A stretch of 64,000 nt of DNA from the IMG/VR virus record IMGVR_UViG_3300025121_000011, positions 186,001 through 250,000 of that record; one strand, 5' to 3'. Below the pieces are notes generated by a model, which had not been told where the DNA came from, searched no databases, and saw only the letters and a list, made by a program, of their open reading frames with translations. A program made the translations under genes and the position numbers. This document shows positions 1 through 64,000 of the stretch, piece by piece; positions within the stretch are counted from its first letter, which is position 1; each line of letters begins with the position of its first letter.

Positions 1-21
1 AAAGAAATAACGGAGTATAAG

Positions 22-807
22 ATGAAAATAGGATTAATTGGTATTGGATTTGTTGGTGGAGCTATTAGGGATTTTTTTATTAAAACAGATGAGACGCTTT
101 TATTATATGACAAATATAATGATAATTATAATGATAAAGAATCCATATTGGAAGCGGATATGATTTTTATATGCGTTCCAACTCCACATATGGAAAATAA
201 TGGATATGATATTTCTGCTATAGAAGATTCGTTGTCTTTTCTAGATTCTCATAAATATAACGGACTAGTAATAATTAAAAGCACTGTTCTTCCTGGAACA
301 ATAGATTCGTTTTCGAAAAAATTTAAATTGAAAATTATACATAATCCGGAATTTCTAACCGCAAGAACGGCGTCTAAAGATTTTGAAAATCAAAAGGTAA
401 TTATTATCGGGGCGAAAGATTCAGATATAATATGCGAATTAGTAGAGTTATATACAAAACATTTTCCGGATTCTATTATTAATATTGTTAAACCGTCTGA
501 ATCAGAATCAATAAAGATTATGGCGAACAGCTTTTACTCTACGAAAATTCAAATTCTAAATGAATTCTATGGCTTATGTCAGGCTCTTGGTATAGACTAT
601 GAAGTTGTTAAAAATAATATAGTAGGTCTTGGCTGGGTAAATAATATGCACACCTCTGTGCCTGGCCATGATGGAAAACTAAGTTATGGCGGAGCATGCT
701 TTATAAAAGATACTCGTGCTCTTTTAGACCAAATGAAGAAAGCACATGTTAATCATCAGGTTTTAGAAGGAGTTGTTAATGAGAGAAATATCATGCGAGA
801 TGATTAA
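22..807 (+). CDS. ugd: UDP-glucose/GDP-mannose 6-dehydrogenase family protein (short form lacking the C-terminal UDP-binding domain)
   Basis: GIGFVGG Rossmann motif, CVPTP, KSTVLPGT, NPEFL, ESIKIMANSF, YGGACFIKD catalytic-Cys motif; only 261 aa. Confidence 0.85.
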   Translation: MKIGLIGIGFVGGAIRDFFIKTDETLLLYDKYNDNYNDKESILEADMIFICVPTPHMENNGYDISAIEDSLSFLDSHKYNGLVIIKSTVLPGTIDSFSKKFKLKIIHNPEFLTARTASKDFENQKVIIIGAKDSDIICELVELYTKHFPDSIINIVKPSESESIKIMANSFYSTKIQILNEFYGLCQALGIDYEVVKNNIVGLGWVNNMHTSVPGHDGKLSYGGACFIKDTRALLDQMKKAHVNHQVLEGVVNERNIMRDD

Positions 808-825
808 TAATTTAGGATTTTTATC

Positions 826-1770
826 ATGAGTATTAATCGAGTTAAAGAAGGGTTTTATTATACAGATGGAAATATAACCGGAAAGGCACATAAAAGTTGG
901 TATCGTGGAAAGACATGTAATTTTAATCCAAATATTAAAAATATTTTAGAAGTAGATAGTGTAGATAAATATATTTTAGCTGGATGGTTACCAGATGCCC
1001 CATTTATTGATAAAACAACTGTAATAACAACATTTGGCAGTTGTTTTGCTTTGTATATATCTGAATACCTTGATAAAAAAGGCTATAACGCTTCTCTTAA
1101 GGATGGAAATAATCTAATTGATTTTAAAGCAGGGGTAAATAATACATTTGCGATTAGACAACTGATAGAGTGGGTGTACAATGGGAAAAGCTTTGCAGAG
1201 GAAACATGGCATAGAGATGATAAAAGTATAATTGAAAAGAGTGAATCTCTTAGAAGTAAAACCTTAGAAAGATTTTTAAAAACTGATGTTTTTATAATTA
1301 CATTAGGTCTTAGCGAAATTTGGTATAATAAAGAGACTAATGATGTCTTTTGGAGGGCAATACCAGAAGATCAATTCGACCATAATAAGCACGGATTTAG
1401 AGTCTCTACCTTTCAGGAAAATAAAGATAATATTCGTTATATTTACAACACTATTATATCATTTAATAAGAATGCTAAAGTAATTTTTACAATATCTCCT
1501 GTTCCATTGGTTGCAACATTTCGCCCAGTGTCATGTCTATCTGCAAATTCAGTCTCAAAAGCTATTCTAAGAGCGGCAATAGATGAGTTTTATCGAGAGG
1601 AAAATGGAGATAATATTGACAATATATTTTATTGGCCTTCTTATGAGATTGTAGAAAAGATATTTAATTATAAATTTAATGGTGGGGCTTATGACTTCGA
1701 CTATCGACATATTAAAAAAGAATGTGTAACAGAGATTATGAGATTATTTGGTCAGTATTATACGATTTAA
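826..1770 (+). CDS. GSCFA-domain protein (SGNH-like, polysaccharide-locus associated)
   Basis: TFGSCFA signature, FIITLGLSEIW, IFTISPVPL, SVSKAILRAA, YWPSYE. Confidence 0.8.
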   Translation: MSINRVKEGFYYTDGNITGKAHKSWYRGKTCNFNPNIKNILEVDSVDKYILAGWLPDAPFIDKTTVITTFGSCFALYISEYLDKKGYNASLKDGNNLIDFKAGVNNTFAIRQLIEWVYNGKSFAEETWHRDDKSIIEKSESLRSKTLERFLKTDVFIITLGLSEIWYNKETNDVFWRAIPEDQFDHNKHGFRVSTFQENKDNIRYIYNTIISFNKNAKVIFTISPVPLVATFRPVSCLSANSVSKAILRAAIDEFYREENGDNIDNIFYWPSYEIVEKIFNYKFNGGAYDFDYRHIKKECVTEIMRLFGQYYTI

Positions 1771-1902
1771 CATAAATCTTTTGTAATGATTTGATATTAA
1801 TCATTTAAAATATTAAGAAAATTGCATTGATGGAATAACATTTACACGGTAAATTATATATTGCGCTGCCGATTCTGGCAATAGAATTACAAAGGATACT
1901 AT

Positions 1903-2862
1903 ATGAATGCATTGGTAACTGGTGGGGCAGGCTTTATTGGAAGTCATTTGGTTGATGCGTTAGTAGCGGATCAACATTTTGATAAAATACTTGTGATAGA
2001 CAATTATAGTACCGGATTAAAAAAGAATTTAGAACACTTAGAAGATAAGATTGTCATCACGCATGATAGTGTATCAAAGCCTCATGCTGTATATCAAATG
2101 GCAGATTTATTTCATGCTTCTCAAATTGATGTCGTGTTTCATTTAGCTGCGGCTCCAGGCGTTCCCTTCTCAATGAAAGAACCGGCTCTTTCTCATATGG
2201 AAAATGTCAACGGTACTTTTAATGTATTGGAAGCAGCCAGACAAGCTAAAGTAAAGAGAGTTGTTTTCTCATCTTCATCTTCTATTTATGGGGGAAAAGC
2301 AAATTTTCCAACTTATGAAGCCGATTTTCCAATGATTGAATATAGACCGCAATCTCCATACGCACAATTTAAAGCAGTTGGAGAACAGTATTGTAAAATG
2401 TATTCTTCTATGTTTGGATTAGATACAGTTTGTTTAAGATATTTTAATGTTATGGGCCCCCGACAAAGAGCAGATTCTGCATATGCCGCTGTTGTTGCTG
2501 CATTTATAGACTGCGCAGTTAATAATAAAATTCCAAAAATTCATGGAGATGGATTAGCTTTTCGCGATTTTACCTTTGTAGATAATGTAGTTAGTGCTAA
2601 TATTTTAGCTGCCACTTATCCTAATCTTTTAAGAGGTGAATCTTTTAACGTAGGAACCGGAAGAAAAATTACCGTTAATGACGTACACAAGGTTAGTGGT
2701 GCTTTGCCCGCTATTTATAGTGAAAATAGAATTGGAGATGTAAATGGATCTCAGGCATCAATAGAAAAAATTTCTAAAGTTTTAGGATATAAAGTATTGG
2801 TCAATTTCGAAGATGGTATGAAATTAACTAAAGAATGGCATTTAGCTCAAAAAGGAGTATAA
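1903..2862 (+). CDS. NAD-dependent nucleotide-sugar epimerase/dehydratase (GalE/WbpP-like extended SDR)
   Basis: TGGAGFIGSH, VFHLAA, SSSSIYG, YAQFK (YxxxK), LRYFNVMGPRQ, RDFTFVDNVV. Confidence 0.9.
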   Translation: MNALVTGGAGFIGSHLVDALVADQHFDKILVIDNYSTGLKKNLEHLEDKIVITHDSVSKPHAVYQMADLFHASQIDVVFHLAAAPGVPFSMKEPALSHMENVNGTFNVLEAARQAKVKRVVFSSSSSIYGGKANFPTYEADFPMIEYRPQSPYAQFKAVGEQYCKMYSSMFGLDTVCLRYFNVMGPRQRADSAYAAVVAAFIDCAVNNKIPKIHGDGLAFRDFTFVDNVVSANILAATYPNLLRGESFNVGTGRKITVNDVHKVSGALPAIYSENRIGDVNGSQASIEKISKVLGYKVLVNFEDGMKLTKEWHLAQKGV

Positions 2863-2864
2863 TA

Positions 2865-3308
2865 ATGGCAGATTCAAGACCTACCGTAGCAGTATCAGGA
2901 GGATTAGATCCTGTACATATGGGCCATATAAAATTAATTCAAGAGGCATATAGATATGGAGATGTAATTGTTATTTTAAATAGTGATCATTGGCTTTTTG
3001 AAAAGAAAGGTTTTTGTTTTATGTCTTTTGACGAACGAGCTACAATTTTAGCAGCAATCAAAGGTGTGGTCAAGGTTGTGGAAGTAGATGACAGTGATGG
3101 AACAGTTTGTGAAGCCTTAGAAAGGTTACATCCAGATTACTTTGCCAATGGTGGTGATAGAAAAGAGTATAATGTACCAGAAGTTGAATTATGTAAAAAA
3201 TTAGGAATTAAACTATTATGGAATATTGGCGGGGACAAGATGCAGAGTAGTAGTGATTTAGTTTCTAGACTTGTAAAAAAGAGTAATATCAAAATAAGTG
3301 AAAGATGA
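2865..3308 (+). CDS. Cytidylyltransferase-like nucleotidyltransferase (TagD/RfaE/RibL-like)
   Basis: SGGLDPVHMGH (HxGH), VILNSD, FANGGDR, SSSDL; start moved from 2835 to ATG 2865 behind an AGGAG RBS. Confidence 0.8.
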   Translation: MADSRPTVAVSGGLDPVHMGHIKLIQEAYRYGDVIVILNSDHWLFEKKGFCFMSFDERATILAAIKGVVKVVEVDDSDGTVCEALERLHPDYFANGGDRKEYNVPEVELCKKLGIKLLWNIGGDKMQSSSDLVSRLVKKSNIKISER

Positions 3309-3700
3309 AAGTATTAACCAAGGAACAAATTGAGATAAACAGACAAGAGCGTTTGTCTAAAGTTGCGCCAAAAAAAGCAATTAGACGGAATATATGGGGA
3401 ATTGAAAAATCATTACAATCTCACGAATATATTATTCCGGAGCCTAATGCTGATTATCTTGGATTAACACGAGATGATCTTGAGGAGCATACAGTTAAAA
3501 GAGCGATAGAAGCTATGCGTGCAATTCGAAAACAGATAGAGTCACTGGGAGCCCTGCTTAAAAATATAGATCCTGAAAAAATTCCGATTTTATGTAAAGA
3601 GCTTGGAATGGAAGGTGAATTGAATGCGATATTATCAAGTCCAAATATATCAGAGAATTTAAAATGGCAAATTATTTATAATTTGGATAAAGTAGTTTAA
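3305..3700 (+). CDS. Hypothetical protein
   Basis: 131-aa ORF coupled by ATGA overlap to the upstream gene; no recognised motif. Confidence 0.6.
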   Translation: MKVLTKEQIEINRQERLSKVAPKKAIRRNIWGIEKSLQSHEYIIPEPNADYLGLTRDDLEEHTVKRAIEAMRAIRKQIESLGALLKNIDPEKIPILCKELGMEGELNAILSSPNISENLKWQIIYNLDKVV

Positions 3701-3722
3701 TGAATTAAGGTTGGAGATATGA

Positions 3723-5867
3723 ATGGAAAATGAAAAATACCTCAGAGCTGTTTTGACTGGCGTAGCGGGTCAGGATGGTTCGTATCTGTCAGAACATTTA
3801 CTTGGTTTAAATTATACGGTAATAGGAATATCTAGGCGAAAATCTGTAGAACAGGGTCTTACAAATATACAACATCTTATATCCAATCCGAATTTTCATC
3901 TTTTGATTGGCGATATTACAGACTCTACATTTATTAGTCGCACATTGCATGATTGGCAGCCGCATGAATATTATGGATTAGCCGCAATGTCTAATGTGGG
4001 GCAATCTTTTAAAGAACCTCTTAATACATTTAGAACTAATGCAGAAGCTGTAATTATGCAATTAGAAATGATTAGACAATTATCACCATCTACTAGATAT
4101 TATCAAGCATCTACTTCGGAACTTTTTGGAGGCATCAATTGCCCCGAAGAGGGTTATGATGAATCATCTCCAATTTATCCTAGATCTCCATATGCAGTTG
4201 CCAAAGCTGCGGCTTATTATGCTGTAATTAATTACAGAGAAGCCTATGGGATTCATGCTTCCAACGGAATATTATTCAACCACAGTTGTATTGCTCCAAA
4301 TACGGCGGTAATAATAAAAAGAAATAAAAATATAGAAATAGTAAATCCAACCGATATTCTTCGGCCTTCTGTTTTAGAGGTCGGTCTTAATTTAAGTGAT
4401 GAAAATATAGATATATGGGATGGAGAAGAATGGGTTAAATTAAAATCCATAACTGCAAAACCCGTTAAGGATAGTGATTTAGATATGGTTGGGCAAATTA
4501 CAAATACGAGAAGTGGTGTTGTCTTTACGACAAAAAATCATAATTTACTTGATAAAAACAGTAAAAAGGTTCGGGCAGATTCTGTAGGTATTGGAACCAA
4601 TCTTTTGCATGGTAAATACCCAATGATAAATAGAAATTTAAATGAATTTAGTGTTGATGAGGCGGAATTAATCGGATTAATTGTTGGAGACGGTTGGATT
4701 CATAAAGAAAAGACGATATGTCATATAGGAAATAATTCTGACGATATAGTTGAAAGAATAAGGGTACTATGGTCACAGATAAATAATTCAACAATCACCA
4801 TAGGAAAGTTTTATAACAAAAAGGGGTCTTTTGGAAAAAGTAGAAATATAAAAATTAATAACTTCTCAGATTGGCATTATGCGGGATATCTCAGAGATAT
4901 GATATATAATTTTGATAATAAGAAAAAAATACCAATTGGTATTTTAAATTCCTCTGTTGATGTTCAATTAGCTTTTCTCAATGGATATAATATGGCAGAT
5001 GGATTGAAAAAGAATAAATGCAGATATAAGTTTAAAAATTTCAAGACCAACAGTCAGGAATTAGCTGCGGGGCTTCTTTTGTTAATTCATAATACAACAA
5101 AGCAGACTTACAATCTAAATATAGAATATAGAAATAATAAATATTATTACAGTATTAATTTATTATCAGATAAGCAAACCTCAAATGAAAAACAATCAGA
5201 AATAAAGCACCTGCTATCTCTCGGCCTTTCTCAAAGAGAAATAAACAGAAGAACTGGAATATCAAGAGTTTTTATTAGAAAGGTTCAAAATAATGAACAA
5301 ATAATAACCAAACATTATAGATTTTTAAACAGAGCAGAAGTTAAAAAGATTTTAAATACAAAATATAATTGTGTTTATGATATCGAAACAGAATCTGGAA
5401 AGTTTATGGCAGGAGCGGGAAGCATTGTAATCGCAAACTCTCCTCGCAGGGGATTTGACTTCGCAACCAGAAAGATAACCAGTGGAATAGCTAAAATCAA
5501 ATTAGGCTTAGAGCCTAATCTTAAAATGGGAAACCTTGATGTGTTTAGAGACGAGGGGCATGTCAAGGATCATATGAAAGCAATGCATTTAATATTGCAA
5601 CAAGAGACTCCAGATGATTATGTAATATGTACAGAAACAGGTGCAACGATTAAAGAAATGTTAGAATATGTTTGTGAATTAGCAGAATTGGATTTTGAGA
5701 ATGTATATGAAATGGACCAAGATTTTATGCGCCCATCAGATGTTAAATTTTTAAAAGGAAACGCAACAAAGGCTAGGTTAGTTTTGGGATGGGCACCAGA
5801 ATATACTTGGAAAGAAACGTTAAAAGAAATGTATGAAAATGATCTTAAAATATTGCAGAAATTATAG
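3723..5867 (+). CDS. gmd: GDP-mannose 4,6-dehydratase, intein-containing
   Basis: TGVAGQDGSYL, YQASTSELFG, PRSPYAVAK, GILFNH...SPRRG split by an intein, FATRKIT, LKMGNLD, FMRPSDV. Confidence 0.92.
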   Translation: MENEKYLRAVLTGVAGQDGSYLSEHLLGLNYTVIGISRRKSVEQGLTNIQHLISNPNFHLLIGDITDSTFISRTLHDWQPHEYYGLAAMSNVGQSFKEPLNTFRTNAEAVIMQLEMIRQLSPSTRYYQASTSELFGGINCPEEGYDESSPIYPRSPYAVAKAAAYYAVINYREAYGIHASNGILFNHSCIAPNTAVIIKRNKNIEIVNPTDILRPSVLEVGLNLSDENIDIWDGEEWVKLKSITAKPVKDSDLDMVGQITNTRSGVVFTTKNHNLLDKNSKKVRADSVGIGTNLLHGKYPMINRNLNEFSVDEAELIGLIVGDGWIHKEKTICHIGNNSDDIVERIRVLWSQINNSTITIGKFYNKKGSFGKSRNIKINNFSDWHYAGYLRDMIYNFDNKKKIPIGILNSSVDVQLAFLNGYNMADGLKKNKCRYKFKNFKTNSQELAAGLLLLIHNTTKQTYNLNIEYRNNKYYYSINLLSDKQTSNEKQSEIKHLLSLGLSQREINRRTGISRVFIRKVQNNEQIITKHYRFLNRAEVKKILNTKYNCVYDIETESGKFMAGAGSIVIANSPRRGFDFATRKITSGIAKIKLGLEPNLKMGNLDVFRDEGHVKDHMKAMHLILQQETPDDYVICTETGATIKEMLEYVCELAELDFENVYEMDQDFMRPSDVKFLKGNATKARLVLGWAPEYTWKETLKEMYENDLKILQKL
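4287..5438 (+). mobile_element. Intein (384 aa) with LAGLIDADG endonuclease in gmd
   Basis: Begins CIAPNT, ends VYDIETESGKFMAGAGSIVIAN followed by Ser; LIGLIVGDG and FLNGYNMADG motifs; removal restores FNHS|SPRRG. Confidence 0.9.
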
Positions 5868-5877
5868 AACGATAAGC

Positions 5878-5884
5878 TATTAAT
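5878..5884 (+). promoter_or_regulatory. TAYTAAT element (putative late promoter)
   Basis: TATTAAT 25 nt upstream of ATG 5910; the same heptamer lies 17-30 nt upstream of several other operon starts. Confidence 0.45.
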
Positions 5885-5909
5885 TCAGTTAATTAAGATA
5901 GGGGATGCG

Positions 5910-6659
5910 ATGTATCAATTAACTGAATTATTAAATATTCTGAAGAGATCACACTCTGATTCTAGTGAGATTCGAAATATAATTCATAAGATAGCAACTC
6001 GACCATTACCTATACCATCCAAAGAGGAACTTCAGCCAACAGCAGATAAGATAATAGAATATATAGAGCATCAATTAAAAACTGTTCCAATATATTCTAG
6101 CATAATGCGCAATACTCAAAAGAAGCATTATAAAAGTTCTATTCCAATTGAAACATTAAAATTAAAAAATGTTAAAGATGATGAAATTAAAATAGATATT
6201 TTTTGGGCTTATACATCTGAAGACATGAAGGGATTTTTGGAAGAAATTTCTGATGAATATAAAAAAATATATATCTTTATAAGATCTGATATCCCAAAAA
6301 TAGAAGCCTTTAAAGATTTACGTAAACATATTATTGTTTCATTGGAACACGAAATAACTCATGCACTTGATATTCTTTCGCTATCAGATGAATATCTTTC
6401 TCTGGATGGTAAGCAAGATTTTATAGCATATGTAAATGATTCTGGAGAGATCAAAGCATTTATACGTACATTATATTCCGAAATACAAGAAGAGGTAAGA
6501 GAAAGAATAGATAATGGTGGATCATTGGGTTCGGCCATTATGCATGCGTTAAGTACAAACCTTGACTGGAAGCAAATTAAAAAATATGTGTCTGATAAAA
6601 ACAAAGCAGTTTTGTTAAAAGGATTAGTAACAGCCTTTCAAGATGAAGGTTTAATGTAG
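5910..6659 (+). CDS. HExxH zincin-like metallopeptidase-domain protein with loose match to the shared leader
   Basis: SLEHEITHALD followed by YVNDSGEIKAF (downstream Glu ligand); N-terminus QLTELLNILKRSH. Confidence 0.6.
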   Translation: MYQLTELLNILKRSHSDSSEIRNIIHKIATRPLPIPSKEELQPTADKIIEYIEHQLKTVPIYSSIMRNTQKKHYKSSIPIETLKLKNVKDDEIKIDIFWAYTSEDMKGFLEEISDEYKKIYIFIRSDIPKIEAFKDLRKHIIVSLEHEITHALDILSLSDEYLSLDGKQDFIAYVNDSGEIKAFIRTLYSEIQEEVRERIDNGGSLGSAIMHALSTNLDWKQIKKYVSDKNKAVLLKGLVTAFQDEGLM

Positions 6660-6668
6660 GAGATAATT

Positions 6669-6863
6669 ATGTCATTTAAAAAAACTGGAGAGATTAAAGT
6701 TTATCGAAAAGATAAAGAAGGCATATCTAAGAAAGCCGGAAAAGAGAGTCCTGCGAGATATACCGTAGATGATTTGGTAGATGAATCTGAAGCTGGATAC
6801 GATCCTTATGAGGAAGAAGATTGGGATCTGGAAATATCACCAAAAGAACAAGCAGAATCATAA
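6669..6863 (+). CDS. Small hypothetical protein (basic N-terminus, acidic C-terminus)
   Basis: 64-aa ORF with a GGAG RBS, in operon context. Confidence 0.55.
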   Translation: MSFKKTGEIKVYRKDKEGISKKAGKESPARYTVDDLVDESEAGYDPYEEEDWDLEISPKEQAES

Positions 6864-6900
6864 TTTCATCCAACCTTTAAGAATGTGATTGGAGAATATA

Positions 6901-7311
6901 ATGTGGGATAAAATAAAAATACTTTCTAATGTTTTAAAACGTTTTGGATTAGCCAAAGATGTAGATGCACTATTAGAATCTGAAGGATTTTCTGAAGATA
7001 TACATATTTTATTTTTAAAACAGGGAGGAAAAAAAGATCATCTTTTATCCTTATTTCATCATTTACATCATTCAATAAGTGATAGAAAAATAGAACACGA
7101 AGTTCATCATTGTGGTGGGAAACATAAAGGTAAAGATATAAATTATACTATATCTCATTGTTCTCATAATAAACATAGAATAGATAAAGAAGATGCCATC
7201 GGACATGGCACAACACACGGAGATGATCTTTTAGCAGTTAAAATTCATTTTACGGAAAAATGTTCTGATGGTGGTTGGCACATAGAAAGCGGAAAAATAA
7301 AAGATGATTAA
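6901..7311 (+). CDS. His-rich hypothetical protein with the shared leader motif
   Basis: ATG 6901 behind GGAG; KIKILSNVLKRFGLAKDVDALL; many His and several Cys in the C-terminal half. Confidence 0.6.
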   Translation: MWDKIKILSNVLKRFGLAKDVDALLESEGFSEDIHILFLKQGGKKDHLLSLFHHLHHSISDRKIEHEVHHCGGKHKGKDINYTISHCSHNKHRIDKEDAIGHGTTHGDDLLAVKIHFTEKCSDGGWHIESGKIKDD

Positions 7312-8080
7312 TGAATATGAAGCTATTTGCAGTAAAATAAACAACTATGATTGGCATCCAAGTTATGATTCTTTTGAGAATAAAGTATATTCATTAAATA
7401 TTGCTATTACTCAAGATCTTGATAAAATTGTTAATAAAATAACTGTAAATAAACAAGAAATTCATTTAGCTTATTCGGGTGGAGTAGATTCTACAATTAT
7501 TTTATTTAAGCTTTTAAAATATAATATTCCAATTTTTGCTCATACAATTGCTTCGAGTGAAAATCATTTTGATTTTATATATGCAAAAAAAGTGTTATCT
7601 TCTTCTAATATATTATCAAGCGTTAAACATATACCTCATATTTTATCTGTGAAAGAAGATGATCTTATAGAGTCTAACAATATTTTAGAATCAAATGATA
7701 AAAGACCAGATAATTATTATTATTTAATGCGATCTATATTGCATTATACTCAATCAGTTATTAATTGCGATATAATAGATGAACTACTTGGTGGATATTA
7801 TTTGCATTATGGACCGAATATTCCAATGTTTTATGATTGTTTAAATAAGTTAATAAAAGATCATTTATATATTTTAAATAAGATTTCTACACATTTTAAT
7901 ATAGAAGTGTTTCTTCCATATGGTGGAGATAATTTTATGCATAAATGTGAATCTTTTTCTTTTGATGAATTGGTCGGAATAAATCAGCGAAAAAAGCCTG
8001 TATATGAAATCGCAAAATTATGTAATATTCCAGAATATATAATGGAGCGCAAAAAAATGGGATTAGTTTCTGCTTTATAA
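7304..8080 (+). CDS. Asparagine synthetase C-terminal-like PP-loop ATPase (no glutaminase domain)
   Basis: LAYSGGVDST PP-loop, DELLGGY, RKKPVYE, ERKKMG. Confidence 0.7.
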   Translation: MINEYEAICSKINNYDWHPSYDSFENKVYSLNIAITQDLDKIVNKITVNKQEIHLAYSGGVDSTIILFKLLKYNIPIFAHTIASSENHFDFIYAKKVLSSSNILSSVKHIPHILSVKEDDLIESNNILESNDKRPDNYYYLMRSILHYTQSVINCDIIDELLGGYYLHYGPNIPMFYDCLNKLIKDHLYILNKISTHFNIEVFLPYGGDNFMHKCESFSFDELVGINQRKKPVYEIAKLCNIPEYIMERKKMGLVSAL

Positions 8081-8099
8081 AATAGAGGTATATAAGTTT

Positions 8100-8606
8100 A
8101 TGTTAAATAAACTACAAAATTTAGAATATGCTCTTTTGTCTTATGGTCTTGCAAAAGAGGCACGTTTTGTGAATTTATTAAATAGAAATATATCCACCGC
8201 TTCTTCTATTGCCGATTCAACGGAGCGTGCAATTCACACGCCATTTAATTCAGAAAAACTAATAGCAACAGATGGCATAAGAATACCTTTTGGTGATTTT
8301 AATGAACCATGGGAAGTGTTTATATTAGAAGGCGACAACTATTCTGGAGTCAGAGCGGGCAGAATACTATTGGGATATCAAGATGAACCAGCTGGAGGAA
8401 TCAAGTGGTTTGAGGAGGATGGTAGACCAGTAATAACTCATTATTTTCTTGATGAAGATTTAAGAGGCAAAAAAGTTATTTCTCAATTGCTAGAAATTTA
8501 TAAAAAGTATGTTTCGGATCGTATTATTATAACTGGTCCATTTTCAGAGCAGGGAAAAGCGGTGGCGGATAAAAAGGCAGATGAAATTGTAGATTATAAA
8601 TATTAA
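8100..8606 (+). CDS. GNAT-like acetyltransferase-domain protein with the shared leader motif
   Basis: ITHYFLDEDLRGKKVISQLL resembles GNAT motif A; N-terminus KLQNLEYALLSYGLAKEARFVNLL. Confidence 0.5.
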   Translation: MLNKLQNLEYALLSYGLAKEARFVNLLNRNISTASSIADSTERAIHTPFNSEKLIATDGIRIPFGDFNEPWEVFILEGDNYSGVRAGRILLGYQDEPAGGIKWFEEDGRPVITHYFLDEDLRGKKVISQLLEIYKKYVSDRIIITGPFSEQGKAVADKKADEIVDYKY

Positions 8607-8615
8607 TGAGGTCAA

Positions 8616-9563
8616 ATGAAGATTGCCATTTTAACATTTAATTATGGATATGCTGGGAAAGTTGTTAATGGTCCTGGCATGTGCTTGGCTAACTTTGTCA
8701 AATTTTTAAACCAAGTAATACCCAGTATAGAAGTAGAAGTTTTTACGCAACTAACACCAATCAAACCGATACCAAATGTGCATTCTATAAGTAATAATAA
8801 GCTCTTATCTAAGACTATTAAATATGTAGACCTCGTACATCATTGGAGCGGAATTACACCGGAGTTAGTTCGAGCAGTTATATATGCAAATCAATTGCAA
8901 AAGAAAGTCATCATCGGTCCAAATGTTTTAGATACTGTAGAGTTTGAAAAAGAAAAAGGATTTCTAAGGAAAGTAGCTTTTGAAAAAATATTAACAGCAA
9001 ATAATCGATTATCTTTTAAGATTTCCAAAGAACATAATATTCCGATAAATAAAGTAATTTCATTTCAAGTTGGACCAGATTTAGACTTATGGACTCCCTC
9101 GGCAGAAAGAGATGGCACAATTCTCTGGAAGGGAAATAGTAAACAATTTGTAAAAGATGTAGATTTTGCTAAAAGAATAGAAAGTAAAATAGGAAATAAA
9201 TATACTTTTAAATTTATTGGATATCCTAATCCTTATGATTATTATAATCATATTGCCGAAGCTCGATTATCTAAGATGACTATAACAACATCACTTAGTG
9301 AAACCATGAATCTTTCTCAGTTAGAATCTTGGAGTTCTGGAATACCATCAGTAAGTCATCCAAAAATTTATATGCATGGAAAAAATTATCAAACAGGCAT
9401 TATAACTAATAAAACTATTGATGAATATATAGATGCAATTAATGAAATTATGCAAAATGAACAACTCTATCAATATTTATCTTTAGGTTGTAGACAATAT
9501 ATTTTAGATGAATTTTCTGCAAGTAAAACTGTAGAGAAGTATTTACAAATTATTAGCAATTAA
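8616..9563 (+). CDS. Glycosyltransferase, GT-B fold (GT4-like)
   Basis: VIIGPN, GPDLDLWTP, TSLSETMNLSQLESWSSGIPSVS (Ex7E-type motif), C-terminal EFSASKTVEKY. Confidence 0.75.
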   Translation: MKIAILTFNYGYAGKVVNGPGMCLANFVKFLNQVIPSIEVEVFTQLTPIKPIPNVHSISNNKLLSKTIKYVDLVHHWSGITPELVRAVIYANQLQKKVIIGPNVLDTVEFEKEKGFLRKVAFEKILTANNRLSFKISKEHNIPINKVISFQVGPDLDLWTPSAERDGTILWKGNSKQFVKDVDFAKRIESKIGNKYTFKFIGYPNPYDYYNHIAEARLSKMTITTSLSETMNLSQLESWSSGIPSVSHPKIYMHGKNYQTGIITNKTIDEYIDAINEIMQNEQLYQYLSLGCRQYILDEFSASKTVEKYLQIISN

Positions 9564-11599
9564 TGAGAAAGCCAATGAAAAATATTTTTGGAAAATTGAC
9601 TAAATTAGCAAATGTTTTGTATAAACTTGGTCAAAAAAAAGAAAGTATATATGTTATACTTTTAAGATCATCATTTTTTAAAAGTGCCGTTACTTTATAT
9701 CATGGTGGTTTAGTAGAAAATAAAGATAGTATACAACATAGTGGATTAATACCACAAGTTGGTCCATGGGTAGAAGAGGTTTTAAGTGGTGCAACTGATC
9801 AAGATATTGATTTTGATGAACATGGTTTAGTTTTTGCAGCAGATAAGCATAGATTTGATATGGCGGTATATGCTATGTTATGGCATATAGCAAATAAACT
9901 TGGTAAAAGTGCAAATAATATTACACCAGAAGAAATCATTAAATATGGATTATTAGTTATAATTAAAGAAGGTGAATCTTCATTTGTAAAGCGACCAAAA
10001 GATGATATGCAATGGTATAAAATGCAAGAGGAAATTAGTTATGATACAGGCAACCCCTTGTGGGCAGTTGAACCAGAAGATTGGTTCTCTACGGAAGGAT
10101 CTGATGCGGATATTTTATTAACTGGAAATAAATTATTAAGTTATATCACAAGAAGAGGAGCCTATCCACTCAAGGGATCTATGACTGCCGGTTATGATAA
10201 ATGGTTGCGACAAGAATATATTAAACAAAAAAAGAAGGATCCTCAGCAACATTTGTTTCCTGAATCCACAGAAGATTTACAAAAGAGATTATCTGATATG
10301 TCAGAATCAGAAATCAAAAAAGAGTTGGATGCAATCAAAGCATCTATAAAGTGTACATCAGCCTATGATACTCCATTTTTAAAACAACTCGATGATTCTG
10401 GGCGTTATGATATAGAGTTAGATCCTGATAATACTATTGAACACTTGGAAACCTATCGCTATAAGCCAAAAGGTATTGAACACTGGAATGAAGATAGTAG
10501 GCATCTTACAGATCCCAATTCAGGAAAAACCTTTAAAAGCCGTCCCATTAGATGGGATCCTGAAATTACAGATGTAACAACAATTGAAGATGAGTGGGGT
10601 AAAGATTTTAAGGATCAGTTAAAAGAGGGCTGGTTAGACAAATTGCCTCAAAATCCAAATTTAATATATCGTGGAATGTCATGGGAGGAATATCAATTTA
10701 TACTTAAAACAAATAATATTCAATCATTGGGAGATTATAATTTAGGTGATGAACAAATTGGATTAACTTATTTTAGTACAGATCCAAATAGTGCAGCTTA
10801 TTATGCTCATAGTTTTGCCCCAACTCAATATAAAGCTACACCAGAAAAACCCGCCTATGTAGTTGCTGTTCCCAAAAGAGATGGAGTACCTGTAGCTGGA
10901 ACTGGAGAGCATGAGGTTGGTGTGCGAGGACCGATACCCGCTAATGAAGTTGTTGAAGTTTGGGAAGGGATGCCGTATTATATGACCGCCGGTGGTTCAT
11001 TGGATATTATTAATGACTGGGGCGGTCGTAGAGAAGGGTCTAGAGTATCTCCATTGATAAGTGTGGCATGGAGAAAAATAATTCCTTCTTTAAAAACTAA
11101 AGCTTCTATTCTAAAAACTTTTAATAAACATGAAATAGAAGATGAAGATTTATTAGAATCTAAATCCACAGAAACATCTTCAAAAACTATATTAGAGAGA
11201 GCCATAGAGTATTTTGGACTAACTTATAGCGCAAGAGCAGCTGGTTACATTCTGCCGGATGGCAGGCTTTTGGATTTCTCGGAAAAGACTGGAGAAAGAA
11301 TCTCAGATCATCGAGAGGTAGGATTTTTAGTAGAGGAATATGGACCTTTTGAATATGAATCTGATGCTATGGATAGATTTATGAAGGAAACAGGTTGTAT
11401 AAGATTAGGAGTTTATAATAGATATATGCAGATAGATGCTCAAACAGTACCAACTGAAAAACAAATGAAGACAATACAGTCTATTATAAAAAGATATAAT
11501 ATAGAAGGAGCATCTGTTATAAAGCCCGGCAGAATTTCAGATGAAGAAATAGATTTTCCAACGGCTAATCAAATTTTTAAAATTTTAACAAGTAATTAA
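9563..11599 (+). CDS. Multidomain protein: shared leader, two ADP-ribosyltransferase-like domains and a C-terminal GYILPDG domain
   Basis: TLYHGG...GLIP...VFAA; LIYRGMS...YFSTD...AYYA...EHEVGVRGPIP (R-S-E-type ART pattern); AGYILPDGRLLDFS...DHREV. Confidence 0.55.
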   Translation: MRKPMKNIFGKLTKLANVLYKLGQKKESIYVILLRSSFFKSAVTLYHGGLVENKDSIQHSGLIPQVGPWVEEVLSGATDQDIDFDEHGLVFAADKHRFDMAVYAMLWHIANKLGKSANNITPEEIIKYGLLVIIKEGESSFVKRPKDDMQWYKMQEEISYDTGNPLWAVEPEDWFSTEGSDADILLTGNKLLSYITRRGAYPLKGSMTAGYDKWLRQEYIKQKKKDPQQHLFPESTEDLQKRLSDMSESEIKKELDAIKASIKCTSAYDTPFLKQLDDSGRYDIELDPDNTIEHLETYRYKPKGIEHWNEDSRHLTDPNSGKTFKSRPIRWDPEITDVTTIEDEWGKDFKDQLKEGWLDKLPQNPNLIYRGMSWEEYQFILKTNNIQSLGDYNLGDEQIGLTYFSTDPNSAAYYAHSFAPTQYKATPEKPAYVVAVPKRDGVPVAGTGEHEVGVRGPIPANEVVEVWEGMPYYMTAGGSLDIINDWGGRREGSRVSPLISVAWRKIIPSLKTKASILKTFNKHEIEDEDLLESKSTETSSKTILERAIEYFGLTYSARAAGYILPDGRLLDFSEKTGERISDHREVGFLVEEYGPFEYESDAMDRFMKETGCIRLGVYNRYMQIDAQTVPTEKQMKTIQSIIKRYNIEGASVIKPGRISDEEIDFPTANQIFKILTSN

Positions 11600-11609
11600 T
11601 TGAGGATAA

Positions 11610-12359
11610 ATGAAGGTTGATATAATAATACCAGCTTATAATCCGGGTTCATACTTAAAAGATGCTTTAGATAGCTGTTTGGCTCAAACATATAAAAATT
11701 ATCAGATTTATGTAATTGATGATTGCTCTACAGAAAATATTAAAAGTGTAACAAACGACTACCCTAATATTTGTTATATTAGAACGCCACATCATCTAGG
11801 ACCGGGAGGTACCAGAAATTATGGTATCGCCAATGGAAGTGGAGAATTACTTAGCTTCTTAGATGCAGATGATATGTGGGAACCAAAGAAGCTAGAATGG
11901 AGCGTAACGGAGTTTGAAAAAGATAAATCTATAGCGATGACCTGTGGGAATTATCGTAGACTAGAAGATAGAAAAAGACTTTGTAATCCATTTTATCGTC
12001 ATCCGCCCATTATAACCTGGCAGAATTTGATGAGGGTGAACCTTGTTGCATGTGGAAGTGTTACTCTGCTTAGAAGTATATTTGAAAAAATAGGAGGATT
12101 TTCAGAAAAAATCTGGATTTGTGAAGATTATAACTTATGGCTAAAAGTTTCTGAACAATATAAAATTAAGTATGTTGATCAGGTATTATATCTCTACAGT
12201 GTAATTAAAGATGGAAAATCTTTAACGAATCAGCAATCACTTCAGATTGCTCATAAAGGTGTTGGTGATATAATTAGAAGAGAGTCAATGGAGAGAGTAA
12301 ATGCACTTAAGCAACTTGAAGCCAAATCAAACAATTTTAATAAAAACATATTTACATGA
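11610..12359 (+). CDS. Glycosyltransferase family 2 (GT-A)
   Basis: IIIPAYN, VIDDCST, GGTRNYG, FLDADD (DxD), EDYNLWLKV. Confidence 0.9.
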   Translation: MKVDIIIPAYNPGSYLKDALDSCLAQTYKNYQIYVIDDCSTENIKSVTNDYPNICYIRTPHHLGPGGTRNYGIANGSGELLSFLDADDMWEPKKLEWSVTEFEKDKSIAMTCGNYRRLEDRKRLCNPFYRHPPIITWQNLMRVNLVACGSVTLLRSIFEKIGGFSEKIWICEDYNLWLKVSEQYKIKYVDQVLYLYSVIKDGKSLTNQQSLQIAHKGVGDIIRRESMERVNALKQLEAKSNNFNKNIFT

Positions 12360-13344
12360 GTCTGGTCTTTTTTATCTTGCAAAAAGTCTTGGGGATAGAT
12401 TAAAATCTGAGGGTCATCATGTTATTTATGTTCCTAAATCTAAATATTTACTTCAAGGTTCTATATTTCAAAGAGATTATTTAACTCCCACTGATAATAA
12501 ATTATTAGATAATGAAACAGTTCATTGGTTTGATAAACGGTATCCAATAGAAAATCAAATATCTGAGATGATTATTAAATATAAAGTTGATCTTTTGATT
12601 TCATTTGAAACTTTAATGGAGAAATCTCAGTGGGTTTCACGAGTAAAGCAAAGAACTGGGATCAAAGTTATTGACATTCCAATGGTTGAATGGGTAAATG
12701 ATAAACTTTTAAATGGTCGCTCTTATTCTATTTTTGATGAGATTTGGTGTTTAACCGAACAATGTTATTCATATTTTAAAATTTATCCAGATGCAAAAAA
12801 AATTATTTGGAATTGGGTTGATCCGTTTTTGTTTCATACAGTAGAAAAGCAAGATGGTATTGTGCGTTTTTATCACGCCGGAAGCTTAAATTCGGAATAT
12901 TCTAGTAAAAATACGGAATTAGTTATTCAAGCTTTTGACCTCTTTTTAAGAGAGAGTCCTGATGCTATATTAATTGTTTCGGGAAATATAACAGATAAGA
13001 CAAGTCTTCGACTTATTAAAAAGCATGAAAATATTTTTATTACAAATGGTGTTTTAGATAGAAAAGATATTGCAAAATTATATCAAGACAGCCACTGTGT
13101 AATAGCACCCTCCTCAAGAGAGGGTTTGGGCTTGAGTCTTTATGAGGCCAAAGCATGTGACTGTTTGGTAATAACAACAGATATGCCACCAATGAACGAA
13201 TGTGATACTAAATACTTATGTAAAGTTAAAAATCTTAAAAGAGATCATAAATTAACACCACTTGGAATTATAGATGTTAAAGAAATATATGAGCAAATTA
13301 AACAAGTTTATGGAGATATAAATGTCAGATGTAAAGATAAGTAA
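12301..13344 (+). CDS. Glycosyltransferase, GT-B fold (GT4-like)
   Basis: FYHAG, KNTELVIQAF, VIAPSSREGLGLSLYEAKACDCLVITTDMPPMNE. Confidence 0.82.
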   Translation: MHLSNLKPNQTILIKTYLHESGLFYLAKSLGDRLKSEGHHVIYVPKSKYLLQGSIFQRDYLTPTDNKLLDNETVHWFDKRYPIENQISEMIIKYKVDLLISFETLMEKSQWVSRVKQRTGIKVIDIPMVEWVNDKLLNGRSYSIFDEIWCLTEQCYSYFKIYPDAKKIIWNWVDPFLFHTVEKQDGIVRFYHAGSLNSEYSSKNTELVIQAFDLFLRESPDAILIVSGNITDKTSLRLIKKHENIFITNGVLDRKDIAKLYQDSHCVIAPSSREGLGLSLYEAKACDCLVITTDMPPMNECDTKYLCKVKNLKRDHKLTPLGIIDVKEIYEQIKQVYGDINVRCKDK

Positions 13345-14773
13345 GGAAATACTTAATAGCTCTAAAACTACGGCAATAATTACTAAAGAAAATGAAGAAC
13401 TTTTAGCGGCTTTTATGAGCGCAGAAAAAATTTCAAAGGAGAAGTCACAAATGGATCAAGAAACATTAGATAAACTTAAGGCTAGAAAATTAGAGAAGCA
13501 AGCTTTAGAAGTAAAGTCAGAAGAAGTAACTTCAGAAGGAGAGGTAGATATGATGGATGTAATAACTAATCAAGAAGTTAGTATTAATATTGGGGTGGTT
13601 GGTATTGGTCAAGCTGGTTCTAGAATTGCCGAGGAGTTTCATAAGTGCGGATATGATGTTGGCGTTATCAACACTTCTGCTCAAGATCTAAAATTCATTG
13701 ATGTGATGCCACATCAAAAGTTATTATTGGAAGGTAGTTTGGGTGGAACTGGAAAAAATCTGGTATTGGGTCGAGAAATTTTTGAAGTAAATGAATCTTT
13801 GGTTAGAAGTTTTATAGAAGATATAGCAGAAGGAAATACTATGATCTTTTTAGCTGTTTCTGGAGGTGGTGGCACGGGTGCTTCATCAGTATCTTCTGTT
13901 ATTCCAATGATGTTTGAATTGGGTATTCCGGTTGGTGTAATTTATGTATTGCCTAAAGCTACAGAGGACGCCCAATCTAAGAAGAATGCTGTAGAAACTC
14001 TTGCGAAGTTGGCTCGTCAAACTACTGATAATTTAATCTCATCTTTAATTGTAGTGGATAATGCAAGAATAGAAAATATTTACGGCGGATTAGGTCAAGC
14101 TCAATTCTGGAAAACAGCCAATGCTGCTATTGTAGAACCATTACATTTGTTTAATACCAAAACAGCTCAGCCATCTAGATTTACTTCTTTAGATCCTTCA
14201 GATTTTGGAAGAATCATCTCTTGTGGCGATTGCTCAATATATGGTGTTATTGAAGTAGAAAATTATCTTGATGAAACAGCATTAGCAGAAGCAGTAATGG
14301 ATAGTTTAAGTGGAAACATGCTAGCTGAAGGGTTTGATTTAAAACAAACTAGAGCTGGTGGAGTAATTATTGTAGGTTCAGAATCTGCTTTGGAACAACT
14401 TCCATCTGTAAATATTGATTATTGTTTTCATATAATTTCAGATGAAACAAATGGTGCAAATATTTTCCAAGGAATTTATTCTGATAATAAGATGGCTGAA
14501 GATAAAATAAAAATATATAGTTGGTTTTCGGGATTAGGTCTTCCTCAGGATAGAATAGAAAATTTAAGAAAAGAAAGCAAATTAGCATCTTCCGTGGCCG
14601 CTGAAAAAGAGAAGGCTAGGAATTCTCAAATGACGTTAGATTTAGAAGAAGATAAAATAGCTAGCGCTGCTGATAAGATCCATAATAAAATAAGAGAAAA
14701 AAATTCTGGATTTAATCGGTTACAGGGCGGCGCTCGAAAGTCTATTCTTGACAAACGTAAGCATAGCAGATAA
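13322..14773 (+). CDS. Tubulin/FtsZ-family GTPase (PhuZ/TubZ-like) with a charged N-terminal extension
   Basis: VGIGQAGSRIA, VINTS, GGTGKN, SGGGGTGASS tubulin signature, IVVDN, T7-loop-like SLDPSDF; charged C-terminal tail. Confidence 0.88.
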   Translation: MSDVKISKEILNSSKTTAIITKENEELLAAFMSAEKISKEKSQMDQETLDKLKARKLEKQALEVKSEEVTSEGEVDMMDVITNQEVSINIGVVGIGQAGSRIAEEFHKCGYDVGVINTSAQDLKFIDVMPHQKLLLEGSLGGTGKNLVLGREIFEVNESLVRSFIEDIAEGNTMIFLAVSGGGGTGASSVSSVIPMMFELGIPVGVIYVLPKATEDAQSKKNAVETLAKLARQTTDNLISSLIVVDNARIENIYGGLGQAQFWKTANAAIVEPLHLFNTKTAQPSRFTSLDPSDFGRIISCGDCSIYGVIEVENYLDETALAEAVMDSLSGNMLAEGFDLKQTRAGGVIIVGSESALEQLPSVNIDYCFHIISDETNGANIFQGIYSDNKMAEDKIKIYSWFSGLGLPQDRIENLRKESKLASSVAAEKEKARNSQMTLDLEEDKIASAADKIHNKIREKNSGFNRLQGGARKSILDKRKHSR

Positions 14774-14787
14774 TGTTTGAAATTGTA

Positions 14788-14794
14788 TATTAAT
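14788..14794 (+). promoter_or_regulatory. TAYTAAT element (putative late promoter)
   Basis: TATTAAT 17 nt upstream of ATG 14812. Confidence 0.35.
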
Positions 14795-14811
14795 TATTTA
14801 ATAATTGATAT

Positions 14812-17800
14812 ATGATGGAATCATATTCAAATCTCACTAAGAGTTTGTTCCATTTGGAGAATAAGATGGATAGAGAAGAGAGGCAAAAGAAACTCATAAA
14901 TATTTTAAAAAGTTCTATTGATAATAATCTCAATCTTCCAGAAGACCAAATTAGAGAAAGTTTTAGTAATACTGCTTTTGCCTTTCCCTATAAATTAGAC
15001 ACCTTAGAAAATCCCGGTTTTATTGATGAATATATAGTTACTTCAGAAGAGATTGAGAGTTATATTGAGCAATATCAAAAAGTTGCTAATATTCTTGAAA
15101 ATGGACTTGCTAAATTTTTAAGATTGCAAGAAAAAGTTAAAGCTTTTATGGCCACAAATTCTTTAACAAAAGATATAGAACCAGAGAGACTTTTCAAAAG
15201 AATTTATAGATTAGATAATTATGCTAAAAATTTATTTATGATGTTTATGCTGCCGACAGGAGGTTCTTATGGATATAATAAATATCTTGAGCGAAGTATA
15301 AATAAATCATCTACTTCCCGCGAGGATTATCTTCAAAAAATAGAGCGCATAGAAATGGATGCCATTGAAATAGTTAGGAGTATTCCAAGTGATATAGATG
15401 ACTTAGTTAAAATATATGATTTAAATTCTGAAGATGAATTAGCAGAGGCAATATTTTATTTAAGTAAATCTCCTAAACTTATTGGTGTAAATAGATATAT
15501 AAATCAGAATACTCCAGAATCTTTTTCTCCTATTGCATTTGAAATTCATCCACAACAGATGTTAGAAGCTGGTAGAAAGTATAAGACATTATCACTTTAT
15601 GGGTATGAACCACAAGGACCACAAGGATTTCCAGAATTCCAGTCACATACTAAAAAAGAAAAGCAATATAAATATAATCCAGATTTAGAATTACCAGAAT
15701 CTGATTATAGAGGTAAGGGATTTTTAATAAATAAATTTATTGATGAACAAATTTCTAATTACTTTGAAAGATATTATGAAAAAACAGATAAAGAGATTAT
15801 TAATGCCACTAGAGATGAATTGCAACAAAGATTAGTTAAATCTCTAAATGAAAGAGTAAGTAGTCTTGAGGAAATGATTCAGGTGTATGGTTTTCCTGAA
15901 TTTCTTATTAAAGATATAAAATCAAGAATTTATTCTAATGATTTTGGAAAACTTATGTCTTCTGGAATTAATACTGAAAAAGAATATAGTGACAATTCTA
16001 ATGAGATTTTAATACATAGCCTTATAACGAATGGAAATTTTTCAGCTCTTCGGTATATAATTAAATTATCAGAATCAAAAAATGATAATCAAGCAAAGGA
16101 TTTTTTTAAAAAAGCCATAAAAGAACAAGTATCTGATATAGATTTTCGATCTGAAGAAAATGCTAAAGTTGATATTTTAGATATCATAACAGAAATTGAT
16201 AGAAAATATGGTGAGAAAATTAGACAACAGGGCTTGCAAGCTGTTTTCCCCTATGCTTGGAAAGCTATATTTCAAATACCAACTATGTATGGGCTAAATT
16301 TTGATATAGATACATATGCAGTTAGCAGTAGAAGCGGTATTTTGGGTATTATTTCAAAAATATATAAAGAAAAAATAAGAACAGCTTTAGAGGAGCAAGC
16401 CTATGGAAATGGTAAAAAATTAAAAGATACTTCAACTTTTAAAGAAATAATATTTCTTAGCAGAATTAAACACCTAGGATTTTCTGGTTACAGGAAAATG
16501 AATCAATACATGGATGAGGAAAAAGAAAATTACGAGCCATTTGATAAAGTTTCCGAAGAACCAAATCCAAAAGAGCGGGCGCGCATACTTAATACATTAA
16601 AAGATACAGTAAAAGATCCTGAAAATATTTCAGAAATATATGAAGCATACGATGAATATATTAAAAGATATAAAGATTTATCAGTTCCAGGATTGCAAGA
16701 AAAGAAAGACATTTGGAATCATTTCTTATTAAAAGTAATTGGGAAATTATACCGTCAGGAAGAAGCTTATATAACCGGAAAGACAAATCAATTATTTGAT
16801 AAATTTCCAGATATCATTGTGCCAGATCTCCCAGCTATATCTTGGGATAAATTTTTAATTTCTTCGGCATCATTTGGATGCGCATCTACTCCGATTACAA
16901 TTCTTAAAACATTACAAGATGGTATAAAAACGGGATTAATTCCACTTTTTGTAAAATTATCATCTGTTGATGAATTTAACTCCATTGAAAGAATGGAAGG
17001 TTTTTTATTAAAATTAGTTCAAATATATAATCTTTATAAAAATAACCGAGACATTTTTAATTTAAGACTCGTACAACCTTTTCCAGATTTATATAAAAAA
17101 ATTACCGGAACAAAAGAAGAGCGAATAGAGAAAATTTTACAAATTGCCAATTTATTAGATAATTATCAATTTAAAGAAGAAATTGTTGCATCAAAATATA
17201 TTGATAAAATTAATCTTGATATTATTAAAAAAGCAATAAAAACATATGCAGAATATAAAAGAGCTATTAAATCTATTGAAACAGAAAATAAAGACAGATC
17301 AAGTGATGAAAATGAAGAAGAGGGCGAGTGGGTACATGATGTATGGGTTCCACATGAGTCAAGCGAGTCAAGCAATTTAAAGAATACTGATTTTATAAAT
17401 GTATTAATTAAAAATATACAAGATATTAGAGAAAAAACAAAATCATCAGAAGATATTTTTCCGAAGGATATGGAAAACATATTACTATCTTTGCCAGCAG
17501 ATATTAGTTTGGATAAGTTTATAGATTATTTTGAAATTAATATTGGAGAATTATCAGGATCTCAAGCTCAATTGGCAAGGGCAAAACTTGCTAGATTATC
17601 ATATGGCCTATCCATTTATGGGCAGATTTCAACTGTGATGGAATATTATAATGAAGCTGAGAAAAAAAATTCTCATTTATTTGATGCAGAATTTAGTGGG
17701 AAAAACTTTAGATTTCGTGTTTTAAGGGATCTGGATCCATATCATTTCCAGGTTGGAGCTGACACTGATTGTTGTCAAATGGTTGGCGGAGCGGGTGAAC

Positions 17801-18429
17801 AAGCTGCTGTCGATTCTTTTGTAAATAGTTTAGCGGGAGTAATTGTTTTAGAGGTTATGATTGATGGAGAATGGCAACTTGTATCTCAATCTTACTTCCA
17901 TTATGTTCCAAGGCAAAATATTTTTATTCTTGATAATATTGAAGCCGGAAAATGGTCTGAAAAGAATTCAACTTTAAAAAGTATAACTGGTTATAATTTT
18001 CCTGAAATTTATGCATTATTAGGGCAGCATTTAAAAGAAAAAGGATATCAAGATGTTCTGGTTGGAATAAATTATACAAAAGTTATTACAAGATCTGAAT
18101 TTAAAAGAGATAAGAGAGATACGGATCTACGAAGATTTAAAGTAGATGATCCATATACAGATTATGAACCAGAAGACTCTATTTCGCTTTCTAATCCTAA
18201 ATTTAAAATTGTACAAAGTAAGATAAAGAATTTTATTATAGATTGGGAAATTAATAAAACAGCGCAAATCAGTCGAGAACTTATACCTTGTTTATTCCCA
18301 AGTCAAAGAATTCAAAAAATTACGCAAATAAAAATTACACCACTTAAGAAGGCTCTTTTGTCTCTTGGGCTAAAGGCTGAGGTGCGGCAAATTAACAAAC
18401 TAATTGGTCTTTCACTATCTTCTAAATAA
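14812..18429 (+). CDS. Large (1205 aa) hypothetical protein; C-terminal GNAT/PcfJ-like domain and a C-terminal copy of the shared leader motif
   Basis: Mostly helical; VGADTDCCQMVGG...SQSYFHY...ILDNIEAG domain; ends KITPLKKALLSLGLKAEVRQINKL. Confidence 0.5.
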   Translation: MMESYSNLTKSLFHLENKMDREERQKKLINILKSSIDNNLNLPEDQIRESFSNTAFAFPYKLDTLENPGFIDEYIVTSEEIESYIEQYQKVANILENGLAKFLRLQEKVKAFMATNSLTKDIEPERLFKRIYRLDNYAKNLFMMFMLPTGGSYGYNKYLERSINKSSTSREDYLQKIERIEMDAIEIVRSIPSDIDDLVKIYDLNSEDELAEAIFYLSKSPKLIGVNRYINQNTPESFSPIAFEIHPQQMLEAGRKYKTLSLYGYEPQGPQGFPEFQSHTKKEKQYKYNPDLELPESDYRGKGFLINKFIDEQISNYFERYYEKTDKEIINATRDELQQRLVKSLNERVSSLEEMIQVYGFPEFLIKDIKSRIYSNDFGKLMSSGINTEKEYSDNSNEILIHSLITNGNFSALRYIIKLSESKNDNQAKDFFKKAIKEQVSDIDFRSEENAKVDILDIITEIDRKYGEKIRQQGLQAVFPYAWKAIFQIPTMYGLNFDIDTYAVSSRSGILGIISKIYKEKIRTALEEQAYGNGKKLKDTSTFKEIIFLSRIKHLGFSGYRKMNQYMDEEKENYEPFDKVSEEPNPKERARILNTLKDTVKDPENISEIYEAYDEYIKRYKDLSVPGLQEKKDIWNHFLLKVIGKLYRQEEAYITGKTNQLFDKFPDIIVPDLPAISWDKFLISSASFGCASTPITILKTLQDGIKTGLIPLFVKLSSVDEFNSIERMEGFLLKLVQIYNLYKNNRDIFNLRLVQPFPDLYKKITGTKEERIEKILQIANLLDNYQFKEEIVASKYIDKINLDIIKKAIKTYAEYKRAIKSIETENKDRSSDENEEEGEWVHDVWVPHESSESSNLKNTDFINVLIKNIQDIREKTKSSEDIFPKDMENILLSLPADISLDKFIDYFEINIGELSGSQAQLARAKLARLSYGLSIYGQISTVMEYYNEAEKKNSHLFDAEFSGKNFRFRVLRDLDPYHFQVGADTDCCQMVGGAGEQAAVDSFVNSLAGVIVLEVMIDGEWQLVSQSYFHYVPRQNIFILDNIEAGKWSEKNSTLKSITGYNFPEIYALLGQHLKEKGYQDVLVGINYTKVITRSEFKRDKRDTDLRRFKVDDPYTDYEPEDSISLSNPKFKIVQSKIKNFIIDWEINKTAQISRELIPCLFPSQRIQKITQIKITPLKKALLSLGLKAEVRQINKLIGLSLSSK

Positions 18430-18478
18430 AGTTACAAAAATTTAATAATTTTAGTAAAATCTAGCCATGGAGTAATTC

Positions 18479-19921
18479 ATGGTTACAATATATATTGAAA
18501 ATACTAAATGTAAATTAAATGGCTTAAATGATGATAAGATTGCTAATGAAATAGATAATTTACTAAGTTATAATGTTCAGAGTTATCAATTTATGAGAAA
18601 GCAAACCGGATGGGATGGTAGATATCGTTTATTTAATAAAAAAAGTGGAGTATTCCCTGTTGGTTTGCTAACCATGTTAGAAAACGTTTTAAAAGCCCAT
18701 CAGATACCCTACAATCTATCTGATAATCGTACCTCACCAGTATATGGGGAATCAATTAAAGCCGAATCTAATAGCGTTTATGAGGCTAGAGATTATCAAA
18801 CAAAGGCTATAGGTTTAGCTATACAAGCCGGTAGTGGAATCTTACGAGCAGCGACAGGTTCTGGTAAGACATATATAATTGCTATGATTGCTGGGCATTA
18901 TAATGTTAATACAGTTATTTATGTGATTGGAAAAGAATTACTTTATCAAATGAAAACCACAATAGAAAATTCTCTCGGTGTAGAGTGTGGTGTGATAGGG
19001 GATGGAATATGTAATATCGTAAAAGGCATTAACGTTTGCACCATTTGGTCCGCTGCCGCAGCATTTAATAAAAAAATCACCCTTTTAGACTCAGATTTCA
19101 CTAAAGGAAAAGCATTATCTCAAGATAAAAAACAAGCGGTTAGAAATTTAGTGAATAATGCGGAATTGTTTTTTTTAGATGAATGCCAATACGGTTCTAC
19201 AATTTCAATGCAATTTATTCACAAAGAATCATCATCTGCTAGACACAGATTCTTATTATCTGGGACTCCATGGAGAGAGGGTGGTGATGATATTTTAATT
19301 GAAGCAATAAGTGGTCCTAAATTTTGTGATATTACTGCAACAGAATTGATTGAAAAAGGATGGTTAGTAAAGCCATATATTACATTTGTTGATATTCCAA
19401 CGATTAGAGGTGTTGGGAAAACTTATCAGGAAGTATATGATAACTTTATAGTTAATAATGATTATCGTAATTTTAAAATTGCGGAATCTGCTAAAATAAT
19501 GGCAGAGGCCGGAAGAAAGGTTTTAATTCTCGTCACTAAAGTTAGTCATGGAGATGTTATTCAAGAATTTTTAGATCCAAATTTGAAAGTGAATAGTCTC
19601 AACGGTATGAACTCTACACGGGACCGGATGCAATCCATTCAGCAAATGAAAAATGGAGAGTTAGATGTTATGATAGCATCTAGAATTTTTGATCAAGGAA
19701 TTGATATTCCCGAACTGGATGCTTTAATTTTAGCGGGATCCGGCAAATCAACAGCACGCGCCCTTCAGAGGATTGGCAGAGTTATTAGAAGGAAAAAAGG
19801 CAAGTCTAATGCGGTAGTAGTTGATTTTTTTGATAACTGTAAATATTTGAGAGAACATAGTCAAGCTAGGTATAGAATTTATTCTACAGAGCCTGCATTT
19901 AAAATCAAGAGGAATAGCTAA
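18479..19921 (+). CDS. Superfamily 2 DNA helicase (UvsW/XPB/ResIII-like)
   Basis: ARDYQ Q-motif, ATGSGKT, FLDECQ, LSGTP, DQGIDIPELD, QRIGRVIR. Confidence 0.9.
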   Translation: MVTIYIENTKCKLNGLNDDKIANEIDNLLSYNVQSYQFMRKQTGWDGRYRLFNKKSGVFPVGLLTMLENVLKAHQIPYNLSDNRTSPVYGESIKAESNSVYEARDYQTKAIGLAIQAGSGILRAATGSGKTYIIAMIAGHYNVNTVIYVIGKELLYQMKTTIENSLGVECGVIGDGICNIVKGINVCTIWSAAAAFNKKITLLDSDFTKGKALSQDKKQAVRNLVNNAELFFLDECQYGSTISMQFIHKESSSARHRFLLSGTPWREGGDDILIEAISGPKFCDITATELIEKGWLVKPYITFVDIPTIRGVGKTYQEVYDNFIVNNDYRNFKIAESAKIMAEAGRKVLILVTKVSHGDVIQEFLDPNLKVNSLNGMNSTRDRMQSIQQMKNGELDVMIASRIFDQGIDIPELDALILAGSGKSTARALQRIGRVIRRKKGKSNAVVVDFFDNCKYLREHSQARYRIYSTEPAFKIKRNS

Positions 19922-20238
19922 TGTATAGTAGAAAAAAAGCACAAATTCATAAACCAACCTCTACTTCAGTACAAAAAATAATCGAAAGTTCTGGACAGTT
20001 AAAATATTTAAGAGATATATTAGTTGGACGCGGAGCAAAAACTACTTGGAGACATAGATATAAAACAGTAGATGATAAATATTATTGGTACCTTATGCGT
20101 GACGACTCGTTGAGATACCAACGGGGAAAGGGTGGGCCATTTTTGAGTCCCGAAGAAATGGCTTCTGAAGCCTCAGGAGAGTTGCTAGAGGTACTTGAAT
20201 CCTTAGGTGTAAGAATATCAAAGCCCACTAAAGAATAA
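19921..20238 (+). CDS. Hypothetical protein
   Basis: 105-aa ORF coupled to the helicase stop codon. Confidence 0.55.
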   Translation: MYSRKKAQIHKPTSTSVQKIIESSGQLKYLRDILVGRGAKTTWRHRYKTVDDKYYWYLMRDDSLRYQRGKGGPFLSPEEMASEASGELLEVLESLGVRISKPTKE

Positions 20239-20241
20239 ATT

Positions 20242-20529
20242 ATGGATCAATATATTTGTACAAAAGGTGAGCCTAATCTGGAACGTTTACAGCTTTTGGA
20301 TCTCTTAGAAGAAGTACCTCGATTATATACAATAATAAAAGGTCACGAGCAAACTGCTCAATATAATATAATTTCTGAAAATGGCCGTATTACTACCAAT
20401 AGAATTTTTGTCGATATGTCTGGAAGGATAATTTTTGATACTTCTTCAGAATATGATAAAGATTATTTATTTAACATTATGCCTAAACATATTCAGGAAC
20501 AATTTATTTATTATTTAGACAGATTATGA
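20242..20529 (+). CDS. Hypothetical protein with C-terminal IYYLD motif
   Basis: Ends LFNIMPKHIQEQFIYYLDRL. Confidence 0.55.
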   Translation: MDQYICTKGEPNLERLQLLDLLEEVPRLYTIIKGHEQTAQYNIISENGRITTNRIFVDMSGRIIFDTSSEYDKDYLFNIMPKHIQEQFIYYLDRL

Positions 20530-20538
20530 GACTAAAAG

Positions 20539-20570
20539 TTATATTATATATAGATTATATTATATATAGA
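20539..20570. repeat. Perfect 16-bp tandem duplication, nearly all A/T
   Basis: TTATATTATATATAGA x2 in the gap between convergent genes. Confidence 0.8.
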
Positions 20571-20613
20571 TATTAAACATAAAGAAGTACAAGATATAAA
20601 TTAATATTATATT

Positions 20614-22011
20614 TTATTCGACATTTTCCGGTTTGTTTGTAGATACTTCTGGGAATAATTCATCTATTTTAGGGCCAAAATCAAAAACTATAGCTTCTGC
20701 CTCAGCAGCGTCAACATCAAAGCGGGATGCCTGTTCTATCAACCATTTCTTTATTCTATCTCCAACACCAGGAGATGGACCCTTTCCTTTAAGAAAACCA
20801 TTAAAACCGTTTAGTAAAGATTTTTCTAGGTATTCAATAAACATATTTCTTTTGGTTTGTTCATCATCCATAGAACGCCTATCATCAAAATTTATAGATT
20901 TTGGTAAATCGATTGATGGAGGGACTTTAAGAAGTGGCCCAGCCTCTAGTTTGCGTCTGATAATACTAACATTAACCTGTGTAATATCATAATTAAGAGC
21001 TTTGGATAAATAATCGGCAATTAAAGTATCACTTAACCCATCTTTATATAGTTTCATAATAACATTTGCTATGTAAATTTTTAGATGTTTTTTAAGATCA
21101 GAAAGAGCTGCCATAAAAACTGTTTTTTTATTTTTTAGAGTAGAGTTGGGATATTTTTTGTCAAATATTTTCTCAATATCAGAAGCAGTTAAGGTGCCCT
21201 TACCAGTGGGACTGGTCAACTCTTTCATAATTAATTCAACAATAATTAGATTATAATCATTAGAGCTTTCCGCTTCAAATACCGATGCAGCTCTAATTGC
21301 GTTTGCAGGATCGAGTGGATTATGGGGATATTTCCTTTTAAAAACATTGATAATGTCTAGCGCTTTTACGACTTTGCCAGGATTAAGATTTTTGATATCT
21401 CTAGCGATTTGTAGGCATACAATTTCAATGTCCTCCTCGGATTTATTTTCCGCGTCAATAATATTTTTGTAATCTGGAGACATTTTTATAAATCTTATTG
21501 ATGTGGTTGATTTATAAAAGAATCCCCTTTCTTTTAATTTTAATAATATTTCTTGGTTAGAAATTTCTGGTTCTTCAGAAACCCAGTCCTTAACTATTTT
21601 CATAATTATGCTGCCAATTGCAGCGGTAATAATTTGACTGTTATGCTTTATTTTTTTAACTGTTTCGCTGAATACGGGGTTTTGTTTTAGTAGATGTGCA
21701 ATATATACAATTTGATTGGCATGAAAACCTTTAGGGCTAAAGTCATATCCGCTTATTGTAGAATAGTTTTTATTAAAATGCTTAAATATTAAATTAATAA
21801 TATTTTCTATATCATTTCTTGTTTCATCTGACATAGATTGTCTTCCCTCGCCAGATCTACGAGCTTTATCAGCCCCCTCGTCAGGACCATATTCAGATAA
21901 TAGTTTTGAGATATTAGCAGCGTGTGCCAACAATGTATCAACTTCATTGGCCTCTTTAATATACCCATGTTTCATTAAGGTTTCAGATAAAATTCTTAAA
22001 TCTATATACAT
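20614..22011 (-). CDS. Hypothetical protein with the shared leader motif
   Basis: 465 aa; starts MYIDLRILSETLMKHGYIKEANEVDTLL; internally repeated F.KKYP helical units. Confidence 0.65.
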   Translation of the reverse strand: MYIDLRILSETLMKHGYIKEANEVDTLLAHAANISKLLSEYGPDEGADKARRSGEGRQSMSDETRNDIENIINLIFKHFNKNYSTISGYDFSPKGFHANQIVYIAHLLKQNPVFSETVKKIKHNSQIITAAIGSIIMKIVKDWVSEEPEISNQEILLKLKERGFFYKSTTSIRFIKMSPDYKNIIDAENKSEEDIEIVCLQIARDIKNLNPGKVVKALDIINVFKRKYPHNPLDPANAIRAASVFEAESSNDYNLIIVELIMKELTSPTGKGTLTASDIEKIFDKKYPNSTLKNKKTVFMAALSDLKKHLKIYIANVIMKLYKDGLSDTLIADYLSKALNYDITQVNVSIIRRKLEAGPLLKVPPSIDLPKSINFDDRRSMDDEQTKRNMFIEYLEKSLLNGFNGFLKGKGPSPGVGDRIKKWLIEQASRFDVDAAEAEAIVFDFGPKIDELFPEVSTNKPENVE

Positions 22012-22041
22012 AAATATTCCTCGGTCTATTTACTTTTCAAT

Positions 22042-22048
22042 ATTAGTA
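22042..22048 (-). promoter_or_regulatory. TAYTAAT element (putative late promoter)
   Basis: ATTAGTA on + (TACTAAT on -), 30 nt upstream of the start at 22011. Confidence 0.45.
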
Positions 22049-22058
22049 AGGAGGTCAT

Positions 22059-22658
22059 ATGACTCGCACAGAATTTTATCAACAGATTGATACTTGGATA
22101 GAACAAGATAAATCTCGTTGGAATCATTTGACATTAATGGCTTATTTTTATCACAAATATAATAAAAGAACTGGAGTTAATTTTATACCAGCAAGTTGGA
22201 AGAGCAATCCAGCTTTAACAAAAGAGAGCAGAGATTTTGCTAAGCTTTTTAAATTATTTGCTCCAGAATATTATGAGTCTATGTCTGGTGAATTAAAAAC
22301 TCAAACTAAACATAAAATTAATCAGAAAATATATAATTATATTAATTGGTTATTTGATTTCAAGATGAGATATGGTAGCAAAACGGTAACTGGTACAGGA
22401 ATATTTTTGAATAATAATATGTTAAATGAATTTGAAGTTATGTATAATGCACAACTCAAAAAACGAGAGGAGTCTAGTAGTATTGAAGATCTTAAGAAGT
22501 GGGCGCAAAAACTTATTCCAATGGTTTTAGAATCTCATCAATTGGAAAGAGTTGAAGATCTAAATATGATATTAAGATACATAGAAATGTATAGCCTGGA
22601 TGATTCATCTCCAGAGAAGCAACTTATAAAGAAAGCACAGGAAATGAAATTAATATGA
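22059..22658 (+). CDS. Hypothetical protein heading the replication operon
   Basis: Strong AAGGAGG RBS; first of the coupled genes leading to the loader and DnaB. Confidence 0.65.
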   Translation: MTRTEFYQQIDTWIEQDKSRWNHLTLMAYFYHKYNKRTGVNFIPASWKSNPALTKESRDFAKLFKLFAPEYYESMSGELKTQTKHKINQKIYNYINWLFDFKMRYGSKTVTGTGIFLNNNMLNEFEVMYNAQLKKREESSSIEDLKKWAQKLIPMVLESHQLERVEDLNMILRYIEMYSLDDSSPEKQLIKKAQEMKLI

Positions 22659-23101
22659 AACAAAATTTAGAAAAAAAATATATTACAGTCTTTACTGATG
22701 GAGGCTGGTGTGTAACAGGACTTGTAGAATTAGATCAAGATGATCGAATAGGATTACTTAGTGATGATGGTGATGCTATTTTAATTTTAAAATCTAAAAT
22801 ATCTATAATTAAAATGTCCGCAGTAGTTAGAAAAAAAGAAGTGCATATAGATCCAAAAGAATCGGGCCGGTACAATCTTCCTAAGGATAGAGAGCTAGAT
22901 GGTCTTAAAATAGAAAATAACATTTATTCACCAACGGAGGAAAATTCAATCGGCATAAATAATCAATATGGAAGTATTCTTCCAAGTGATTTATTAGAAG
23001 GCGAATCTGATAATGATTCGGCAAATGAGTTTGCCATATCATGGGGTCCTCCAAACAAAGGTAAAATAGAGGTATTATTTGATCCCACAAAAAAAGATTG
23101 A
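22655..23101 (+). CDS. Hypothetical protein, possible N-terminal Sm-like beta fold
   Basis: ATGA overlap; N-terminal YITVFTDGG..VTGLV...ILILKSKISII pattern; acidic tail. Confidence 0.5.
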   Translation: MKQNLEKKYITVFTDGGWCVTGLVELDQDDRIGLLSDDGDAILILKSKISIIKMSAVVRKKEVHIDPKESGRYNLPKDRELDGLKIENNIYSPTEENSIGINNQYGSILPSDLLEGESDNDSANEFAISWGPPNKGKIEVLFDPTKKD

Positions 23102-23744
23102 TTTTATAAAGACTAAGATTAAAGAACGATGCGAGTGTGTCGGAGCAGGATGTAAAAAATGTCGCTCAATAATAAGTAGGATTGGAACATATGCTGAAGC
23201 CGGAATACCAATAGATTATTGGTTATTATCATTTAAAGATTTTGAAGGCGATGCAAATCTAAAGATATTTGTTTCCAGTTTGTTAAAAACTATTGATGAA
23301 ATTTATGAAGAAGGCAAATCATATGCATTTGTAGGAAATTTAGGAACAGGGAAAACTTATGCAGCAACATCTATATTAAAAAAAGCTATTGTCAGCGGAT
23401 TTACAGCCAAATATTATCACATGGATCAAGTAATTAGATTAAGTATTGGAAACGATAGTACAAGTTTTTTTAATGAAATTACTGGTGCAGATTTTATTTG
23501 CATAGATGAATATGATTCTAGATTTGTCTTTCCATCTGAAAAGTCTGAAATTCTATTTGGACAAACCATGGAATCTGTGTTGAGATACAGGTTTCAAAAT
23601 AAAATGCCAACCATTATATGTTCTAATACTTCAGATGTAACAAAGGTATTAGCTGGAGATTTTTCTAGAACTACAGATTCCTTATTTTCTAAATATGTAA
23701 AGATTATTTATGTTGCTGGAAAAGATTTTAGAAAGAAAAAATAA
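23079..23744 (+). CDS. DnaC/IstB-like AAA+ helicase loader
   Basis: N-terminal CEC...CKKC, GNLGTGKT Walker A, ICIDE Walker B, RFQNKMPTIICSN; upstream of DnaB. Confidence 0.8.
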   Translation: MIPQKKIDFIKTKIKERCECVGAGCKKCRSIISRIGTYAEAGIPIDYWLLSFKDFEGDANLKIFVSSLLKTIDEIYEEGKSYAFVGNLGTGKTYAATSILKKAIVSGFTAKYYHMDQVIRLSIGNDSTSFFNEITGADFICIDEYDSRFVFPSEKSEILFGQTMESVLRYRFQNKMPTIICSNTSDVTKVLAGDFSRTTDSLFSKYVKIIYVAGKDFRKKK

Positions 23745-23756
23745 AGAGAGGTTGTT

Positions 23757-24092
23757 ATGGGAGGAATTCCGATATCCTATTTTCACGATATGGTTACAGA
23801 ACTTAAAATGAGTTTGGAATATACTTATGATGATTCTTGGTATGGTAATGTGGTATACAGAGGGTATTCTTATAGATTTCCAGAAGGAAATGTTACTTTA
23901 GCGGTGGTTCCATATCACTCATATTATTTTATGCCACCAAGTTATATTAACTTTTTTTCTGGTGGTCGATTTTACAGACCAGGTCCTATATCTCCAAGAG
24001 AGGCGGCAGAAATTTTGTTAGATCATAAGATCCCAATTTATAATTATTTGGATTTTTTTAATTCTGATGTTTATGTTGATGGAGATATTTAA
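23757..24092 (+). CDS. Hypothetical protein with C-terminal IYNYLDFF motif
   Basis: GAGG RBS; ISPREAAEILLDHKIPIYNYLDFFN. Confidence 0.55.
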   Translation: MGGIPISYFHDMVTELKMSLEYTYDDSWYGNVVYRGYSYRFPEGNVTLAVVPYHSYYFMPPSYINFFSGGRFYRPGPISPREAAEILLDHKIPIYNYLDFFNSDVYVDGDI

Positions 24093-24094
24093 AT

Positions 24095-24379
24095 ATGATT
24101 GGAGCAACTTTTCGCGAGATGGAAAGATGTCGAATCTTAAAATTTAATAAAATTGATAATAGAACAATATATTATTACTTTATTAATTTACCTACTTTTG
24201 GACTTTTTTATAATTATAGAGATGGTGGAATTTTATTTTTCAGTGGGTACTTTACACCTGATGTTATATCTAATTATAGTCAAAATGATTCAACAGCAGA
24301 AGTGTTAATCAAAGTTGATCCAAGAATAATTTATTATTTAGAAATTTTTAATCCTAGTTATCGAGTTGGAGATTATTAA
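24095..24379 (+). CDS. Hypothetical protein with C-terminal IIYYLEIF motif
   Basis: TAEVLIKVDPRIIYYLEIFNP; coupled to dnaB. Confidence 0.55.
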   Translation: MIGATFREMERCRILKFNKIDNRTIYYYFINLPTFGLFYNYRDGGILFFSGYFTPDVISNYSQNDSTAEVLIKVDPRIIYYLEIFNPSYRVGDY

Positions 24380-25737
24380 TGTCTATAAGAGAAAGAAAGG
24401 TCCTCAAATATATGATGCAAGGACCAATTCAATATAATCAAGTAGGGAGATTTATAGATATTAATCTATTGATCGAAGCCATGTTGCCAGAATATAAAAC
24501 AACGGCTAGAGCAATTAGAGATTATTTTAAAAGATATAAATCTCCTCCCACACCAGAGTTATTACAAGATAATTTATTAGAAGATTTAGATGATATTGAA
24601 ATTGCTATGGCAATTCAAGAAGTAGAGTGTCAAGAAGGTGAATATGCTTTTCACATTGATGCTATCAAAAAAAGATATCAGGCTTATTTAGCTAAGAACT
24701 TAGCAGAGTCAATTATATCTGAACAAGATGAATTAGATCTAGAAGAGTTTTCTTCTAATCTTTCTAAAATTAATTCTAAAATAGACAGAATGAATAGAAG
24801 CGTGGTTTTTGCAGAAGGAAATTTTGCAGATTCTGCACAAGATAGGCTAACAACATATAAACATGTAGAAGCAAATCCAGGAGAGGTATCCGGTATTTTA
24901 ACCGGTTTTCGAGAAATCGATAATTATATTTGGGGAATCAAAAAGCAAGAATTGATGATTATTGCTGGGCCATCATCTTCTGGAAAGTCTATGTTGATGA
25001 TGAATATGGCAGTAAATGCTTGGTTAGGAACAAACGATCCATTACAAGGATTTCCGACAAAAACAGATGGGGCAAATGTCCTTTATTTTACTTTAGAAAT
25101 GTCTAAATCTCAGACTGAGTTAAGATTGGATGCATGTACCGCCGGCATTCTGCATATGCACTTAACAAGAGGCATGCTAACTGATCAAGAAAAAGAGAGA
25201 TGGAGTAAGGTTCTTAAGTTTCAGTCCAAATATGACAAAAAATTATATATTTGTGATATGCCTCGTGGCTCTAAGATGTCAGATATAGAGGCAAGATATG
25301 AAACTATTATTGCAGAGTTTAATCCAGATTTGGTTTGTATCGATTATTTGGGAATTATGCAGCCGAATAGTACCAATAATTCTGACTGGTTAGATTTAGG
25401 ATATATAGCTGAGAATATGGCAGAATTCGCTAGAGCAAAAGATGTTCCGGTAGCTACAGCTTCTCAGCGAAAGGCCAAAGTTAAAACCTCCAAAGATGAT
25501 AGCAATGACCTTGAGGATCTGGCTAGGTCTAAGATGATTGGTGATAATGCTAATATTGTTTTATTAATTGAGAAGAGAGCTGACGAGCATCTCATGGAGG
25601 ATATGATTGTGCATATAGCTAAGAACAGAGATGGCGCCTTAGGAAAGGTGAAATTATTGAAAGAATTTCCAAAATCTAGAATATCAAACATACCTGATGA
25701 CTGGGCTGAGACATTGGGTGCTGAAAATGAAGTATAA
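24379..25737 (+). CDS. dnaB: Replicative DNA helicase, DnaB/SF4 family
   Basis: LTGFREID, IAGPSSSGKS, YFTLEM, CIDYLG, TASQ, ARSKMIGDNA, IAKNRDG. Confidence 0.9.
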   Translation: MSIRERKVLKYMMQGPIQYNQVGRFIDINLLIEAMLPEYKTTARAIRDYFKRYKSPPTPELLQDNLLEDLDDIEIAMAIQEVECQEGEYAFHIDAIKKRYQAYLAKNLAESIISEQDELDLEEFSSNLSKINSKIDRMNRSVVFAEGNFADSAQDRLTTYKHVEANPGEVSGILTGFREIDNYIWGIKKQELMIIAGPSSSGKSMLMMNMAVNAWLGTNDPLQGFPTKTDGANVLYFTLEMSKSQTELRLDACTAGILHMHLTRGMLTDQEKERWSKVLKFQSKYDKKLYICDMPRGSKMSDIEARYETIIAEFNPDLVCIDYLGIMQPNSTNNSDWLDLGYIAENMAEFARAKDVPVATASQRKAKVKTSKDDSNDLEDLARSKMIGDNANIVLLIEKRADEHLMEDMIVHIAKNRDGALGKVKLLKEFPKSRISNIPDDWAETLGAENEV

Positions 25738-27304
25738 AGACAAAGAGTTTTTAATTGAGGAATATATAGTTAAAAATAAAAGTGCAACTCAAATAGCGAT
25801 AGAATTAAATATACACTCTAGTTCAATTTATAGATTTCTTAAGAAATTTGGAATTGAAAAAGATAAAACAATTATACAAACTGATAGATGCTTAAAACAG
25901 CAACAATCTTTATTAGATAAATATGGGATTAATAATCCCATTTTAATTCCAGGTGCAACGGAAAAAGCTAAAGCTACAAATATAGAAAAATACGGTGTTT
26001 CGACATATTTAAATAGTAAAGATGGTAAAGAAAGATCAAGGGTTACTTCTTTAGTTAAGTACGGAACGGAGCACCCATTTTCATCTAAAGAAATTCAAGA
26101 TAAACAAAAAGATACTATGTTATTTCGTTATAATGTAGAAAAGCCTCTTCAAAAGGAAGAGTTTAAAGATGCTTTTAAAGAAACTATGAAAGAAAAATAT
26201 GGTTATGATAGTGTTTTGGGTAATCCAGAAATGATGGAAACGCATAATGCTGTTATGTTAAAACGATATGGTGTACATAGTATTGCTCAAACATCAGAAG
26301 GTATTTCGAAAATACTTAATACCAAAGTGGAAAAAGGACAAATTAAATTAGTTAATGGACAACTTAAAACGACATTTGCAAAAGATAATGACATACCTTA
26401 TTCTACATTAACTCATCTTATGCGAAGTACTAATATAACGGCAGAAGAAATATTAAAACAAGAATTTGACAATCAAACATCTTTAGAACATTTTTCATCT
26501 AAAGTTTTTAAACTAGATAAATATAATAAATATTTTGATTTAGAAAAATATCAAGAGTTACGATATAAACCAGATTTTAAACTTTCAGAAAAAGCGGCTT
26601 TTAATGTAGATGGATTATATTGGCATTCTGAAATCAATAAAGATAAAAATTATCATTTTGATATGCGCAGGATGTATGAACAACTTGGGTTGAGAGTATT
26701 TCAGTTTCGTGAAGATGAAGTTATGGAAAAGCATGAGATTATACAATCCATATTGAATAATTTTCTTGGACATTCACATAAAATTGGAGCAAGAAAAACT
26801 AAAATATTAAAACTTAGTATTTCAGAATCTAAAAATTTTTATGAGAAAAATCATATTAAAGGTTGGAGAAGGGCCTCTAAACATTATGGTTTAAAATTTC
26901 AAGACGAGATAGTTTTTGCTGCATCTGTAATAAAAACAGGAAATATATTAAAAATAGAAAGGCTGTGTAGTAAAATAGGATACACAATCATAGGCGGATG
27001 GAGTAAAATTCTGAAACAAATATTAAAAGAATATTCCTCAGTAGATAGAGTAGAGTATTGGGTTGATTTACGATATGGAACCGGAAATTTTTTAGATAAA
27101 TTTGGATTTAAAATTGAAAGAGATATTCTTGGTTGGGAATGGACGGACAAGAAAAAAACATATAATCGTCTACAGTGCAAAGCTAATATGGATCAGCGTA
27201 AGCTATCTCAACAAGAGTACGCCGCAGAACTTGGATGGATTAAGATTTATGATGCGGGACAGAGACTTTGGTCTCTAAACTTAAAGGATAAATCTTATGC
27301 CTAG
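25727..27304 (+). mobile_element. Hef-like free-standing putative homing endonuclease (HTH, xxKYG repeats, PD-(D/E)xK-like core, Mom/GNAT-like C-terminus), copy 1
   Basis: YKPDF...NVDGLYWHS...FREDE; NHIKG...IERLCS...YWVDLRYG...IYDAGQ; ATG 25727 overlaps the dnaB stop. Confidence 0.75.
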
Positions 27305-27602
27305 ACTAAAGAAATTTGATTTTGTAGAGATCGAAACAGATTCATCCATAATTATAGCAATTTTATTAACCAAAAGAAGAGATGCATTTGAAATTCTTCC
27401 AATTTTTAAATTTGATACACCAGAAGATATATCAGATATAATTTGTAAAATAACTTTATTACGTTCATCTGTTAAAAAAATAAACAGATTAAGTAAAAAG
27501 CATATAGATCAAATCATTTATTTGCTGGGAATCAATAATAATATTATTAAACGAGCAACAGAAAGAGTATTAGATGAGAGAACAAGTAATAGGAAAAATT
27601 AA
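27297..27602 (+). CDS. Hypothetical protein
   Basis: 101-aa coupled ORF. Confidence 0.5.
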   Translation: MPRLKKFDFVEIETDSSIIIAILLTKRRDAFEILPIFKFDTPEDISDIICKITLLRSSVKKINRLSKKHIDQIIYLLGINNNIIKRATERVLDERTSNRKN

Positions 27603-27762
27603 AAATTTAATTGTTTCTTCTGAAAATAATGATTTAGAAATTACAATTTTAATAACAGATGCTAAGTTTAAAAAAAAACTTCTTAGAGATTTATCTTTAT
27701 CAGGTAATCTAAAAGTAAATGGAACTGATGTTGTTTTCATAGATAAGGAACAAGATGCCTAA
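27574..27762 (+). CDS. Hypothetical protein
   Basis: 62-aa coupled ORF. Confidence 0.45.
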   Translation: MREQVIGKIKNLIVSSENNDLEITILITDAKFKKKLLRDLSLSGNLKVNGTDVVFIDKEQDA

Positions 27763-28045
27763 ATATACTTTTGAATGTGATAAATGTGATTTTAATGATA
27801 TTAAGACTTTTAGTATTTCTGATTTTTTGATATATAAAGAAGAGAAAAAAGAATGTCCAGAATGTAATGCTGGCGTATTATCTCATAAGCTGGGGAAAAT
27901 TAGAAATGAAGTTGATAAAAGTTCTTTAGAAATAATGGATGATATAAGAATAGATGTACAGAAGACAATTAAAAAGATAGAAGCTGGAGATCAAAGGACT
28001 ATTGAGTCCATCTATGGCGATAAACCTAACCCATATAAGGAGTGA
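27755..28045 (+). CDS. FmdB-like zinc-ribbon protein
   Basis: MPKYTFECDKCD...CPEC. Confidence 0.7.
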   Translation: MPKYTFECDKCDFNDIKTFSISDFLIYKEEKKECPECNAGVLSHKLGKIRNEVDKSSLEIMDDIRIDVQKTIKKIEAGDQRTIESIYGDKPNPYKE

Positions 28046-29952
28046 ATATGGCGGATACCAACCTAATGGACTTGCTTCAAAGTCATATTGAAAAGAAATC
28101 AGAGTTGTCTTGGACTGGAACCTTAAAAGAGTACGTCCAAATGGTAGTTGAAAATCCCGGATTATATAAAAATGCTCATCAAAGAGTTTTAGAAATGATT
28201 GAGTCTCATGGCATAGAAAAAGATGCAGATGGTAATATAACTGGATATACTTTTTTCAAAGATGATTTATTTGGTATTGACACTCCTATTGAACAGATAA
28301 TGTCTTATTTGCGTGCTGCCGCAGCCGGAAGCGAAGTAGGAAGAAGAATTCTGTTATTATTTGGTCCAACATCTTCTGGAAAATCACAATTAGCAATTTT
28401 ATTAAAGAGAGGACTGGAACAATATTCTAAAACAGATGCTGGAGCAATTTATGAACTAGTAGATTCTCCAATGCACGAAGAACCATTAATAGCAGTTCCA
28501 CAAGAATTAAGACCAATGTTTAAAGAACGTTATGGAATAAATATACAAGGCGAATTAAGTCCATTAACAGCTCTTCTTCTTAAAGAAAAATATAATGGTG
28601 ATTTTCTAAAGATGCCGGTTAGAAGAACGACAATCTCCGAACGAGATAGAACTTGTATAGGAACTTTTGTCCCATCTGATAAGAAAAGTCAAGATATTTC
28701 AGAATTAGTTGGTTCACTAGACTTGAGCACTATAGGAACTTATGGATGCGAATCTGACCCAAGAGCTTATAGATTTGATGGAGAGTTGAATGTTGCGAAT
28801 CGTGGTATCATGGAATTCGTAGAAATGTTAAAGGTAGATCAAAAGTTCTTATATGTTTTGTTGACATTGGCACAAGAGAAAAATATTAAGACTGGAAGAT
28901 TTCCACTGATATATGCAGATGAATTTATTCTATCGCACAGTAATGAGACGGAATACAATAGATTCTTAGCTAAAGATGAAATGGAAGCACTTCACGATAG
29001 AACAATTGTTGTTAGAGTTCCATATAATCTGCAAGTAGAAGAAGAAATTAAAATTTATCAAAAGTTGATAGATCAAGCAGACTTCAAGAAATGTCATATT
29101 GCACCACACACTTTACGCTGTGCGGCTATGTTAGCTGTTTTATCTAGACTAAAGAACTCCAATAATCAGAGTTTATCTCCACTTAAAAAGATGCATCTTT
29201 ATAACGGAGAAGATGTAGAAGGATTTACTGCCGCAGAAGCTAGCAAATTTAAGAGTGAATTTCCATCAGAAGGTATGACCGGACTTTCTCCGCGATATGT
29301 TATCAATCGATTATCTGCGGAATTAGCAAATGGAAAAGAGTTTGTTACTCCTATTGATATTATTAGGTCATTACGTGACGGATTAGAATCCAATCCTAAA
29401 GTTAATGCTCAGGAGACTGCTCGATTAGAAGATCTTTTAACATTGATCATTGAAGAATATAATAAAATGGCAAGAAATGATGTGCAAAAGGCATTCTTTG
29501 TAAACTTTGATTCTGAAATAGGTGCTTTGCTTAAGAATTATTTAGATCAAGTTGAAGCCTTTTTAGATGGAGCAAAATTAGAAGATGCCTGGGGTAAAAA
29601 GGTTCCTCCTGACGAAAGATTAATGCGATCCATCGAAGAGAAGGTTCAGATCTCCGAAAGCGGGAAAACGTCCTTTAGACAAGAAATTTATAGAAAGATG
29701 TTAAAATCTCAAAAAGATCATGGAGAATATCGTTATCAAGATCATCCAAGACTTAAAGAGGCTTTAGAGAAGCAGCTTTTCGAGGAGCGTAAGGACACTA
29801 TTAGACTTACAATAAGTTCTCGCAACCCAGACAAAGAAGAGCTGAAGAGAATTAATGGTGTTATAAGTATTCTATGTGAAAGGCATGGATATATTGTTGA
29901 ATCTGCTAATCAGCTACTTAGGTATGTAGGCTCATTAATGGCTCGCAACTAA
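28042..29952 (+). CDS. prkA: PrkA/YeaG family AAA+ ATPase (annotated serine protein kinase)
   Basis: DLFGID, LLLFGPTSSGKS, SPMHEEPL, QDISELVGS, DPRAYRFDGELNVANRGIMEFVEMLK, EALHDR, GLSPRY, DERLMRSIEE, HGY. Confidence 0.93.
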   Translation: MNMADTNLMDLLQSHIEKKSELSWTGTLKEYVQMVVENPGLYKNAHQRVLEMIESHGIEKDADGNITGYTFFKDDLFGIDTPIEQIMSYLRAAAAGSEVGRRILLLFGPTSSGKSQLAILLKRGLEQYSKTDAGAIYELVDSPMHEEPLIAVPQELRPMFKERYGINIQGELSPLTALLLKEKYNGDFLKMPVRRTTISERDRTCIGTFVPSDKKSQDISELVGSLDLSTIGTYGCESDPRAYRFDGELNVANRGIMEFVEMLKVDQKFLYVLLTLAQEKNIKTGRFPLIYADEFILSHSNETEYNRFLAKDEMEALHDRTIVVRVPYNLQVEEEIKIYQKLIDQADFKKCHIAPHTLRCAAMLAVLSRLKNSNNQSLSPLKKMHLYNGEDVEGFTAAEASKFKSEFPSEGMTGLSPRYVINRLSAELANGKEFVTPIDIIRSLRDGLESNPKVNAQETARLEDLLTLIIEEYNKMARNDVQKAFFVNFDSEIGALLKNYLDQVEAFLDGAKLEDAWGKKVPPDERLMRSIEEKVQISESGKTSFRQEIYRKMLKSQKDHGEYRYQDHPRLKEALEKQLFEERKDTIRLTISSRNPDKEELKRINGVISILCERHGYIVESANQLLRYVGSLMARN

Positions 29953-29963
29953 GGGAGTGGCTT

Positions 29964-31913
29964 TTGGATAAAAAATACAAAGATGCGCTATGGTTGAGTA
30001 AAACCTATTTAGATGATAGACAATCTGCGGAGACTATAGCGCATTTCTGCGGAGTCTCAAGCCAGACTATAAGATATTTTATTAATAAATATAATTTACG
30101 TGATGAAAGAGTTAAAATAGATAACGACTTAAAGGAAAAGTTTTTATTTAAACTTAAAAGTCTCTATATAGATGAGAATCTCTCTGTAAGAGAGATCTCC
30201 TGCTTGTTAGAACAAAATGAAGGCACCATAATGTCTATTTTGGCTAAAAACAATATTCAAAAAAGCTTGAATATTCGTCACGAAAAAGCTAAAGAAGCTA
30301 GGGCAAAAACACTTATTAAAAAGTATGGAGTAAATCACGTTAGTAAGATTCCTGGTATAAAAGAGAAAATTGAAGCTACTAACTTAGCAAGATATGGTCA
30401 TTCTAATGTATTAAAATCCTTGGAAATTAGAGAAAAGATTAAAGCTACAAATCTTGAAAGGTATGGTGTAGAAACCCCACTTGAATTGAAAGAATTTCGT
30501 GACAAGTCTAATAAAACGTGTCTAGAAAAATATGGAGAAATATATCCTCAACGGCTTAGTTGCATAAAAGATAAAACATCCAAAACTAATTTAGAACGAT
30601 ATGGTTTTGATAATCCAATGAAAGTTGAAGAATTTGCAAATAAGCAGAAAGAGTCAGTATTTAAAAATTATGGAGTGGATCATCCGCTTCAAAGTATGGA
30701 GATCTATTCGAAGTTATGTGAATATAATCTTGAAAAGTTTGGAGTGGACAACGTTTTAAAGTTAAAAGAAACAAGAGATAAATCTAATGCAACTAAACTA
30801 TCCAGGTACGGAACAATACATCCGTTACAAAATGAGAATATTCTAAATAAAGTAAAGAATACTAATTTAGAACGTTATGGTACAAAATGGTCGATTCAAA
30901 ATAAAGAGATTCGTTCAAAAGGAAGAGAAGCTTCTATTTCAAATGGATTATTTACAATCTATCATGGGAAAACTGCTCATGAATGGGCGAACGAGTATGA
31001 CATACCAATGGTTGGCTTCTATAAGTGGATTGGCAATAATCCATTGTCATCGAGAGAGCAGATTATCTCGTATCTGGAAGGATTCGAAAGACATAAAACA
31101 GATATAGAGAATATTATAGAAGAGAAATTTGGTTTTGATAAGTTTAATAAAATTTTTGACAAGTCTATGAATTATAGACCAGATTTTAAATTAACTAACT
31201 CAATAGCTCTTAATGTGGATGGCCTGTATTGGCATTCAGAGCTAACTAAAGATAAATCATATCACTTTGAAATGAGGTCTAAGTATGAAGCTGCTGGTCT
31301 TAGAATTTTACAATTCAGAGAAGATGAAATTTATCAGAAGCTAGATATAGTTGAGTCAATGATTAATAACGTGCTGCACAAAAACACATCTAAAATAGGT
31401 GCTAGAAAATGTTCTATACAGCTTGTCAAAAATTCAGAAGCTTCAAAATTCTTAGAAAAAAATCACATAAAGGGAGCAAAACACGCTAAGCATATTGGTT
31501 TGTATTATAATGATGAATTGTTATCGGTAATGTCCTATAAAACAAATTCAAATTTAACATGCAAGATCGAGAGATTTTGCACAAAATTAGGAACTGTGGT
31601 GTCTGGCTCATTCTCTAGACTTCTTGGTTTTTTGATTAAGAATAACGAAATAGCAATTATTCATTACTGGGTTGATCTGCGATATGGAAGTGGAAAGTTT
31701 TTGCAGCAATTTGGATTTGTACATGCCAAGGACACGCTTGGTTGGAACTGGACAGATAAAGTAAATACCTATAATAGACTAAGGTGTAGAGCTAATATGG
31801 ATAAGAGAGGGTTATCTCAAGCAAAACATGCTGAAGAATTAAAATGGTTTAAAATATATGATGCAGGACAACGTTTATATATTTTAAATAATAAAACAAA
31901 TTTAGGAGATTGA
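29964..31913 (+). mobile_element. Hef-like putative homing endonuclease, copy 2
   Basis: TTG start behind AAGGGAG; about 10 TNL(E/A)(R/K)YG-type repeats; YRPDF...NVDGLYWHSE...FREDE; YWVDLRYG...IYDAGQRLY. Confidence 0.75.
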
Positions 31914-31919
31914 CATAAA

Positions 31920-32918
31920 ATGAAAATTACTAGAATAAGTGAAAATGAGAAACAATTTACTGATAATAGCCCTATGAATGAGCTTGATCAGCCTTTCCCT
32001 ACAAAAGTAGTGGAAGAAGATGAGGAGATTAATAATGCCCCGTTATTATACAATAGTTTTAAAGTATCTCCACTAAAAGTAAATAGAGTGCAAGCTTCTA
32101 GGATTGTTGATGGAGAGATTATAGATTATAAAGATTTCAAACCCCAAGCTAAGCTTATCATGGGAGTTTTATATAATCCGAATATTGTTCCTGTAGCTTC
32201 AGGAAGTATGTTTCAAATTTTGGGAGTTGAAAGCAAAGAATGCCAAGCTAAAGTTCCGCTTCTTTTATCATTTGATGTACTTGAAAAAAGCAAACCAATT
32301 GCGATTCAATCAGTTGAATTTGCTGTTCAAACGGAACCAAATTTTCTGGAAGAAATTTCACGTACATATTTTGGTACATATTTTGGATCTAAATCTATTA
32401 TATGTGCCGCAGATATTGTTTCCGATATGTTTCATATTGCTTTTAAGTCATCATTTAATTTTGCCATATATGAATTGGAAAAAAGTTACGTAAATCATTT
32501 TGGCCGATATCCATCGGCAATAATGTTAATTTCGCGAAATACGGACCCGCCATTCTTTTTTCTTGACACTATAAGTATGATTAAAGGGGGGACCTCTTAT
32601 GAAAGATCATATGGATTTGATGGATTTATAGTTGCTCTTGATGAAGAAGGTGAAGAGTTAATAACTCAATATTTATTGAAAGATAGCATTTGCAAAACTA
32701 GAGCATTTGCGACAAGTGAGTCAATAAAAGACTTTGCTACTCCAATTGAAAAAAATATGTTTCATGAAGACTATAATTCTGTTGAGTCCATATATAAGAT
32801 TATGGATAGTAAGCTAAATATTGAAATTCTTAAAGAAAAGAAAGAAAAGTTAAATGATATTTTTAATCCTAGCAAAGTGATAATAGCTGGAAAAAACGAA
32901 ACATTGTTTTCTGACTGA
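31920..32918 (+). CDS. Hypothetical protein
   Basis: 332-aa ORF with AGGAG RBS inside the prkA-yeaH interval. Confidence 0.6.
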   Translation: MKITRISENEKQFTDNSPMNELDQPFPTKVVEEDEEINNAPLLYNSFKVSPLKVNRVQASRIVDGEIIDYKDFKPQAKLIMGVLYNPNIVPVASGSMFQILGVESKECQAKVPLLLSFDVLEKSKPIAIQSVEFAVQTEPNFLEEISRTYFGTYFGSKSIICAADIVSDMFHIAFKSSFNFAIYELEKSYVNHFGRYPSAIMLISRNTDPPFFFLDTISMIKGGTSYERSYGFDGFIVALDEEGEELITQYLLKDSICKTRAFATSESIKDFATPIEKNMFHEDYNSVESIYKIMDSKLNIEILKEKKEKLNDIFNPSKVIIAGKNETLFSD

Positions 32919-32928
32919 CGAAGAAATA

Positions 32929-33000
32929 ATGTCACAACAGCATGATGCTGGTCAACGATTATATATATATATATTTTTGATTAATAATGCTAAACAATAA
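32929..33000 (+). pseudogene. Chimeric 23-codon remnant (yeaH start fused to a Hef-like endonuclease C-terminus)
   Basis: MSQQHDAGQRLYIYIFLINNAKQ*; first 18 nt match the yeaH start 17/18, followed by DAGQRLY as at the end of endonuclease copy 2. Confidence 0.6.
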
Positions 33001-33020
33001 ATATAAAGTAGAGGTTTAAA

Positions 33021-33140
33021 ATGAGTAAAACAATCAAAGTTGATTTTGAAAACTCTAGGTTAACTAATATTATTAGATATCAATCTAAATCGGTCAATCA
33101 ACTTCTAGGATACGTTAGCTCTTTAACGGTTAGAGACTAA
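33021..33140 (+). CDS. Small hypothetical protein (39 aa), not in the ORF track
   Basis: AGAGGT RBS, ATG 33021, TAA abutting the next ATG at 33141. Confidence 0.45.
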   Translation: MSKTIKVDFENSRLTNIIRYQSKSVNQLLGYVSSLTVRD

Positions 33141-33434
33141 ATGAATTATAATAACACCGTACAATGTGCTTCTTGGGAAGAATTTATATCAGAAATTAAA
33201 AATAGGCGAGCATTAAAACATAGTTTGGATTTTCAAGATTTTCCAATGCGACTTTCATTTGGATTTGAAGATGAAGAATTGGGAGAACTGGTTATGGCAA
33301 GCATTAGAGCTATTTCTCCTATAATGGCCTCTATGTCTGGTAAAGAAAAAAATATCTTTACATCTCAAATCGAAGACTTTAGTACCGGTGAAAATATCTT
33401 GCATATTTTATATCCTGAATTATGTGAAGATTAA
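33141..33434 (+). CDS. Hypothetical protein
   Basis: 97-aa coupled ORF. Confidence 0.5.
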   Translation: MNYNNTVQCASWEEFISEIKNRRALKHSLDFQDFPMRLSFGFEDEELGELVMASIRAISPIMASMSGKEKNIFTSQIEDFSTGENILHILYPELCED

Positions 33435-33435
33435 A

Positions 33436-33828
33436 ATGGCAAATAATTTTTTTAAAATAATAAAGATATGTACATTAGTTGGGAAAAAGTATCCAGAATT
33501 TGCTGATACTTTCCACATTATTAAAGATGAAGTACCCGATGAATATAGTATTCCATTTCATTACTTAGAAACAGATAAGTTTGCTAAAATAGAAGATGAA
33601 GAAAATATTATATTTAACACTGGTGACACAAAATTAGATGTTAAAACTCCATTTTTATTATCGGATAACCCCAAGATTCTCATTAGAGAGGTTTCAGAAA
33701 AAATTATATTTTTAATCGAAGAATATGTTAAGTATTATAATCATCTGCCATATCAAATAGCAATTTCTGTGCAAAATAATATGTATGGAGTTTTTGCAGT
33801 AGGTGATTTTAATTTAAAGAGAATATAA
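33436..33828 (+). CDS. Hypothetical protein
   Basis: In-frame ATG 33436 just after the upstream stop (track start 33388). Confidence 0.5.
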   Translation: MANNFFKIIKICTLVGKKYPEFADTFHIIKDEVPDEYSIPFHYLETDKFAKIEDEENIIFNTGDTKLDVKTPFLLSDNPKILIREVSEKIIFLIEEYVKYYNHLPYQIAISVQNNMYGVFAVGDFNLKRI

Positions 33829-33839
33829 ATGGAGTAATT

Positions 33840-35036
33840 ATGTCACAACAGTATGATAGCTTATCTGATATTTGGAAGCTTAAGGGTCGTGGGAAACGCG
33901 ATTCTGAGCGACACAAAGAATTGGTTAAACGTGCCATTCGAGAAAATGGAAGGGACCTGATCACAGAATACAATATCATACGTTCTGATGGAAGTAAAAA
34001 AGTAAAAGTCCCAATTCGCTTTTTAGATAAATATCATTTTAAATATGGAAAATTAAAAGATGATAAAGGAGTTGGACAAGGATTAGATGGTAAGCCTGGA
34101 GATAAATATAAAGTTGGAAGCCCAGCACCCGCCGGAGGCTCTGGACAAGCAGGCAATGGAGATGGAGAACGTTATTATGACGCAGAGGTTTCAATTGATG
34201 AAATTGTCGATATTCTGATGCAAGAACTTAATCTTCCTTGGCTTGAACCAAAAGGTACAGCACAGATAGAATCAGAAGAAGAGCAGTTTGACTCTATTGA
34301 AAAGAAAGGCATTATGCCCAACTTAGATATTAAACGATCTTTGATTCAAAATATTATTCGACACGCTGCAAAAGGTGACCCAAAAGTTGGTCAATTTCAT
34401 AAAAATGATCTTCGTTTTAAAGAATGGGAAAATGTAAAAGAGTATCATTCTAATGCAGCCATTTACCTCTTAATGGATCGCTCTGGTTCTATGACTCTCG
34501 AAAAGACTCATATTGCTAAAAGTTTTTTCTTTTGGATGGTTCAATTTTTAAAGAAGCGATATAAAAAAATAGATATCATTTTTATAGCGCACGACACTAA
34601 GGCTTGGATTGAAACAGAGGAAAACTTCTTTGCTATAAATTCCGGAGGCGGCACTCAATGCAGTTCAGCATTTGCGTTGGCGCACGACCATATAATCACA
34701 CACCATCCTGCGGACCGATGGAATAATTATGTTATTGAATTCAGCGATGGAGATAACTGGGGTAACGATAATCTATTGTGTCTAGATTATGTTAAGAAAC
34801 TATTGCCATTATGCCGGGCCATCGGTTATGGAGAAATTATTCCAGATTCAGATAAGGAAAATGCTTGGTTTAATAAATCTAATTTATTATCTACTGTATT
34901 AGAAAAAAATATTAAACGAACAAGATATGTAACATTAAGATTGCAAAAACGAGATGATGTTTTTGATGCACTAAAGAAATTCTTTAATATTGATGGAGCA
35001 TCAGATAAAAATCTAAGAGATGAGAATGGAAAATGA
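33840..35036 (+). CDS. yhbH: YeaH/YhbH (DUF444) vWA-domain protein
   Basis: DSERHKELV, Gly-rich GQGLDGKPGD linker, ELNLPWLEPK, LMDRSGSM MIDAS, KSFFFWMVQFL, GGGTQCSSA, FSDGDNW. Confidence 0.92.
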   Translation: MSQQYDSLSDIWKLKGRGKRDSERHKELVKRAIRENGRDLITEYNIIRSDGSKKVKVPIRFLDKYHFKYGKLKDDKGVGQGLDGKPGDKYKVGSPAPAGGSGQAGNGDGERYYDAEVSIDEIVDILMQELNLPWLEPKGTAQIESEEEQFDSIEKKGIMPNLDIKRSLIQNIIRHAAKGDPKVGQFHKNDLRFKEWENVKEYHSNAAIYLLMDRSGSMTLEKTHIAKSFFFWMVQFLKKRYKKIDIIFIAHDTKAWIETEENFFAINSGGGTQCSSAFALAHDHIITHHPADRWNNYVIEFSDGDNWGNDNLLCLDYVKKLLPLCRAIGYGEIIPDSDKENAWFNKSNLLSTVLEKNIKRTRYVTLRLQKRDDVFDALKKFFNIDGASDKNLRDENGK

Positions 35037-36630
35037 AAAACCAAAATATCAAGATGAAATTTGGCTTAAAACTGAGATTTTAATATCTAAAAAAACTGCT
35101 ACAAAAATAGCAAAAGAAAACGGATGGTCTGCTTCTACGGTTTTAAAATGGCAAAGGCATTTTGGAATTATAGAAGAATATAAGAATCACAAATGGCTCC
35201 AACATCAGTTTTTAGATCTTAATAAAACAGCTTTAGAGATTTCAAGAGAACAACATTGTTCTTCAATCACAATAAATAAATACCTCTGTAAGTTTAATAT
35301 TAAAAAATCTTATGACGCAGCAATACAGGCTAAGATTCTTTCAACAAAAAGAACTTGTATCGATAGATATCAAGTAGATAATCCTATGAAGTTGGCAAAT
35401 ATCAAACAAAGAGTAAAGATAACTTCTAAAGATAAATATGGTGAAGAACATTTTTTAAAAACAAATACAGGCAGAGAGAAACTAAAAGAATCTATTAAAC
35501 AAAAATATGGTTGTGATTATATAACTCAAACACCAGAAGTAAAATTAAAAATCAAAGAAACAGTAATGAATAAGTACGGTGTTTGTAATGTTTCTATGGT
35601 GCCTGAGATCGCAAAAAAGAAAAGACAGACGCTTATCTGTTTGCATGGATTTAATCCGGCAACAGAACAGACGGGACTCTGTAGAGTTATTAATGGTCTT
35701 ACAACCAAAGAATTAGCTGAGAAGCATAATGTACCATATTCTTCTTTGAATTATATTTTTAGAACATTTCATATAGAAACTGAAGAATCTTTAGAAGCAT
35801 TCTTATCAGATTACAAGATTGGACCTAATAATTTAGAAAAGTATTTAGAAGATTTAATAGATCTTCCACATTGGAATATTGCGCCTGAAAATGTTAAATT
35901 ATCATATAGACCAGATTTTAGATTAAGTAATTCTATTTATTTAAATGTTGATGGGTTATATTGGCACTCTGATAAATTTAAAGATAAAAATTATCATTAT
36001 AAAATGAGAGAAGAGTTTGAATCCGCAGGCTTGCAAATCGTACAATTTAGGGCAGACGAGATACATGCAAAGCCAAAAATCATTAAATCTATTATAAATA
36101 ATAAGGCAGGAAAGTCGCAAAAGATCTCCGCTAGAAAAACCATCATTAAAAAAGTGTCTCATGAAAATGCTATGATTTTTCTAAATGAGAGTCACATAAA
36201 AGGATATAAAGCTGCAAAACATATTGGATTATATTTTGAAAATATTTTGGTCATGATTTGTTCTTATAAGATTATAAATAAAATTTTGAAAATTGAAAGA
36301 CTTGCAACATTACTTGATCATTTAGTTGTTGGAGGAGCATCTAAATTGTTTAAATTCCTTGAACGTAATTTAAAATTTGATATGATTCATTATTGGGTTG
36401 ATTTACGATACGGAAAAGGAGATTTTTTAAGTTCTATGGGGTTCTCTAAGAACAAAGATGTTCTTGGATGGGAGTGGACTGACTATGTTAAAACATATAA
36501 TCGTTTACAATGTAGAGCCAATATGGATGATAGAGGTTTATCACAATCAGAACACGCTTGTGAGTTGGGATGGGTCAAAATTTACGATGCAGGACAAAGA
36601 TTATGGATCAAACAAAACAATCTTCGATGA
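35026..36630 (+). mobile_element. Hef-like putative homing endonuclease, copy 3
   Basis: Tandem N-terminal HTH, xxKYG repeats, YRPDF...NVDGLYWHS...FRADE, YWVDLRYG...IYDAGQRLW; start overlaps the yeaH stop. Confidence 0.75.
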
Positions 36631-37043
36631 TTGATAAGATATATACCACTGGATTATTCACCCCAATATCATTAGACAAAGGAGAGTTTTCGCTTAATGG
36701 AACTGATTATATTGCAGTTGCAAGAGGAGATCATGTTAATTGGATTGTGAAGAAAGTTATTCATGTTCGGCCCGAAATCTCACATGGAAGCTTCGCCAGA
36801 GCAGATAGTAATGCATCAAGGGTTAAAATTCGATATGTCTCAGTTTCCTTTGAAGAAGTATTTGATAATTGTTCAGATCGAATTAAAAAAGAATTGATTT
36901 ATCATTTTGATATTTTTAATGATAATAAAAAGAACAATTATTTAGAAACACCTGTTTTTGAAATACAATCAAATCCACAAATTCATCTATCGGATATTAA
37001 AATACGTAGATTCAAAATGTTAGAATATATTTGGAGAAAATAA
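36627..37043 (+). CDS. Hypothetical protein with FEEVF...LIYHFDIF motif
   Basis: ATG 36627 overlaps the endonuclease stop (ATGA); VSFEEVFDNCSDRIKKELIYHFDIFN. Confidence 0.55.
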   Translation: MIDKIYTTGLFTPISLDKGEFSLNGTDYIAVARGDHVNWIVKKVIHVRPEISHGSFARADSNASRVKIRYVSVSFEEVFDNCSDRIKKELIYHFDIFNDNKKNNYLETPVFEIQSNPQIHLSDIKIRRFKMLEYIWRK

Positions 37044-37044
37044 T

Positions 37045-39699
37045 ATGAATGATGTTCTGGAAAGAAGAATTAAAATGTTAGAAGAGTTAGCAACTAAAGA
37101 ATTAGGATTAGACTTCTTTCCAATTATGTGGGAAATAGTTCCTGAAGAGGTAATGTTAGAAGTGATGTGCTATGGACTACCTTCAAGAATTAGGCATTGG
37201 TCTTATGGGCAAAGTTATGAGTATCAAAAGACGCAGGGAGAAATGGGAGCATCTAAAGTTTATGAATTGGTTTTAAATAATGATCCCGCATTCGCCTTTT
37301 TGTTAGATTCTAACAGTAATATTGCAAATTCAATGGTCGCGGCACATGTTTTGGGTCATGTGCATTTCTTTAAGAATAATTATTTATTTAAACAAACCGA
37401 CCGTAAAATGGTTTATCATGCTGCTGAGCGAGCATCAAGAGTAGAGGAGTATATTACTCAATTCGGATTAGAAGAAGTAGAAAAAACCATGAATATTGCT
37501 TTAGCTATGGATAAGAATATTAATTGGAAAAGAGGAATAAATAGAACACAATATGGTGATAGGAAAAGTGTCTGGCAAAAGAGAAAGGTACAAGAGTTTG
37601 ATGATATGTTTGGACTAAATAAAAAACCCGAATTAGAGCGAGTCATTGAAAATGATATATTTCCACCAAGTCCAGAGGAGGATTTGCTGTGGTTCTTCGC
37701 TAATTATGCGCGTTTAGAGCCCTGGCAAAAAGATATTTTTGAAATTATTAGAGAAGAGTCATTTTACTTCTATCCGCAATATAATACACAAATAATAAAC
37801 GAAGGTTTTGCCTGTGTTTCCGGAGATACGCTTGTTCCAACTGAACAAGGTATTCTACAGATTAAGGATATAGTTTTAGGTGATGCATTATATGTTGATG
37901 ATAATGAAAAGAGGAGGCAGATTGTTGGAAAAAAGATAATTGGAGAGAAAGAGTGCAAAAAGATTATAACTAAACGAGGCTATGAGTTATGTGGTGCAAA
38001 TAATCATCGTGTATTATGTGATAATAAGTGGAGGCAGCTAGATGAGTTAGAAGTAGGGCAAAGAATAGATATATCTTTAAATAACGAGATTTGGTCAAAT
38101 AATTACGTACAAGTTGATTATAAACCCAAAAGAGCGAAGAAAACTTTACTAGATATATCAAGACTCGCAGGAGTTGCTCCAGTCACTATTGCTAGAAGGA
38201 GGATGGGTTTAAATGTTAAAAATCTAAATCATATAGATTCTTTAATTAAGATTTATGAGGCTGAACAAAATGATTTAACTTTATGCAGCTCATATAGCTT
38301 TGATAGGCGAAAAATATTTTTAATTCCAGATCATATTGATGAGAAATTTGGAAGGTTTTTGGGCTTATTGATTGGTGATGGACATATATCCAGAGCAAGC
38401 AGATCTTTTGGATTTACATCTGGTGATTTAGAATTAGCTGAAGAATTTAGGACCTTAATTTGTGATTTATTTGCAACAAAGTCTGTGCTCAAGAAGGATG
38501 AAAATCGATATAGAATCATCTGTCATTCAGAGGGAATATCTGATTTTTTAATAAATTATATAGGATGCAAGCAAGGAGTTTCTGCGAGAAAAAAAGATGT
38601 GCCATCGATAATTTTACAATCTCCAAAGTCCGTTATGTCATCGTTTATTAGTGGATTATTCGATGCAGATGGATGTGCTCATAAAAATGGAATTACATTC
38701 GTAACTGCTAGTAAGCAGATGGCGAAATTAATTCAAACTATTTTAGTTAATTATAATATTCTTTCTAGTAAATATTACAGACAAGATGAGACATATGCTA
38801 TTAATATATTTGGATTATCAGCAAAGAAATTTTCTGAACAAATTGGATTCGGATTAAACAGAAAACAAAATATTTTAAATGCTTTTATACAGAATAAAAA
38901 ATGGTTTAAGAAAGAAAAATCATATGATGAGATTAAACATATAGAATCGCTTACTGAAATAGTTTATGATATTTCTGTTGAAGAGTCTAATAGATATGTG
39001 GCAAATGGATTAATTAATCACAACTCATTTTTTCACGCAGAATTAATGTATTTGCTTTCGGAAAAAGAACTTAGTTCAACTGAATATTTAGAATTTGTTA
39101 AGATTCATGAGCGCGTTATTCAACCAGGAAATAATAAGTTAAATATCAATCCATATTTTTTGGGATTTACGATTTTAAATGATATTAGAGCAAAATGGGA
39201 TAAGAAGCATAAAGATGGAGAATCGGAACTTACCGGAATACAAAAAATTCTAAAAGTAGTAGAATTAGAGGATGATATTTCATTTTTAAGAAATTATCTG
39301 ACACAGGAAATTGTTGATAAACTTAAAATGTTCGTCTATATTGAAGAATTTGATCACGCAAAAAATAAATTTATCGAAATTAAAAGTACCCGAGTAGAGG
39401 ACGTAGTAGAATATATAGCGAAGGATATTTACAACTATAGGGCCCCAATTATTTCTATTAATGCAGCCACTCCAACTGGAATTGAATTAGTACATCAAAG
39501 TAGAGAAGTTGGAACACTAGACCCAAAGCATTTAGAAAAGGTAATGGGATACATATATGAAATATGGCCAGGAATTGTAGATTTGGAAACGATAGATAAT
39601 CATGGTGAAATAATTAATTTTACTTTTGATGAATTTGGAATGAGTTTCCAAGACGATGAAAAAACGGGAAAACATCGTATAACTTTTAAAAAGAAATAA
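37045..39699 (+). CDS. spoVR: SpoVR/YcgB family protein, intein-containing
   Basis: GLPSRIRHWSYG, YELVLN, AHVLGHVHFFKNN, EDLLWF, IIREESFYFYPQ, INEGFA|SFFH, NPYFLG, DISFLRNYLT. Confidence 0.92.
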   Translation: MNDVLERRIKMLEELATKELGLDFFPIMWEIVPEEVMLEVMCYGLPSRIRHWSYGQSYEYQKTQGEMGASKVYELVLNNDPAFAFLLDSNSNIANSMVAAHVLGHVHFFKNNYLFKQTDRKMVYHAAERASRVEEYITQFGLEEVEKTMNIALAMDKNINWKRGINRTQYGDRKSVWQKRKVQEFDDMFGLNKKPELERVIENDIFPPSPEEDLLWFFANYARLEPWQKDIFEIIREESFYFYPQYNTQIINEGFACVSGDTLVPTEQGILQIKDIVLGDALYVDDNEKRRQIVGKKIIGEKECKKIITKRGYELCGANNHRVLCDNKWRQLDELEVGQRIDISLNNEIWSNNYVQVDYKPKRAKKTLLDISRLAGVAPVTIARRRMGLNVKNLNHIDSLIKIYEAEQNDLTLCSSYSFDRRKIFLIPDHIDEKFGRFLGLLIGDGHISRASRSFGFTSGDLELAEEFRTLICDLFATKSVLKKDENRYRIICHSEGISDFLINYIGCKQGVSARKKDVPSIILQSPKSVMSSFISGLFDADGCAHKNGITFVTASKQMAKLIQTILVNYNILSSKYYRQDETYAINIFGLSAKKFSEQIGFGLNRKQNILNAFIQNKKWFKKEKSYDEIKHIESLTEIVYDISVEESNRYVANGLINHNSFFHAELMYLLSEKELSSTEYLEFVKIHERVIQPGNNKLNINPYFLGFTILNDIRAKWDKKHKDGESELTGIQKILKVVELEDDISFLRNYLTQEIVDKLKMFVYIEEFDHAKNKFIEIKSTRVEDVVEYIAKDIYNYRAPIISINAATPTGIELVHQSREVGTLDPKHLEKVMGYIYEIWPGIVDLETIDNHGEIINFTFDEFGMSFQDDEKTGKHRITFKKK
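37813..39024 (+). mobile_element. Intein (404 aa) with LAGLIDADG endonuclease in spoVR
   Basis: Begins CVSGDT, ends VYDISVEESNRYVANGLINHN followed by Ser; FLGLLIGDG and FISGLFDADG motifs. Confidence 0.92.
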
Positions 39700-39709
39700 G
39701 GGAGTTGCG

Positions 39710-40264
39710 ATGAATACTGAAGTTACAGAAGGACAAGTATCTGTTAAAAAAGAGCCGTACATCGATTATTCTTTTCAATTTAATTTAGCAAGAGAAAGAA
39801 CGGAAAAGAAAATTTTTAGTTATATGTGCGATCTTGCTAAGAAGTTATTAGAAACCAAAAGAAAATTAGGGCTCTTAGTTGTTTTAGGGACATTCGATAG
39901 GTATTCGGATTATTCTGTTCCTGGTATGCGTCAATTGGGAAAGAATACTATTCAGAAGTATATAAATGTTGCTTTTGGTCAATTCGAAACAGATATAGAG
40001 AAAATATTCGAATCAAAAGAAGACGGAGCTATTATTATAAATCATAATGGTCAGATTTTGGGCACCGGAATTTATCTTACAGTAGATCACCCCTCTTTGG
40101 AGATACCAGAGGGCGCCGGAACAAGACATATTTCTGCTGCTTCTTTTTCTACTAGAGATGATGTAATATCTACATTTACTCTCTCAGAAGAGACCCTGAC
40201 TGTTCGATTATGGAAAGATGGAGCCTTTACGGAACAATATGGGCCAGAAGAAGATGCAGTCTGA
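39710..40264 (+). CDS. Stand-alone diadenylate cyclase (DisA_N/DAC domain)
   Basis: EDGAIII (DGA), GAGTRHISAA (RHR-like), TLSEE; no DisA linker/HhH domain and no transmembrane segment. Confidence 0.8.
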   Translation: MNTEVTEGQVSVKKEPYIDYSFQFNLARERTEKKIFSYMCDLAKKLLETKRKLGLLVVLGTFDRYSDYSVPGMRQLGKNTIQKYINVAFGQFETDIEKIFESKEDGAIIINHNGQILGTGIYLTVDHPSLEIPEGAGTRHISAASFSTRDDVISTFTLSEETLTVRLWKDGAFTEQYGPEEDAV

Positions 40265-40800
40265 TGTCCTTGCTTAGTAATGAAGAAATTCATAAGATTT
40301 TCTTAGATAATCAAGACTCTTTTAATAATCATTGGAGGCAAGATTTATTTATAAATCTCTGTCCTTTGGTTATTAGTAGAATAAAAAAATTTAAAACTTT
40401 TTCTTATGTTCAAGATCTAGAGCAAGAGTTCAAATTAGCTTTATGGTCTGCAATTAAAAGTTTTGACCACCATAAACATTTTGACTTTTACCGTTGGGTG
40501 AATTGGTACTTTGCCAATTCCAGTAGAAATTTTCAAAAAAATTATAATAAGATTAACTCTATTAATCTTGATGGTAATGATATAAAAATGCCAGATGATT
40601 TATTATTCGCAGAAGAGATGTTGAATTGTCAACAGCTTTCGTTAAGAGAAAAGTATATCATCCAAAAAATATTTTTTGAAGACCAATCATTAGAAGTAAT
40701 TAGTAAAGAATTAAATCTCTCAATAGAGAGAGTATGGATACTTAAAAATAAAGCAATTAAAAAAATGAAAAATATGGAGTATGATTATAATGAATGTTAA
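40264..40800 (+). CDS. RNA polymerase sigma factor (sigma70 family, regions 2 and 4 only)
   Basis: DLEQEFKLALWSAIKSFD...FYRW; LSLREKYII...SLEVISKELNLSIERV..LKNKAIKKMK; ATG 40264 overlaps the DAC stop (TGATG). Confidence 0.8.
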   Translation: MSLLSNEEIHKIFLDNQDSFNNHWRQDLFINLCPLVISRIKKFKTFSYVQDLEQEFKLALWSAIKSFDHHKHFDFYRWVNWYFANSSRNFQKNYNKINSINLDGNDIKMPDDLLFAEEMLNCQQLSLREKYIIQKIFFEDQSLEVISKELNLSIERVWILKNKAIKKMKNMEYDYNEC

Positions 40801-43546
40801 TGGAAGTATTCTGAGTGATATTATTATGCATAATAAATATGCTAGATGGAATGAGAATTTACTCAGAAGAGAGACTTACTCAGAATGTGTTGATAGAAAT
40901 AAACTGATGCATTTAGAAAAATTTCCAGAGCTTAAAGATGAAATAGAGGCGGCGTATACCTTTGTGTATGATAAAGTTGTGTTGCCATCTATGAGAAGCA
41001 TGCAATTTGCTGGTAAGCCTATTAAGATAGCCCCAAATCGTATGTTTAATTGTTTTGCGAAAGAGACAAAATTTGTTACATCTAAAGGGACTAAATCTTT
41101 TGAAGAATTTTCTGATGGTGATCATGTAGAAGTTGTAACGCATACAGGTACATTTAAACAAGCAGTTGTTAGATCTTATGGAGAACAAGAACTGTTTGAA
41201 ACAATTTTAATCAGAGGTCGTAATTCTCAAACGGTATATGCTACAAAAGATCATAGATGGATTAAATATGATGGAGAGCAAACAACTAGATTACAAAAAA
41301 AGGATGTTTTATATCCAACTCCAAAGCTTGAGTTATTTAATTATGCTACTTCAGAACCATTAGAAAAGTTATATTGGTGTTATGGCTATGCCTATGGGAA
41401 TGGCACCATTATAGAAAATGAAACTTCTCAACATTATATTGTTAATTTGCATAGTGTAAATTCTAAGAAATACGCCTCTCGATTTCAAGAAATGGGATTT
41501 GAAACAAGTAATCTTAAGTCACATAATGATTTTTTAGCTTGCATTGGAAATTATCATAAGCTTATATCAAATATAGATGCCAATTCTAAAGACTTAATAA
41601 AAGCATTTTTTACCGGATATTTAAATTCATCTGGAATTAGAAATACAGATTTTAATAACAATGATTCTGTGTCTAAATATAAACAAATTTCAACCACTGA
41701 TTTGGAGCATGCGCAGTTTATAGAAAAGTGTGCAGAAATTTCTGGATATTTTATATTATCTAAGAAAAAAATCATTAAGAATAAAATTATAACTTATCGT
41801 TATACTTTAACAAATAATATTGGAAGCAGTATATCGACAGCTTATTCTGTAAAAAATATTAAAAAAACTGATAGAAAAGAAGAAGTATGGTGTTTAGAGG
41901 TTGAAGAAGATCATAGTTTTATATTGTCTGGTGGAATAGTTACTGGAAATTGCGTTTTTGCTCCAGTTGATGATTATCGTATTTTTGGTGAGGTTATGTT
42001 TTTGCTTCTTGGAGGAAGTGGAGTCGGTTATAGTGTTCAAAATCATCATATAGATAATCTTCCTGAAATTAGAAAGCCTATTAAAACCAGAAGATATTTA
42101 GTAGGTGACTCCATTGAGGGGTGGGCTGAGTCGGTTAAACTTCTCATTAAATCATATTTTCTTAATAGCTCTAAACCTGATTTTGATTTTTCTGATATTA
42201 GATCAAAGGGTGCAAGGTTGATTACATCAGGTGGTAAGGCTCCAGGTCCAGCTCCATTGCAAAAGTGTTTATTTTTAATTGAGCAATTATTAAATTCCAA
42301 AACAGATGGCGATAAGCTTAAGCCAATAGATGCTCATGATATAATGTGTTATATAGCTGACGCTGTGCTCGCCGGAGGGATTAGGCGATCTGCAATGATT
42401 GCGTTATTCTCTATCGATGATATAGAAATGTTAACTTGTAAATCCGGAAATTGGTTTGAAAAGCATCCTCATCGTGGAAGAGCAAACAACTCTGCTGTAG
42501 TTTTACGTTCTAGAGTTACAAAAGAATCTTTTGGAAAACTATTTGAATTCATGAAAGAAAACAAAACTGGAGAGCCTGCTATATTTTTAACAAATGATAA
42601 AGACATGGGTCTTAATCCATGTGGAGAGGCTTCGCTTAGAGCATTTTCTGGTTGTAATTTAACAGAGATAAATGCTTCTTTAATTAACTCTCAAGAGGAA
42701 TTAAATGCTGCGGCAAAAGCGGCTTCATTTATAGGAACTCTTCAAGCTTCTTATACGAGATTTCATTATTTACGTCCAATTTGGGAACGAGGATTTAAAA
42801 AAGATTCTTTAATTGGAGTAGGTATTACTGGTTTAGCAAATGAAAATTTCTTAAAATTAGATTTAACTAATGCTGCTAAAATTGTAGTAAATGAAAATAA
42901 AAAGATATCAGAAACAATAGGAATTAAACAAGCTGCTCGAACAACTTTAGTTAAGCCTAGTGGGACGACAGCTCTTTTACTTGGAACAAGTTCTGGTATA
43001 CATGATTGGTATGCAAAATATTATATACGTCGTATTAAGTTATTAAAAAATGAAGAGATATATCATTATCTTGCTAGAGAATTACCGGAACTAATGGAAG
43101 ATGATTGGGAGAAGCCACACATACAAGCCATATTATCTATTCCTATGAAAGCACCAGAAGGCGCCATTTTAAGAGAAGATACAACACCAATCGCTCTTTT
43201 GGAAAGAGTTAAAGATGTTTATAAGCGTTGGATATTTCCTGGACATATTACTGGTAGCAATACTCATGCAATTAGCTGCACCGTTAATGTTAAAGATAAT
43301 GAATGGGATGAAGTAGAAAATTGGATGTGGACTAATAAAGATAGTTATAACTGCATTTCTGTTTTTCCACATTTTGGTGGTTCATATAAACAACTTCCAT
43401 TTGAAGAAATTACTGAAGAATGCTACTACAAAATGAGTACTAATATACACAGGATTGATTTAACAAAGATATTGGAAATGGCAGACGATACAAATCTTAC
43501 CGGAGAAGCAGCATGTGCTGGTGGTGCATGTGAACTAACATTTTAA
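40781..43546 (+). CDS. nrdJ: Class II (adenosylcobalamin-dependent) ribonucleotide reductase, intein-containing
   Basis: PSMRSMQFAG, RMFN|C, LLGGSGVGYSV, DSIEGWA, SGGKAPGP, AGGIRRSA, NPCGE, VKPSGT, C-terminal ACAGGAC. Confidence 0.9.
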   Translation: MIIMNVNGSILSDIIMHNKYARWNENLLRRETYSECVDRNKLMHLEKFPELKDEIEAAYTFVYDKVVLPSMRSMQFAGKPIKIAPNRMFNCFAKETKFVTSKGTKSFEEFSDGDHVEVVTHTGTFKQAVVRSYGEQELFETILIRGRNSQTVYATKDHRWIKYDGEQTTRLQKKDVLYPTPKLELFNYATSEPLEKLYWCYGYAYGNGTIIENETSQHYIVNLHSVNSKKYASRFQEMGFETSNLKSHNDFLACIGNYHKLISNIDANSKDLIKAFFTGYLNSSGIRNTDFNNNDSVSKYKQISTTDLEHAQFIEKCAEISGYFILSKKKIIKNKIITYRYTLTNNIGSSISTAYSVKNIKKTDRKEEVWCLEVEEDHSFILSGGIVTGNCVFAPVDDYRIFGEVMFLLLGGSGVGYSVQNHHIDNLPEIRKPIKTRRYLVGDSIEGWAESVKLLIKSYFLNSSKPDFDFSDIRSKGARLITSGGKAPGPAPLQKCLFLIEQLLNSKTDGDKLKPIDAHDIMCYIADAVLAGGIRRSAMIALFSIDDIEMLTCKSGNWFEKHPHRGRANNSAVVLRSRVTKESFGKLFEFMKENKTGEPAIFLTNDKDMGLNPCGEASLRAFSGCNLTEINASLINSQEELNAAAKAASFIGTLQASYTRFHYLRPIWERGFKKDSLIGVGITGLANENFLKLDLTNAAKIVVNENKKISETIGIKQAARTTLVKPSGTTALLLGTSSGIHDWYAKYYIRRIKLLKNEEIYHYLARELPELMEDDWEKPHIQAILSIPMKAPEGAILREDTTPIALLERVKDVYKRWIFPGHITGSNTHAISCTVNVKDNEWDEVENWMWTNKDSYNCISVFPHFGGSYKQLPFEEITEECYYKMSTNIHRIDLTKILEMADDTNLTGEAACAGGACELTF
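41051..41950 (+). mobile_element. Intein (300 aa) in nrdJ with an apparently degenerate endonuclease
   Basis: Begins CFAKET, ends VWCLEVEEDHSFILSGGIVTGN followed by Cys; LAGLIDADG-position blocks read YGYAYGNG and FTGYLNSSG (acidic residues absent). Confidence 0.88.
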
Positions 43547-43887
43547 TGATTACAATACGCTCAAACAAAACTAATTATTTAGAAAAAATAGAAAAGGCCA
43601 AAATAGATTGGATTAATCTATTGTTAGATTATGTTGGTGTTGATTTAGATGTATTACATTCATATGATTTACCTCGACAAGTAGAGGCTTTGTTGGAGCA
43701 ATATAAAATAGAAATTATAACCAAACCGGGCATTGGAGCTTTACGTATTATAATGGAGGGAGAGGTAATTGGTACGTGGGGAAGCCCAAGTTTTTTGTTG
43801 AAAACAAATCTAGAAGCAGGCTATAAATATTATGAAATCACAGTAGAGACCTGGACTTTAATGGATGAAGAAATTGCAATGAATTAG
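43546..43887 (+). CDS. Hypothetical protein
   Basis: 113-aa coupled ORF. Confidence 0.55.
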   Translation: MITIRSNKTNYLEKIEKAKIDWINLLLDYVGVDLDVLHSYDLPRQVEALLEQYKIEIITKPGIGALRIIMEGEVIGTWGSPSFLLKTNLEAGYKYYEITVETWTLMDEEIAMN

Positions 43888-43941
43888 TTTAGTCAAAGTA
43901 CACAAAACATAAAGCAACGGAACATTCCAGGAGATTCACTT

Positions 43942-45264
43942 ATGAGCATTAACTCATTACTTGAAAGAAAAATTTTAGTTTTAGATACATCATCATTAAT
44001 TGCGTTCCCTGAAATATTAGACACCATTATGGATTCTACTGTTTTAATTCCTTTGGAAGTTTTAGAAGAGCTTGATAATATAAAGACTTATAAAGATCAA
44101 GCAGGAATGATGGCACGACAGGTAAATCGCAAACTTGACTCAATGAGACAGTTTGGATGTTTATTCAATGGTATAGATAATCAAGCCAATTCTAAGGTTT
44201 ACGTAGTTTCTAATTCTTCAATGGCGTGTCTGCCAAGTAGTTTGGCAGACACAGTTGATAATAAAATAATTTCTATAGCCAAACAAGCCAAAAGTATTTT
44301 TGACGATGTCACCCTGATTAGTGAAGATATTGCTCTAAGAGTTAAATGTGATTCTTTAAATATTGCATGTCATGGCGCGAAAGTATTTGCCAAATCTGTA
44401 AAAGATGATTCATATTTAGGGTTTCAACATCTTGATATTTCTCAAGAAATCATGGATATGTTTTACCAAGAAGGAGAAATTGTACCAAAAGAATTCGGTA
44501 TTACTGAGTCTTATTATCCAAATGAGTTCTTAATTTTAAAATCTGGACAAAGTAGCGCTCTAGCTAGAGTACGACATGATGGACTATGGAGGAAATTAGA
44601 CTTTGTTGGAAATGCTAAGAAAATTAAAGTAAGCAATATTTCTCCAAGAAACAAAGAACAAACATTAGCCTTGGAATTGCTTTTGGATCCAGCTGTTGCA
44701 ATGGTTACGCTTACAGGTATGGCTGGCAGTGGTAAGACTATTATGGCGATTTCAGCGGCTCTTCAAGAATTACAAGCAAAGAATTATAGTAAAATTGTAA
44801 TTTCTCGACCTGCGGAAAGCACTTCAAAAGAAATAGGATTTTTACCAGGATCTTTAGAAGATAAGATGATGCCATGGATGCAGCCGATTATGGATAATTT
44901 AAAAATATTATTAGGAAAAAATGGTTCCAACTATATATCTATGATGTTTGAACATGGAGAAATTGAGGTAGAATCTTTATCATATATTCGAGGAAGAAGC
45001 TTTCAAGATACATATCTTATTATAGATGAAGCGCAAAATATCAGTGCAAGTGAAGCCAAAGCTTTGATTACAAGAATGGGCAATAAATCCAAGATTGTTT
45101 TAATAGGAGACTTAGAACAGATAGATTCCTGTAGGGTGACTCAAAAAACGTCTGGTCTCGGAATTGTAGTAGAAAAGTTTAAAGATTTTGAAGCTTCTGG
45201 ACATATTACACTCTTAAAAGGTGAAAGAAGTAAGCTCGCTACATATGCTGCAAAGATAATGTAA
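43942..45264 (+). CDS. phoH: PIN domain-PhoH family ATPase (PhoH2/YlaK-like)
   Basis: VLDTSSL PIN motif, VLEELD, ISEDIALRVK; PRNKEQ, GMAGSGKT, IGFLPG, YIRGRS, IDEAQN, GDLEQID. Confidence 0.9.
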   Translation: MSINSLLERKILVLDTSSLIAFPEILDTIMDSTVLIPLEVLEELDNIKTYKDQAGMMARQVNRKLDSMRQFGCLFNGIDNQANSKVYVVSNSSMACLPSSLADTVDNKIISIAKQAKSIFDDVTLISEDIALRVKCDSLNIACHGAKVFAKSVKDDSYLGFQHLDISQEIMDMFYQEGEIVPKEFGITESYYPNEFLILKSGQSSALARVRHDGLWRKLDFVGNAKKIKVSNISPRNKEQTLALELLLDPAVAMVTLTGMAGSGKTIMAISAALQELQAKNYSKIVISRPAESTSKEIGFLPGSLEDKMMPWMQPIMDNLKILLGKNGSNYISMMFEHGEIEVESLSYIRGRSFQDTYLIIDEAQNISASEAKALITRMGNKSKIVLIGDLEQIDSCRVTQKTSGLGIVVEKFKDFEASGHITLLKGERSKLATYAAKIM

Positions 45265-45266
45265 CT

Positions 45267-45273
45267 TACTAAT
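45267..45273 (+). promoter_or_regulatory. TAYTAAT element (putative late promoter)
   Basis: TACTAAT 26 nt upstream of ATG 45300. Confidence 0.45.
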
Positions 45274-45299
45274 TTATTATATCTCAGTGAGAGGTAATA

Positions 45300-46118
45300 A
45301 TGGATAAACTTGCTGACTTATGTGAATATTTAAAAGAACATAAATATTATGAAGAAGCAGAATTCTTATTAAAATATATTAAGAAAGCAGGTTTATCTTT
45401 TGATATTATTAAAGAAGCAAAAAAATATCAGATTAAAAGTGGAGACACACCTTACACTTTATCCAAGGGAAATTATCAATATCAAAAAGCAATAGAAAAT
45501 GCTAATAAACAGATTAAAGATTGGTCAAAAATTCAAATAGATCAAGTAATTGAATTGCCTCCGATTGCTAAATCAGAAAATCCAAATAATGATGTAGTAT
45601 ATACTATTAAAGCAATAGCTTTAATTAAAAAAGTAGAAACAGAAGTTTTGTATACTTATCCAGACTTTGGATATAGAGCTTATGGATATGGTCACAGATA
45701 TGGTAAAATGGATGCTGGAGAAATAACTAGGTACAAACAAACTTTAACTAAACGAAATAAAATAGGTACTTCTGGATTTTTGACTGCTCGGGAATGTAAG
45801 TTTATTTTTGGAAAGAATTTTAAACAAATAGACTCTGGAACGGCAAATAAACTATTGCTTCAAGATATAAATATAGCATTGGGATGCATCAAGCGAAACA
45901 TAAAACATAAGCTTAACCAAAATCAAGTGGATGCATTAATTAGTATTATTTATAATACAGGTTGTGGAACTTTTGCTCAGTCTTCTTTATTAGATACTAT
46001 TAATGCGGGAAAATTAAACACAGCTGCTAAACTAATTCCTACAAGTTTTATTTTATCTGAAACTCATAAAGAAAGAAGAAAGTTTGAAGCAGAGTTATTT
46101 AGAACGGAACTTATATGA
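45300..46118 (+). CDS. LysM domain plus GH24 (T4-type) lysozyme with the shared leader motif
   Basis: YQIKSGDTPYTL...IQIDQVIELP (LysM); KVE...YPD...YGYGH, LNQNQVDALISIIYNTG, RRKFEAELF. Confidence 0.75.
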   Translation: MDKLADLCEYLKEHKYYEEAEFLLKYIKKAGLSFDIIKEAKKYQIKSGDTPYTLSKGNYQYQKAIENANKQIKDWSKIQIDQVIELPPIAKSENPNNDVVYTIKAIALIKKVETEVLYTYPDFGYRAYGYGHRYGKMDAGEITRYKQTLTKRNKIGTSGFLTARECKFIFGKNFKQIDSGTANKLLLQDINIALGCIKRNIKHKLNQNQVDALISIIYNTGCGTFAQSSLLDTINAGKLNTAAKLIPTSFILSETHKERRKFEAELFRTELI

Positions 46119-46309
46119 AAATAATACTCAATTCTGATAGTTATATGATAGTAGAAAAAGATGAGGATGTTGTTATCCTTGGTATTAAAACTAAGCAAGG
46201 AAAGGAAAGTTATACTATAACTGCAACTTTACAAAAAGATCATCTTGATTTATTAATTACACAACTAGTATCTATGCGCGCAAGGATAAGTTATGTCGAA
46301 CAAGAATGA
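46115..46309 (+). CDS. Hypothetical protein
   Basis: 64-aa coupled ORF. Confidence 0.5.
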   Translation: MKIILNSDSYMIVEKDEDVVILGIKTKQGKESYTITATLQKDHLDLLITQLVSMRARISYVEQE

Positions 46310-46580
46310 CGAAATTAAAATAGATACTTCGGCTTTTAATATTCTAGATGATATTAAGAAAAAAGAAGCATCTGGAGAAGAAATAGATGAATACACTAAA
46401 GAGGCACTTAAAACTATAGAATTTGCTAGCGCATTAATGGATTCAATTCTATCGGGTAGACATATAGATTTAGCCTTTTATAAAGCTTATACTAGAAATG
46501 CTATTACAAATATACGTCGAATAGATAAACGTAATGGTATAAAAAGAGTTATTAAAACAAGAATAGAAAATGAAGATTAA
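46293..46580 (+). CDS. Hypothetical protein
   Basis: 95-aa coupled ORF. Confidence 0.5.
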   Translation: MSNKNDEIKIDTSAFNILDDIKKKEASGEEIDEYTKEALKTIEFASALMDSILSGRHIDLAFYKAYTRNAITNIRRIDKRNGIKRVIKTRIENED

Positions 46581-47332
46581 TTTGTATGATAATCCACACC
46601 CAAATTATCAAGCCATTTAGTTATATCTTTTGATTGAATAGCTAAGCCACCAAAAGTTGTTGCTGTGGTGGCAAATATAATTCCAACCACATTTCCTTTT
46701 TTATTAAACAAAGGACTGCCTGAGCTTCCAGGAAGTATTATTCCGCTAAGAAATAAATAATCAGTTCCACTATTTTCCATAATAGGAAATAGAGCATCTG
46801 AGCGTGAAATGACACTAGAAACATATGTATCTGTTACAATTGGAAACGCGCCCTCTGGGGCACCGACAGTAGTTACTGGAATGGGTAAAATAAGGTCTGA
46901 TGTATCGAATACAACAGCTGAAAGATATTGTTCAGTTTCTAATAAACATAAGTCCGCTTCCGGATCAGTGTATATTACAGAAGCCATACCAGTGGGTTTA
47001 TATGAATAACTTATTTGGTCTATACCGCTATTATAAGTAATTATAGTGGGTATTAATGGATTTAAATTAATTTCCAATTCTTTAGAACAAAAATGATCAT
47101 TAGCTAAAATATAACTAATATTATCTTCTTTATAACTTGCTACTACAAATCCGGTAGCGTTAGAGTGTCGTATGGGTCCAAATCCAATATCTTTAAATAA
47201 ATTTAATGAAATTATTGGAGTTAAATAAGTTTCATATATTGGAGTAGGTTTTAGTAAATTTGTAAAGAAAAATATTGAAAGAAAAATTAAAATAGATAAA
47301 TAAACTAGTTTTTGTGAATTAATTTTTTTCAA
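46577..47332 (-). CDS. Membrane-anchored trypsin-like serine protease
   Basis: N-terminal hydrophobic helix; ATGFVV, ANDHFC (His), DLCLL (Asp), PGSSGSPL (Ser); TTG start behind AAGGAG. Confidence 0.82.
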   Translation of the reverse strand: MKKINSQKLVYLSILIFLSIFFFTNLLKPTPIYETYLTPIISLNLFKDIGFGPIRHSNATGFVVASYKEDNISYILANDHFCSKELEINLNPLIPTIITYNSGIDQISYSYKPTGMASVIYTDPEADLCLLETEQYLSAVVFDTSDLILPIPVTTVGAPEGAFPIVTDTYVSSVISRSDALFPIMENSGTDYLFLSGIILPGSSGSPLFNKKGNVVGIIFATTATTFGGLAIQSKDITKWLDNLGVDYHTN

Positions 47333-47443
47333 ATTATTCTCCTTGGTTTTGAGAGTAAAAAGCTCTCAATTTTAACTTAATATATTAATACGATTTGAAA
47401 GAGAATGCTAATATTACAAATAACTTTATGAGGAAGAATTTAT

Positions 47444-47590
47444 ATGGGATGTGGTTGTAATAAAAAAAAGAAAAAAAACAAAGAAGCTGTACCACTTGGT
47501 AGCACTGTTCATAAGCCTATGGTTGGTAATAAAAAACCAAAAGTTATAATAAGTAGTATAGTAAGATTTAAAAAAAAGAAGTCAAAATAA
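47444..47590 (+). CDS. Small basic peptide MGCGC-K-rich (48 aa), not in the ORF track
   Basis: MGCGCNKKKKKNKE...RFKKKKSK*; GAGG-like RBS upstream. Confidence 0.5.
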   Translation: MGCGCNKKKKKNKEAVPLGSTVHKPMVGNKKPKVIISSIVRFKKKKSK

Positions 47591-47659
47591 ATAGATTTTA
47601 AAATTCTTTAATGTTTCATTTGTTACGAACCGGTAAAAATATTTGGGAGGGCTCTGTGG

Positions 47660-48070
47660 ATGCCATGGAAATCATACTTACAGGTTATAGTTTTGTGGGC
47701 AGAGGAACATGATTACATTGTAGATTTAGATGGAATAGATAATTGTATATGTTTAGAATCTAAAATTATTGAATTAAATGCAAACATTAATGATTTAGAA
47801 GTAAAGACTTATATTGCTCTACATGAAGCAGGACATATACTAGTCAGACAGTCACCTGGATTATTGAAGCTTTTATCTCCAAAAAAAAGAGAAGAAAAGG
47901 AGCTTACAGTAGAAGAAAAAGTAAGTGTTATTTTAGAAGAAACAGAAGCTTGGAAAAGAGGATATAAATTGGGTATTAGATTAAAAATTCCTATTAATTT
48001 AATAAAATGGGAAACAGAACAGGCTGTGGCTTTAAATAAATATATGAAGTGGGTTCTTAAGGAGTATTAA
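47660..48070 (+). CDS. HExxH metallopeptidase-like protein (ImmA/IrrE-like)
   Basis: IALHEAGH...EETEAWKRG. Confidence 0.55.
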   Translation: MPWKSYLQVIVLWAEEHDYIVDLDGIDNCICLESKIIELNANINDLEVKTYIALHEAGHILVRQSPGLLKLLSPKKREEKELTVEEKVSVILEETEAWKRGYKLGIRLKIPINLIKWETEQAVALNKYMKWVLKEY

Positions 48071-48072
48071 TA

Positions 48073-48597
48073 ATGATTAAAATGTCTACTGAAATAAAAC
48101 TGTTAAATGAAAAAGCTGTAATTCCAAAGAGAGCGCACGAAACAGATTCTGGCTATGATTTAACTTTTATAGGATTTGATAAAATTATAGGAGATGTTAT
48201 TATATTTAAAACAGGCATAGCTTTATCTCCACCAAGTGGTTATTATTGGGAGATTGTTCCTTGTAGCAGAATTGTAAAGCAGGGATTATCTTTGGCAAAC
48301 TCTATTGCTATTATAGACGAAGATTATCGTGGAGAATTACTGGTGGCTCTAAGAGTTCATCATTCTTATGCTGGTGATGGAATTAGCAAAAGTCAGCAAT
48401 TTGCAAGTGGAATTATAGATTTTGAAGGTAATAGGTTTAGAACTTTATCTTCCTTAGCAGAAGCTATAATTGAACAAAAACCTGTATTAACACAAATTAT
48501 TTTAAGAAAGAGATATAGTTCTAAATTTGAGATAGTAGAAAATTTATCTGAGACACATAGAGGTGATGGAGGCTTTGGTTCTACCGAGCTATCTTAA
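48073..48597 (+). CDS. dut: Trimeric dUTPase
   Basis: RAHETDSGYDL, FKTGIA, NSIAIIDEDYRGEL, RGDGGFGST. Confidence 0.88.
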   Translation: MIKMSTEIKLLNEKAVIPKRAHETDSGYDLTFIGFDKIIGDVIIFKTGIALSPPSGYYWEIVPCSRIVKQGLSLANSIAIIDEDYRGELLVALRVHHSYAGDGISKSQQFASGIIDFEGNRFRTLSSLAEAIIEQKPVLTQIILRKRYSSKFEIVENLSETHRGDGGFGSTELS

Positions 48598-48648
48598 TAT
48601 TTATATATTTGAGTTGAATAAATAAGTTTACATTAAACCTAAATAAAA

Positions 48649-48655
48649 TACTAAT
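48649..48655 (+). promoter_or_regulatory. TAYTAAT element (putative late promoter)
   Basis: TACTAAT 27 nt upstream of ATG 48683. Confidence 0.45.
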
Positions 48656-48682
48656 TATCGTTCTCTTTTTTAGAGGTTATAT

Positions 48683-51600
48683 ATGTCTGATTATAGTATT
48701 TATCCAAACGCAATTGATGGTTATTCTCAGCTACCAACAATAGTTGATGGAATTACTCAAGTTAATGCCAGAAGTGTAAATACTTTGCGTTCTGCTATAA
48801 TAAATATTGAAACAGAATTGGGAATTGCACCATCTGGTAGTTTTTATAGTGTTTCTGCGCGTATGGATAATATATCTTCATCACAATCAGATATACAATC
48901 TGATGTTCAAGATTTAACATCAAACCTTGGAGAACTAACATTAAAAGTAGATGAACATATTATTAATGAAGAAAACCCACATCAAATTGGATTTAATAAT
49001 TTAATCGGTGGAACTTTAGGAAGTTTAAACAGCTTAATTACTGATGCTACATTAGATAATTCTACTGATTCAAGAACGCCATTATCTCATCATACAAGCC
49101 ATGAAGCAGGTTCTTCTGATACAATAGATGGTGATATCTTGGGAATATCTTTTGTTCCAACAAATTATACACCGGATACAACTCCTACAGAGGTCACCTC
49201 CACATCTCAATTAACAGCCCATTTAAAAGGAATAGATAACAAATGCGTTCCATTGGCTCAAGTAATTACAGTTGCAAAAAGCGGAGGAGATTATACCACT
49301 ATTGAAGATGGACTTGCTGAAGCTGCACTTATAATAGCTGGTGGTAATAGATGTCTAATTGAGATTTATCCAGGAGATTATTATGAAAATAATCCATTAA
49401 TAGTCCCAAATACATGCTCAATTAATTGTCATGGTCGACACGAAACTACTCAAATGTTTTGTTTGAATACTGGTGCAGGTGTACATGGAATTATTTGCGC
49501 TATTGATTCAGAAATAATTGGATTGAAAGTTCAAAATGCTTCCGGAAGTAATGCCTCAGGATTTTATATTGGTCCAACTATTTATAATTGTATGCTACAT
49601 GATACAAAAATTAAAGATTGTTATATTGGATGGTTATCTGAATCAACAGTTTTTTCTCCGGGAATTATTATTCGAGAACCATATGTTAATGAGGGTACTT
49701 GTACAAGTATTTTTAAAACTATAAATGGTGGGCAAATGAATATTGAAAATGCCCGAGTACTCGCCTCTGTAAGTTGTAATAATGCGTGGCATGTTGATGG
49801 ATTAAATTCTACAATGCGAGTACTTTCTTCCAGGCTTAATGGTACAGGAGCTGTTTATGCTATAAGATCGGAAAATCTTGGAACAATAGAGGCAACTAGT
49901 GTAACAATAAATTATTCTCAAAATGGCATCATTATTCCTGCATCTGGTGGGGTTGTTTCTATGCAGGCTTGTGCAATTTATTCTGATACATTAGATTTAA
50001 CTTTGGCTGATACGGCTAATGTTATATGTGAACTTTTTGGATGTGTATTAGATTCTGGAAAATTTAGTATTGGCGCATCAGCTCAAATATCTGGATATGG
50101 ACAAGATATTAATTCGTTAAGTCCAGGACCAATGATTCTGGGAGAATTATGGCTTGGAGCAGATTCCACAGAAAGAGTACCTTTAAGTAGTTATTCAAGA
50201 GGTACGTTTTTAACCGGACTTATTAGTGGAGGAGAAGTTGAGTTTTCAGCACTTGGTGGACCATTAGATTTAGATATAAATACGGGAAGTGGATTTATAA
50301 ATACAGGTACAGGTGTTAAAAAAATAATTTGGGATTTGACAACAATTCCAACATCAATAAATACTGATTTTTATATTTACGTTAATTCAAGTGGAGTTGT
50401 TTCTAACTCATCTACACCAGCATCTACAAATACAAATATTACTCTTGCATCTGGTCGTTCTGGGGCTTCTGGAGTTTTATATATTTCTAAAGATGTTATT
50501 ATTCTTAGTCATTCACATCTTAATATACATAATTGGATTTCAATAAATGTTGGATTATTATGGTTATCTGGTTTGGAAACAACTGTTTTTGCAGGATTAC
50601 AAGTTGCGGTAAGTAGCGGATCTTTTTCTCGTCCTGATGAAACAGTAACAATAGTTGGCGGAAGTCCAATAACAATGCTTAGATGGTATAGAGATCCAAT
50701 AGTTGGTTGGAAACACACAATCGGCGATGTTGATGATGGATTTTATGATGATGGAAGTGGTACATTAGCTGCAATACCGGGAGGTACTCCTTGGAAGAAA
50801 GATGCAATCTATGTAACAAAAAATGGTTCTGAAATATTTCATTATTTTTATTCTCAAAGTACTTATATAGATCAAGTAACAGCAGAGGCAGCGTCTCTTC
50901 CGATTCCACCTAATCAATTTCAAACAGGATCTTTAGCTTTTTTATTATCTGGGTCTGTAGTAAATTTAAATGCCGGAACTATTGCCACATTTACTGATGA
51001 ATTAAGAACGTTGGGAGTATCTGGAGTGGGTTCTGGATCTCCAGCCACAGATCATGGAAGTCTTGCGGGTCTTGGTGATGATGATCATAATAGATATGTG
51101 GATCTTTCTGGTAATGCAGGAAGAAATTCATTTACAGGAACCTTAGATGCATCAAATGGTTCTATTATATTACCAGCTAACGCAACCCCATCTCAAACAA
51201 CTGAAGGATCTGTGGTTTGGGATAATAATGATGATTTATTGACAATTGGAACGGGCGTTTCTCGCAAAATTATGGTCGATACAAACTCTAATCAGAATTT
51301 GGCGGGAAAAACACTTACAACTCCAGTAATATCATCTTATATAGATTTTATACCTATAGCACCAATTACTTCATCTGAGGGGCGAACATATTATGATTCT
51401 TCAGATCATTGCTTAGCTTATGGAACAAGTGATGGGTCAACCATTCAAGTTAATCAAGAAGAAATAATTAGATGCCTTAATAATTCTGGAGTACAAATTA
51501 ATGATGGTCAGGCTGTTTATATTTCTGGATCATCATCAAGCCGTCCAGAAATTTCTTTAGCAAATGCTTCTTCAAGTTTAACATCAGATTCTGTAATTGG

Positions 51601-52432
51601 TTTGGCTACACAAAATATTGGAGATACGCTTCAAGGTTTTGTAACATCACATGGTTTGGTACGTAATATCGATACTACTGGTGGGCTTGAATCTTGGATA
51701 GCGGGAGATGTTCTTTGGCTCAGTACAACATCTGGTGGATTAACAAATGTGCGTCCAATATCTCCAAATCATGTAATTAGAATCGGATATGCTTTATTAA
51801 TCAATGCAACATTGGGAGTTATTTTTGTAGATATAGATGTATATCCACATTTAACTGAACTTTGTGATGTTAAAATTTCAGCAGTACTCGATGGAGATGT
51901 GCTTACTTATGAAAATGCAACATCCTTATGGAAAAATATTGCACCACCAATAGCTTCTGAAATTCTAGCTGGAAAGATTGAAATAGCCACCCAAATTGAG
52001 GTAACAACAGGAACAGATGATACTAAGGCAATAACACCATTAAAACTTGCATCTAAATTATCATCTATTGCTGGTTTAGTAAATTCTCATGTTATCTCGT
52101 TATCAGCATCATTTAATATTAATAGTGTAACACCCACAACGGTATTTGGTATGTTTTGGACTCCAACGGTTGGAACATGGGATATAAGATGGGAAGGAGA
52201 AGTATATTCCAATGGCAATGCCATATCTTCTTGCCAATTTTATAAAGATGCTGTTGCTATTGGCTCAATTAGACGCAGAAATCGTAGTAATAATACATAT
52301 GGATATTCTGAAAATTTTGTACAAGTAACAGTTACTGGTACAGAGATTATTTCCTTACGTATGGCTATAACCTCATCTAATATCAATGTTTATGGGCGCT
52401 CTTTATCTTTTACAAAAGTAAATGTGGTATAA
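48683..52432 (+). CDS. Large modular virion protein, tail fibre/tailspike-like
   Basis: VITVAKSGGDYTTI followed by a beta-helix-like region; DHGSLAGLGDDDH; GQAVYISG...GLVRNIDT module; AGKIEIATQIEVTTGTDDTKAITPLKL tail-fibre repeat; Gly/Ser/Thr-rich. Confidence 0.7.
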   Translation: MSDYSIYPNAIDGYSQLPTIVDGITQVNARSVNTLRSAIINIETELGIAPSGSFYSVSARMDNISSSQSDIQSDVQDLTSNLGELTLKVDEHIINEENPHQIGFNNLIGGTLGSLNSLITDATLDNSTDSRTPLSHHTSHEAGSSDTIDGDILGISFVPTNYTPDTTPTEVTSTSQLTAHLKGIDNKCVPLAQVITVAKSGGDYTTIEDGLAEAALIIAGGNRCLIEIYPGDYYENNPLIVPNTCSINCHGRHETTQMFCLNTGAGVHGIICAIDSEIIGLKVQNASGSNASGFYIGPTIYNCMLHDTKIKDCYIGWLSESTVFSPGIIIREPYVNEGTCTSIFKTINGGQMNIENARVLASVSCNNAWHVDGLNSTMRVLSSRLNGTGAVYAIRSENLGTIEATSVTINYSQNGIIIPASGGVVSMQACAIYSDTLDLTLADTANVICELFGCVLDSGKFSIGASAQISGYGQDINSLSPGPMILGELWLGADSTERVPLSSYSRGTFLTGLISGGEVEFSALGGPLDLDINTGSGFINTGTGVKKIIWDLTTIPTSINTDFYIYVNSSGVVSNSSTPASTNTNITLASGRSGASGVLYISKDVIILSHSHLNIHNWISINVGLLWLSGLETTVFAGLQVAVSSGSFSRPDETVTIVGGSPITMLRWYRDPIVGWKHTIGDVDDGFYDDGSGTLAAIPGGTPWKKDAIYVTKNGSEIFHYFYSQSTYIDQVTAEAASLPIPPNQFQTGSLAFLLSGSVVNLNAGTIATFTDELRTLGVSGVGSGSPATDHGSLAGLGDDDHNRYVDLSGNAGRNSFTGTLDASNGSIILPANATPSQTTEGSVVWDNNDDLLTIGTGVSRKIMVDTNSNQNLAGKTLTTPVISSYIDFIPIAPITSSEGRTYYDSSDHCLAYGTSDGSTIQVNQEEIIRCLNNSGVQINDGQAVYISGSSSSRPEISLANASSSLTSDSVIGLATQNIGDTLQGFVTSHGLVRNIDTTGGLESWIAGDVLWLSTTSGGLTNVRPISPNHVIRIGYALLINATLGVIFVDIDVYPHLTELCDVKISAVLDGDVLTYENATSLWKNIAPPIASEILAGKIEIATQIEVTTGTDDTKAITPLKLASKLSSIAGLVNSHVISLSASFNINSVTPTTVFGMFWTPTVGTWDIRWEGEVYSNGNAISSCQFYKDAVAIGSIRRRNRSNNTYGYSENFVQVTVTGTEIISLRMAITSSNINVYGRSLSFTKVNVV

Positions 52433-52476
52433 GTTTCATTATAATTAGTTTTAAAAATAAAATATTATACTGGTAA

Positions 52477-52483
52477 TATTAAT
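52477..52483 (+). promoter_or_regulatory. TAYTAAT element (putative late promoter)
   Basis: TATTAAT 23 nt upstream of ATG 52507. Confidence 0.4.
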
Positions 52484-52506
52484 TTATAGAATGTGGAGAT
52501 TTATCT

Positions 52507-52866
52507 ATGCGAGAATCAATTTTAACTAAAGAATGGACAGTTTCAGCTGTTAATGGTGGCTCAATTGTAGTTGAAAATATATTTGGTACGCAATTTTCGT
52601 TTAATGGATATATTGATCAAATTATTGTAAGAGCTAGTGCTGGTGGTGGTGCTAATTTTGATATGCAAATACGACGAGATGATACCTCTTCTAATATAGA
52701 AGATTTAATTTATAGTACGGCAGCTGAACCATTTCCAATGACAGATTCGGCTATTAATGCACCATTTGATACCGCACGAGCAGAAGATAAAGATTTGAGT
52801 ATTTGGATGGATCCTGCCGTTAATGGTACAGTTGTAATTAGAATCGATTTTAGATTGCTTGGATAA
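52507..52866 (+). CDS. Hypothetical beta-rich protein, probably structural
   Basis: 119 aa with GGAG RBS, in the structural cluster. Confidence 0.55.
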   Translation: MRESILTKEWTVSAVNGGSIVVENIFGTQFSFNGYIDQIIVRASAGGGANFDMQIRRDDTSSNIEDLIYSTAAEPFPMTDSAINAPFDTARAEDKDLSIWMDPAVNGTVVIRIDFRLLG

Positions 52867-52874
52867 GGTGTCAT

Positions 52875-53111
52875 ATGATTAATAGATTAATTAAAATTGC
52901 AGATTTTTTAGACCGTTCTGGGCGCCAAGAAGATGCGGATTTTATGACTGGACTTCTCATAGCTTATAAAAAGGCGCAATCCGGTATAGATGGTATTAAT
53001 ATAGAATCAGATTACATACCTGAAAGTTTAGAAATTCCAGATGATGAATACGATCTTTTAATGGATGTATTTTCTTCTTTAGGTAAAAGTCTAAATAAGG
53101 ATGTTAAATAA
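52875..53111 (+). CDS. Small protein consisting of the shared leader motif plus an acidic tail
   Basis: MINRLIKIADFLDRSGRQEDADFMTGLLIAYKKAQ. Confidence 0.6.
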   Translation: MINRLIKIADFLDRSGRQEDADFMTGLLIAYKKAQSGIDGINIESDYIPESLEIPDDEYDLLMDVFSSLGKSLNKDVK

Positions 53112-54334
53112 TGCCAAGAACAATTCCTTCTATCACTGCGACATCTAGAACTATACCTTCACCATCAAGTACTACATCTGCACCAATTCCATCTGGTTCT
53201 ATTGGAGAAGATAGTACACAAAATAATTTAACAGCAATAGATTGTGATGCTAGCTTGCTTTCAGATGCAACATCTTGGTCGTGGACTATAGTAGTAGATG
53301 AAGATGGTACATATACTTCTGTTGCTACTTTTAGTAATAATACTGCTGAACAAACAACAATTACTCCGGATGGTCCAGGAGTTTATACTATTACATGTGC
53401 AGCCACTAATGATTCTGAAACTATATATTTCACACGCAGAATTATTGTCACAATAACCAAACCAGTTGCCTCATTATCTGTGTCTGTATCTCAAGTTGAT
53501 TTTTCTCCAATAACATTTAATGGAAGTGGTTCAACTGGTACTGGAATTACTTATAATCATACATTGATCAAACCATTAGCATCATCTTCTGTACTAAGTG
53601 CCAATGATGTTGCTTCTCCAACTGTTATTCCTGATAGAATTGGTTTATATTCATCCAGTTTAACTATAACAGATGTATATGGTAGAACATCAACAACTGT
53701 GGCTACTACTGAAGTTGGTAGAGCTAGTCCATCTGGCTCAATTGGCATTGATAGTACACAAAATGATTTATCACCAATAACATGTAATGCAGCCCCCCTT
53801 TCAGATGCTATATCTTGGCTGTGGACTATATCAGTAGATGAAGATGGTACATATGCTTCTACAGCTACCTTCAGTAACAATACGGCGGAACAAACTACAA
53901 TAACTCCGGATGGTCCAGGGATTTGGATTGTTACTTGCGCAGCTTCTAATAATTCCGGAACCACGTATTTTAGACGTAAAATAGTTGTTGCAATTGTCAA
54001 ACCAATAGCGACAGTGGATCCTATAACAGCTCAATATACTTTAGCACAGATTACACTTAATAGTTCGACATCTACCGGAATAAGCATCACACAGGTTTGG
54101 ACTCTTTATGAAAACAGCAGAGAGGATGGAGTTGTGGATGTATCCTCGCGTTTGTCATCATTATCAGATGTATCTCCAACTTTTTATCCAAGGCGTCGTG
54201 AGGCTACTTATATTGCGATATGTACTATTACAGATATGTGGGGAAACACAGATGTTGCCAGTACTGCGATAATTATTTCACCTCGTCCTTCTTCTGTTAC
54301 TGTTGATACATCTACTGTCGCAATCGCAATATAG
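53111..54334 (+). CDS. PKD/Ig-like repeat protein (virion decoration or adhesion)
   Basis: Two near-identical units PSGSIG.DSTQN.L...SW.WT..VDEDGTY...TFSNNTAEQTTITPDGPG; Thr/Ser-rich. Confidence 0.7.
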   Translation: MPRTIPSITATSRTIPSPSSTTSAPIPSGSIGEDSTQNNLTAIDCDASLLSDATSWSWTIVVDEDGTYTSVATFSNNTAEQTTITPDGPGVYTITCAATNDSETIYFTRRIIVTITKPVASLSVSVSQVDFSPITFNGSGSTGTGITYNHTLIKPLASSSVLSANDVASPTVIPDRIGLYSSSLTITDVYGRTSTTVATTEVGRASPSGSIGIDSTQNDLSPITCNAAPLSDAISWLWTISVDEDGTYASTATFSNNTAEQTTITPDGPGIWIVTCAASNNSGTTYFRRKIVVAIVKPIATVDPITAQYTLAQITLNSSTSTGISITQVWTLYENSREDGVVDVSSRLSSLSDVSPTFYPRRREATYIAICTITDMWGNTDVASTAIIISPRPSSVTVDTSTVAIAI

Positions 54335-54337
54335 GAG

Positions 54338-55312
54338 TTGTTAATGTCTTATTTTTTACCTGATCTCGGAGAAACTCGTCGTATAGTTGGATTTGCTACC
54401 CCAACAGGAAACAATGTTGAAGATGCAATTGCTACATTAAAAGTTTTGGCTGCACTAACTACTTATCTTGCTGCCGATGCGCGTACACCGGGGGCTGATG
54501 TTGCGTGGTCATTAATCGCAGGTACTTCTGAGTGTGCTCATATGCGCAGGCCAAGTGGAAGTCCTGCAAATTGCGACGTGTTGATTGCCGGAAAAAATGG
54601 GGCTGCTACCCCTCTAATGGCACCGGGTGCTTATCAAAGTAATACACTTCTTGCTGGAGTAGCGGCTACAATTACTGGTACGCTTGACACTTGGAATCAT
54701 GCAACGCTTCCTTTGGGTGCAGGTTCTCGATTTGGAGGGTATGGTTGTACTTCTGTTGCTCTAGGAGGTCCTCCCGGCATTTGTTGGATGCTGGAAAGTG
54801 CAGAGGATATGATTTTCTGTGGAACATTAAATAATCAAAAATTTGCTGTAGCATTAGGCGCTTGTATTGACCCACAGACCGATGAAGCACTTGATGCAGA
54901 AGCTGATGGGCGACTTTATTCTGTTTTTACAACTGGACGTTCTGCGTTTCGAACTGTTACTTGGAGTTCTGATCGTGGATGGGCAAAGGATGGAAACAGT
55001 TTATCTGATGAATCCGCTTGGCATGTGACAATTGGGGCTACAGCTCCTACGTGGATTTCTGCGGAACCACGAGAATATGTGCATTCTGCTGCGACTACAC
55101 ATAAACAGCGCTCTGGCCTATATAATTGGATTCCAATTACGATGCGAACTGGAAACTATATAACCGCTGGTAATGGCATTGGTGTATTGCGCGGATTCTT
55201 CCGTGGTCCCATGGGTGGGATGGGGGAAACGCGATCATCTGATGGTCATACTTATTTCTGTTTATCCGGCGGCACTCCGGGTGAAGCAGTCTGGGTCAAA
55301 TGTTTGGCTTAA
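54338..55312 (+). CDS. Hypothetical Gly/Ala-rich protein, possibly a fibre tip; elevated GC
   Basis: 324 aa; spot counts of 28-33 G+C per 60 nt versus about 13 per 60 in a typical line elsewhere. Confidence 0.55.
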   Translation: MLMSYFLPDLGETRRIVGFATPTGNNVEDAIATLKVLAALTTYLAADARTPGADVAWSLIAGTSECAHMRRPSGSPANCDVLIAGKNGAATPLMAPGAYQSNTLLAGVAATITGTLDTWNHATLPLGAGSRFGGYGCTSVALGGPPGICWMLESAEDMIFCGTLNNQKFAVALGACIDPQTDEALDAEADGRLYSVFTTGRSAFRTVTWSSDRGWAKDGNSLSDESAWHVTIGATAPTWISAEPREYVHSAATTHKQRSGLYNWIPITMRTGNYITAGNGIGVLRGFFRGPMGGMGETRSSDGHTYFCLSGGTPGEAVWVKCLA

Positions 55313-55450
55313 TTAGCCTTATAAACCATTATTACATTTAACTGTAAAGAGAAAAATATATTTTCAAGTCGTGCAAATATTTGCTCAGTACAATATTATT
55401 GGAGCGATAATGTACATGCTTTATAAAAATATAATATATTTTGGTGCCCA

Positions 55451-58400
55451 ATGAAATTAGTAATTGTAGAGTCTCCCAACAAATGTTCCAAGATAAAAAA
55501 AATCTTGGGAAGTAATTATCTTGTCATGGCCTCTGTTGGTCATATCATGGATTTATCAAAAGAAAAGAAAGATAAAACTTCAAGATTTTGGAACGGAATA
55601 GATTTGAGTACTTGGGATGTGAATTATAGTGTTAGTCCTGGAAAAAAAGATGTAGTAAGTAATTTAAAAGACGCTGCAAAAAAATGTGAAGAAATCTATA
55701 TCGCAACAGATGATGATCGCGAAGGAGAAGCTATAGCTTTTAATATATTAGATATTCTTCCTAAAAAAGGTATCAAAATACATCGAGTTATATTTAAGAC
55801 TATTACACAAAAGGATATTTTAGATGGTATTAAAAATCCTATTCCATTTAATGATAATCTATATGCAGCTCAACAAGCTAGACGAATCACAGATAGATTG
55901 GTAGGATTTAAAGTTAGTCCAATCATGTGGACAAAAGGTTTAAGAAAAACAAGCGCAGGAAGGGTGCAATCTGCCGCTCTTAAGTTTATTGTAGATAGAG
56001 AACGAGAGATTAGAGGTTTTAAACCAGAAGAATATTGGACTATTAAAGCCAAAACTGATTTAAAATTTGATGCTAGTTTTTATGGAATAGATTCTAAGAA
56101 ATATATTCCAAAAACAAAAAAGAAAGTAGATGAAATTTTAAAAGATTTATCAAAAGATATAACTGTTGCTTCTTATGTAACAAAACAAAGAGAGAGATCT
56201 CCAGAGCCGCCTTTTATTACAGCATCTATGCAAAAAGATGCTGGTAATAAATTTGGATGGACTGGTAAAAAAGTTATGGATATAGCACAGAATTTATTTT
56301 CAAGTGGGTTGATTACGTATCACCGTTGTTTCCCTGGGTATGTAAGAATATCTACATCTAAAGGTCTAATTCCTATTAGAGATATTAAGATAGGTGAAGG
56401 AGTTCATACTATCAATGGAATTAAAAACGTAACCGATATAGTTAAAAATAAGAATCGAGATATATTTAAACTAAACACCAAACACGGATATCAAATTTTC
56501 GGATCTAATAATGAACCATTTATGATTTATGATTGTGAGAATAGAGTGCCGGTTTGGAAAAGATTAGATAAATTGAGAGCCGGTGATCTAATAGCTCTTA
56601 GTGGGCAAGAAGGCTTTTCTGAGGTTAAAAATAATATCTTTGAATACACTTGTCCATTTGAATCAGAAATGGATTCAAATAACCTATTAACATGTAATAT
56701 TTGCAATAAAAAATTCAAGTCTTTGTCACCACATATCAAAAGATATCATAAGTTAACGGGCAAAGAATATGTTAAAAAATTCGGAAAAACAAACTTACAC
56801 ACAAACTCTGTAGAAAAATTTAATATTCCTAAAATAATGACTCCGGATTTGGCAAAAATATTAGGATATATATTATCCGAAGGGTGTATATCTAAGAACG
56901 GAAGAAATATTTTATTTTATAATAATTCCAGAGAGGTTTTGAATGATTTTGCGGTCTCTTTTAATAAAATATTTGGTACACAATACAGTCCAATGTATAA
57001 TTCTAATAAATTCGAAGTTAACTCAAAAAGAATAGTTTGCTTTTTGAGTTATTTGGGAATGAATAGTAAACTTTCAATAGAAAAAGAGATTCCACATATA
57101 ATATTTAAATCTGATTTAGAATCTAAAACTGCCTTTATTAAAGCATTTTGGGAAGGAGACGGAAGTTATGATTCAATCATTACTAATTCCGAAAAACTTA
57201 AAAATGATCTAAAATTATTACTTCTTTCTATCGGAATACCTACTGGATGCCATATTAATAGGGAGTACACTGGTTTTTCGATTGGAAATTCATCATATAA
57301 GGTTCAGCTTTCTGGATTTTATATTCAAAAGTTTTTTAATTTAATCGGAGAGCCGATTTCTAAGCACAGAATGGAGCAAAAAGAGAAATTACTAGAAAGA
57401 ACACCAAATGGACAGCATTGGTCAAATAATAAGTTAACAACCGATAATGTTATTTGGGATAAAGTTATTGATAGCTCCTATTCACATAAAGAGGATACCT
57501 GGGATCTTACTGTTGAAGAGCAGCATCATTATATTGCAGAAGGATTTATTGCTCACAATACTGATAGTATTCGGTCAGATCCAGCAAAAATAATTGATAT
57601 TAGAGATAGAATTGAAAAATTACATGGAAAACAATATTTATCTCCACAAACCAGAAAATATGCTTCAGGCGGAAATTCTCAAGATGCGCATGAAAGTATT
57701 AGACCTACTTTTGATACGGTTTCTGTATCATTAGGAACAGATGAACGAAAATTATTAGAATTAATTACTAATAGATTTATGTCCTCGCAAATGGCAGATG
57801 CCATATTTGACCAGGCTGCTGTTAGATTGGAAACAACGGGAAAAGATCACACATACGAGTTTCGCGCCAATGGATCAGTCCAAAGATTTGATGGTTTTTT
57901 AAAGGTATATGGAGCAGCATCAAAAGACAACGTTCTACCAGCATTAAAGAATGGACAAAAGATTGGGGTTGATAAGTATGAATCAAGTCAGCATCACACA
58001 GAAGCCCCCGCCAGATATACGGATCCCGGAACATTTACAGATAAGATGGAAAAGGAGGGTATCGGACGACCAGCTACTTATGCTTCTACAATGGATACTT
58101 TAATTGATCGCAACTATGTTGAGAGAGAAAAACAGAAAATTAAAGCTACAGAAGTAGGTATCATGGTTTCTGATTATTTAACGCATTTCTTTAAAAATGT
58201 TACTAGTTCTGCCTTTACAGCTACAATGGAAACAGAGCTTGATGAAATCGCTGAAGGCAAAAGACAATTTAAAACATCTATGGATACATTTTTTAATCAA
58301 TTAACATTAGAAGTAGACGCAGCCAAAACATCTAAAGTTCAAATATTTAAAACAGATATAGATTGTAGTAGTTGCAATGATGGAACTAAAATGATTAAAA

Positions 58401-58951
58401 AGATTTCTGATTTAGGTGTATTCTTAGGATGCGATAATTGGCCTAAGTGTGGACACACAGTTAATTTTGATACTGATGGAAATATGGTAAATGAAGAGGT
58501 GGATACAGGCTATGAATGTCCAATTTGTGGAAATATATTAGAAAAAAGAAAGGGACCATATGGAGAATACTATCGCTGTAAGGGCTCTGCTTGTAGTTTT
58601 ACAGGAAAAGAAAAAGATGGATCCGTAGTTGCTTCCGGAAAGTCTGCTTCTGTAGATCTGGGCGTTCCCTGTCCTAAATGTAAAAAAGGAACTTTGCTTA
58701 AAAGAGAAAGTGCGAAAGGCCCTTGGGTTGGATGTAGCGAGTTTAAAAATGGTTGTAAATTTACAGGTTCTATTGATGATTCTGGTAGTATTGTAGTTAA
58801 AAAGACACAGACAAAAACTTCTAGTGGGAAAACAACAAACGAATCATGCCCACTTTGTAAAACTGGAAAATTAATTGAAAGAAAATCTAAATTTGGTGCC
58901 GGAACTTGGTTAAGTTGTGATGGTTTCCCAAAGTGCAGATATAAGAAATAG
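55451..58951 (+). CDS. topA: DNA topoisomerase IA with C-terminal Zn-ribbon repeats, intein-containing
   Basis: LVIVESPNK, ASVGHIMDL, ATDDDREGEAI, ARRITDRLVG, SAGRVQS, ITYHR|TDS, HESIRPT, EGIGRPATY; four C4 ribbons. Confidence 0.93.
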   Translation: MKLVIVESPNKCSKIKKILGSNYLVMASVGHIMDLSKEKKDKTSRFWNGIDLSTWDVNYSVSPGKKDVVSNLKDAAKKCEEIYIATDDDREGEAIAFNILDILPKKGIKIHRVIFKTITQKDILDGIKNPIPFNDNLYAAQQARRITDRLVGFKVSPIMWTKGLRKTSAGRVQSAALKFIVDREREIRGFKPEEYWTIKAKTDLKFDASFYGIDSKKYIPKTKKKVDEILKDLSKDITVASYVTKQRERSPEPPFITASMQKDAGNKFGWTGKKVMDIAQNLFSSGLITYHRCFPGYVRISTSKGLIPIRDIKIGEGVHTINGIKNVTDIVKNKNRDIFKLNTKHGYQIFGSNNEPFMIYDCENRVPVWKRLDKLRAGDLIALSGQEGFSEVKNNIFEYTCPFESEMDSNNLLTCNICNKKFKSLSPHIKRYHKLTGKEYVKKFGKTNLHTNSVEKFNIPKIMTPDLAKILGYILSEGCISKNGRNILFYNNSREVLNDFAVSFNKIFGTQYSPMYNSNKFEVNSKRIVCFLSYLGMNSKLSIEKEIPHIIFKSDLESKTAFIKAFWEGDGSYDSIITNSEKLKNDLKLLLLSIGIPTGCHINREYTGFSIGNSSYKVQLSGFYIQKFFNLIGEPISKHRMEQKEKLLERTPNGQHWSNNKLTTDNVIWDKVIDSSYSHKEDTWDLTVEEQHHYIAEGFIAHNTDSIRSDPAKIIDIRDRIEKLHGKQYLSPQTRKYASGGNSQDAHESIRPTFDTVSVSLGTDERKLLELITNRFMSSQMADAIFDQAAVRLETTGKDHTYEFRANGSVQRFDGFLKVYGAASKDNVLPALKNGQKIGVDKYESSQHHTEAPARYTDPGTFTDKMEKEGIGRPATYASTMDTLIDRNYVEREKQKIKATEVGIMVSDYLTHFFKNVTSSAFTATMETELDEIAEGKRQFKTSMDTFFNQLTLEVDAAKTSKVQIFKTDIDCSSCNDGTKMIKKISDLGVFLGCDNWPKCGHTVNFDTDGNMVNEEVDTGYECPICGNILEKRKGPYGEYYRCKGSACSFTGKEKDGSVVASGKSASVDLGVPCPKCKKGTLLKRESAKGPWVGCSEFKNGCKFTGSIDDSGSIVVKKTQTKTSSGKTTNESCPLCKTGKLIERKSKFGAGTWLSCDGFPKCRYKK
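56327..57559 (+). mobile_element. Intein (411 aa) with LAGLIDADG endonuclease and a C2H2 zinc-finger insert in topA
   Basis: Begins CFPGYV, ends TWDLTVEEQHHYIAEGFIAHN followed by Thr; ILGYILSEG and FIKAFWEGDG; CNICNKKFKSLSPHIKRYH. Confidence 0.92.
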
Positions 58952-58969
58952 AATTTAAACGGAGTATAT

Positions 58970-59542
58970 ATGGCGCGGTTCGTTTTGTATGTAGGTCCAA
59001 TGTTTTCTGGTAAGACTACCAGATTGTTAGCAGAATTAGATAGATATAAATATAAAAATAAAAGAATCCTCCTTTTAAAACCAGATATGGATAGACGTTA
59101 TTTTCACTCAAAAATTTGCACACATTCAGGTTCTGTAGCGGATGGCGTAGGAGTAAATAATATAACAGAAATTGCTTCTTTAAATCCTTTTGATTATGAT
59201 GTGATTGCTATTGATGAAGCTTTTATGATTCCAAATATCGATCAAATGGCTATTAGCTTATATTCGCAAGGTAAGATTGTTTTAATATCTTCACTGGATT
59301 TGTCTTCTTCTTTGTTGCCATTTCCTGAAATATCTCGAATGATGCCTTATGCTACAGAAATTTGTAAATGTAATGCTGTTTGTGGTGTAAAAAATTGTTA
59401 TCAAAATGCTTTTTTAACGTATAAAATAGAGGGAGTTGGCAAAAAGGATTCTGGAGAAATTGAAATAGGTGGAGCAGAAATGTATGAACCAAGATGTTGT
59501 TTGCATCATCCAATTTTGGCATCTTTTAAACACTTAAGTTAA
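58970..59542 (+). CDS. tdk: Thymidine kinase
   Basis: GPMFSGKTT, IAIDEAF, C..C...GGAEMYEPRC. Confidence 0.9.
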   Translation: MARFVLYVGPMFSGKTTRLLAELDRYKYKNKRILLLKPDMDRRYFHSKICTHSGSVADGVGVNNITEIASLNPFDYDVIAIDEAFMIPNIDQMAISLYSQGKIVLISSLDLSSSLLPFPEISRMMPYATEICKCNAVCGVKNCYQNAFLTYKIEGVGKKDSGEIEIGGAEMYEPRCCLHHPILASFKHLS

Positions 59543-59560
59543 TATTTTATTGGAGTAAAA

Positions 59561-60094
59561 ATGTATGAATTAGCTTCAGAATTTAAAAATGAATTGATTC
59601 ATATTATTAGTCAAAAAAGACATGCCAATAAAGAAGATGTAGATTATATTGTTAAAGTATTGGTTTGTTATTTAAAATCAGAAGACCTATGGCCTAAGGG
59701 TAAAATATATTTAGTTGATTTATATCTTGAGGCAAACAAAACAAATAACAAATTTATTCGAATACAAAAATTTCGTACTCTTGGCGATTATTCTTTAGTT
59801 ATGTCTGGTTTTTTTCCAGAAAGTATATCAAACCCTTCTTATTATATAGATATGGGATCTGCTGCATATTATGAGGTATCAATGTTAAAGAATCAATCAG
59901 AGCTATATAGGCGATTAGCTTTTGAATATTTACATTATGTTAATGCATTAAATCATGTTTCAATGGCAAGTAGATTATCGGGTGTAGAGCAAATTGGGTT
60001 AATATATCAGAAATATATAGAAACTCATAGTCCGATGCTTAAAAATAAATTACATGCTCTGGGGCTTTTGGATTTAAATGAGATAATGAGTTAA
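59561..60094 (+). CDS. Conserved hypothetical protein of a bacterial-type family
   Basis: RTLGDYSLVMSGFFPES...YYIDMGSAAY pattern recalled from an uncharacterised cellular family. Confidence 0.5.
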   Translation: MYELASEFKNELIHIISQKRHANKEDVDYIVKVLVCYLKSEDLWPKGKIYLVDLYLEANKTNNKFIRIQKFRTLGDYSLVMSGFFPESISNPSYYIDMGSAAYYEVSMLKNQSELYRRLAFEYLHYVNALNHVSMASRLSGVEQIGLIYQKYIETHSPMLKNKLHALGLLDLNEIMS

Positions 60095-60118
60095 TAAAAT
60101 AAATAAAAATATGATTTA

Positions 60119-60451
60119 ATGGAGGAGATAGTGTCTAAAGAGTTTACATTAGAAGAAGTACAAATTTTAATTGCCAAGGAATGCGACAATATAAAATTTC
60201 TATTATTAGAAAAAAATAAATCATATGGTAATTCTGTAATTAGTCCTAAACGAATCTTTTCTAAAGCTTCACCAATAGAACAAATTAAAGTCAGAATTGA
60301 TGATAAACTTTCGAGATTGGAAAACTTAAAATCATCAAACAGTGATTTAACAGAAGATCCAGCTTATCGTAGAAACCAAGAAGATACAGAACAAGATATG
60401 ATAGGTTATTTAATTTTATTAAGAGTGGCCAAACAATTATATGGAGATTAA
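60119..60451 (+). CDS. DUF1599-like (nucleotide-modification-associated, dNTP pyrophosphatase-like) protein
   Basis: LLEKNKSYGNS, VRIDDKLSRL, EDTEQDMIGYLILL. Confidence 0.65.
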   Translation: MEEIVSKEFTLEEVQILIAKECDNIKFLLLEKNKSYGNSVISPKRIFSKASPIEQIKVRIDDKLSRLENLKSSNSDLTEDPAYRRNQEDTEQDMIGYLILLRVAKQLYGD

Positions 60452-60453
60452 AA

Positions 60454-60867
60454 ATGATTACTATTGAAGAAATTTATGATATTATGAATTATGAAGAACC
60501 TATTTATTTCGCTGAAAATAGAGAATTGGAAAATTTACGTAAAATCAAACAAGGAGAAGTCCCTGTTCGAGAAGTTTTTAGACGCACAGGTCGTTCTACA
60601 TTTTTAATTGCTTCAGCTATTTTTTTAGCTTCAATTGGTAAAAGTGTAGCAATTAAAACAGAAACTTTTAAACAAGCATTATATTTAAATCATGTAATGG
60701 AATTTATAACTAAAAACATTAACTGTGCTATGGAAACTGAAGTTAAATATGATAATATTTATTTTTATACTAATCCCATACATTTAATGGGCATCAAAGT
60801 AGATGTTTATTTAGAAGATTCGGTTTTGATAGACTTACGAATTAATCAAACTGGATTTTACGCATGA
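60454..60867 (+). CDS. Hypothetical protein with a P-loop-like RRTGRST
   Basis: 137 aa; only a Walker-A-like segment is recognisable. Confidence 0.45.
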   Translation: MITIEEIYDIMNYEEPIYFAENRELENLRKIKQGEVPVREVFRRTGRSTFLIASAIFLASIGKSVAIKTETFKQALYLNHVMEFITKNINCAMETEVKYDNIYFYTNPIHLMGIKVDVYLEDSVLIDLRINQTGFYA

Positions 60868-61202
60868 TAGTAGCTACAGAAAGGGCAATTCAAGAAATGG
60901 TTTCTTTGCGTAAAGAGCTACAAATGCCTGATGGTTATTTGCGAATAGGGATAAGTGGAGGAAGTAGCTGTCAAGGATTCATATATAAACTATCTTTTGA
61001 AGAAGATATCTTAGATGATGAATTGATAGTTATTTCAGAAAAACACGAAGAATGCGTTTTACTTTGTCCATTAGCAAAAGAATATATTAAAAATTTAGAA
61101 ATTGATTATTCTGATGATATAGAAAATGAAGGATTTGTGTTAAGTATTCCGGGCATACATGGTTGTCAATGCGGCGAAGGAACTTGCTCTAAAAAAAAAT
61201 AA
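60864..61202 (+). CDS. HesB/IscA/ErpA-like Fe-S carrier protein
   Basis: IVATERAI, LRIGISGGSSCQGFIYKLSF, IDY...EGF, GCQCGEG. Confidence 0.72.
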   Translation: MIVATERAIQEMVSLRKELQMPDGYLRIGISGGSSCQGFIYKLSFEEDILDDELIVISEKHEECVLLCPLAKEYIKNLEIDYSDDIENEGFVLSIPGIHGCQCGEGTCSKKK

Positions 61203-61208
61203 TATAAT

Positions 61209-61703
61209 TTAAGATAAAAAGCTATATGAACCCCAAGGAAGGATTTCTATTTTCTCATTCGGAAGTCTTGTCAGTTTTTCCGAAAAATACTTTAAAATTT
61301 CTGTTCTTAATGACAAGATTATATTTTGCATAGAATCTGAAGCGAGATTTCCTTCTACAAGGAGAATCATTGTGCCCGAAAGATTCTCTTTAGGTATATA
61401 CCAATAGATACTAACCTGAAAGTGAGCACCTTTTTGAATTGGAGTTTTATGTAAATTAATAAGACAACGAATATTGGAGGGGCTTGGTAAAACTTCTGAT
61501 GTTAATACCTCGGGAGTTAATACTTCTGGAATTAATACTTCTGGAATTAATACTTCTGGAATTAATACTTCTGGAATTAATACTTCGGGAATTTCAAGTT
61601 CTACTTCTTGATTTATATTTTCTTGGTTGATTTTATGTAAAGATTTAATAATGGTAAATGGTTCTGATTTTATAAATGGGTTGATTTTGTTAATTTTCCT
61701 CAT
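61209..61703 (-). CDS. Hypothetical protein with a (PEVLI)n low-complexity tract
   Basis: IPEVLIPEVLIPEVLIPEVLIPEVLTPEVLTSEVLP. Confidence 0.6.
   Translation of the reverse strand: MRKINKINPFIKSEPFTIIKSLHKINQENINQEVELEIPEVLIPEVLIPEVLIPEVLIPEVLTPEVLTSEVLPSPSNIRCLINLHKTPIQKGAHFQVSIYWYIPKENLSGTMILLVEGNLASDSMQNIILSLRTEILKYFSEKLTRLPNEKIEILPWGSYSFLS
61487..61593 (-). repeat. 15-bp coding tandem repeat (about 7 units)
   Basis: TTAATACTTCTGGAA units on the + strand, degenerate at both ends. Confidence 0.8.
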
Positions 61704-61724
61704 ATTAAATTGTCCTATAAATTA

Positions 61725-62849
61725 TTAAATTTTAAACACTCCAACATCTACCAGTTTTATCTCTCGATCTTTTTTTCCAATCATAATATTTTCTTCGTGT
61801 ACATCTTTCCATTTAATACCATAATCTTCTAAAATTCGCAAAAAATCCAGAAAAGATTGAAACTCTGAACTCGGATTATCTTCCGGTTCATTATAATGTA
61901 TTGGAAAAGGAGAAGAATATAAATCATAAAGGTCAAAATTATCATCTATATATATAATTATTTCTCTATATATTTTATCTGGAATATTTCCTTGATATAT
62001 TCCAGAATAGCTTAAGTAATTTTTAAGAAAAGAACGAAGCAAAGAATATGTCATTTCAAATGTATTTTTAGCATCAGTTAAACGTTTTAAAACTTCTCGT
62101 CTGGTGGGAACAACGATTTGTTTAGATAAACTTATTAATTGTTCATCTTTTGAATCTATTAAGATTTTCTGAATTTGGCGCTTAAATTCTTCTGGATGAT
62201 ATATAAGATTAACCATATCTGTTAAATTTCCTTTAAGCTCCCCAAAGCTAAAAGCCTTTTTTATAGAACTTGGAACGGGATCTAATTCTTCCATTAAGAT
62301 AATATAATATCGAATAGTGGTATTATATTTTTTAGATTCTACAGAACCGGTAAATGTACCATATATATTTGGAATATGTTTTTGTAATTCTGGAGCAATG
62401 TTTTGTGAAGCTTGTTGAATCGCCCTCCATACTTCTACATCTTGAGCTTCTCCCCACTCTAATTGTTTGCCATAAAACCCTATTTTTGCAGATACGGGTT
62501 TTCCTTCATATACAGCGGAATATACTGTAGCATATTTTCCAACTCCTAAAAATCCAGAATTATCTCCTCTGGTAACCGGAGTAATTCCATGTTGATGTAG
62601 AGCGGTAAGTTCTTCATCCTTCATAGACTCTGGAGGAATAGTTACATTTTTTAATAACTCTTCTTCAGATTCATATTTTTCAGGAAATTCTTTTACCGCT
62701 TCTTCATGCCAAGGCTCATCATATTCATCGGGTTCATCGGGTTCATTAGGTTCATCATATTCTGAAGCTAATGAATCAACTTCATTAGCATAAGATTTAA
62801 GATGCAATCGACTTAAAATACTAGATAATTTTAATAACCTATTTTTCAT
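61725..62849 (-). CDS. Ser/Thr protein kinase-like protein with the shared leader motif
   Basis: LGVGKYATVY Gly-loop, VSAKIG, IILMEEL, WKDVHEENIM catalytic loop, KLVDVG; N-terminus RLLKLSSILSRLHLKSYANEVDSL. Confidence 0.8.
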   Translation of the reverse strand: MKNRLLKLSSILSRLHLKSYANEVDSLASEYDEPNEPDEPDEYDEPWHEEAVKEFPEKYESEEELLKNVTIPPESMKDEELTALHQHGITPVTRGDNSGFLGVGKYATVYSAVYEGKPVSAKIGFYGKQLEWGEAQDVEVWRAIQQASQNIAPELQKHIPNIYGTFTGSVESKKYNTTIRYYIILMEELDPVPSSIKKAFSFGELKGNLTDMVNLIYHPEEFKRQIQKILIDSKDEQLISLSKQIVVPTRREVLKRLTDAKNTFEMTYSLLRSFLKNYLSYSGIYQGNIPDKIYREIIIYIDDNFDLYDLYSSPFPIHYNEPEDNPSSEFQSFLDFLRILEDYGIKWKDVHEENIMIGKKDREIKLVDVGVFKI

Positions 62850-62875
62850 TGTTCACCTTAAATATTTAATTTTAT

Positions 62876-62882
62876 ATTAATA
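62876..62882 (-). promoter_or_regulatory. TAYTAAT element (putative late promoter)
   Basis: ATTAATA on + (TATTAAT on -), 26 nt upstream of the start at 62849. Confidence 0.45.
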
Positions 62883-62897
62883 GTTATCAAGATTAGC

Positions 62898-62928
62898 AAA
62901 AAGGCAGTTCTCAAGAGCTGCCTTTTTT
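62898..62928 (-). terminator. Intrinsic terminator, potentially bidirectional
   Basis: AAAAA-GGCAGTTC-TCAA-GAGCTGCC-TTTTTT, immediately after the stop of 62935..63423(-). Confidence 0.8.
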
Positions 62929-62934
62929 AATTGA

Positions 62935-63423
62935 TTAACGGCATACTTTATCTGCTACTCCTGATGCGCACCAAGCTTCTGGTTTAATAGAGCATTCATA
63001 ACCTTGACTAGCAACAAGGCCAATTAACTCTACTTTAAAAGCAGATGTTTTAGACAGCTTTGGATTTGGTCCAATATCTAAGTGAATATGAATTGTCTTT
63101 TTAAAATCTGGTTCAATCTCCATAGCTGCTTCTAAAGAGCGATAAGCTTCTAGCATCATTCTCATCCTAAGATTAGGATAATCCTTTTTAAGTATTTTTT
63201 CTTTAACATAAAAAACCCGACCAGAACAATCTGATCCATACCTAGAGTTTCTTCTAACAAAAGCTATGCAGGTGGCGATATAGATTTTATTTTTAATTAC
63301 TTGAGAATCAGTGCCTATATAGGCATCATATCCTTCTGAATCATATTGTTTTAATATTTTAATAAATTCTTCATATGAATATTCAACTTGATTTAGATTT
63401 TTAATTTTTTGCTCTTTTAGCAT
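62935..63423 (-). CDS. RNase H-like (DUF458/YkuK-type) protein
   Basis: AYIGTDSQ, EAYRSL, IHLDIG, IKPEAWCASGVADK. Confidence 0.7.
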   Translation of the reverse strand: MLKEQKIKNLNQVEYSYEEFIKILKQYDSEGYDAYIGTDSQVIKNKIYIATCIAFVRRNSRYGSDCSGRVFYVKEKILKKDYPNLRMRMMLEAYRSLEAAMEIEPDFKKTIHIHLDIGPNPKLSKTSAFKVELIGLVASQGYECSIKPEAWCASGVADKVCR

Positions 63424-63527
63424 ATAAATTTGCCTCTGAATTTGCTATTAATATTTTATAGCAAGATAGACAGTATAATCACAGAAATATTTCATGAATC
63501 CACAACAATCTATGGGTGAATTGTTGA

Positions 63528-63809
63528 ATGAAAACCCCACACAACATACGATACCCAATCAATAATTCAGAAGCAATTCATTTTATACATATAACAAATA
63601 TACATTGGCTGAAGAGTCTTTCAATACCTGATAAAAGAAAACGTTGCAAAGAAACGCTACATATAATTAAAGAAGTACAATTTATATTAAATGAACTTAA
63701 AAAAGAGTTAGATAAATTAAAAAGAGAAAATAAAATAGATTTAGATATTTCAGAAGCATATTTAGTTATTTTAAAGTGGTATGCTACACATTGGAGACTT
63801 AAAAAGTGA
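63528..63809 (+). CDS. Hypothetical protein
   Basis: 93-aa ORF. Confidence 0.4.
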   Translation: MKTPHNIRYPINNSEAIHFIHITNIHWLKSLSIPDKRKRCKETLHIIKEVQFILNELKKELDKLKRENKIDLDISEAYLVILKWYATHWRLKK

Positions 63810-63865
63810 AACTAAATTCTGCTAAAAGATTGTATAAACTCGGAATTTATTTATTCGATCAAGCT

Positions 63866-64000
63866 ATGAATCAAGAACTTTTATCTTTAGTTAAAATTGC
63901 AAAAGAAAGTTCTGGAGAAATGCCGGGTTTAGAATTAATTGAAGCATCTACTGAAATCAAAACTTATTTAAGTAACTATGTTAATAATTTTGATGATCCT
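63866..64000 (+). CDS. Partial ORF running off the window, with a leader-like N-terminus
   Basis: MNQELLSLVKIAKESSGEMPGLELIEASTEIKTLLSNYVNNFDDP..., open to the window end. Confidence 0.5.
   Translation, partial: MNQELLSLVKIAKESSGEMPGLELIEASTEIKTYLSNYVNNFDDP

What the first reader, a model, noticed from the sequence alone, without database searches (positions are those of the whole stretch)
39710..40264. Minimal stand-alone diadenylate cyclase in a phage
Seen: a 184-aa protein with DGA and RHxS motifs and no transmembrane, DisA HhH or other regulatory domain. Known: DAC domains make c-di-AMP, which controls K+/osmolyte homeostasis and sporulation, and cyclic dinucleotides are also anti-phage signals. 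Inference: an unregulated viral c-di-AMP source that rewires host physiology or jams nucleotide-based immunity. The product could differ from c-di-AMP.
Basis: partly seen in the sequence, partly recalled or inferred. Interest (0 to 1): 0.7.

Follow-up and report, generated by a model that had tools for sequence, protein, structure and literature searches.

The report
Jumbo-phage minimal diadenylate cyclase gene
A 335-kb tailed phage encodes a small, single-domain enzyme with every hallmark of a c-di-AMP synthase. The gene always sits directly behind a phage-borne PrkA–YhbH–SpoVR stress-signalling gene set, which suggests the virus makes a bacterial second messenger itself to reprogram its host.

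Summary
Window 39710-40264 (+) is a 184-aa ORF with a Pfam DAC domain (E 2.8e-13). A confident AlphaFold model has only CdaA, CdaM and DisA among its 50 best PDB matches. DGA, the adenine-stacking Tyr, T-R-H and S-E-E are all conserved. There is no TM helix and no second domain. The genome is a complete 335-kb tailed-phage record.

In every relative with upstream DNA, the gene lies immediately after SpoVR, in a block PrkA–DUF444(YhbH/YeaH)–SpoVR–DAC, usually followed by a small sigma-70 factor whose start overlaps the DAC stop. The linkage persists in a 42%-identical homologue.

The protein belongs to a distinct clade of short DACs. That clade is separated from DacZ-like cyclases by a well-supported branch. 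It is found mostly on large uncultivated phage contigs and is absent from PHROGs and from 50,697 deposited phage genomes. The "RHI" in place of RHR is shared with DacZ-like relatives and is not a defect.

The most likely function is a c-di-AMP synthase that is active once expressed and is controlled by expression timing. It probably works with the phage PrkA module. A counter-defence role or a non-c-di-AMP product (as shown for bacterial PanS) remains possible. Host and expression are unknown. I class it as a new variant of a known kind.

The parts
28042..29952 (+). PrkA/YeaG-type AAA+ protein ('serine protein kinase'), first gene of the module
   Evidence: Pfam AAA_PrkA E 1.7e-115 and PrkA E 2.9e-65; NCBIfam PrkA family, 280 bits; syntenic in relatives
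29964..31913 (+). DUF7487 ORF inserted between PrkA and DUF444. It is not part of the module, and in relatives PrkA and DUF444 are adjacent.
   Evidence: Pfam DUF7487 E 2.7e-41; absent at this position in L002, L005 and L011
33840..35036 (+). DUF444 (YhbH/YeaH) protein, second gene of the module
   Evidence: Pfam DUF444 E 7.3e-86; NCBIfam spore_yhbH 357 bits, below cut-off
35020..36630 (+). Second DUF7487 + HTH ORF inserted between DUF444 and SpoVR
   Evidence: Pfam DUF7487 E 1.3e-14 and HTH_23; absent in L002, L005 and L011
37045..39699 (+). SpoVR/YcgB protein interrupted by an intein with a LAGLIDADG endonuclease (intein roughly nt 37834-39039), third gene of the module
   Evidence: Pfam SpoVR E 1.6e-95 in two stretches, Intein_splicing and LAGLIDADG_3; intein-free 450-480-aa orthologues lie directly upstream of the DAC in relatives
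39700..39704 (+). Shine-Dalgarno-like GGGAG, 5 nt before the DAC start. The SpoVR stop codon is at 39697-39699.
   Evidence: Read from the sequence
39710..40264 (+). Minimal diadenylate cyclase (184 aa). Key residues: DGA 40022-40030, Tyr122 40073-40075, T-R-H-I-S 40121-40135, S-E-E 40184-40192.
40264..40800 (+). Small sigma-70-family factor (regions 2 and 4). Its ATG shares one base with the DAC stop codon (TGATG).
   Evidence: Pfam Sigma70_r4 E 2.7e-08 and r2 E 4.8e-04; PHROG sigma factor; NCBIfam sigma70-ECF superfamily; the same 1-nt overlap occurs in L002 and L003
40781..43546 (+). Ribonucleotide reductase large chain with an inserted segment (called an intein by analogy with L039/L041; not scanned here). 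It overlaps the end of the sigma gene. Given as context for the gene string, not shown to be functionally linked.
   Evidence: ORF; homologues carry Ribonuc_red_lgC/RNR-II_ins_dom in L002 and L005; N- and C-terminal parts match separately in relatives

Best explanation
The gene encodes a catalytically competent, single-domain diadenylate cyclase of a previously unclassified short-DAC clade that lives mainly on large uncultivated phages. It is co-transcribed with, and translationally coupled into, a phage-borne PrkA-YhbH/YeaH-SpoVR/YcgB signalling module and a phage sigma factor.

Once made in the infected cell, two or more copies pair head-to-head, as all DACs must, and condense two ATP into 3'3'-c-di-AMP. 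The protein lacks the TM, HhH, DACZ_N or CdaS-type control elements. Its activity is therefore probably set by when and how much it is expressed, not by a sensor domain.

The nucleotide then acts either on host c-di-AMP receptors or on the co-encoded PrkA pathway, holding host physiology in a state that suits a long jumbo-phage infection.

Shown: gene, fold, conserved active-site residues, phage origin, conserved synteny, separate clade. Inferred: activity, product, oligomerisation, co-transcription, target.
For: Fold and residues.
- Pfam DAC E 2.8e-13.
- AlphaFold2 pLDDT 88.8.
- The 50 best PDB matches are all CdaA, CdaM or DisA.
- phmmer alignment to CdaA puts D105-G106-A107, Y122, G137-T138-R139-H140 and S159-E160-E161-T162 on the CdaA DGA, stacking Tyr, GTRH and SEET positions. 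The roles of these residues are described in PMC6368335 and 10.1101/2022.03.11.483894.
- G106, A107, R139, H140 and S159 are invariant, and D105 and E160 are conserved in at least 90% of 32 sequences down to 27% identity.
- 'RHI' is also the motif of DacZ-like proteins that carry DACZ_N.
- D-to-R spacing is 34 in all 120 close members. It is about 32 in CdaA by the alignment and 37 in cUA-making PanS.

Context.
- SpoVR is immediately upstream in all 21 close-family loci with upstream DNA, and two small ORFs away in the 42%-identical L039 homologue.
- The 1-nt stop/start overlap with sigma is conserved.
- There is no + strand terminator-like site between SpoVR, the DAC and sigma.
- YeaG, YeaH and YcgB act as one signalling pathway in six bacteria (10.1101/072470).
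- Minimal DACs are constitutively active in vitro and in vivo (PanS).

Clade.
- The tree splits 41 short DACs from 75 DacZ-like or EIIA-fused ones with 99% SH-aLRT support. The SpoVR-linked clade has 95%.
Against: No enzymology and no expression data exist: no RNA run holds the sequence. The host is unknown, so it is not known whether c-di-AMP receptors exist in it.

No known c-di-AMP receptor was found in the phage genome. The RCK_C, CBS and DarA domains were each sought by a single Pfam model across the whole genome, and the ydaO riboswitch by Rfam at gathering thresholds, also across the whole genome.

A predicted SpoVR-DAC complex gave no answer, so a physical link to the module is unsupported. 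Other subclades of the short-DAC family sit in phage contigs without PrkA, so the module is not obligatory for function. The third residue of the classical RHR motif is Ile, and its effect on chemistry was not tested.
Confidence: 0.55

Rival explanations
1. Counter-defence signal mimic. The phage makes c-di-AMP (or cUA) to keep negatively regulated guard effectors of the Panoptoo/Panoptes type switched off while its own sponges or nucleases remove host immune nucleotides. Alternatively, it swamps or desensitises cyclic-dinucleotide receptors of CBASS-like systems.
For: Minimal DACs (PanS, about 150 aa) constitutively make 3'3'-cUA or c-di-AMP that represses the PanE effector, and loss of the signal triggers defence. 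A TIR-SAVED effector can sense DacZ-made c-di-AMP (10.1101/2025.06.19.660554). The phage and its relatives also encode a DHH phosphoesterase, which is a class proposed as counter-nucleotide defence in jumbo phages (PMC7824862).
Against: Nothing in the neighbourhood is defence- or anti-defence-like. The invariant partner is SpoVR/PrkA, which this model does not predict. There was no PADLOC match. The motifs DGA/GTRH differ from PanS DGF/GGR, and the lid is 3 residues shorter. Making c-di-AMP could as easily trigger TIR-SAVED-type sensors.
Confidence: 0.15
2. The enzyme is active but its main product is not 3'3'-c-di-AMP. It could be a mixed cyclic dinucleotide such as 3'3'-cUA, or linear pApA or ADP-derived products. 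It would then signal to a phage-specific receptor, possibly within the PrkA-YhbH-SpoVR set.
For: PanS shows the DAC fold can make cUA. The clade is as far from characterised DACs as PanS is: 16-25% identity to PDB cyclases in the top 50 matches and best PDB phmmer E only 1.5e-4. No known c-di-AMP receptor is encoded by the phage. An N-terminal motif (D19, S21 and Q23 invariant in the close family) has no counterpart in the N-terminal regions described for characterised DAC classes; this comparison is from the literature and was not tested here.
Against: The adenine-stacking Tyr of CdaA/DacM is invariant in the close family (Y122). The lid spacing equals that of DacZ-like relatives and is not the extended PanS lid. 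The nearest characterised class by profile is DacZ, and DacZ makes c-di-AMP (PMC6741144).
Confidence: 0.15
3. It is a catalytically dead or merely nucleotide-binding DAC-fold protein that serves as a regulatory subunit of the PrkA/SpoVR module.
For: The classical RHR is RHI. No activity data exist. The adjacency to SpoVR is tight.
Against: Every residue known to contact ribose, phosphate, metal or adenine is conserved under strong constraint across the family. RH followed by a non-Arg residue is the norm in DacZ-like DACs. The SpoVR-DAC complex prediction gave no support, which is not evidence either way.
Confidence: 0.05
4. It is a cellular gene on a mis-binned or chimeric contig, not a genuine phage gene.
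For: The ESM Atlas taxa for the nearest cluster are 48% 'Archaea'. Two distant short-DAC members lie in cellular-looking contexts: L008 with MutS/MutL and L042 with aconitase.
Against: The same gene order was found in 17 IMG/VR loci and in TARA, NCBI and Logan contigs up to 405 kb. These carry DnaB, PhoH, endolysin, inteins and homing endonucleases, almost all on one strand. The own genome has terminal repeats, a terminase and a tail-fibre-like gene. A GTDB species-representative scan found only distant Methanomicrobiales DacZ-like hits.
Confidence: 0.03

Closest known systems
PanS, the minimal DAC of the Panoptoo anti-phage system (preprint 10.64898/2026.08.10.743927)
   Same: It is a single-domain DAC protein of 150-190 aa with no sensor domain. 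It is expected to be active whenever present, and it belongs to the phage-host conflict arena.
   Different: PanS is bacterial, paired with an S2TM-beta effector, usually beside CBASS, has DGF/GGR motifs and an extended lid, and mostly makes 3'3'-cUA. The phage protein is viral, paired with SpoVR/PrkA and a sigma factor, has DGA/GTRHI and a canonical-length lid, and keeps the stacking Tyr.
DacZ / CdaZ (archaeal diadenylate cyclase; NCBIfam NF041371, Pfam DACZ_N + DAC)
   Same: It is the best profile match among the named DAC classes (E 1.9e-10 for this protein, down to 1.7e-15 for relatives). It shares the G-x-R-H-I-S/A-A-A motif and the 34-residue D-to-R spacing. DacZ is a proven Mn-dependent c-di-AMP synthase (PMC6741144).
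   Different: The phage protein lacks the roughly 125-aa DACZ_N domain and scores 40 bits against a 430-bit cut-off. A 99%-supported branch separates it from DacZ-like sequences.
CdaA/DacA catalytic domain
   Same: It is the best solved-structure match (Foldseek E 3e-7, target-normalised TM 0.66; phmmer E 1.5e-4). DGA, Tyr, GTRH and SEET all align.
   Different: The phage protein has no three-helix membrane anchor and no CdaR/GlmM partners, and it has RHI instead of RHR. TIGR00159 gave no hit at E <= 1 for this protein; relatives score 18-28 bits against a cut-off of 188.8.
CdaS (sporulation-specific DAC of Bacillus)
   Same: It is small (about 200 aa), soluble, has an N-terminal helical extension, and is genomically or functionally associated with 'sporulation' genes.
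   Different: The NF038328 match is only E 0.011 (15 bits against a cut-off of 225). The model shows one N-terminal helix that is part of the DAC fold, not the two autoinhibitory helices. The PDB CdaS 2fb5 match is E 0.51.
PrkA-YhbH-SpoVR (YeaG-YeaH-YcgB) operons, including those on phages RsoM2USA and Thermus phiYS40-like phages
   Same: The same three-gene signalling set is carried by a large phage.
   Different: None of the deposited phages that carry PrkA has a detectable homologue of this DAC by tblastn. A DAC as fourth gene has not been described for cellular or viral versions in the literature searched.

Membership tests
DAC / DisA_N superfamily (Pfam PF02457) | Profile match above the curated cut-off | tested here: met
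   50 bits against a cut-off of 27, E 2.8e-13, profile positions 9-118 of 119
DAC / DisA_N superfamily (Pfam PF02457) | DisA_N alpha/beta fold | tested here: met
   AlphaFold2 pLDDT 88.8. All 50 best Foldseek PDB matches are CdaA, CdaM or DisA, with probability 1.00.
DAC / DisA_N superfamily (Pfam PF02457) | Catalytic motifs: DGA, and R-H of the RHR motif with the preceding Thr, plus S-E-E | tested here: met
   D105-G106-A107, T138-R139-H140 and S159-E160-E161 align to CdaA and are invariant or conserved in at least 90% of family sequences. The third RHR residue is Ile, as in DacZ-like relatives.
DAC / DisA_N superfamily (Pfam PF02457) | Synthesis of c-di-AMP from two ATP by a head-to-head dimer | not testable with these tools
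   Needs enzymology and LC-MS. No homo-oligomer prediction was run.
CdaA/DacA | N-terminal transmembrane helices and a TIGR00159-level match | tested here: not met
   No hydrophobic segment (max KD19 0.97). TIGR00159 was not listed at E <= 1 for this protein.
DisA | C-terminal helical linker and HhH DNA-binding domain; about 360 aa | tested here: not met
   The protein is 184 aa with only a DAC domain. The NF010009 match is E 0.0056, 16 bits against a cut-off of 201.
CdaS | Two N-terminal autoinhibitory helices and an NF038328-level match | tested here: not met
   15 bits against a cut-off of 225. The model has a single helix at residues 21-48.
CdaM | A single N-terminal TM helix | tested here: not met
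   No TM segment. NF038327 scores 26 bits against a cut-off of 225.
DacZ/CdaZ | N-terminal DACZ_N (or pyruvate-kinase-like) domain fused to DAC | tested here: not met
   No DACZ_N hit. NF041371 scores 40 bits against a cut-off of 430. It falls in a separate clade.
PanS (Panoptoo) | A two-gene operon with an S2TM-beta effector, usually beside CBASS | tested here: not met
   The neighbours are SpoVR and a sigma factor in every locus examined.
PanS (Panoptoo) | DGF/GGR catalytic motifs and an extended lid loop | tested here: not met
   The motifs here are DGA and GTRH. D-to-R spacing is 34, against 37 in RePanS by the preprint's numbering. No PanS sequence was available for direct alignment.
PrkA-YhbH-SpoVR signalling operon | Co-linear PrkA, DUF444 and SpoVR genes | tested here: met
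   Pfam matches for all three, with the same order in relatives. A DAC is not a described component of this operon.

The most novel reading that the evidence does not exclude
The cyclic dinucleotide made by this enzyme is an integral signal of the PrkA-YhbH/YeaH-SpoVR/YcgB pathway, which is conserved across bacteria and whose biochemical logic is still unknown. Jumbo phages would then carry a self-contained 'messenger + pathway + sigma factor' cassette that imposes a starvation- or dormancy-like programme on the host. A variant reading is that the phage supplies a decoy nucleotide that silences guard-type immunity such as Panoptoo.
Probability: 0.15. Interest if true: 0.85.

Novelty: new variant of a known kind. 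Interest (0 to 1): 0.6.

Why it matters
c-di-AMP is regarded as a cellular homeostasis signal. In virus-host conflict, second-messenger chemistry is so far described mainly as host synthesis and viral destruction or sequestration. A virus that synthesises the messenger itself would reverse that picture.

The invariant linkage to PrkA-YhbH-SpoVR also gives a concrete, testable handle on that widespread but mechanistically obscure pathway. Do any of its proteins bind or respond to c-di-AMP?

The family is absent from cultured phages. It therefore also marks a lineage-specific trait of widespread uncultivated jumbo phages, with relatives in TARA ocean assemblies. Its small size makes it an easy enzyme to express and assay.

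Tried and rejected
- **SpoVR-DAC complex prediction** (L002 SpoVR 450 aa plus DAC 192 aa, with my own alignments). The verdict was 'no answer', score 0.00. It is not evidence either way.
- **Deposited phage genomes.** Megablast of the locus and tblastn of four short-DAC subclades against 50,697 deposited phage genomes found no match. There was no PHROG family for the DAC.
- **PADLOC defence models.** No match for five family members.
- **Phage-encoded c-di-AMP receptors.** No TrkA_C, CdAMP_rec or CBS domain was found. No ydaO or other riboswitch was found by Rfam anywhere in the 335-kb genome.
- **Expression.** No RNA run holds the sequence, and the holders are DNA runs labelled groundwater or soil metagenome.
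- **Promoter and terminator scan.** Counts did not clearly exceed the shuffled controls, so it was uninformative.
- **Host identification.**
  - The ends of the relative that IMG/VR labels 'provirus' hold only phage-like genes.
  - The sigma factor is generic, not SigF/G-specific.
  - The T4 Gp23 model found nothing, but it also rang in no control genome.
- **First alignment (A1).** It was too diverse for the search for related loci, so I repeated the scan with A2.
- **CdaS-like reading.** I considered and rejected it (two N-terminal regulatory helices, sporulation link); see the membership test.
- **RHI as a sign of inactivity.** I considered and rejected it, because DacZ-like relatives share the motif.
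Full report
**1. The observation**

Window 39710-40264 (+) is an uninterrupted 184-aa ORF. GGGAG lies five bases before its ATG, and the ORF starts 11 bases after the stop of the preceding gene. DGA is at residues 105-107 and R-H-I-S at 139-142.

Pfam finds one domain, DAC (PF02457). The match is E 2.8e-13, 50 bits against a cut-off of 27, and covers nearly the whole profile. No 19-residue window is hydrophobic enough for a membrane helix: the maximum Kyte-Doolittle mean is 0.97.

An AlphaFold2 model built on a 32-sequence family alignment is confident (pLDDT 88.8, pTM 0.82). It shows about 20 unstructured N-terminal residues, a long helix at residues 21-48, and a compact alpha/beta domain. 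Its 50 best Foldseek matches in the PDB are all diadenylate cyclases: CdaA/DacA, CdaM/DacM and DisA. Each has probability 1.00 and target-normalised TM up to 0.67, over about 160 aligned columns. The helix is therefore part of the DAC fold and not an extra domain.

**2. It is a phage**

The window is bases 186001-250000 of a 335,169-bp IMG/VR virus record with direct terminal repeats and 100% estimated completeness. Almost all genes lie on one strand, and GC content is 28-40% along the window (34% genome-wide).

The window holds DnaB, a UvsW-like helicase, PhoH, a LysM endolysin, topoisomerase I, homing endonucleases and a tail-fibre-like protein. Elsewhere the genome has a large terminase split by a LAGLIDADG element, a one-piece tmRNA and about a dozen tRNAs. 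The sigma-70 factor, the tmRNA and the peptidoglycan-binding endolysin point to a bacterial host. Its identity could not be established.

Runs that hold the sequence are DNA libraries labelled groundwater or soil metagenome. Relatives come from TARA ocean and other assemblies.

**3. Active-site anatomy**

The phmmer alignment to solved CdaA chains places the phage residues as follows:
- D105-G106-A107 on the CdaA DGA motif.
- Y122 on the Tyr of the 'YLPL' loop.
- G137-T138-R139-H140 on GTRH.
- S159-E160-E161-T162 on SEET.

Published structures assign these positions to ribose contacts (D, G and the first Arg), the phosphate contact (Thr) and adenine stacking (Tyr). Mutating them abolishes or nearly abolishes activity (PMC6368335; 10.1101/2022.03.11.483894).

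Across 32 family members, down to 27% identity, G106, A107, R139, H140 and S159 are invariant. D105 and E160 are conserved in at least 90%. In the close family, Y122, E161 and I141 are invariant as well.

The one departure from the textbook motif is Ile in place of the second Arg of RHR. This is not a lesion. The nearest relatives outside the family carry a DACZ_N domain or match the DacZ model at 130-258 bits, and they read G-x-R-H-I/A/V/M/T-A-A-A. DacZ-type enzymes are proven c-di-AMP synthases (PMC6741144). I did not verify the residue in the two biochemically tested DacZ proteins themselves.

**4. The family**

The large sequence search found 207 clusters (90% identity) at E <= 0.001. The 119 other clusters listed are 160-215 aa, mostly 175-200 aa. 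All of these that cover the motif keep DGA...RHI, and D-to-R spacing is 34 in all 120 close members. They lie on contigs of up to 420 kb.

The exhaustive profile-free search of 1.8 billion representatives found only 33 clusters (50% identity) at E <= 1e-10. A maximum-likelihood tree of 116 DAC domains separates 41 short DACs from 75 DacZ-like, EIIA-fused or PAS-fused DACs, with 99% SH-aLRT support on long branches. The clade that contains the window protein has 95% support.

By NCBIfam profiles the family is nearest to DacZ, at 40 bits against a 430-bit cut-off. It is much further from CdaM, DisA and CdaS, and CdaA was not listed for this protein. It meets none of the class definitions; see the membership test.

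Family members are mostly viral:
- An IMG/VR scan returned 17 loci on contigs of 21-395 kb.
- Three other subclades (P0128, P0131, P0136) sit in phage-like contigs.
- A pattern scan of GTDB species representatives found only distant Methanomicrobiales DacZ-like genes.
- Two distant members lie in cellular-looking contexts.
- No PHROG family and none of 50,697 deposited phage genomes contains a detectable homologue of four subclades.

**5. The context is the main new finding**

In the window the gene order is:
- PrkA (28042-29952).
- DUF7487 ORFs and small ORFs.
- DUF444/YhbH (33840-35036).
- A second DUF7487 ORF.
- SpoVR with an intein (37045-39699).
- The DAC.
- A small sigma-70 factor (40264-40800).
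- A ribonucleotide reductase with an inserted segment, probably an intein.
- PhoH, then the endolysin.

In relatives without the insertions, the block is a tight string PrkA-DUF444-SpoVR-DAC. SpoVR ends within about 10-170 bases of the DAC start in all 21 close-family loci that include upstream DNA. The same order, with two small ORFs in between, recurs around a homologue that is only 42% identical. In that locus both PrkA and SpoVR carry inteins (L039).

The sigma gene follows in at least 12 of the 21 loci. In the window, and in L002 and L003, its ATG shares one base with the DAC stop codon (TGATG), which suggests translational coupling. No terminator-like site lies between SpoVR, the DAC and sigma on the coding strand, although the scan was barely above background.

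Large-scale mutant fitness data showed that YeaG(PrkA), YeaH(DUF444) and YcgB(SpoVR) act together in one conserved signalling pathway of unknown mechanism (10.1101/072470). PrkA/SpoVR genes have been noted on other large phages, such as RsoM2USA and Thermus phages. Those phages lack this DAC.

**6. How it most likely works**

Shown: a conserved, structurally intact DAC with no sensor domain, encoded inside a phage operon-like string. Inferred:
- (a) It is active when expressed, as isolated CdaA catalytic domains and the minimal PanS are.
- (b) It forms head-to-head pairs, as the chemistry requires.
- (c) Its product is 3'3'-c-di-AMP. The adenine-stacking Tyr is kept. The lid has the length seen in DacZ-like relatives and close to that of CdaA, not the extended PanS lid that permits uracil.
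- (d) Control is by timing of expression, with the PrkA module and the phage sigma factor.
- (e) The target is either host c-di-AMP receptors or the co-encoded pathway.

The phage genome has no recognisable RCK_C, CBS or DarA receptor and no c-di-AMP riboswitch. A phage-encoded target would therefore have to be of a new kind.

I put about 0.8 on 'active cyclic-dinucleotide synthase', about 0.6 on 'the product is c-di-AMP', and about 0.4 on 'acts with the PrkA module to reprogram host physiology'.

**7. Rivals**

An anti-defence role is attractive in the light of Panoptoo. There, a bacterial minimal DAC constitutively makes 3'3'-cUA or c-di-AMP to hold a membrane effector in check. It is also attractive because a TIR-SAVED effector responds to DacZ-made c-di-AMP. 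A phage-made mimic could keep such guards silent. However, nothing in the locus is defence-like, PADLOC finds nothing, and the model does not explain the invariant SpoVR linkage.

A non-c-di-AMP product cannot be excluded without chemistry. An inactive binding protein is unlikely given the conservation. A mis-binned cellular gene is excluded by the repeated viral synteny.

**8. Comparison with the known, and novelty**

The enzyme superfamily is well known, and minimal single-domain DACs were described in 2026 as bacterial defence components. The apparently new points are:
- The viral location.
- The separate clade.
- The fixed association with PrkA-YhbH-SpoVR and a sigma factor.

Full-text searches for phage-encoded diadenylate cyclases found no description of such a gene. 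Neither did targeted reading of the jumbo-phage comparative papers and reviews. The library does not hold every journal, so earlier mention cannot be excluded. I class it as a new variant of a known kind, with interest about 0.6.

**9. Limits**

There is no enzymology, no transcript evidence and no host. The complex prediction for SpoVR-DAC gave no answer. No PanS sequence was available for direct comparison.

Noticed in passing
window 3723-5867, 37045-39699, 40781-43546, 55451-58951; G000:C1 about 87.4-90 kb: The genome is unusually rich in inteins and LAGLIDADG elements. GDP-mannose 4,6-dehydratase, SpoVR, topoisomerase I and the large terminase carry LAGLIDADG and/or intein-splicing matches. 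The ribonucleotide reductase also has an inserted segment, inferred from the split match. Relatives carry inteins in SpoVR (828-871-aa versions in L015, L020, L022, L026) and in PrkA (L039).
   Followed up: partly
window 29964-31913 and 35020-36630: Two DUF7487 ORFs, the second with an HTH, split the PrkA-DUF444-SpoVR string in this phage. They are absent at these positions in L002, L005 and L011, so they look like mobile insertions.
   Followed up: partly
G000:C1:31805-32635 (+) (L034:1459-2289), outside the window: A 276-aa DHH/DHHA1-type phosphoesterase (phrog_4771 E 4.7e-69; Pfam DHH below cut-off) lies directly after a 346-aa ORF that looks adenylosuccinate-synthase-like by eye only. It is conserved in 4 of 4 sizeable relatives (39-52% identity). 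A DHH gene also lies 6 kb from the DAC in L041. It may degrade c-di-AMP or pApA, but this family also occurs in phages without a DAC.
   Followed up: partly
G000:C1:13455-13819 (+): The phage encodes a one-piece tmRNA (Rfam RF00023, 97 bits). ARAGORN reads its tag as ending in ...LKLAA.
   Followed up: no
window 23838-23927 (+): ARAGORN calls a 90-nt tRNA-Ile(TAT) inside ORF 23757-24092. Rfam's tRNA model does not reach its gathering score there, so the call is doubtful.
   Followed up: no
L011 / G001 (IMGVR_UViG_3300009703_004110, 332,270 bp): IMG/VR labels this 73%-identical relative a 'provirus'. Both 12-kb ends hold only phage-like genes (RNA ligase, HNH, LAGLIDADG, an Fe/Mn SOD-like ORF) and no host flank.
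   Followed up: yes
P0124 (313 aa), in the SpoVR-linked clade of the tree: One family member has the DAC in its C-terminal third (residues 208-309) behind about 200 extra residues. It is either a fusion or a gene-calling artefact.
   Followed up: no
L008 (NCBI GCA_054040335.1, 599-kb contig), gene at 7001-7528: A 175-aa short DAC (33-35% identical) sits in a cellular context with MutS, MutL, a P-type ATPase and a KH/beta-CASP nuclease of archaeal aCPSF1 type. The short-DAC clade is therefore not exclusively viral.
   Followed up: partly
window 14812-18429 and 9563-11599: Two large ORFs (1205 aa and 678 aa) have no Pfam or PHROG match at all.
   Followed up: no
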